Positions 1-27,067 of a stretch of DNA of 27,067 nucleotides are shown in pieces (position 1 is the first letter of the stretch; the number at the start of each line of letters is the position of its first letter). Under the pieces are notes generated by a model. The model did no database searches, was not told the DNA's origin, and saw nothing but the letters and a program-made list of their open reading frames with translations. The position numbers and the translations under genes were made by a program. Origin of the DNA: a virus (taxonomy: Duplodnaviria > Caudoviricetes). The stretch is taken from positions 1 through 27,067 of the IMG/VR virus record IMGVR_UViG_3300021560_000061; one strand, 5' to 3'.

Positions 1-5
1 AGGAA

Positions 6-416
6 GTGGGAGGCCGTGCCGTCTGCTACCGCGCTACGCGGAAGTTTGACGAGATGATCCTGAAAGGCCGGTATACCTATGCGCGGCGTGGGCCTGCTCC
101 GGAGCCGTTCTATCCGGCGATGCCCGGAGCGGAAGACCTCTCGTGGTTCTGCGGTAGCCGCGAGCGATATGACTTCTGGGACGCGAAGCGAGAGCGCGAG
201 CTTGAGAGTAAGTTCGTGCCCGATACGTACGCCTGGGACTCCGCGCGAGTCGTGGTCCATAACCTTCGGGATATGGCGACTCTGATAGTGGCGTACGGAG
301 AGCCTGACCGCGAGTGCCAGCGATGGCTCCGGCGAATCCTGACGGATCTTGACTTCGCGTACGCCGCAGTCTTTGGTCCTGAATGGGGATCTACCATGGG
401 GTTTGTGGCTCCGTGA
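6..416 (+). CDS. hypothetical phage protein
   Basis: 136-aa ORF, co-directional with neighbours; start uncertain at window edge; no recognised motif. Confidence 0.6.
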   Translation: MGGRAVCYRATRKFDEMILKGRYTYARRGPAPEPFYPAMPGAEDLSWFCGSRERYDFWDAKRERELESKFVPDTYAWDSARVVVHNLRDMATLIVAYGEPDRECQRWLRRILTDLDFAYAAVFGPEWGSTMGFVAP

Positions 417-520
417 AAAAAGTCTCACGAATCCGGCCTGCGGGGTAGCCAAAGGCCGGATCGTGGGGTAACGTTGGTCTTGTTGGGCCGGATGGAGGCC
501 CTAGGCGAAAGGCGAAGAAA

Positions 521-1126
521 ATGGCGAAGACCACGGTTCCCGCGACGGACGCGAAGCGTGCGGCTGACGAGAGCGTTCTGGCCGGCGTGACCGTTCCTGA
601 GAGCGAGCGGAAGGGCAACGGAGGCGCGAGCCCGGCTGCGGCCGCGAAGCTGGCGGAGATCGCGAAGAACAAGGCGAACGGCTCGACTCCGGCCGCGAAG
701 CCTCCGGTGCGGCGTACGCGGCGTCAGGCCGCTCCGGTCACCGTTACCCACACGGAGCCCACCGCTCCGGCCACGAAGGCTCCGGCGAAGGCCAAGCCCG
801 CGACTCCGGCGAAGGCCACTCCGGCGACTCCGGCGCGGCGCTCCGCGCGGAAGGCTCCGGCGACTCCGGCTCCTGAGCCCGCTCCGGTTCCTGCGGCTGC
901 GGCCGTTACCGCGCGGCAGGACAACCAGAAGCTCGCCCGCGAGGTCGCTGACCTGCTCGCGGAGCACTTCGGAGACCGCGATGAGGCGACTCAGACCAAG
1001 ATCGCGAACTGGGTGAAGAGCCTTCCGACCGGAGGCGCGGCCTGGAAGCGCTACTGGCCCAAGGGTTTCGCGCGGCCTACCTCCGCTGACTGGGTCGTGC
1101 CGGCAGGCGAGACTCTTCCGGAGTAA
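521..1126 (+). CDS. Ala/Pro/Lys-rich (histone-H1-like repeats) protein with conserved C-terminal domain
   Basis: GCGAAAGGCGAAGAAA before ATG; PATKAPAKAKPATPAK repeats; C-terminus paralogous to 9000..9527. Confidence 0.85.
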   Translation: MAKTTVPATDAKRAADESVLAGVTVPESERKGNGGASPAAAAKLAEIAKNKANGSTPAAKPPVRRTRRQAAPVTVTHTEPTAPATKAPAKAKPATPAKATPATPARRSARKAPATPAPEPAPVPAAAAVTARQDNQKLAREVADLLAEHFGDRDEATQTKIANWVKSLPTGGAAWKRYWPKGFARPTSADWVVPAGETLPE

Positions 1127-1199
1127 GGCGCTTGACGGCCGGTACGGGAAACCGTACCGGCCTTTAGGCGCATAGAGAGACCAAGCGAAAGGCGAGGAA

Positions 1200-1370
1200 A
1201 TGGCAGCAGACAAGAACTTCTCCTGGAAAGGTACGCTTGCGGAGGCTAATGATATCCGCACGGCCCTGGAGGAAAGGCACGCGGCGCTTACGGCGCGAAT
1301 CGTGGAGCTTGATGATGAAGAGCGTGCGGAAGTCGGCCGCATCGAGAAAATGCTGAGGGTGGACTTCTGA
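1200..1370 (+). CDS. small hypothetical protein (56 aa, MAADKNFSWKGTL...MLRVDF), not in ORF track
   Basis: Own translation; GAAAGGCGAGGAA start motif; TGATG overlap with next gene. Confidence 0.8.
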   Translation: MAADKNFSWKGTLAEANDIRTALEERHAALTARIVELDDEERAEVGRIEKMLRVDF

Positions 1371-1726
1371 TGGTTCATCCCGATTACGCCAAGCGATTCA
1401 ACCAGGCGCGCGATATCCGGCGCATTCTCATCCGGACGACTACGCGGCCGGTAACCAGTTCAGACCGCGAGCGGCTAACCGCCATCGCGAAAGACCTCAG
1501 CGAGTCGGCCAAGCTCGTGAAGCATGGCGGATATCTCATCGTCATCCTTCACTGGCCGGAAGATCCGGAGCGCGGGAATGAGGTTTATGGTCCGTTCGCG
1601 GACGAATCGAGCCAGATGGCATGGATCGATGAAGTTCGTGCGGCGAGCGATGGCGGAGACTTCCTGCTTGACGGAGTTCACTTTATCGCTACCCGGATGG
1701 ACCGGCCATTTCCGGTCCAGAGATAG
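1370..1726 (+). CDS. hypothetical protein
   Basis: 118 aa, translationally coupled to upstream ORF; followed by hairpin AGCCGGAGG...CCTCCGGCT. Confidence 0.75.
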   Translation: MVHPDYAKRFNQARDIRRILIRTTTRPVTSSDRERLTAIAKDLSESAKLVKHGGYLIVILHWPEDPERGNEVYGPFADESSQMAWIDEVRAASDGGDFLLDGVHFIATRMDRPFPVQR

Positions 1727-1881
1727 CCGGAAAAATTCAAGCCGGAGGCCGGTAAACCTCCGGCTCGTGATAGGCGTCTAAGTACGGTAGGGTACCTATC
1801 CGGCGCTAGGGCGTGCGGTCCTAGCACCGGGTAGGCGTACCGTCAAAGAGAGTACGCAAGTCAAGAAAGGCGAGAGGCGAA

Positions 1882-2373
1882 ATGTCTGAAATCAACACCA
1901 TCGAGTCGAGCGAGCACGAGGCCCAGGGCCAGCCCAGGAAGCGTTGGCTTCGCGGCCGGAGGCTTATCGCGGTTGCGGCCGTTCCGGTCGTCCTGGGAGG
2001 CGCTGTGGCCGTTGCTGTGGGCCTCACTGCCGGGCTCTCCGGCTCCGGCGCTCCGGCGACTCCGGCCGCTCAGCTGAGCGCGGACGGATTCCCGGTCACG
2101 ATGGACATGAACCACCAGCAGCTTCTGGGGCTCCTGAACGCGAGCGGTAGCACATCAAGCACCGACGCGCAGCTGGCCGGCTCGATGTTCTCTACCGGCG
2201 CGATGGGGATGAAGAACGGCCAGGGCGAGGTTGTCCTGGAGATGACCGACTCCGGGAAGTCCCTACTCACCAACCCGACGATGATGAACGACTTCAAGGC
2301 CGGATTCGGCCAGAGCGGCACGGTCAAGGTCATCGGCAACTTCCTGGTGATCGATGGGAGCATGAACAACTAG
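1882..2373 (+). CDS. membrane-anchored or secreted protein
   Basis: AAAGGCGAGAGGCGAA start motif; basic stretch followed by hydrophobic helix LIAVAAVPVVLGGAVAVAVGL. Confidence 0.8.
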   Translation: MSEINTIESSEHEAQGQPRKRWLRGRRLIAVAAVPVVLGGAVAVAVGLTAGLSGSGAPATPAAQLSADGFPVTMDMNHQQLLGLLNASGSTSSTDAQLAGSMFSTGAMGMKNGQGEVVLEMTDSGKSLLTNPTMMNDFKAGFGQSGTVKVIGNFLVIDGSMNN

Positions 2374-2473
2374 CTATCGACGGCTCATCCGGAGCTGGGT
2401 GGGAGGGAAAGCAAGCCCCAGCTCCGGGTAAGCCTGCCGACCGGCAGGTGGTTCCAAAAGGAAAGGCTCAGAA

Positions 2474-2977
2474 ATGAGTTCACGCAGGACCAAGCTCGTA
2501 GCGCTCGCGTCGGCCGTGGTGGCTGGCGGAGCCCTGACGGCCTCGCTCGCGGCTTCCTCCGCGAACGCCGCACCGATGGGCAACAGCCCCAGTAACATGA
2601 AGGCCGCAGCCTTCAGCCATCACCCGCGTGCGTGCGGATGGGATCTCGGAGCGAACACGCTGGACCTCACGTTCCAGGGCAACACGTTCACGTACCCGGT
2701 GTTCCTGGTCGCGAGTCGAGACGGTGCGGTCACCGGCGTCCTATTCGACAAGTACCTGCCCGGCCTGCTCACCGTCTCCGGCGACTGCTCCGGTGGCAAC
2801 ATCGAGCTGGACGTGAACTACCCGTCAATCGACCCTCAGGGCTCGCGAGCCGAGAACCTCATCGTCACGCCGGTTCCCGGTCACCCGCACCACGGCACCG
2901 TGGCCGGCGTCTGGGATGAGACCGGAAGCGAGGCCGGTTCCGGCGCGGCCTCATTCGAGATCCCGCTCCACCGCTAG
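2474..2977 (+). CDS. secreted protein with signal peptide
   Basis: GGAAAGG SD; MSSRRTK + hydrophobic core + ANA/A cleavage-like site; beta-rich mature part with 2 Cys. Confidence 0.8.
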   Translation: MSSRRTKLVALASAVVAGGALTASLAASSANAAPMGNSPSNMKAAAFSHHPRACGWDLGANTLDLTFQGNTFTYPVFLVASRDGAVTGVLFDKYLPGLLTVSGDCSGGNIELDVNYPSIDPQGSRAENLIVTPVPGHPHHGTVAGVWDETGSEAGSGAASFEIPLHR

Positions 2978-3140
2978 GCCCACTAGGCGCGGCTAGCCGC
3001 GCGCTACGGAGCCCGGAGCCGTCCCGGACGGCTACCGGGCTCCGTCGCTTTCCCGGAAGCCGTAGCGTTCGCCTACGGCTCGTGCATGCGGTAGGATACG
3101 GAATGAGCGAGCGAAAGCCGCTCGCGGAAAGGCGAATGAA

Positions 3141-3305
3141 ATGGCGAACATGGCGGAAGGCTCACGATGGGTCGATGAGGACATCGCGGCTCTCGCGGAG
3201 GTCGCGGAGGTCGCGGAGGTCGCGGAGGTCCCGGCCGATATCATGGCGGAAGGCCATCGATGGGTCGATGAGGACATCCGGGCTCTCGCGGCTCGCAAGA
3301 GCTAA
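3141..3305 (+). CDS. 54-aa peptide with internal duplication, not in ORF track
   Basis: MANMAEGSRWVDEDIAALAEVAEVAEVAEVPADIMAEGHRWVDEDIRALAARKS; GAAAGGCGA upstream; TAGGAT -10-like element near 3092. Confidence 0.7.
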   Translation: MANMAEGSRWVDEDIAALAEVAEVAEVAEVPADIMAEGHRWVDEDIRALAARKS

Positions 3306-3515
3306 CCGGTGAGGCCGGAGGCCGGAGGTTCCCTAGTGGGCCTCCGGCCTCCGACATTTTCGTGCGAAATTGGGATAGACGGCTCCGGTGCTTTGAGGTA
3401 GTCTTGACTTGTTGGGCTCCGGTAGCTCGGAACCGGCCGGTTGCGGCGGACATGCTAGCGGGAAGGGCAGCGAGGCCGGAGCCCGATCTAACTCAAGAGA
3501 GGCGAGAGGCGAACC

Positions 3516-3701
3516 ATGGAATTCAAGGCGATGGTGGAGTTTCTGATCCGGAACGGCTTCCCGGAGGATCACGCAGACCTGGTGGTCCACTGTGCTCAGG
3601 CCGGTACCGAATCCGGCGAGGCCGGTTCGGTCAAGGTACTCCGCGACGGACTGCCCTGGGAGGTTACGTATGACGGACTCTTCCGCGTGACGGTCGGCTG
3701 A
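3516..3701 (+). CDS. small hypothetical protein
   Basis: 61 aa; GAGAGGCGAGAGGCGAACC start motif. Confidence 0.75.
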   Translation: MEFKAMVEFLIRNGFPEDHADLVVHCAQAGTESGEAGSVKVLRDGLPWEVTYDGLFRVTVG

Positions 3702-3706
3702 GAGGA

Positions 3707-3776
3707 TGCGCCCGGAGGCTTTACTTCCAAAGCCTCCGGGCGTAGTCTTGTTCTAGGCGAAGAAAGGCGAGGCGAG
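3707..3776 (+). promoter_or_regulatory. inverted repeat overlapping sigma70-like promoter plus start motif
   Basis: IR arms 3707-3722/3729-3744; TTTACT-17bp-TAGTCT; GAAAGGCGAGGCGAG-ATG. Confidence 0.65.
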
Positions 3777-3911
3777 ATGCTTACTCTGATGTACGTTCTG
3801 GGAATCTTTACCGGCGTCTGGGGTGCGTACTACGCGGCTCGCTTCAAGACCTGGGTCCACCGGGTAACCAAGCCGCGTACGCGGCGCGTAGTCCGGAGGC
3901 GAGCCCGGTGA
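3777..3911 (+). CDS. 44-aa single-TM protein with Arg-rich tail, not in ORF track
   Basis: MLTLMYVLGIFTGVWGAYYAARFKTWVHRVTKPRTRRVVRRRAR; start motif upstream. Confidence 0.7.
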   Translation: MLTLMYVLGIFTGVWGAYYAARFKTWVHRVTKPRTRRVVRRRAR

Positions 3912-4087
3912 CTGATGCGGAGCGGCGCGAGCGCCGCTTGGCGACGTACCAGAAGTACAACTCAAGCAAGAAAGGCAAGATCCGATATGCCCGGTATGAG
4001 GCGGCTCATCCGGAGCGTGCGGAGGTGCGGTGGGAGCCCGCTAGGAACCGGCTCCACCACCAGGCGAAAGGCGAGAGCGATGATTGA
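3908..4087 (+). CDS. 59-aa basic hypothetical protein, not in ORF track
   Basis: GTGA overlap with upstream gene; MTDAERRERRLATYQKYNSSKKGKIRYARYEAAHPER... Confidence 0.6.
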   Translation: MTDAERRERRLATYQKYNSSKKGKIRYARYEAAHPERAEVRWEPARNRLHHQAKGESDD

Positions 4088-4211
4088 CTACGTGTGGGAA
4101 TGGCTGGAGTACGTTATCTGGCTTCTCACCCATAGCGGAGGGAACGTGAATGACGTCATGGCCCACCTCTTTGAGCTATTCCAGGGCATGAAGCGGCTCG
4201 CCCTGATTTAG
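4080..4211 (+). CDS. 43-aa hydrophobic protein
   Basis: MIDYVWEWLEYVIWLL...; GCGAAAGGCGAGAGCG before ATG; 3' part of track ORF 3915..4211. Confidence 0.65.
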   Translation: MIDYVWEWLEYVIWLLTHSGGNVNDVMAHLFELFQGMKRLALI

Positions 4212-4216
4212 CAAAA

Positions 4217-4288
4217 ACTACGCCGCGAGGTCTAGACTCCCTGGACTTTGCGGCGTAGTCTTGTCTTAGGCGAGGAAAGGACAGGGAG
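4217..4288 (+). promoter_or_regulatory. inverted repeat overlapping promoter plus RBS
   Basis: Imperfect IR 4217-4235/4241-4259; TAGACT-17bp-TAGTCT; same CGTAGTCTTGT..TAGGCGA block as at ~3741. Confidence 0.6.
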
Positions 4289-4504
4289 ATGGCGAACCGG
4301 ACTCCTGAGGAACTGGTAGGGATCATCGGCCGTATCGTCCGGATTCAGACGGCTCACCAGAACGAATGGTGTGACTGCGAGCGTTCCGGCTTCCTCGGTA
4401 GCGCCTATCTCTCGATGGAGGCGATTGAGACGCTACTGGCCGGAGCCGAGAGCGGGAATCTGCGGATGTTTTTGGAGGTGAATTGCGATGGTCTGGCTGA
4501 TTAG
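4289..4504 (+). CDS. small hypothetical protein
   Basis: 71 aa; GGAAAGG SD. Confidence 0.7.
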   Translation: MANRTPEELVGIIGRIVRIQTAHQNEWCDCERSGFLGSAYLSMEAIETLLAGAESGNLRMFLEVNCDGLAD

Positions 4505-4571
4505 CACGGCGTGTCTCCGTGGGGATTGCGGGAATTGCCGTGACCCGAAATGTAAGCACTCATGTCACTAA
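4488..4571 (+). CDS. 27-aa Cys/His-rich micro-protein, not in ORF track
   Basis: MVWLISTACLRGDCGNCRDPKCKHSCH; strong GGAGGTG SD upstream. Confidence 0.55.
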   Translation: MVWLISTACLRGDCGNCRDPKCKHSCH

Positions 4572-5104
4572 CCGGACTCGCCCCACTCGAAACGGGCGCA
4601 GCGGGCTCTCTCAAGCCCGTCCTGCGCCCAGTCTGGTATTCCGAATGGGAAGCCGCTCGTGAGGTGGTCTGCGTTAGCCTCCGTCGCGTCTACCGCGACG
4701 TGCGGCCGTTCCATCGGGCAGCCGTGCTCCGGCCGCCAGGCGAGTCCCCAGAGACGGCCGTGGTAATGGAGCTGGACCGGCCAGAGAATTGAGCTGGGCC
4801 TTGGGATATCCGGGAATATGACGATATCGTTTCCGCTCCCACACTGGGCCATTCCGCAGGCGATTGCGTGAAGCCTCCGCATTCCGTCAAGGTCTAGGTA
4901 GCCTTTCACCTCAGCCCACTGGCCGGAGCCGAGCCAGAAATCAGGCAGGTAATTGATCCGGCCTCGCGGAGTTTCTACCCGGAAGCCTTGCGGCTCATAG
5001 TCCCATTCGATCTTGACTTCATTAAAGAACACGGCCCAGCGAGCTTCCAGACGGGAACGGAATTTGTACCCACCGTAGTTGGTCTCTATCGCTTTTATCG
5101 TCAT
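4568..5104 (-). CDS. PD-(D/E)XK endonuclease (T7 endonuclease I-like phage family)
   Basis: YKFRSRLEARWAVFF...WDYEP...YLPDFWL...WAEVKG; the only convincing minus-strand gene. Confidence 0.8.
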   Translation of the reverse strand: MTIKAIETNYGGYKFRSRLEARWAVFFNEVKIEWDYEPQGFRVETPRGRINYLPDFWLGSGQWAEVKGYLDLDGMRRLHAIACGMAQCGSGNDIVIFPDIPRPSSILWPVQLHYHGRLWGLAWRPEHGCPMERPHVAVDATEANADHLTSGFPFGIPDWAQDGLERARCARFEWGESG

Positions 5105-5146
5105 GAGGGTATTCTAGCCGGAAACCCTAAGTTTCCGGAGGTCAAG

Positions 5147-5770
5147 ATGAATGCTGACCGGGTAGCCGAGATCAAGCGCCACCTTGCTGCGGCGGAAGGC
5201 CCAGACCGCGATGCGAGCATTCACATGTGGGAGGCTGCTCGCCTTATCTGGGAAGAGATCGATAGCGGGAAGTCGCGCCGTGCGCTAGGCCAGGAAATCG
5301 GCAAGAGCCATACCCACGTCCGGTATATGTTCAACTGCTGGGACATCGTCGGCCGGAAGATTGGCGGGAAGCCGGAAGACCTTCCGCAATTCAGCGAGGT
5401 CTACCATTCCACCGAGGTGCGAGGCGAGCCATCTGAAGGCTCCGGCGATGGGCAGGGCAATAAGCGTAGGCGTGAGCCTCCGGACCATACTGCTCATGGT
5501 CTCGTTATGTCGGCCTCTGAGTCGATTGACGGCCTAGCCCGGAATCCGCCATACTGGGTGCTCTTGACGGAGGAAGACTGGACGGTGCTCCGCGAGCTTC
5601 CGGCCGTAATTGACGCTCTTATCGCGGATGCCGGTCACTTATGCGCTTATGCCATTAGAGCGGCGCTTAGTCTCGAATCGCTTATCCTGCCTCTTATCGC
5701 GTATCGCTTACCGCGAATCGAGCCCGCTTATTACGGATCTCTTAATGACACTAGCGCTTATGCCGCATAA
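5147..5770 (+). CDS. helix-turn-helix DNA-binding protein
   Basis: GGAGG SD before ATG 5147; SRRALGQEIGKSHTHVRYM HTH-like segment; last ~50 codons run through the CTTA array. Confidence 0.65.
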   Translation: MNADRVAEIKRHLAAAEGPDRDASIHMWEAARLIWEEIDSGKSRRALGQEIGKSHTHVRYMFNCWDIVGRKIGGKPEDLPQFSEVYHSTEVRGEPSEGSGDGQGNKRRREPPDHTAHGLVMSASESIDGLARNPPYWVLLTEEDWTVLRELPAVIDALIADAGHLCAYAIRAALSLESLILPLIAYRLPRIEPAYYGSLNDTSAYAA

Positions 5771-5790
5771 GAGGTATGCTTCATATAAGC
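5615..5790. repeat. array of short (C/G)(G/T)CTTA-like direct repeats ending in two inverted copies
   Basis: CTTA at 5618, 5638, 5646, 5666, 5681, 5693, 5707, 5727, 5741, 5757; TAAG at 5768, 5786. Confidence 0.75.
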
Positions 5791-5848
5791 GGGCCACCTG
5801 GGGCGTGTAGCACCCTAGGTGGCCCTAGAACCTAGCTAGGAGGTTCCT
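5791..5848 (+). promoter_or_regulatory. two hairpins, the second sequestering the AGGAGG RBS
   Basis: GGGCCACCTGGGG...CCCTAGGTGGCCC, then GAACCT-AGCTAGG-AGGTTC before ATG 5849. Confidence 0.5.
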
Positions 5849-6763
5849 ATGCCGGATATTAACGCTCCGGGCTCGCGCGGCGCTACCCTACGCCGCTTTC
5901 TGCGAGTCGCTTATTCGCGCTTTCTCTGGCTCATCGTACTCGTGCCAACGCTAGGCGTCAGCGCGTACTCGTTTTACTGGGTCGGTACTCACTTTGGGGT
6001 GCCGCCGCTTATCGCGATCTTCATCAGTACGTGTTTCGACGGCTCCGCGCTCGTTGCGGCCGACTATTCGCTGAAGTATGCGGAGAAAGGAATGTCACCT
6101 ACAAAGCCACAGGCATTCGTTCGTGTGGTGGCGCTGACGTCTGCTTTCCTCCAGACATTTCACGCGAAGCTGGCCGGCGAGCCGCGCGGCGCATGGGTGA
6201 TGTGGGCAGCCCTGCCGGTAATCGCGGTTGTCCTTTACGACATCCATATTTCATTCGAGCGACGGAAGGCGCTCGCCCGTTCCGGTCAGGTCTATCCGGC
6301 TCCGCTACCGAAATGGGGCCTGGCTTCCTGGAGCCTGTTCTTCCTCTCAACCCTGAACGCGCTCCGCGACGTAACGCTGGCTAGGCGCGAGGCTCTCAAG
6401 ACCGTGGCGCTTCAAGTCGCATCGGACTTCCGGCGCGAGGCCGACAGGACCAGGAACACGCGCGAGCGTATCGAGCCGGTAGCGGACGTCATCGAGCTAG
6501 AGCCGACCGCAGATGGGGCCACAGTCGCGCCAGAGCATGTGATGGCAGAGCACCGCGCGAGGCACGCGGCCGGAACGTCCCGGAGGCCGCACAGCGGCTC
6601 CTGGGCTCAGAGGCACTCGCCGGAGCGTGAGATCAAGGACTGGGCGCGGACGCAGCCCGCATTCCGGGATCAGGTAGGCCAGCGCGGGAAGACTCCGGCG
6701 CGTATCAAGGAAGCGTTCTATCAGGCGCATCCGGACAAGAGGCCGTTATGTTTGATCTCATAA
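5849..6763 (+). CDS. DUF2637/Spd-like multi-TM membrane protein with C-terminal Lsr2-like DNA-binding domain
   Basis: ~4 TM helices; C-terminal EIKDWARTQ...VGQRGKTPARIKEAFYQAH resembles Lsr2 IREWARxxG..VSxRGRIPxxVxxAY. Confidence 0.75.
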   Translation: MPDINAPGSRGATLRRFLRVAYSRFLWLIVLVPTLGVSAYSFYWVGTHFGVPPLIAIFISTCFDGSALVAADYSLKYAEKGMSPTKPQAFVRVVALTSAFLQTFHAKLAGEPRGAWVMWAALPVIAVVLYDIHISFERRKALARSGQVYPAPLPKWGLASWSLFFLSTLNALRDVTLARREALKTVALQVASDFRREADRTRNTRERIEPVADVIELEPTADGATVAPEHVMAEHRARHAAGTSRRPHSGSWAQRHSPEREIKDWARTQPAFRDQVGQRGKTPARIKEAFYQAHPDKRPLCLIS

Positions 6764-8421
6764 TGCGCCACCTCCATGTAGCCTGGTGGATTCCGTTTGT
6801 GTTCTGGTTCGCGCTCTATACCGTTACCGCGTGCGCCTGGGTTATTAACGGCTACGCCCAGGAGTACCTAGGCTGGCGCCATCCTGGCCGGCCTGGGAAG
6901 ATCCATAAGGTTCTGGTGCGCTGGCATACCGGGCTCCACGTCCATCCGGACAAGAGCTATGGCGATGAGCGGAAGAACCGCAAGACGGCCGGAGGCTCTA
7001 CCCGCGCAACGGCTGAAGGCACGATCGTGTATTTCGCGCTTCACTCGCGCAAATACCGGTTCTTCCGGAATAACCTCATTACGTTCTTTGTCCTGGTCCT
7101 GCTAAGCTGTATGGCTATCGATCCGGCCGATACCGTCATTTCTGTGACGCTGACTATCCTTACGGTATTCCTTGCGCTAACCGTCTCGTTTGTAATGCGG
7201 AAGCGCGAGCAGTTCCGGAAGGCTCGCCCGCAGCATAGGCCAGCCATTGCCCGGACGACCGCAGCCAAGGCCGTATTCCGGGAAGACACGCTTACGGAAG
7301 GCACAAAGCCGGTACTCATTGAGGAAGAGAAGCCACAGCTGGAAGGCGTACCCAAGAACGTTCTTGCGAACCTACTCGCTGGAAAGATGGGCGTGTCGGC
7401 AGTCGAGATCAATGCGCGGCTCCGGCTCTCGCCGGATCAGGGTGCGCTCCAGCTACCGGACGCCTATGCGGCGCTTCAGAAAGAACGCGAGTCCGTTGAG
7501 GAGATCATCGAGGCACATACGGACGGCAAGGTCGCATTCCGGTGGGCCACCACGACTACGCCGCGCACCCTGTTCTGGACTCCGGTAATCGAGCCTAAGC
7601 TGCCGGACAAGGTTCTCTTCCGCGACTACCTACCGCAGCTGGAGGCGCTTCCAGCGCGTGAGACCGGTCTGGGCGTCCGGGCTAACCGCGATATGTACGT
7701 CCAGAGTCATAACGGAGACCTTCCGTGGTGGTGCCGCTTTATGGGCTCCGGTACTGGGAAGTCGCACAGCTTCCTCATCAAAGCAGCGCAGATCGCGCAT
7801 AAGGACCCAGCAGCCGATATCTACTGCTTTGATACCAAGCAGGTTTCATTCGAGATGCTCCATGATATTCCCGGCATCACGATCTTTGATGATCCGGTCA
7901 CCGGAATGGATAAGATCTGGACTGGTTTCTATAACCTTGCCGGAATCCTGGAGAGCCGGTATACAGCCGTCCGGGAGAAGCGAGCGAGGCTCAGTGACTT
8001 CAATGACATCTGGGTATTCGTCGATGAGGGAAACCACCTAGGCGGCAAGCTCAAGACGTACTGGACTAAAAACCTAGGCGAATCGAGCGCGAGCCCATCG
8101 ATATGGGCTGAGGCTATCGCTCCGCTACTCCAGCAAGGCCGCCAGGCGAATATGTTCGGTGAGATGATGTTCCAGGATCTTACCGACCGTGCTATGGGAG
8201 GCCAGTCGCTCAAGTTCGCGTTTAGCGCATTCTGCGCGGCCGGATTCCAGCCAAATCAGTTCACCCGGACGGTTGGCCCGCCAGCAGCCGAATGCCTGGA
8301 AGGTCCAGGGCGTATACTTGTGTGTCAAGGGAATAAGAGAACTTGGACGCAAGGCTTTATGGATGACGAGCAATGGCTTCATGACTACGCGCTCGCTAAC
8401 CGGAGAGGAAGGAAAGTATGA
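6748..8421 (+). CDS. FtsK/SpoIIIE-family (TraB-like) membrane ATPase / DNA translocase
   Basis: N-terminal TM helices; Walker A MGSGTGKS; FDTKQ; Walker B WVFVDEG; QGRQANM..MMFQ. Confidence 0.8.
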   Translation: MFDLIMRHLHVAWWIPFVFWFALYTVTACAWVINGYAQEYLGWRHPGRPGKIHKVLVRWHTGLHVHPDKSYGDERKNRKTAGGSTRATAEGTIVYFALHSRKYRFFRNNLITFFVLVLLSCMAIDPADTVISVTLTILTVFLALTVSFVMRKREQFRKARPQHRPAIARTTAAKAVFREDTLTEGTKPVLIEEEKPQLEGVPKNVLANLLAGKMGVSAVEINARLRLSPDQGALQLPDAYAALQKERESVEEIIEAHTDGKVAFRWATTTTPRTLFWTPVIEPKLPDKVLFRDYLPQLEALPARETGLGVRANRDMYVQSHNGDLPWWCRFMGSGTGKSHSFLIKAAQIAHKDPAADIYCFDTKQVSFEMLHDIPGITIFDDPVTGMDKIWTGFYNLAGILESRYTAVREKRARLSDFNDIWVFVDEGNHLGGKLKTYWTKNLGESSASPSIWAEAIAPLLQQGRQANMFGEMMFQDLTDRAMGGQSLKFAFSAFCAAGFQPNQFTRTVGPPAAECLEGPGRILVCQGNKRTWTQGFMDDEQWLHDYALANRRGRKV

Positions 8422-8846
8422 GGAAATGGATGGAGCGCCAGTGTGGCCGGCTGAACTTCTCTCCGGCGATGTCGGTGCTCTGTATTCTGATCGCGCTTGC
8501 GGTAATCGTTTACGTCTACCGCCACCTCATCATCATGACGCTGCTGTACTTCCTACTCGCGGCTGGCATCCTGTTCGCGATTATGGCGACGGTTGCCCTG
8601 GCGGTGAATTACTACCGCTGGCAGAAGCGGCGTACGGAGGCCGCGATTTCGGCAGAGATCAAGGCCCACGGAGCCGGTATCGAGCGCTCTGGCTCCCTGA
8701 CGGCTCCGCTCCCGGATGCCGACATGCCGCGTCCGGTCTCGCCGGAAGACATGAGGCGGACGGCCGACTGGCTCTCCAACCCCGGTACGGAGCTGACCTG
8801 GAGCGCGGACGGCAAGACGCTAACCGCCAAGGATGGTGATGCATGA
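8418..8846 (+). CDS. two-TM membrane protein
   Basis: ATGA overlap with the ATPase gene; two hydrophobic segments. Confidence 0.75.
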   Translation: MRKWMERQCGRLNFSPAMSVLCILIALAVIVYVYRHLIIMTLLYFLLAAGILFAIMATVALAVNYYRWQKRRTEAAISAEIKAHGAGIERSGSLTAPLPDADMPRPVSPEDMRRTADWLSNPGTELTWSADGKTLTAKDGDA

Positions 8847-8906
8847 CCGGCGTCTCGTGGGGATAACACACACTGTTCGAAATTGGTTTCCGTTCGAATG
8901 CAATAC

Positions 8907-8999
8907 CGGTTCCGCAAGCTGAAAAAAGTTTGCGGAACCGTTTTGTTTCTGCCAAACATGGGGTAGACTTGCCGTAGGCAAGAACGAAAGGCGAGGAAA
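8907..8999 (+). promoter_or_regulatory. terminator-like hairpin + promoter + start cassette, copy A
   Basis: IR 8907-8920/8927-8940 + TTTTG; TAGACT at 8964; TTGCCGTAGGC; GAAAGGCGAGGAAA-ATG. Confidence 0.75.
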
Positions 9000-9527
9000 A
9001 TGAAAGTTACGGTAGTCAAGAACTGGCAAGGCCGGGAAGAGATCCACAAGGCCGGCTGCTCCGACCTCAAGCGCCGGAATCGGCCTTACCGGCTCGCGGA
9101 CGCGATGACGATGGAGGCCGCAAGTGAGGCCGATATCTTCGCGAGCTACTGGGACTGTATAGCGGATGAGGCCGTGGCGAATGGCGACTATGCGACCGTA
9201 GAGCACGTCTGGTGGGCGTGGCAGTCCGAATTCTCCGTGAAGCCGTGCGCGAAGGAACTGCCTCCGATGGCTGACCCTAACAAGGCTCCGGCTCTGGCTC
9301 CGGCTCCGGCTCCGGCCGCGAACGGAAAGGGCAAGCGGAGCGCGAACCAGGAGACGGCTCGCTGGCTGGTAGACCTCGTGGCCGCTCACGCGGGCGAGCT
9401 AGAGCCGGAGCAGCTCCAGAAGGCCGTGAACTGGCTGAGCCACCTTCCGACCGGAGGCGAGGGTGCTGGCCCGCTCCGGTATTGGCCGGAAGGCCTGGTG
9501 CGGCCGGACAAGGCTGACTGGCGGTAG
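9000..9527 (+). CDS. hypothetical protein with C-terminal domain paralogous to 521..1126
   Basis: NWLSHLPTGG..RYWPEGLVRPDKADW versus NWVKSLPTGG..RYWPKGFARPTSADW. Confidence 0.85.
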   Translation: MKVTVVKNWQGREEIHKAGCSDLKRRNRPYRLADAMTMEAASEADIFASYWDCIADEAVANGDYATVEHVWWAWQSEFSVKPCAKELPPMADPNKAPALAPAPAPAANGKGKRSANQETARWLVDLVAAHAGELEPEQLQKAVNWLSHLPTGGEGAGPLRYWPEGLVRPDKADWR

Positions 9528-9536
9528 GGAACGGGC

Positions 9537-9639
9537 GAGCGGCCGGAGGAATCTCCTCCGGCCGCTTTGCTTTTTGGCAGACGTGAGGTAAGCTTGCCCT
9601 AGCGGCCGGAGGAACCGGCCGGAGGCGAGAGGCGAGGAA
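9537..9639 (+). promoter_or_regulatory. cassette copy B
   Basis: GAGCGGCCGGAGGA/TCCTCCGGCCGCTT hairpin, TTTGCTTTTTGGCAGA, TAAGCT at 9589, GAGAGGCGAGGAA-ATG. Confidence 0.8.
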
Positions 9640-9951
9640 ATGGCGAATCTGACTACCATGGAACACGGGCTAGCGCTCGCGGCGCTCTACGTCGCGGAAG
9701 CCGTAGACACGGCCGGAACCGGCGATGGTCCGATGAGCGGCTACTGGGCGGAAGAGCACACGACTCCGGACACCGAGGAAGATGTGCTGCCGAGCACGCT
9801 CTACGGTGGTCCGGGCGAGAACAAGCCGCGCTCCGGCTTTACGCTGTGGAACGGAGCGCACGGCTACCGTGTGACTATCGAGCCGCTAGAGTGGACGCAG
9901 CGGCCGGAGGCCGTTCCGTCCGAGACGTGGCACCGGACTCGCCACCCGTAG
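9640..9951 (+). CDS. hypothetical protein
   Basis: 103 aa directly after cassette B. Confidence 0.8.
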   Translation: MANLTTMEHGLALAALYVAEAVDTAGTGDGPMSGYWAEEHTTPDTEEDVLPSTLYGGPGENKPRSGFTLWNGAHGYRVTIEPLEWTQRPEAVPSETWHRTRHP

Positions 9952-9961
9952 GCGAGCTAGC

Positions 9962-10047
9962 GAGCGGCCGGAGGTTAGCACCTCCGGCCGCTTTGCTTTT
10001 TGGCAGTAGTGCGGTAAGCTTGCCGTAGGCGAACGAAAGGCGAGGAA
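9962..10047 (+). promoter_or_regulatory. cassette copy C
   Basis: Same hairpin arms, TTTGCTTTTTGGCAG, TAAGCT at 10015, TTGCCGTAGGC, GAAAGGCGAGGAA-ATG. Confidence 0.8.
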
Positions 10048-10386
10048 ATGAACGAGATGAGCTGGAAGGCCGGAGAGCGGTGCGAGCGGCACGAGCAGGG
10101 CTGGTGTGCGGAGTGCCGGCCGGTAATCGTCCCGGAGCCTGCTCCGGTATCCGCTCCGGTAGCGAAGGTGCGGAAGCCAGCTTTCCAGTGGACTTACCGG
10201 AGCGTTAACACGGCTCTGAAGGCCGTGGACGTAGCCGTCAAAGAGACGCTAGCCGACAATCCGGAGATGGCCTCCGTGGAAGACTCCGTTTACTGGGAGA
10301 TCTGCCAGGCGATTCAGTTTGACACCGCTCCGGCCGCGCGGCGCGAGCTAGCGCGGGTAACCGGCGTGGCCCTGATCGACCGGTAG
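10048..10386 (+). CDS. hypothetical protein with N-terminal CxxH-x4-CxxC motif
   Basis: CERHEQGWCAEC; follows cassette C. Confidence 0.8.
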   Translation: MNEMSWKAGERCERHEQGWCAECRPVIVPEPAPVSAPVAKVRKPAFQWTYRSVNTALKAVDVAVKETLADNPEMASVEDSVYWEICQAIQFDTAPAARRELARVTGVALIDR

Positions 10387-10398
10387 CCGAGAGCGAGT

Positions 10399-10481
10399 GA
10401 CGGCCGGAGGATTCCTCCGGCCGTTTTGCTTTTTGGCAGAACTGGGGTAGACTTGCCGTAGGCAAGGCGAGAGGCGAGGAA
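10399..10481 (+). promoter_or_regulatory. cassette copy D
   Basis: GACGGCCGGAGG/CCTCCGGCCGTT hairpin, TTTGCTTTTTGGCAGA, TAGACT at 10448, TTGCCGTAGGC, GAGAGGCGAGGAA-ATG. Confidence 0.8.
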
Positions 10482-10922
10482 ATGGGACAGAAGCGGCAGG
10501 ATGAGACTCCGATAGCGGTTGCGCGCGCGGATGCGTTCGCTCGCGAGGCGCGGAAGTATGGTCTCCGGGCTCGCGTGGAAGTCGAGACCCATCCGGCTGA
10601 GTACTACAAGCACGAGCCGACTGAGATCATGCTCGCGGAGCGGATTACCGCGTGGGCGATCGTGGATGACGAATGGCTCGGAGTCTTTGGAGACCACCTG
10701 ATGGTCGGATGGTCTTCCGTCCGTCCGGGGCAGGCCGGATACTCCGCGACTACGCGGTTCATGTCCGGGAACGTCTCCCGGACGCTGCTCCCTACCAAGA
10801 AGCTTTCGGAGCGTGCGTCGTGGAGCGAGCTAGCGAACTACCGCTACCGGCTCGATGACCCTGCTAAGTACGGTATCAAAGAGGACACCACGCCGGAGTC
10901 GGCGTGGTCGTGGAGCAAGTGA
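10482..10922 (+). CDS. hypothetical protein
   Basis: 146 aa after cassette D. Confidence 0.8.
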   Translation: MGQKRQDETPIAVARADAFAREARKYGLRARVEVETHPAEYYKHEPTEIMLAERITAWAIVDDEWLGVFGDHLMVGWSSVRPGQAGYSATTRFMSGNVSRTLLPTKKLSERASWSELANYRYRLDDPAKYGIKEDTTPESAWSWSK

Positions 10923-11157
10923 GAGGAAGCGCCTCCGGGCGAGCGATCTGTACGGGTGCGGAAGAACGATAGGTACAAAGTGGAAGTCCAGTCATACGTA
11001 GGCGAGCCGCGAAAGCTCGTGCTATGGGCGCGAGGCGAGATAGGGTGGATCTGGCAGCAGTCGATGCCCATCCCGGACGGCCTAGATGCGGCGTGGCTGG
11101 AAAATGACGTACTAAACCGGCTCGCGTAGGAAGCGCAGAACCGGTATACTTGTGCGT

Positions 11158-11247
11158 GGAGCCGGAGCCCGGCATTGTAGGTGGCCCAGTCCCGAAAGCA
11201 ATCGGGCCAGTAGGGACGTAACTGCCGAAGTGGAGCGCTCCGGCTCC
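11158..11247 (+). ncRNA. candidate structured leader RNA with possible pseudoknot
   Basis: Begins 8 nt after TATACT (11145-11150); perfect 11-bp closing stem and nested stems. Confidence 0.4.
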
Positions 11248-11273
11248 CCAAGGCGAAACGAGGAAGGCGAGAG

Positions 11274-12239
11274 ATGGACCTCAGCAAGACCCTAAAGACA
11301 ATCCGTGGGCTCTACGCGAAGGCAGAGAGCCTGGAGGCGATGGGCTCTCCGGACAACATTAAGGAAGCGGATACCTACCGCGCCAAGGCCGATGGCCTTA
11401 TGCAGCAGTACGCGGTAGAGGAATGGCAGCTCCTGAACGTAGCGGCTACCGGCCTAAAGCCGTCAAAGATCCGCATCGAGATCGGGATGTGGGATAGCCC
11501 GTTCCGCGACGAAACGGCGACGCTGGTCTATATCGTCGCCAAGTTCTGTAAGTGCGCTTCCATCCAGATCATGGACTCCGGGAAATACCGGGGCACCGAG
11601 GATTGGTGCGAGGTCTACGGGTACGAGAGTGACCTGCGGTATTTCGAGCTTCTGTATACGTCGCTATTCCTCCACATGAGCGGCGCTATTTTCCCCAAGC
11701 CGAATCCGGCGTTGTCGCTAGGCGAGAATGCCTACATTCTCCACAATGCGGGAATGAACTGGTTTGACATCGCCAAGGCGTATGGCTGGCGCGAAGTCAC
11801 GAGCCGTCCGGGCGAAGCCAAGTACATGTATGTGAACGAGAGCCTCCATCCGGGCGAGCGGATCTCCTGGGCCAAGAGCATCGGCCGGATCAAGGCCGCG
11901 TACGTCGCGGAGATTGCGCGCCGTGGCGAGGTATTCTTCAGGATTCCGCCATCCGGCTCTGAGACGTTCCGGCGCAACGCGGCGCAGGGATACCTCACAC
12001 AGATCCGGTCTCGGCTCACAAAGATGGCCGGCGAGCGCGGAGCCGGTACGGAGCTGGTCCTGCGCGACAAGACGCAGAACGTAGCCGATATGCTCGCGGC
12101 TGAGCATCCCGACAAGAAAGCCTCCGGTACCAAGAACCTCCGGTATAACCATGATGCCTACCAGCTAGGCGTACGCCATGCGAACATGGCTGACTTGAAC
12201 CCGGCAGCGGGCTCGCCTAGGCGCGGAGCGATCTCGTGA
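11274..12239 (+). CDS. DUF2786-domain protein
   Basis: N-terminal IRGLYAKAES..EADTYRAKADGLMQQYAV pattern; YGYESD; C-terminal AYQLGVRHANMADL. Confidence 0.75.
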   Translation: MDLSKTLKTIRGLYAKAESLEAMGSPDNIKEADTYRAKADGLMQQYAVEEWQLLNVAATGLKPSKIRIEIGMWDSPFRDETATLVYIVAKFCKCASIQIMDSGKYRGTEDWCEVYGYESDLRYFELLYTSLFLHMSGAIFPKPNPALSLGENAYILHNAGMNWFDIAKAYGWREVTSRPGEAKYMYVNESLHPGERISWAKSIGRIKAAYVAEIARRGEVFFRIPPSGSETFRRNAAQGYLTQIRSRLTKMAGERGAGTELVLRDKTQNVADMLAAEHPDKKASGTKNLRYNHDAYQLGVRHANMADLNPAAGSPRRGAIS

Positions 12240-12403
12240 GGAAGCACAAGGCCACCGTCGCCATCGGAGCGACGGTGGCCGGCTATCTAGCCGCGTACCA
12301 GCTCCACGGCCCAGAGACGCTGGCTCTGCGCCGCGTAGGCGTACTCCTGATGCTAGCCGGAATTGTCTGGCTCGCGCTCCGCATCGTTAGGAGAGGTCGA
12401 TGA
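12236..12403 (+). CDS. 55-aa membrane protein, not in ORF track
   Basis: GTGA overlap; MRKHKATVAIGATVAGYLAAYQL...VGVLLMLAGIVWLALRIVRRGR. Confidence 0.65.
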   Translation: MRKHKATVAIGATVAGYLAAYQLHGPETLALRRVGVLLMLAGIVWLALRIVRRGR

Positions 12404-12558
12404 GAGACAAAACCTTTGCGACGGTAGGCGTTGTAGCCGCAGTCGGTTCGCTAGTTGCGTTCGCCGGATCATCAAACGATCCAGGATTCATCAGAGTCGC
12501 CTCGCTCGTACTTGGGTGCGTGATCCTGCTAGTCATCTGGTTCGGGAAGCCGCACTGA
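12400..12558 (+). CDS. 52-aa two-TM membrane protein, not in ORF track
   Basis: ATGA overlap, AGGAGAGG SD; MRDKTFATVGVVAAVGSLVAFAG...VASLVLGCVILLVIWFGKPH. Confidence 0.7.
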   Translation: MRDKTFATVGVVAAVGSLVAFAGSSNDPGFIRVASLVLGCVILLVIWFGKPH

Positions 12559-12560
12559 AA

Positions 12561-12640
12561 TTTTGCTTTCCGGCCGGTCTGGGGTATAGTTGTCTCTAGT
12601 CGGCCGGAGAGAAGATCCGGCGAAGCGAAAGGCGAGGAAA
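12561..12640 (+). promoter_or_regulatory. promoter related to cassettes A-D
   Basis: TTTTGCTT ... TGGGG-TATAGT (12585); GCGAAAGGCGAGGAAA-ATG. Confidence 0.65.
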
Positions 12641-13273
12641 ATGGCGAGTATCAAGTGCGGACACTGCCGGAAGATCCACGAGAGTGCGGCGGCTGTGTTC
12701 CGGTGCTCGATGAACCAGGCGAACGAAACCGCGCGTGCGGCCGCTCCGGCGACGGAGACCGCTACCGGTCACCGGCTAGGCGTCCGTGAGAACAAGTTCG
12801 CTCAGGACTGCGCGAAGTGCGGTCACGAGGTCGCGGCGCTAGCCGGAAGGCTAGAGCGGAACGCGAGCGGCCGGTGGGACGTTTACCACATGGATGGTCA
12901 GTGCGGCGAGATCGTTCGTAACCCTAAGCAGGGCGGCAAGTTCCCGGAAGGCTTTAAGGCGATTCCGGCCGGACACTACGCGGTCAAGTCGCTTACCGGT
13001 AACAACGATCTCGATTTCTTCCGGGTTGACCGGCCGACTGAGGGACGGCACGCCGGAAGGATTTTCGTGAAGCGGGTCATCGGTGGGAAGCCGGAAGCTC
13101 CGGTTCACGGCTCTACCCGCTACGCGGCGCTAGAGGCGATCGTGAAGGCCGGAGTCGATGCGGCCGGATTCCTCTACGGTCAGGAGCTAGGCCGGTGCCG
13201 GAAGTGTAACCGCCACCTTACCGATGAAACTTCGCGCTCGCTCTCGATGGGCCCGGAGTGCCGGAGTAAGTAA
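12641..13273 (+). CDS. multi-Zn-finger protein with C-terminal DUF6011-like domain
   Basis: CGHC..H..C, CAKC, and CRKCNRHLTDETSRSLSMGPEC; start reassigned to ATG 12641. Confidence 0.75.
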   Translation: MASIKCGHCRKIHESAAAVFRCSMNQANETARAAAPATETATGHRLGVRENKFAQDCAKCGHEVAALAGRLERNASGRWDVYHMDGQCGEIVRNPKQGGKFPEGFKAIPAGHYAVKSLTGNNDLDFFRVDRPTEGRHAGRIFVKRVIGGKPEAPVHGSTRYAALEAIVKAGVDAAGFLYGQELGRCRKCNRHLTDETSRSLSMGPECRSK

Positions 13274-13338
13274 CAAGACGTCAGACGGGCGAGGCGCTAT
13301 CCTACGGGTAGCGCCTCGCGGCGCAGAAAGGCGATACC

Positions 13339-13923
13339 ATGAAAACCTACCACGTAGTAATCGAGCCGATGGACGGCTACCAGAGCGAGAGCGAATTCCA
13401 GGCCCAGATTCTCCACATGGAGTACACGTTCACTATCGGTGACCGGGCTCCGGAGAAAGACCCAGAGGTCTTGGTGCGTGGCTTCCTTCGCGACTCCCAC
13501 CTATTCCGGTACGTCAAGGTCACGGAGCTGCGCGAGGCCGATACGTCCTGCGCCGGAATCGAGACGGCTCCGGACTCACCGCCGCTTACGGCTCCGGAGT
13601 CCGGACTGACCGATATCTGCGAGGTCTGCCGGAAGTCCCATTCCGACGCTAAAGAGACCGTCAGGTTCAGCAGTCTCCTGACGTTCTATCCGGGGCACGA
13701 GTACGTCATCCGCACCAAGACCTCGCAGCAAAAATACGCGCGAGAATGGCGGATGGGATATATCGGTTTCGGAATGGGGATGCAGTTCTCGGCTCGCGGT
13801 CCTGACCGGACGCACGGAGGCCAGTACGGAGGTACCCAGCAAATCGACCTCGCGATGATAATCGGAGCGCGCGAGGTAGAGCGTGACGATTCGCTCCGCT
13901 ATACCGGAAAGGTAGTCAAGTAA
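13339..13923 (+). CDS. hypothetical protein
   Basis: 194 aa; GAAAGGCGATACC start motif after a GC hairpin. Confidence 0.75.
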   Translation: MKTYHVVIEPMDGYQSESEFQAQILHMEYTFTIGDRAPEKDPEVLVRGFLRDSHLFRYVKVTELREADTSCAGIETAPDSPPLTAPESGLTDICEVCRKSHSDAKETVRFSSLLTFYPGHEYVIRTKTSQQKYAREWRMGYIGFGMGMQFSARGPDRTHGGQYGGTQQIDLAMIIGAREVERDDSLRYTGKVVK

Positions 13924-14084
13924 TGCCACCGTTCATTTCCCTCATGTTCCCGTCCATGATTCCGGCGACGGTTCCGGCCGAATCCGGAAGACACGAGGCT
14001 CCCACGACCAAGCGCTGCGGTAACTGCGGAGCCGTTAATCCGGCTGGCGCTAGTAAGTGTGGCGGATGTAGCAAGTCATTCTAG
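13923..14084 (+). CDS. 53-aa zinc-ribbon protein, not in ORF track
   Basis: TAATG overlap; KRCGNCGAVNPAGASKCGGCSKSF. Confidence 0.65.
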   Translation: MPPFISLMFPSMIPATVPAESGRHEAPTTKRCGNCGAVNPAGASKCGGCSKSF

Positions 14085-14138
14085 GCCGATTACCGGTGGA
14101 GTAGACTACCGGTATCCCAACGCTCGAAAGGCGAGACA

Positions 14139-14531
14139 ATGGCAAGAACGTCCAGTAACCCCACTCCTGAGGAAGTCGTCCGCGAGTACCTCAAGGGCAG
14201 GAAGCTTTCCGGCTCCGGCCGTGCGACGTACGTTGGCCCGGAGGATGCGGCGCTGTGGGCGCGCGAGATCGCGGAGCGGCTTCCCAAGTCCACGAACGTC
14301 AAGGCCTGGGTCGGCTACGGTCCTGACCGGAAGGCCGTACTCTTCACCGGGAAGTCCAAGGCCGAGATCAAAGAGAAGTGGGAGGCATCGATTGGCGTTA
14401 CCGACGCGAAGCGTCAGGTGCGCGTGGTCTTCACGGCCTCCGGCGTCTACCGCTACTCGTTCACGGCCGCAGACTTCTCTACCCACGACATCTGGATCGT
14501 GGAAGCCGGAATGGAGGGTTTCGGTGCTTAA
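14139..14531 (+). CDS. hypothetical protein
   Basis: 130 aa; CGAAAGGCGAGACA start motif; TAGACT inside an upstream IR. Confidence 0.8.
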   Translation: MARTSSNPTPEEVVREYLKGRKLSGSGRATYVGPEDAALWAREIAERLPKSTNVKAWVGYGPDRKAVLFTGKSKAEIKEKWEASIGVTDAKRQVRVVFTASGVYRYSFTAADFSTHDIWIVEAGMEGFGA

Positions 14532-15348
14532 TGTAGTCCCTACGGTCTACATTCCGACGATGGGCCGGTACGACAATCTCAGGAAGATCGTACCGGCCTG
14601 GCTGGCACAAGGGCTTGACGTACGGCTCGTGGTAGACCAAAGCGAATTCAGGGAACATGTACGGCTCCGCGATAGCCTCCGGTGGCAGAAACGGGTCCAC
14701 GTGGTCCCGGTAAGCAAAAGCTATCCAAGGGGAATCGGAGCCGCGCGGCGCTTCTGCGTAAACCACGCACGGCGTGCCTTCCTAACGGCTATCATTATGG
14801 CCGACGATGATATGCGGCCGGATACCGACGTTGCGCCGCTACTTGCGGAAGCCGCTCAGGATGACGTCCTGGGAATCGGAGCCGTCCGCTCTATTCATGA
14901 CCGGTTTACCGGAGGCGCTATCACTCGGCTCCGGAAGGAAGGCGCTGGCCCGATTCTCTGCCCCGGAGGCTGGGGATTCCAGCTATTCGGCCTCAACCTC
15001 AAGAACGCAGTCGCATTCGGCAATTTCGATGACCGGCTCCACACGGCCGGAGAGGATGCGGAGCTAGCCCGGAATGGGATCGTGAACGGCTACCCGTGGA
15101 TGGTCCACTGTGAGGTCGTGTGCTCGGCTATCGGAGCCCGGTACGCGGCCGGAGGAATCAACACCAGGTTCTCTGCCCCGGAGCGCCGGAGCGAGGCAGA
15201 GCTAGAGTGTCTGGCGCTCATTCATGAACGGTGGCCGGAGTATACCAACGAGCCCGGAAAGCGCCTCCGGATGGCCTGGCAGAAGATGCTGGACGACAAC
15301 ATCGCTGAATGGCGCTCGCTATCCGCTCTTCACGGAGGTCAGCTATGA
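14524..15348 (+). CDS. GT-A glycosyltransferase, TAGT/GREB1-like (DNA base glycosylation type)
   Basis: VYIPTMGR, LVVDQSE, GIGAARRF, IIMADDD (DxD), GEDAEL, GGIN; GTG start with GGAGG SD. Confidence 0.7.
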   Translation: MLNVVPTVYIPTMGRYDNLRKIVPAWLAQGLDVRLVVDQSEFREHVRLRDSLRWQKRVHVVPVSKSYPRGIGAARRFCVNHARRAFLTAIIMADDDMRPDTDVAPLLAEAAQDDVLGIGAVRSIHDRFTGGAITRLRKEGAGPILCPGGWGFQLFGLNLKNAVAFGNFDDRLHTAGEDAELARNGIVNGYPWMVHCEVVCSAIGARYAAGGINTRFSAPERRSEAELECLALIHERWPEYTNEPGKRLRMAWQKMLDDNIAEWRSLSALHGGQL

Positions 15349-15728
15349 ACCGACAGGAATTTATCGCTCACCTCCGCGACGGAAAGCCGGCCACGCTAGC
15401 CGTCCAGGAGATAACCGGTATCATGCCGGAGATAGTCACCATCGCTTCCTGGAATCTGCTAGGTCAGTATATCCGGAAAGGCGTAATGGTGGCCGGCCCA
15501 CTCATGGCGGCAATCGTCTCAATCGAACTTCACACGGACTCGATAGATCCGGCGCTCATGAACCGGATCATCTCTGGCGAGCCGACCGGAGCCGTCTTGG
15601 AGGGAATGACGCGGAACTGCCGCGTGGTAGAGCGCGAGATAGCCGTCCAGGCTTTCGCTGGCCTGGTCTATCAAGGCCAGTGTATCGGGAACTGCGTAGA
15701 GGTCTTCACAGAAAGCCTATTCCAGTGA
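15345..15728 (+). CDS. hypothetical protein (possible chorismate-lyase/UTRA-like fold, weak)
   Basis: ATGA overlap, GGAGG SD; MNRIISGEPTGAVL segment. Confidence 0.65.
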   Translation: MNRQEFIAHLRDGKPATLAVQEITGIMPEIVTIASWNLLGQYIRKGVMVAGPLMAAIVSIELHTDSIDPALMNRIISGEPTGAVLEGMTRNCRVVEREIAVQAFAGLVYQGQCIGNCVEVFTESLFQ

Positions 15729-15997
15729 ATGTGCTATTCGTCGATGGTCCGGAAGCCGGAGAGATACGCGACGTTAAGGGATGGCGTATCCAGGCGTATG
15801 TGCCTGCTACAAGCCCGATTCTTGGCGACCCTAATGATGAAGTCGCGCTAAAGCCTCTCGTCTATCACATCCACAGGTTTGTGATCTGCGGGCGTATCCT
15901 CCGGCTCGCCTCGCTCAAGCTGAATGCGGATGATATCAACCTATACCGTGTATTCAGCCTCATCGTATCGGACAAGGGAAAGGCAGTGGCAGAATGA
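15725..15997 (+). CDS. hypothetical protein
   Basis: GTGA overlap; VLFVDGP N-terminus typical of small phage proteins. Confidence 0.7.
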   Translation: MNVLFVDGPEAGEIRDVKGWRIQAYVPATSPILGDPNDEVALKPLVYHIHRFVICGRILRLASLKLNADDINLYRVFSLIVSDKGKAVAE

Positions 15998-16254
15998 GTC
16001 TTCAGAAAGGCGACCGGTACCTATGGCATGGAGTCCATATTGAAGTGACTCGCGTAGCGTCGGACGGCCGATGGGCTAACATCAAGTGCTACACGGGCGA
16101 GCCTGGTGCGGAAGACTACCATGAGTGGACCAAGGAACAGCCGACTCCGGAAGGCCGTTTCCCAGACGACTGGGAGCTGGCCTCTGACGGGCCAGAGCCA
16201 GCCACAGGGCCCATCTCCGGCGTATCCGGGACGGTAGCGCCTCCGGGAGCGTAG
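15994..16254 (+). CDS. hypothetical protein
   Basis: ATGA overlap, GGAAAGG SD. Confidence 0.7.
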   Translation: MSLQKGDRYLWHGVHIEVTRVASDGRWANIKCYTGEPGAEDYHEWTKEQPTPEGRFPDDWELASDGPEPATGPISGVSGTVAPPGA

Positions 16255-16341
16255 CGGTGCTCTCTGGGCCATGCATCATCGACTCGACTTCAGCCCCGGT
16301 CTGCGGTAGGATTGGGGTCTGAAGGCGAGGAAAGGCGAAAG

Positions 16342-18264
16342 ATGAAAGCGTCAATCACGACGGACGGCCGGAGGATTCTGGCCCGAATCGACTACGCGAA
16401 CGGCAGGGGCCGTGACGCGGCAAAGCGTGTTCCCGGAGCGGAGCCGGTATGGGACAAGACCGGTGAGCGGGATGTCTTCAGGCACTGGAGCTACCCACTC
16501 ACGATGGACACGTGCCGTGCGTTCCGGAAGGAATTTGGCGATGAGCTGACCATCCTGCCGGTACTCGCGAAGTGGGCCCAGGAGGAAGTCACTCGTGAGC
16601 GCTCGCTCGAAACGCTCCGTGCGGAGGCAATCGAGTCTGTAGACCTCTCGCGCGTTGAGCTGGAGGCTCCGGCGCTTTACGCGGCGCTCCAGAACCGGCG
16701 CTACCAGATCAGCGGTGTTGGCTTTATCCTGACCGGCCGTACCGTCGTGCTAGGCGATGACCCAGGACTGGGCAAGACGCTCCAGGGACTAGCGGCCGTG
16801 ATTCAGGACGGAGCCCGGCAGATCATGGTGGCCTGCCGGCGTACGGCTACGCGAGCCGTCTGGGAGCGCGAGACCTTGCGGTGGGCTCCGGGCATCACGA
16901 CGTTCGTGGCCCAGGGCTCCGCGACGGAGCGTAAGGCCGTTATGGCTGCCTTCGCGGCTTTCGACGGCCAGAAGATGCTGATTATCAACATCGAGATGAT
17001 GCGGGCGAAGCGAATCGAGATCTGCCCGGACGGTGGCGAGAATTACTGCCCGTTTGAGGCTGCTAAGCGGACTAAGCCACAGGGCCATAAGCACACGATC
17101 AAGGCGATTCCGCTCTGGCCGTTCCTTTCCGCGACGGAATGGGATGCTCTCATTATCGATGAGTGCCACAATGCGCTCGCGTCTACCAAAAACGTTCAGT
17201 CTAAGTCGATTACCCAATGGCGTTTCGGTGCGATGCAGATTCGCCGGAGGCTCCGCGCTAACGGCCTCGCAATCGCGATGTCTGGGACTCCTTTCCGGTC
17301 TAAGCTGGAGAAGGCATGGGGCACCCTGAACTGGCTCGCGCCGGAGAAGTTCTCTAGCTTCTGGCGCTGGGCTGAGCAGCATTTCGGAGTCGAGCAGGGC
17401 CGGTACGCCAAGGTCATCGGTGGCGGCGCGAAGGTTCTAGAGCCGAAAGACGCAGACGCCTGGCAGCGGATGCTCCGGCCGTGGTACCTGAAGCGGACCA
17501 AGAAAGACGCTGCGCCGGATCTTCCCGACATTGTCTTTGCCGGTACTCCGATAGCGGAAGGCGAAGACTCGCCCTGCTACGTCCAGATCGAAATGGACCC
17601 TGTCCAGGCCAAGCTTTACTGGGAGATGGAAGCGGACGCAGAGGCCCACACGCCTACCGGGAAGATCACGGCTACTGGCGTACTCGCGGAGATTACGCGG
17701 CTACGGCAGTTCGCAAACGCAAGCGGAATCCACATGGGAGGCCGTGCGGTAAATCCGGCTCTGCCGTCCGGGAAGATCGAATGGCTTGTCGATTTCGTTA
17801 ACGAGCGCGAGGACACCGGCGTCAAGGTCGTGATCGCCTCAAGCTTCAGCGAGATGGTTGAGCTGACGGCCTCCGTACTCCGGAAGGAATGCGGCGTGGA
17901 AGTCCTAACGCTAACCGGTGCGACCTCCGACCGTGACCGGGCTCGCCTCGTGGAGCGCTTCCAGGATGAGAATGACTCGCTCCGGGTAGTCGTGATAAAC
18001 CGGAATGCCGGTGGCGAGTCGATTACCCTAGACCGTGCGGACGATATGGTTGTTATCGACCAGCCGTGGATCTCGGATACCGATGAGCAGCTGATCGCCC
18101 GGATCCACCGCGTCTCGCGTATCCACCAGGTTACCGTGTACCGGCTGATTTCCTCTGGTACGATCGACGAATGGATGGCGAGCCTTACCGACGAACAGCG
18201 TGAGGTTATCAAGGGTGCGAGCCCGGAAGCGCTCGCGGAGTACGCAATAGCAGGGAGCAAGTGA
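16342..18264 (+). CDS. SNF2-family (SF2) DNA helicase
   Basis: GDDPGLGKT, IIDECH, MSGTP, EITRLRQ, GGESITL, QLIARIHRV; start reassigned to ATG 16342. Confidence 0.92.
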   Translation: MKASITTDGRRILARIDYANGRGRDAAKRVPGAEPVWDKTGERDVFRHWSYPLTMDTCRAFRKEFGDELTILPVLAKWAQEEVTRERSLETLRAEAIESVDLSRVELEAPALYAALQNRRYQISGVGFILTGRTVVLGDDPGLGKTLQGLAAVIQDGARQIMVACRRTATRAVWERETLRWAPGITTFVAQGSATERKAVMAAFAAFDGQKMLIINIEMMRAKRIEICPDGGENYCPFEAAKRTKPQGHKHTIKAIPLWPFLSATEWDALIIDECHNALASTKNVQSKSITQWRFGAMQIRRRLRANGLAIAMSGTPFRSKLEKAWGTLNWLAPEKFSSFWRWAEQHFGVEQGRYAKVIGGGAKVLEPKDADAWQRMLRPWYLKRTKKDAAPDLPDIVFAGTPIAEGEDSPCYVQIEMDPVQAKLYWEMEADAEAHTPTGKITATGVLAEITRLRQFANASGIHMGGRAVNPALPSGKIEWLVDFVNEREDTGVKVVIASSFSEMVELTASVLRKECGVEVLTLTGATSDRDRARLVERFQDENDSLRVVVINRNAGGESITLDRADDMVVIDQPWISDTDEQLIARIHRVSRIHQVTVYRLISSGTIDEWMASLTDEQREVIKGASPEALAEYAIAGSK

Positions 18265-18584
18265 TGGAGCAGAATGACTGGGCGGCAGCCCGGAGGCTAC
18301 GCGATCAGATGCGCGAGAATATGACGCCTCGCGGCCGGCAGCTAGTACGGCTAACGGAAGTCGAGCACGATATGATGCCGGAGGCCGTTGACGATTTTGT
18401 CTTTACGGCTCTCGTCAACGTACTCACGGAATACCGGGAAGACCTTGGGAGCAAAGTCATCCGGACGTTCCGTGTAATCGAGTCGGACCCAGAGGAAGGC
18501 TGGATTGAATTCTACATCCAGCTAAACGGAGAGCAGGCGACAAGCGACGTTTACCGGTTCCGCCTGATTATGGAGATGATCTAG
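18261..18584 (+). CDS. hypothetical protein
   Basis: Coupled to helicase stop. Confidence 0.7.
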   Translation: MMEQNDWAAARRLRDQMRENMTPRGRQLVRLTEVEHDMMPEAVDDFVFTALVNVLTEYREDLGSKVIRTFRVIESDPEEGWIEFYIQLNGEQATSDVYRFRLIMEMI

Positions 18585-18787
18585 TGAGCGCTAAGCAACC
18601 GAGGATTCCGACGATAGGCGACCTTGAGAACGCCATCGGCCGGATGGGCGACGGCTCCGGCGAGGAAGCGCTAGATGAGGACTCCAAGGTTCAGGTCCAG
18701 GTGGCCGGCCGTCTCTGGAGCATATTCGGCCTCCGGTACGATTCCCGGACGGACACAGTAGTCATAGTAACGGAGGATGGTCCGTGA
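18584..18787 (+). CDS. small hypothetical protein
   Basis: TAGTG overlap, GGAG SD. Confidence 0.7.
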   Translation: MSAKQPRIPTIGDLENAIGRMGDGSGEEALDEDSKVQVQVAGRLWSIFGLRYDSRTDTVVIVTEDGP

Positions 18788-18912
18788 ATAATTCGCAGCC
18801 GTCTCTCCCACCGCCGCACTCGCGGACGGAGATAGTCATCCTTGTGGTACTGGTGACGATTCTCGGAATCGCGGCTATTGTACTTATCGAACTTACAGGA
18901 GGTTTCAGGTAA
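18784..18912 (+). CDS. 42-aa single-TM protein, not in ORF track
   Basis: GTGA overlap; EIVILVVLVTILGIAAIVLIEL. Confidence 0.6.
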   Translation: MNNSQPSLPPPHSRTEIVILVVLVTILGIAAIVLIELTGGFR

Positions 18913-19139
18913 TGCCATCACTAGTCTTCAGGCTCGCTCTCATGGGCCCACTAATCGCCGGAGTATTCATTGGTGGTATTTACGCCAAGATCGCGGTAGC
19001 TATATTCATGCTACTGACCGCGATGTTCTCGGAGATAGCCTCCGTGCTCGCCTGGAAGCACGATGCGGAGATCAAGCAGCTACAGGCAGCCGTCTCCGCT
19101 CGCACGACGATTCAGGCGATGATCCGGAGGCTGGGGTGA
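18912..19139 (+). CDS. two-TM membrane protein
   Basis: AGGAGG SD, TAATG overlap. Confidence 0.7.
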   Translation: MPSLVFRLALMGPLIAGVFIGGIYAKIAVAIFMLLTAMFSEIASVLAWKHDAEIKQLQAAVSARTTIQAMIRRLG

Positions 19140-19894
19140 AGCTGATCCTCTCGCGGCCTCGCTACGCGAACGTCCAGGAGCTAATCACTCACCTCACGAG
19201 GGATTATGGCTTTACCGAGGATGAGGTGCGCCTCACCATTATCCCGGTAACGGCCGAACACGAATCGCAAGAATGGAAAATCGACGGTGGCGGATGGGTA
19301 ACCGTCCGCTATTACGGGCTGTCCAGATTTGGCCTGGAGGAACATTCAGGAAACCGGCAGGCGAAAAAGGTAGCCACACCCCACCCCCGCAGGTATAGTC
19401 GAGATATACCTGATCTATCGGAAAACCGAAAGGACAATACAATGCCCGCACGAGGCCGTAGGCAGAGCGCCCAGGCTGCTCCCCCGGAGCCGGAGACGCA
19501 GAACGGTGACGTGGACTTCTCCGTTTACCTCACCAAGGACATTTCCGACACGATGACCGACTACATCACCTGGTTCGAGCAGAACGTGGCCAAGCTGGAG
19601 GATGTCGAGATCGACCGGCTCCTGGTGCTCGGCAGCTCGCTCTACCCGCACTTCCAGAAGTCCGACTTCAACATCGAGCGGCGCGAGGCGCGGCGCGCGG
19701 CGCGCGAGGCCGCGAGCGAGCCGGAGCCAGCCGCTGCCACTCCGGCGCGGCGCGGAGGCCGCGCGGCGTCCGCGAAGCCCGCAGCGGCAGCCTCTGCCCC
19801 GGCAGGAGGCAAGCCTGCGGCGCGTGGCCGGCGAGGCTCGCGTGCGACGGCCACGGCCGGTGCCGGTGCCGCGACTCCGGATGCTCCGTTCTAG
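19136..19894 (+). CDS. hypothetical protein, long form in frame with 19442..19894
   Basis: GTGA overlap with GGAGG SD; no stop before ATG 19442. Confidence 0.45.
   Translation: MKLILSRPRYANVQELITHLTRDYGFTEDEVRLTIIPVTAEHESQEWKIDGGGWVTVRYYGLSRFGLEEHSGNRQAKKVATPHPRRYSRDIPDLSENRKDNTMPARGRRQSAQAAPPEPETQNGDVDFSVYLTKDISDTMTDYITWFEQNVAKLEDVEIDRLLVLGSSLYPHFQKSDFNIERREARRAAREAASEPEPAAATPARRGGRAASAKPAAAASAPAGGKPAARGRRGSRATATAGAGAATPDAPF
19442..19894 (+). CDS. protein with Ala/Arg-rich tail ending DAPF
   Basis: GAAAGGA SD, upstream TATAGT; visibly high GC3 codon usage. Confidence 0.8.
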   Translation: MPARGRRQSAQAAPPEPETQNGDVDFSVYLTKDISDTMTDYITWFEQNVAKLEDVEIDRLLVLGSSLYPHFQKSDFNIERREARRAAREAASEPEPAAATPARRGGRAASAKPAAAASAPAGGKPAARGRRGSRATATAGAGAATPDAPF

Positions 19895-19900
19895 GCCGCT

Positions 19901-19945
19901 GGGCCTGGCCACCGATAAGCTTCCCCCAATCGGATGGCCAGGCCT
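19901..19945 (+). terminator. GC-rich stem-loop after gene
   Basis: GGCCTGGCCA..CCGAT/ATCGG..TGGCCAGGCC. Confidence 0.5.
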
Positions 19946-19967
19946 AGCATTACATAGGCGAGGCGAG

Positions 19968-20108
19968 ATGAAGTTCAAAGGCAATTCCTTCGCGAACGGT
20001 CCAGGCAGTAAGTACGGCTCTACCTATGTCTGGCGTGACGTTCCCGGAGGAAACCCCAACCGTTCCTATTTCGATGAGGAAGACAACCACGACGGCCTAA
20101 GCTGGTAG
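19968..20108 (+). CDS. 46-aa hypothetical protein
   Basis: AGGCGAGGCGAG-ATG; MKFKGNSFANG... Confidence 0.55.
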   Translation: MKFKGNSFANGPGSKYGSTYVWRDVPGGNPNRSYFDEEDNHDGLSW

Positions 20109-20194
20109 CCCAGCTTCCTTGAGCGCTCCGTACGCCCGTGCCCGTTTCACGGACGTACGGAGCCCTGAGGGAAAAGGCAAGGAAAGGCGAGGCT

Positions 20195-21175
20195 ATGGAT
20201 ACAGGTTCCATTCCGGTACTCCGGACGTCAGAGCGCGCTGCTTTCAAGCGCTGCCCGCAACGGTGGTGGTGGGAATACCGGGAAGGCTGGAAGCCTCGCG
20301 GCCAGCAGGCTGATGCGCTCTGGTTCGGAATCGGTATCCACCAGGCGCTCGCGGAATGGTACCTAAAGGGAAAGCGCCGTGGCCCGCATCCGGCCGATAC
20401 CTGGCGGGAATGGACGGCCGATGAGATCCGGTACGCCCGGACGTATCTTGACGATACATTCGATGAGCCTGTGTGGATGGATGCGCGCGAGCTAGGTACG
20501 GCTATGCTTGAGGAATACGTGGACCATTACGGGAAAGATCCGCAATGGTCCATCATAGCAATCGAGCAGGAATTTGCCGTAAAGATAAACTTCCGTGGCG
20601 AGGTTGTCGCAATCTTCGCGTCCCGATGGGATGGCGTGCTCCGCGACCTTTCTACTGGTAAGCTATTCCTGCTAGAGAACAAGACGGCCTCGCAAATCGT
20701 GACGGCCTATCTTGAGCTTGACGATCAGGGCGGTAGCTACCTTGCGGTTGCTGAGGCCGTACTCCGGGCAAAAGGAATCCTCAAGGCTAACGAGCATATT
20801 GAGGGGATTATCTATAACTTCCTCCGGAAGGCTGCGCCGGATGAGCGGCCGGTAAACGCGGAAGGCCTGCGGCTCAACAAAGACCTTACTGTTTCCAAGA
20901 AACAGCCACCGCCGCTATTCCGGCGAGAGGTTATCTACCGCTCCGTAGCGGAGCAGGCGACTCAGCTAGAGCGGATTGCGGATGAGGTGGCAGTTATGAA
21001 TGCTGTCCGTTCCGGTAGTATCCCTATTACGAAAACTCCGACAAAGGACTGCCCGCGCTGTCCGTTCTGGGGCGTGTGCGTACTTCACGAGCGGAACAAG
21101 ACAGCCTACCGGACGGTGCTAAAGGCGAATTACGTCCAGGCCGACCCATACAAGGACATGAGGAAATCAGCATGA
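20195..21175 (+). CDS. Cas4/RecB-like PD-(D/E)XK exonuclease
   Basis: SERAAFKRCP, FGIGIH, IEQEF, RWDGV, LENKT, C-terminal CPRCPFWGVC. Confidence 0.85.
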   Translation: MDTGSIPVLRTSERAAFKRCPQRWWWEYREGWKPRGQQADALWFGIGIHQALAEWYLKGKRRGPHPADTWREWTADEIRYARTYLDDTFDEPVWMDARELGTAMLEEYVDHYGKDPQWSIIAIEQEFAVKINFRGEVVAIFASRWDGVLRDLSTGKLFLLENKTASQIVTAYLELDDQGGSYLAVAEAVLRAKGILKANEHIEGIIYNFLRKAAPDERPVNAEGLRLNKDLTVSKKQPPPLFRREVIYRSVAEQATQLERIADEVAVMNAVRSGSIPITKTPTKDCPRCPFWGVCVLHERNKTAYRTVLKANYVQADPYKDMRKSA

Positions 21176-21579
21176 AAGCCTATCTCGCGGCGCAGTATGA
21201 GCGCTATCCGGAAATGTGCGGTTACCGGGACAAGCTCAAGAACCTAGGCGTTGTGGTAACCTCGCGCTGGATTGACGCACACGGCGGCAAGCTTACGGAG
21301 GCGCTAGGCGAGGATGAGCTGAACGCTGATCCCAACCGTGGCGTCAAGTATGCGCTCGCGGATATAGAAGATATCCACGCAGCCGATACGGTTATCAGCT
21401 TTACGGACGGGCGAGGCCGTGGCGGAAGGCACGTCGAATTCGGCATTTCCTGGGCGCTCAATAAGCGGCTGGTAATCGTCGGCCGTCGCGAGCACGTATT
21501 CCATACGCTTCCGGGCGTTACCTGTTTCAAGAACTTCCCTGAGCTTTACTACAACATCGAGATCGGAGCGTACAGCTAA
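21172..21579 (+). CDS. nucleoside 2-deoxyribosyltransferase-like protein
   Basis: YLAA, DIEDIHAADTVI, GGRHVEFGIS with catalytic-type Glu, HVFH. Confidence 0.75.
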   Translation: MKAYLAAQYERYPEMCGYRDKLKNLGVVVTSRWIDAHGGKLTEALGEDELNADPNRGVKYALADIEDIHAADTVISFTDGRGRGGRHVEFGISWALNKRLVIVGRREHVFHTLPGVTCFKNFPELYYNIEIGAYS

Positions 21580-22619
21580 TGCCACCACGCAAGCCCGGTA
21601 CGCGGCGCACGACTCCGGCCGCTACTGCTACCGTTACCGTTACCGATCTACCGGCGCGGCGTACGCCCGGACGGTCGAATCAGAACCAGAATAAGCAGAC
21701 CGCGAAGCAGGCAAAGGAAGCTCCGCTGGCTATGGTGGAGACCGATGTCGAGATCGTGGTTGAGAGCCTCGCGGCTTCCGGCCGGAAGGCTCCCATCAAC
21801 ATTATCCTCCACGGTCCATCCGGCCACGGCAAGACGCTACTAGCCGGAGGCGCTTTCGCCGGAACCAGGCGCGGCGTATTCCTATCGACCGAAACGGAAG
21901 GCATTGCCTCCGCTCGCGCTATCGGCTCAAAGGCTGATCTTATCCGGGCTCCGTCTTGGGAGTATTGTACTTCCGGCGTCCAATGGGCGGAAAAGAACTT
22001 GGGCCTGGATGACTGGCTGGTAGTCGATTCCGGTAACGTCATGCAGGAAATGTATATGCGCTGGATTCTTGAGCGCGAAAACCGGGTCAACCCGCTCCGT
22101 GACCTAGACATTCCGGCCATCCAGAACCACCAGAAATACCAGAACGGATTCAAGCGGTGGGCGGCACGGCTAATTGCCGGCCAGTATAACGTGATATTCA
22201 TCACGGCATCAATGACTACCGAGGATGCGGAAGGCGAGCCGCGCGTAATTCCGCTATTGCTCGGGAAGGGAAGTGAGATATCAGACACCGTTTCCTCTCA
22301 ATTCTCCGTCGCGATATACTACGCGGTAGCGCGAGAGTCCAAGGAAATGACCGGAGAGGTTACACGGCGAGCCCTATTCCAGCCGCACCCTCCCTGGTAT
22401 GCCAAGAACCGTTACCACAACGCGCTAGGCAAGACCTGGGACGTTCCGGAGAATTCATTCCTGGAGATGGGAAAGATTCTCGATAAGATAGAGGATTCGA
22501 TCAAGAGAGGCGAGACGGAAAGTGGCGCGGAAGCTACCGGAGCCGGAAGGCCTGTGGCTAGCAGACCCGTACGGTCAGAGCGCCGTATGGCTGGGGCTGC
22601 ACGTAGGCAAGCGTCATAG
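21579..22619 (+). CDS. AAA_24 / Sak4-like recombination ATPase
   Basis: GPSGHGKT, LVVDS, NVIFIT, YAKNRY; located between exonuclease and SSB-like genes. Confidence 0.8.
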   Translation: MPPRKPGTRRTTPAATATVTVTDLPARRTPGRSNQNQNKQTAKQAKEAPLAMVETDVEIVVESLAASGRKAPINIILHGPSGHGKTLLAGGAFAGTRRGVFLSTETEGIASARAIGSKADLIRAPSWEYCTSGVQWAEKNLGLDDWLVVDSGNVMQEMYMRWILERENRVNPLRDLDIPAIQNHQKYQNGFKRWAARLIAGQYNVIFITASMTTEDAEGEPRVIPLLLGKGSEISDTVSSQFSVAIYYAVARESKEMTGEVTRRALFQPHPPWYAKNRYHNALGKTWDVPENSFLEMGKILDKIEDSIKRGETESGAEATGAGRPVASRPVRSERRMAGAARRQAS

Positions 22620-22711
22620 ACATCTACGATTCGCATCAAAAGGCGAACACGAGGCCGATCACCGGCTACACCAACCCTGGCTAGATCACTATCACGAAAG
22701 GGACTGAGCTA

Positions 22712-23596
22712 ATGACTAAGCTCCGTCGCGAAGACACGGCCGATATCGACATCAAGGCTCTCGATGCTGTTGAATACTCCACGGAGAAATTCGACACGTA
22801 TTACGGCGAGGTGCCTCCGGTCGATACCGAACTCACCGGCTACGTCAAGCGGATGTGGTGGACCCGCACCGCGACTAAGCCTGACGGCACCGGGAACGAT
22901 CCCATGCTGAAGATCCTGTGGGTCGCAGCCGAGAATGAAGGCGAGGATGCGGAGTTCAACGACTGCCCATTCTGGCTCAACGCTCCGCTCGTGGCCGGGG
23001 CCAAGTTCCGGTGGGCACCCTTCCTGGACTGCTACGGGATCACCCTCAAGGAAGTCAAATTCGACACTCACGTTCAGGAGGTGGACGACCAGAACGGCTG
23101 GCCCATCGAGCGCATCGGAAGCTTCCATCCGGGCGAGGAACACGATGAGGCCTGGTGCCGCATCATGACCGAGCAGGAGCCCTATAACGGTGCGATGCAG
23201 GCGCGTGTCGGCGTCTGGATGCCGTGGGACTCCGAGGAAGGCGAGCCGGAGGATGAAGGCGAGCCTGCGGATGACGAGTACGAGGATGAGGATGAAGGCG
23301 AGGAAGGCGAGCCGGAGGATGAAGGCGAGCCTGAAGAGCCCGCAGAGCCCGCTCCGGCGCGCGGCCGGAGGTCCACCGCTGCTCAGTCTCGCGGCGCTAC
23401 GCGAGCCGCTAAGGCTCCGGCCGCTACCGCTACCGCTACGCGAGCCAGTAAGCCCAGAGCGGCTGGCTCTGCCCCGGCAAGGGCCAGTTCCGGGCGAGCG
23501 GCTAGCGGGAACGGAGCCCGTAGGACGACTAAGGCTGCTCAGCCTGCGGCACGAGGCCGTGGCCGGCGTTCCACGGACAATGAGCCGCCTTTTTAG
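22712..23596 (+). CDS. putative ssDNA-binding protein with acidic and Ala/Arg-rich tail
   Basis: Position after Sak4-like gene; GNDPMLKI beta-rich core; ends DNEPPF. Confidence 0.65.
   Translation: MTKLRREDTADIDIKALDAVEYSTEKFDTYYGEVPPVDTELTGYVKRMWWTRTATKPDGTGNDPMLKILWVAAENEGEDAEFNDCPFWLNAPLVAGAKFRWAPFLDCYGITLKEVKFDTHVQEVDDQNGWPIERIGSFHPGEEHDEAWCRIMTEQEPYNGAMQARVGVWMPWDSEEGEPEDEGEPADDEYEDEDEGEEGEPEDEGEPEEPAEPAPARGRRSTAAQSRGATRAAKAPAATATATRASKPRAAGSAPARASSGRAASGNGARRTTKAAQPAARGRGRRSTDNEPPF
23233..23333 (+). repeat. 35-bp exact direct repeat encoding EEGEPEDEGEP twice
   Basis: 23233-23267 identical to 23299-23333. Confidence 0.8.
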
Positions 23597-23680
23597 CGAG
23601 CTGGACGACAAGGAATTTGTGGAGAGACTCAAGCGCGATCTCCAGAAAGCGCTCTGGGGAATTCACAGATGGGATTACTG

Positions 23681-24469
23681 ATGCGCGTCACCGTTCTGGG
23701 ATGCGGACCAGCCGGGCTGGCGGCCGCTCACGCGGCCTCCGGCCTTCTGGCCGATGTCCGGATTATCGCGCCTAAGCGGAAGACTCCGCAGAATGGCCCG
23801 ATCTTCCTTAATACGCCACTGCCGGGAATTAGCACGGATCACCCGCAGGGCTTTATCAAGCAATTCGTGGTTGGCGGCTCTATCGTCGATTACGGAATCA
23901 AGCTTTACGGTGACGTCAACGTCGCGATTACCCGCGACGGTCACCTCAGGGAAGGCATCCATACCTGGGATATTCAGGAAGCGTACGACAAGATGTGGCG
24001 GATGTACTCGGAGTACATAGAAGATCGCGAGGTTAGGCCGGATGAAGTTGACGGCCTTGTGGCGGACTGCGACCTTGTGGTATCGACGGCTCCGAGGAAC
24101 CTACTCTGCGAGGCTCCGGCGCAGCACGATTTCATCTACCAGCCAGTAGCGATGGTGTTCCATGCCTCCTATCCGGACCAGCCGGAGAATACCGTCATAT
24201 TCAACGCCTACCCGGACGTTCCGTGGATACGGAGCGCGCGGATGTTCGGGCATGCGACTACCGAATTCCTACCAGACCGGGCTCCGGAGGAAGAGCACCG
24301 GATTATCAGGAAGCCGCTACGTACCAACTGTACGTGCCATCCTCGCGTTAAGCGGGTAGGCCGGTTTGGGACATGGAACAATATGTCCTGGATCGATACG
24401 GCCTATCTCGATACGCGGACGGCACTCATGGAAATGATCCATGCGACCGAATACGGGAGAATCCAGTGA
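23681..24469 (+). CDS. FAD/NAD-binding oxidoreductase (UDP-galactopyranose mutase/HemY-like fold)
   Basis: VTVLGCGPAGLAAA Rossmann motif; VVSTAP; C-terminal VGRFGTW. Confidence 0.75.
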   Translation: MRVTVLGCGPAGLAAAHAASGLLADVRIIAPKRKTPQNGPIFLNTPLPGISTDHPQGFIKQFVVGGSIVDYGIKLYGDVNVAITRDGHLREGIHTWDIQEAYDKMWRMYSEYIEDREVRPDEVDGLVADCDLVVSTAPRNLLCEAPAQHDFIYQPVAMVFHASYPDQPENTVIFNAYPDVPWIRSARMFGHATTEFLPDRAPEEEHRIIRKPLRTNCTCHPRVKRVGRFGTWNNMSWIDTAYLDTRTALMEMIHATEYGRIQ

Positions 24470-25365
24470 CCGAGAACAATAAGGTTCAGCGATGGGCCGA
24501 TCCAGCCATGTTCGCAGCCGAGACGCTGGGAGCGGAAGGCGTGGAGCTAAAGCCCACCGTCACCGTTACGTCGATGACGGCAAACCCGCTCCGGGTAATC
24601 GGAGCCGTAGCGCGAACCTACCAGGGCAGGATGTGTTCTGATCCCAGCGAGATAACGCGAGCGGAGGCAACGCGCTACCTCGTGGATATCCGGCGCGGAA
24701 AGCTCAAGGCTCCGCTAGAATGGGTCCAGGTGGCCCTGATGTTCCACGGAGTCTCGCGCGACTTTACCCACCAGCTCGTGCGGCAGCGCACCGCGACGTA
24801 CGCCCAGGAGTCGATGCGCTTCGCGGTTAAGGAAGATGCCGCCTACGCGGTGCCGACACCTCCGTCGATTCTCCTCATGGATGAGGATGACCCGTTCCGG
24901 GTAGCCTGGCGTGAGCACGTCAAGCGGACGGCCGACCTTTACCTCATGTTCGTGAACTCCGGCCGCGTACCGGCTGAGGATGCGCGGAAGGCGCTCCTGA
25001 TCGGAACTGGGACCAGCGTCCAGTACCGGACTAACCTCCGCGACCTAATGGAGCACGCCGGAATGCGGCTGTGCTCCCAGGCCCAGTACGAATGGAAGGT
25101 CGTATGGGAGCAGATCGTGAAGGCGCTACTCGCCTACGGACCACACGAGGAACGGTGGCAGCAGCGCGCGATAGTCTCGCTATTCGCGCCTATCTGCTAC
25201 CAGACCGGCAAGTGCGAGTTCATGGCGAGTACCGACCGGTGGTGCGTTATCCGTGACCGGGTAGAGGCGCACCACGTGAAAGGCGAGGCACCGTCGCAGT
25301 GGCACGATATCGACCCATACGAGCCTCTGGCGCGGCTCGCGGCTACTGATCTCCGGAGGAAATAA
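24466..25365 (+). CDS. thyX: ThyX-like flavin-dependent thymidylate synthase homologue with variant motif
   Basis: GVSRDFTHQLVRQRTATYAQESMRF; EDARKALL; TNLR..RLCSQAQYEW; GTGA overlap. Confidence 0.8.
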   Translation: MTENNKVQRWADPAMFAAETLGAEGVELKPTVTVTSMTANPLRVIGAVARTYQGRMCSDPSEITRAEATRYLVDIRRGKLKAPLEWVQVALMFHGVSRDFTHQLVRQRTATYAQESMRFAVKEDAAYAVPTPPSILLMDEDDPFRVAWREHVKRTADLYLMFVNSGRVPAEDARKALLIGTGTSVQYRTNLRDLMEHAGMRLCSQAQYEWKVVWEQIVKALLAYGPHEERWQQRAIVSLFAPICYQTGKCEFMASTDRWCVIRDRVEAHHVKGEAPSQWHDIDPYEPLARLAATDLRRK

Positions 25366-26063
25366 TGTACCTGGGCCGTGAGTACATTCCGAATGGGACG
25401 GAGCCGTTCGCGCCACGAACGTATTCCTATGACTATACGGAGTACAATTTCTGGGCTGCTATGGCCCGGATCTTCCGGACAGCCGGCCTAGACCGGATAG
25501 GCGCGACGGAGGCTGACTCGATTCCGCTGCTCTCGCGAGAGGCCGATCAGTCAACTCCGTACCACAAGATGTACTACGCAGCATTCGAGCGCGAGGTCCA
25601 GCCGGTATACCGGCGTTTCGTCACCAACGTGATAGCGCCGTGTATGGCCGGCCCGTTTATCTACCAGAAGGTTCCCACGTTCCGGATCTCGCTACCCGGC
25701 AACGTAGCCGTAGGCGAATTCCATACGGACGGTGACTATAGCCACCAGGAAGGCGAAGTCAATTTCTGGCTTCCGGTAACCAATGCTGGCGGCTCGAATT
25801 CGGTCTATGTCGAGACCTATCCGGGTAGCAAGATCATGGAACCGGCCTCGCTCATACTCGGAGAGGTAATGGTGTTTGATGCCGTCCGCTCGCGTCACGG
25901 CAACCATATCAACACCACCGACCGGACTCGTGTCTCTATCGACTTCAGGGTAATCCTGAAGAGCGTATTCAAGCCTTCCGGCCTCCGTTCCGTTAACACG
26001 GGCACGCCGATGGATATCGGAGGCTATTTTGTAGAAGGTCCAGACATCGGCTCTGAGGAGTAG
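25365..26063 (+). CDS. 2OG-Fe(II) dioxygenase superfamily, StrG-like
   Basis: YQKVPTFR, EFHTD (HxD), NFWLP, HGN, TRVSIDFR. Confidence 0.75.
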   Translation: MYLGREYIPNGTEPFAPRTYSYDYTEYNFWAAMARIFRTAGLDRIGATEADSIPLLSREADQSTPYHKMYYAAFEREVQPVYRRFVTNVIAPCMAGPFIYQKVPTFRISLPGNVAVGEFHTDGDYSHQEGEVNFWLPVTNAGGSNSVYVETYPGSKIMEPASLILGEVMVFDAVRSRHGNHINTTDRTRVSIDFRVILKSVFKPSGLRSVNTGTPMDIGGYFVEGPDIGSEE

Positions 26064-26065
26064 TA

Positions 26066-26332
26066 ATGACTAGCTTTATCTCGCCGGAAGCCGTTTCGAC
26101 GGACAAGCTTGACCGCGTCATTGAGGATGTGGTCGCGGAGCTACACCGGGCGCAGAAGCGCTTCCCGCCATTCCATTCGGCTCACGAGGGTTACGCGGTA
26201 ATCCTGGAAGAGGAACAAGAGTTGTGGGATGAGATCCGGCTCAAGAGCGGCACACCGGAAGGCCGTAGGACGGAAGCCGTCCAGCTGGCTGCGATGGCGC
26301 TACGGTTCCTCCTGGACGTGTGCGATGGGTGA
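26066..26332 (+). CDS. MazG-like all-alpha NTP pyrophosphohydrolase
   Basis: SAHEGYAVILEEEQELWDE...EAVQLAAMALRF. Confidence 0.7.
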   Translation: MTSFISPEAVSTDKLDRVIEDVVAELHRAQKRFPPFHSAHEGYAVILEEEQELWDEIRLKSGTPEGRRTEAVQLAAMALRFLLDVCDG

Positions 26333-26633
26333 GCCGGAATTCTTCCAGCGGAAGCCGGAGCTATCGGCCGAACAAATCGCATCGGCCATGCTCCTGACTT
26401 TCCAGGAGATAGCCGAGAATTCCCACATTCACCGGTGGGATATAATAGGCGTATGGAAACCGAACCGGCCGGTTCACCCCAGAATTCAGGACGGCGTCAT
26501 TACGGTGGTGCTCGTTAAGTGTTCTGAATGCGGACTTCCGCAAACGGTGAATCTCGGAGGCGACTGGTCGGAAGAACAAGTCAAGGCAGGAAAGGCGAGG
26601 AATGATGACGATGAATACTTCCCAGGGCGATGA
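26325..26633 (+). CDS. hypothetical protein with HxH..CxxC motif
   Basis: HIHRW...CSECG; start reassigned to ATG 26325. Confidence 0.65.
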   Translation: MGEPEFFQRKPELSAEQIASAMLLTFQEIAENSHIHRWDIIGVWKPNRPVHPRIQDGVITVVLVKCSECGLPQTVNLGGDWSEEQVKAGKARNDDDEYFPGR

Positions 26634-27015
26634 CGGACGGCACCGTCACGGGACTCCGCAGCTCCACGAGGCCGTAGAGGAAGACCGTATCCGCGAGGCC
26701 GCATACGACTTCATGAAGGCGCTAGGCCTGGAGCCTACTCCGGACGCGATCTCGCAGCTATCTGGACCGTTCGCGCTCGCTCTCACGATTATGTGCGAGC
26801 GCGGATACGATCCGGACGGCCGTTCCTGGAAGGTCAAGGGATGGAAAGGTCTTGTGGTCGATATCCTCAACAAAGCCGGAAGGATCAAGTTCCATTCCTG
26901 GGAGCACAGCGAATTCGATCCAGACTCCGCTATCGACCTCGTGAACTTCGCGGCTTTCTACTGGCGGCTGCGGAATGAAGGCTCCCGGTGGGGCTGGCTA
27001 GGCGAGCCGTCATGA
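26602..27015 (+). CDS. DUF1599 / nucleotide modification associated domain 1-like protein
   Basis: RGY..SW..KGWKGLVVDILNKAGRI...DSAIDLVNFA pattern. Confidence 0.6.
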   Translation: MMTMNTSQGDDGRHRHGTPQLHEAVEEDRIREAAYDFMKALGLEPTPDAISQLSGPFALALTIMCERGYDPDGRSWKVKGWKGLVVDILNKAGRIKFHSWEHSEFDPDSAIDLVNFAAFYWRLRNEGSRWGWLGEPS

Positions 27016-27067
27016 GCGAGAACCTGGATGACTACTGCGAAATGCATAAGTGCCATCCTACGGAATG
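27012..27067 (+). CDS. partial ORF running off the window
   Basis: ATGA overlap; MSENLDDYCEMHKCHPTE... Confidence 0.5.
   Translation, partial: MSENLDDYCEMHKCHPTE

What the first reader, a model, noticed from the sequence alone, without database searches (positions are those of the whole stretch)
5147..8846. Plasmid-type TraB/Spd-like DNA transfer module inside a phage-like genome
Seen: HTH gene, short-repeat array, DUF2637-like membrane gene, membrane FtsK-family ATPase and a coupled 2-TM gene, all among phage early and replication genes. Known: Streptomyces plasmids and AICEs move dsDNA with one FtsK-like TraB, Spd membrane proteins and a repeat-containing clt site. Inference: this phage or phage-plasmid may move its genome between cells or hyphal compartments without virions. 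These genes lack the AGGCGA start motif used elsewhere, consistent with acquisition as a block.
Basis: partly seen in the sequence, partly recalled or inferred. Interest (0 to 1): 0.85.

Follow-up and report, generated by a model that had tools for sequence, protein, structure and literature searches.

The report
Plasmid-type DNA pump in soil phages
A family of uncultured tailed phages, likely infecting filamentous soil actinobacteria, keeps a conserved operon for a membrane-anchored FtsK-fold motor and a membrane partner with a predicted DNA-binding tail, related to a gene pair on Streptomyces plasmids, which would let the phage push its naked genome from one hyphal compartment into the next without making virions; this function is untested.

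Summary
The block is real. It encodes an HTH protein, a DUF2637 membrane protein, a membrane-anchored FtsK-fold ATPase and a coupled 2-TM protein, with a divergent nuclease beside it. It is a core module: DUF2637 precedes the ATPase in 26 of 26 non-redundant related loci. Five long relatives are tailed phages, one complete; no integrase or ParA was found in them.

The ATPase is not classical TraB. It groups with 'pRL2-11-like' Streptomyces plasmid ATPases, which also lie near DUF2637 genes, and it lacks TraB's C-terminal DNA-recognition domain in 53 of 53 homologues. The partner instead ends in an Lsr2 DNA-binding domain, swapped for a zinc finger in four relatives.

The repeat array beats shuffles but varies, is missing in about 40% of relatives and sits on the promoter, so 'clt' is doubtful. 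The AGGCGA argument fails.

Best reading (about 0.5, untested): an early pump spreading phage DNA across hyphal cross-walls. SpdB2-aided phage spread was already speculated in print, and this scan reported the same module twice on other DNA.

The parts
4568..5104 (-). PD-(D/E)XK-like nuclease (178 aa), head-to-head with the HTH gene; always linked, role in the module unknown
   Evidence: Pfam Phage_endo_I E 1.5e-4, below cut-off; phrog_21138 E 5e-31; present in 21 of 21 non-redundant loci with room
5147..5770 (+). HTH protein, ParB/KorB-like DNA-binding fold without a CTPase domain; likely regulator. The core is about 165 aa; the window's extra 40 codons read through the repeat array
   Evidence: alignment A3; model pLDDT 88.7; VIA-align best Spo0J Z 7.3 (rmsd 3.3, 79 aligned), ParB 6.4, KorB 6.2, all middling; Foldseek E>0.5; present in 23 of 24 loci
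5616..5760 (+). short-repeat array, 10 x [CG][GTA]CTTA, directly upstream of the likely promoter; more likely an operator or DNA-capture patch than a TraB clt
   Evidence: 0 of 1000 shuffles reach it; 14 of 25 relatives have a significant array at p<=0.01, with differing motifs
5775..5780 (+). possible -10 element (TATGCT) of the DUF2637 operon; inferred by eye
   Evidence: relatives have TATCAT, TACACT or TATGCT at this place, and L002 resembles the window's repeated early motif CTTGCCnTA; not reported by the sigma-70 scan
5791..5825 (+). G+C-rich hairpin 24-58 nt before the DUF2637 start codon, conserved in structure rather than sequence
   Evidence: 15 pairs, z -5.6; z<=-2 in 19 of 28 DUF2637 leaders against 2 of 30 ATPase and 5 of 25 HTH leaders
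5849..6763 (+). DUF2637 membrane protein (304 aa) with a C-terminal Lsr2-type DNA-binding domain; Spd-like partner
   Evidence: phrog_10376 E 9e-26; Lsr2_DNA-bd in 19 of 28; CxxC..YCxxxC finger instead in 4 of 28
6748..8421 (+). membrane-anchored FtsK/HerA-superfamily ATPase (557 aa) of the pRL2-11-like branch, with no C-terminal DNA-recognition domain
   Evidence: (pLDDT 82.3)
8418..8846 (+). translationally coupled 2-TM protein (142 aa) with a conserved soluble C-terminal motif; no known family
8843..8866 (+). 7-codon remnant at the place where many relatives have a fifth small 2-TM gene (64-80 aa)
   Evidence: fifth gene in 18 of 30 loci examined; the close relative L029 continues from the same first three codons into a hydrophobic frame (read by eye)
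8907..8940 (+). intrinsic-terminator-like hairpin closing the operon in this genome
   Evidence: 14 pairs plus T run; not found after the TM gene in 30 relatives by my script, which had no positive control

Best explanation
This is a conserved operon of a family of tailed phages, encoding a membrane-anchored FtsK-fold ATPase and a DUF2637 membrane partner related to a Streptomyces plasmid gene pair, which likely pumps naked phage dsDNA across hyphal cross-walls into neighbouring compartments of a filamentous actinobacterial host. Shown: genes, synteny, fold, motifs, plasmid kinship, virion genes in relatives, and no integrase or ParA found. Inferred steps: (1) the operon is transcribed early from a promoter just behind the repeat array; (2) the ATPase forms a hexameric ring in the membrane at septa, with the DUF2637 and 2-TM proteins as Spd-like channel parts; (3) because the pump lacks a wHTH, DNA is captured in trans by the partner's Lsr2 or zinc-finger tail, with low sequence specificity; (4) one infection then seeds several compartments, enlarging the burst; (5) the HTH protein (plus a GntR in one relative) restrains the operon, as TraR/KorA does on plasmids.
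For: FtsK motor is the top fold match. DEGN Walker B is present in 53 of 53 homologues and GR[QE] in 52 of 53, so the motor is kept intact down to 40% identity. The profile hits plasmid ATPases at E 6e-50 to 2e-24, and the tree joins them at 99/98 support. Plasmid NZ_CP109008.1 has the same order: divergent GntR, DUF2637, ATPase, coupled hydrophobic gene. DUF2637 precedes the ATPase in 26 of 26 loci. Two unrelated fold types of DNA-binder alternate at the partner's C-terminus. Relative L070 has a GntR gene directly before DUF2637 (Pfam E 2.1e-9). Thoma et al. (PMC4447253, sections read) show TraB plus SpdB2 drive intramycelial spreading and note SpdB2 homologues on actinophages. The phages have their own terminase, so the ATPase is not needed for packaging.
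Against: There is no experiment and no cultured member. The host is inferred only from homologues and could be non-filamentous. The ATPase is not classical TraB, and I found no paper on the function of the pRL2-11-like family; on some plasmids it lies beside TcpC or MobF genes, and the coupling protein TcpA fits the fold almost as well (E 1.4e-11). The first Gly of Walker A is replaced by M, A or I, as in plasmid relatives. Homology to characterised Spd proteins is weak: pIJ101 SpdB domain E 2e-5, and the pSG5 and pJV1 candidates were not hit. The DUF2637 gene also occurs without this ATPase in 91 phage records and in G010. The window has lost the fifth gene.
Confidence: 0.5

Rival explanations
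1. True conjugation: the phage persists as a plasmid-like carrier state and the pump moves the genome from donor to recipient hyphae, using the repeat array as a clt.
For: On plasmids a single Tra plus clt suffices (PMC4447253; PMC3583192). clt sites are short direct plus inverted repeats, which the array and hairpin resemble. A plasmid-phage with transfer genes exists (pZL12, cited in PMC3583192).
Against: No integrase or ParA in 5 relatives. No prophage-like hit among GTDB genomes. No wHTH to read a clt. The array is not significant in 10 of 25 relatives. The replication genes resemble those of Streptomyces phage Yara and kin, recalled as lytic.
Confidence: 0.15
2. Intracellular positioning: the complex tethers or moves replicating phage DNA at the membrane, towards growing tips or into prespore compartments, like chromosomal FtsK or SffA, without crossing vegetative cross-walls.
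For: FtsK is the best fold match. The upstream protein resembles the ParB DNA-binding domain and is followed by repeats. FtsK-like genes occur in cultured Streptomyces phages and are read as developmental (PMC10117723, PMC13587820 passages).
Against: Array similarity does not follow the HTH protein: L004/L034 have arrays 0.76 alike with HTH 28% and DUF2637 86% identical; rho -0.05 over 91 non-independent pairs. The kinship is to plasmid Tra-type genes, not a segregation locus.
Confidence: 0.15
3. Conflict function: the membrane complex acts on other DNA or on the host, for example blocking superinfecting phages or resident conjugative elements, or disabling septal closure, with the linked nuclease as effector.
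For: The nuclease is linked in 21 of 21 loci and its divergence tracks the ATPase (rho 0.82). The DUF2637 gene alone is kept by many large Streptomyces phages and by a satellite.
Against: The nuclease is divergent and separately transcribed. A full motor plus two or three membrane genes in plasmid order fits transport better than exclusion.
Confidence: 0.12
4. Coupling-protein or EccC-like role: the ATPase exports proteins or relaxase-bound ssDNA through a host or co-resident secretion system.
For: TcpA and EccC are high in the fold list; some plasmid relatives lie by TcpC or MobF genes; the only sequence-level PDB match of note is EccCb1 at E 0.036.
Against: Single ATPase domain. No relaxase, VirB4 or WXG100 gene appeared in PHROG/Pfam scans of relatives' ORFs (subsets of ORFs). 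Small plasmids carry the family without such genes in their annotation.
Confidence: 0.06

Closest known systems
TraB-Spd transfer and spread apparatus of Streptomyces plasmids (pSVH1, pIJ101, pSG5, pJV1)
   Same: membrane-anchored FtsK-like ATPase in a coupled operon with small and multi-TM genes and an upstream regulator; nearby short repeats
   Different: separate ATPase branch, no significant profile match, no C-terminal wHTH, DNA-binding domain on the partner, and carried by tailed phages
pRL2-11-like ATPase plus DUF2637 gene pair of Streptomyces plasmids (e.g. NZ_CP109008.1, NZ_CP108096.1, NZ_CP058978.1); uncharacterised as far as my searches went
   Same: closest ATPase kin (25-31% identity, profile E to 6e-50); DUF2637 or 'conjugal transfer protein' gene upstream; GntR regulator nearby
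   Different: plasmid ATPases have a tail over 100 aa longer that looks HTH-like by eye (no Pfam hit); their DUF2637 proteins gave no Lsr2 hit
DUF2637 gene and unlinked FtsK-like gene of large Streptomyces phages such as Samisti12; DUF2637-like gene of satellite MiniFlayer
   Same: homologous DUF2637 protein (profile E 5e-42 and 5e-34); both gene types in one cultured phage
   Different: genes about 62 kb apart in Samisti12; its ATPase falls with TraB in the tree (long branch); no Lsr2 hit on its DUF2637 protein
Streptomyces plasmid-phage pZL12
   Same: a tailed-phage genome reported to have conjugal transfer genes (via PMC3583192; the original paper was not read)
   Different: has ParA, ParB and an integrase; no match to this DUF2637 profile or to the ATPase
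TcpA coupling protein (pCW3) and chromosomal FtsK
   Same: same motor fold
   Different: 13-16% identity; no relaxase or T4SS genes seen; no gamma domain

Membership tests
FtsK/HerA ATPase superfamily | FtsK motor fold with Walker A, Walker B, arginine finger and conserved Gln | tested here: met
   Foldseek E 1.4e-12 to FtsK; DEGN 53 of 53, GR[QE] 52 of 53, Walker A variant matched in 49 of 53 by my pattern; Q476 invariant; P0011 and P0038 pass the PF01580 cut-off
Streptomyces TraB | N-terminal membrane anchor plus FtsK-like motor | tested here: met
   hydrophobic segments at 15-33, 105-124, 126-151; model
Streptomyces TraB | C-terminal winged HTH that reads clt repeats | tested here: not met
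   only 16-30 residues follow the last motor strand in 53 of 53 homologues; feature defined in PMC3583192 passage
Streptomyces TraB | sequence kinship with characterised TraB/Tra | tested here: not met
   profile E 1.1 (pSG5), 0.023 (pIJ101), 0.078 (pJV1) in a 16-protein set; separate branch; pSVH1 was not in the collection
Streptomyces TraB | clt of 7-9 bp direct repeats required in cis | tested here: inconclusive
   6-bp array real in the window, significant in 14 of 25 relatives, motif not conserved; function untestable here
Streptomyces TraB | dsDNA transfer or pock formation | not testable with these tools
   needs mating assays
pRL2-11-like plasmid ATPases | profile and tree kinship; DUF2637/Spd-like gene upstream | tested here: met
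   (99/98); Atlas lists a pRL2-11 cluster at 0.96
pRL2-11-like plasmid ATPases | long C-terminal tail after the motor | tested here: not met
   alignment A6
SpdB2-like spread proteins | multi-TM membrane protein with DNA-binding ability | tested here: inconclusive
   three hydrophobic segments and a predicted Lsr2 domain; weak link to pIJ101 SpdB only; DUF2637 did not hit the three Spd candidates; binding and pore formation not testable
Tailed phage (Caudoviricetes) | terminase, portal, major capsid, tail and tape-measure genes | tested here: met
   met in relatives: terminase, portal and capsid in G001, G004, G005, G006, G007, tape measure in four of them; the window itself is a 27-kb fragment without this region
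Temperate phage or phage-plasmid | integrase or ParA-type partition genes | tested here: not met
   0 of 5 genomes (3 at least 97% complete) for PF00589, PF07508, PF13614, with controls ringing in 14, 2 and 14 of 14; other maintenance systems not excluded
ParB/KorB | ParB-type HTH DNA-binding domain | tested here: inconclusive
   top ranks in both searches but Z 7.3 and E>0.5
ParB/KorB | N-terminal CTPase domain and ParA partner | tested here: not met
   protein begins at the HTH domain; no ParA
EccC / type VII secretion | three tandem ATPase domains and WXG100 neighbours | tested here: not met
   single motor domain; no such neighbours

The most novel reading that the evidence does not exclude
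A family of virulent tailed phages spreads virion-free through a multicellular bacterium with a domesticated conjugation pump: a split TraB in which the motor has lost its DNA reader and a membrane partner with an exchangeable Lsr2 or zinc-finger tail feeds it, moving phage DNA across cross-walls and perhaps into touching hyphae that lack the phage receptor.
Probability: 0.4. Interest if true: 0.9.

Novelty: new variant of a known kind. Interest (0 to 1): 0.72.

Why it matters
How phages cope with the cross-walled mycelium of filamentous actinobacteria is open. Thoma et al. 2015 speculated in one sentence that phage SpdB2 homologues assist DNA spreading. This operon supplies a whole candidate machine (motor, partner, accessory membrane genes, regulator) in phages without lysogeny genes. 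It is about 3.7 kb and can be tested with standard pock and spreading assays in laboratory Streptomyces. If it works, it is direct cell-to-cell spread by a tailed phage, and a DNA pump whose substrate recognition is outsourced. It also points to a function for the DUF2637 genes in 91 phage records.

Tried and rejected
No hit for the ATPase in 50,697 phage records or in GTDB genomes by pattern scan, so no named host. A second genome scan with a plasmid homologue gave one Streptomyces contig. A DNA-level search of that homologue in phages found nothing.

No RNA holder was listed for the stretch.

AGGCGA as evidence of block acquisition was rejected (three of my 34 gene starts there were mis-set). 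The HTH protein as specific reader of the array was rejected as unlikely. Searches for family members that lack the module were too insensitive to decide (nuclease 5 loci, helicase 2 loci); the HTH alignment could not be searched. A conserved terminator after the TM gene was not found in 30 relatives, without a positive control. The tree has no chromosomal FtsK, EccC or TcpA rows and has long branches. PF01580 misses even Samisti12's annotated FtsK, so its absence on the window protein means little.

Paper searches found no description of such an operon in phages; the library lacks most subscription papers, and no supplements were read.
Full report
Setting. The window is a whole 27,067-base virus record. 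It holds early and replication genes: SNF2 helicase, exonuclease, Sak4-like ATPase, ThyX, glycosyltransferase. No virion genes lie in it. Its exonuclease is closest (49%) to Streptomyces phage Yara and kin among cultured phages, which lack both the ATPase and the DUF2637 gene. An actinobacterial host is inferred from these and the hits below; a filamentous host is not shown.

Four genes on the + strand span 5147-8846, the last three overlapping. The array is 10 copies of [CG][GTA]CTTA at 5616-5760, above all 1000 dinucleotide shuffles. It overlaps the last 40 codons of the HTH frame, which most relatives lack.

It is a phage family's core module. The ATPase has 53 homologues at 40-76% identity among 7999 scored candidates, none in GenBank phages or GTDB genomes. 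Scans gave 14 viral and 51 metagenomic loci, one of them the window's own record. Among 45 non-redundant loci, DUF2637 precedes the ATPase in 26 of 26 with room, the HTH gene in 23 of 24 and a divergent nuclease in 21 of 21. The 2-TM gene was found by tblastn or, in 13 loci, by position. A fifth small 2-TM gene follows in 18 of 30 loci; the window keeps only a 7-codon remnant. ATPase identity tracks helicase identity (rho 0.69, 55 non-independent pairs from 11 loci), consistent with long vertical inheritance.

The carriers are tailed phages. G005 (64.7 kb, terminal repeats, 100%), G001 (97%), G004 (98%), G007 and G006 encode terminase, portal and capsid genes of two different head types, plus tail genes and their own polymerase and primase. 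Tyrosine integrase, serine recombinase and ParA were found in 0 of 5. ORF scans of subsets found none either. The 'simply a plasmid or AICE' refutation fails, and a classical phage-plasmid is unlikely.

The ATPase. The model (pLDDT 82.3) matches the FtsK motor best (E 1.4e-12), then TcpA (1.4e-11) and EccC (7.8e-10). Walker B, arginine finger and a variant Walker A are conserved. It ends 16-30 residues after the motor in 53 of 53 homologues, so there is no wHTH. By sequence it hits 52 plasmid records, 50 from Streptomyces. The profile scores 'pRL2-11-like' proteins at E 6e-50 to 2e-24 but the Tra proteins of pSG5, pIJ101 and pJV1 not significantly (the names TraB and SpdB2 for pSG5 and pJV1 genes are recalled, their records say hypothetical or FtsK domain). 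In a 23-row tree the phage proteins are one clade (100/100) joined to the plasmid family (99/98), apart from TraB and Samisti12's FtsK; long branches and the lack of chromosomal outgroups limit it. Plasmid NZ_CP109008.1 shows the same layout: divergent GntR, DUF2637, ATPase, coupled hydrophobic gene. Against a simple reading, other plasmid relatives lie beside TcpC or MobF genes.

The partner. DUF2637 matches 24 of 28 aligned members and Lsr2_DNA-bd 19 of 28 at E<=0.05. In 4 of 28 the tail is a CxxC..YCxxxC finger instead, one weakly matching zf-CGNR. Two different DNA-binding folds at one position suggest that the tail's job is to hold DNA, supplying what the pump lacks (inference). Homology to characterised Spd proteins is weak (pIJ101 SpdB, domain E 2e-5). 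Homologues occur in 91 phage records without this ATPase; Samisti12 has an unlinked FtsK-like gene.

Regulation and the array. The HTH protein's best structural matches are Spo0J, ParB and KorB DNA-binding domains, at middling scores. The array is significant in 14 of 25 relatives, borderline in 1 and not in 10, with different motifs; some of these loci are near-copies. It does not follow the HTH protein. It abuts a likely -10 element and a hairpin conserved in 19 of 28 leaders, so an operator or leader role is at least as likely as clt. One relative, L070, has a GntR gene directly before DUF2637, the regulator class of plasmid TraR (PMC4447253). AGGCGA precedes 14 of 29 other genes and none of the five here, but is also absent before Sak4, ThyX and others, and codon use of the ATPase (0.126) resembles core genes (0.075-0.115): no evidence for recent block acquisition.

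Mechanism. I commit to intramycelial spread of naked phage DNA (0.5), with conjugation of a carrier state (0.15), intracellular positioning (0.15), a conflict role (0.12) and a coupling or secretion role (0.06) as rivals. Nothing functional was tested.

Literature. [quoted passage not shown] PMC3583192 and PMC3218068 (passages) define Tra/clt and mention pZL12 transfer genes. PMC10117723, PMC13587820 and PMC4569894 (passages) note FtsK-like genes in actinophages as developmental or segregation genes. Passages of PMC7650747, PMC9239103, PMC4487206, PMC4255298 and PMC7824862 added nothing on this operon. Nine searches found no description of it; the pZL12 paper itself was not read.

Verdict. A real and conserved new variant of the Tra/Spd kind, not a member of TraB proper, in phages that look virulent. 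Two earlier notes of this scan describe the same module in other genomes; I re-tested their structural claims. Interest 0.72.

Noticed in passing
window 500-13340 and 16323-27000: AGGCGA occurs 76 times on the + strand and 9 times on the - strand, often doubled just before start codons of small early genes: a start-associated motif.
   Followed up: partly
window 8968, 9593, 10019, 10452: Repeated motif CTTGCCnTA (twice within GTAGACTTGCC) before early genes, a likely phage early promoter.
   Followed up: partly
window 521-1126 and 9000-9527: Two paralogous early proteins sharing a conserved C-terminal domain, present in many relatives, with no Pfam or PHROG match.
   Followed up: no
window 14059-15348, 23669-26063: TET-associated-type glycosyltransferase, oxidoreductase-like gene, ThyX and an unannotated 232-aa ORF that looks like a 2OG-Fe dioxygenase by eye: a possible DNA base-modification set.
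   Followed up: no
L070:1165-1797: GntR-family gene inserted between the HTH and DUF2637 genes, a TraR/KorA-type regulator class.
   Followed up: yes
L106 (G010, 72% complete): Close DUF2637+Lsr2 homologue with no ATPase match in the record.
   Followed up: partly
L023:16978-17721 (G004): Ltp-type surface lipoprotein, recalled as a superinfection-exclusion gene, in a relative without integrase.
   Followed up: no
L006:14392-15336 (satellite phage MiniFlayer gene 19): The satellite's membrane protein is a homologue of the DUF2637 partner (profile E 5e-34).
   Followed up: partly
P0053: Divergent 508-aa ATPase homologue whose N-terminus shares a motif with plasmid pRL2-11-like proteins; a possible intermediate, context not seen.
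   Followed up: partly
G001/G004/G005 against G006/G007: The same module and replication genes are joined to two different terminase-portal sets.
   Followed up: no
L081:12074-14854 (G005): A 927-codon open frame in the head region with no PHROG match.
   Followed up: no
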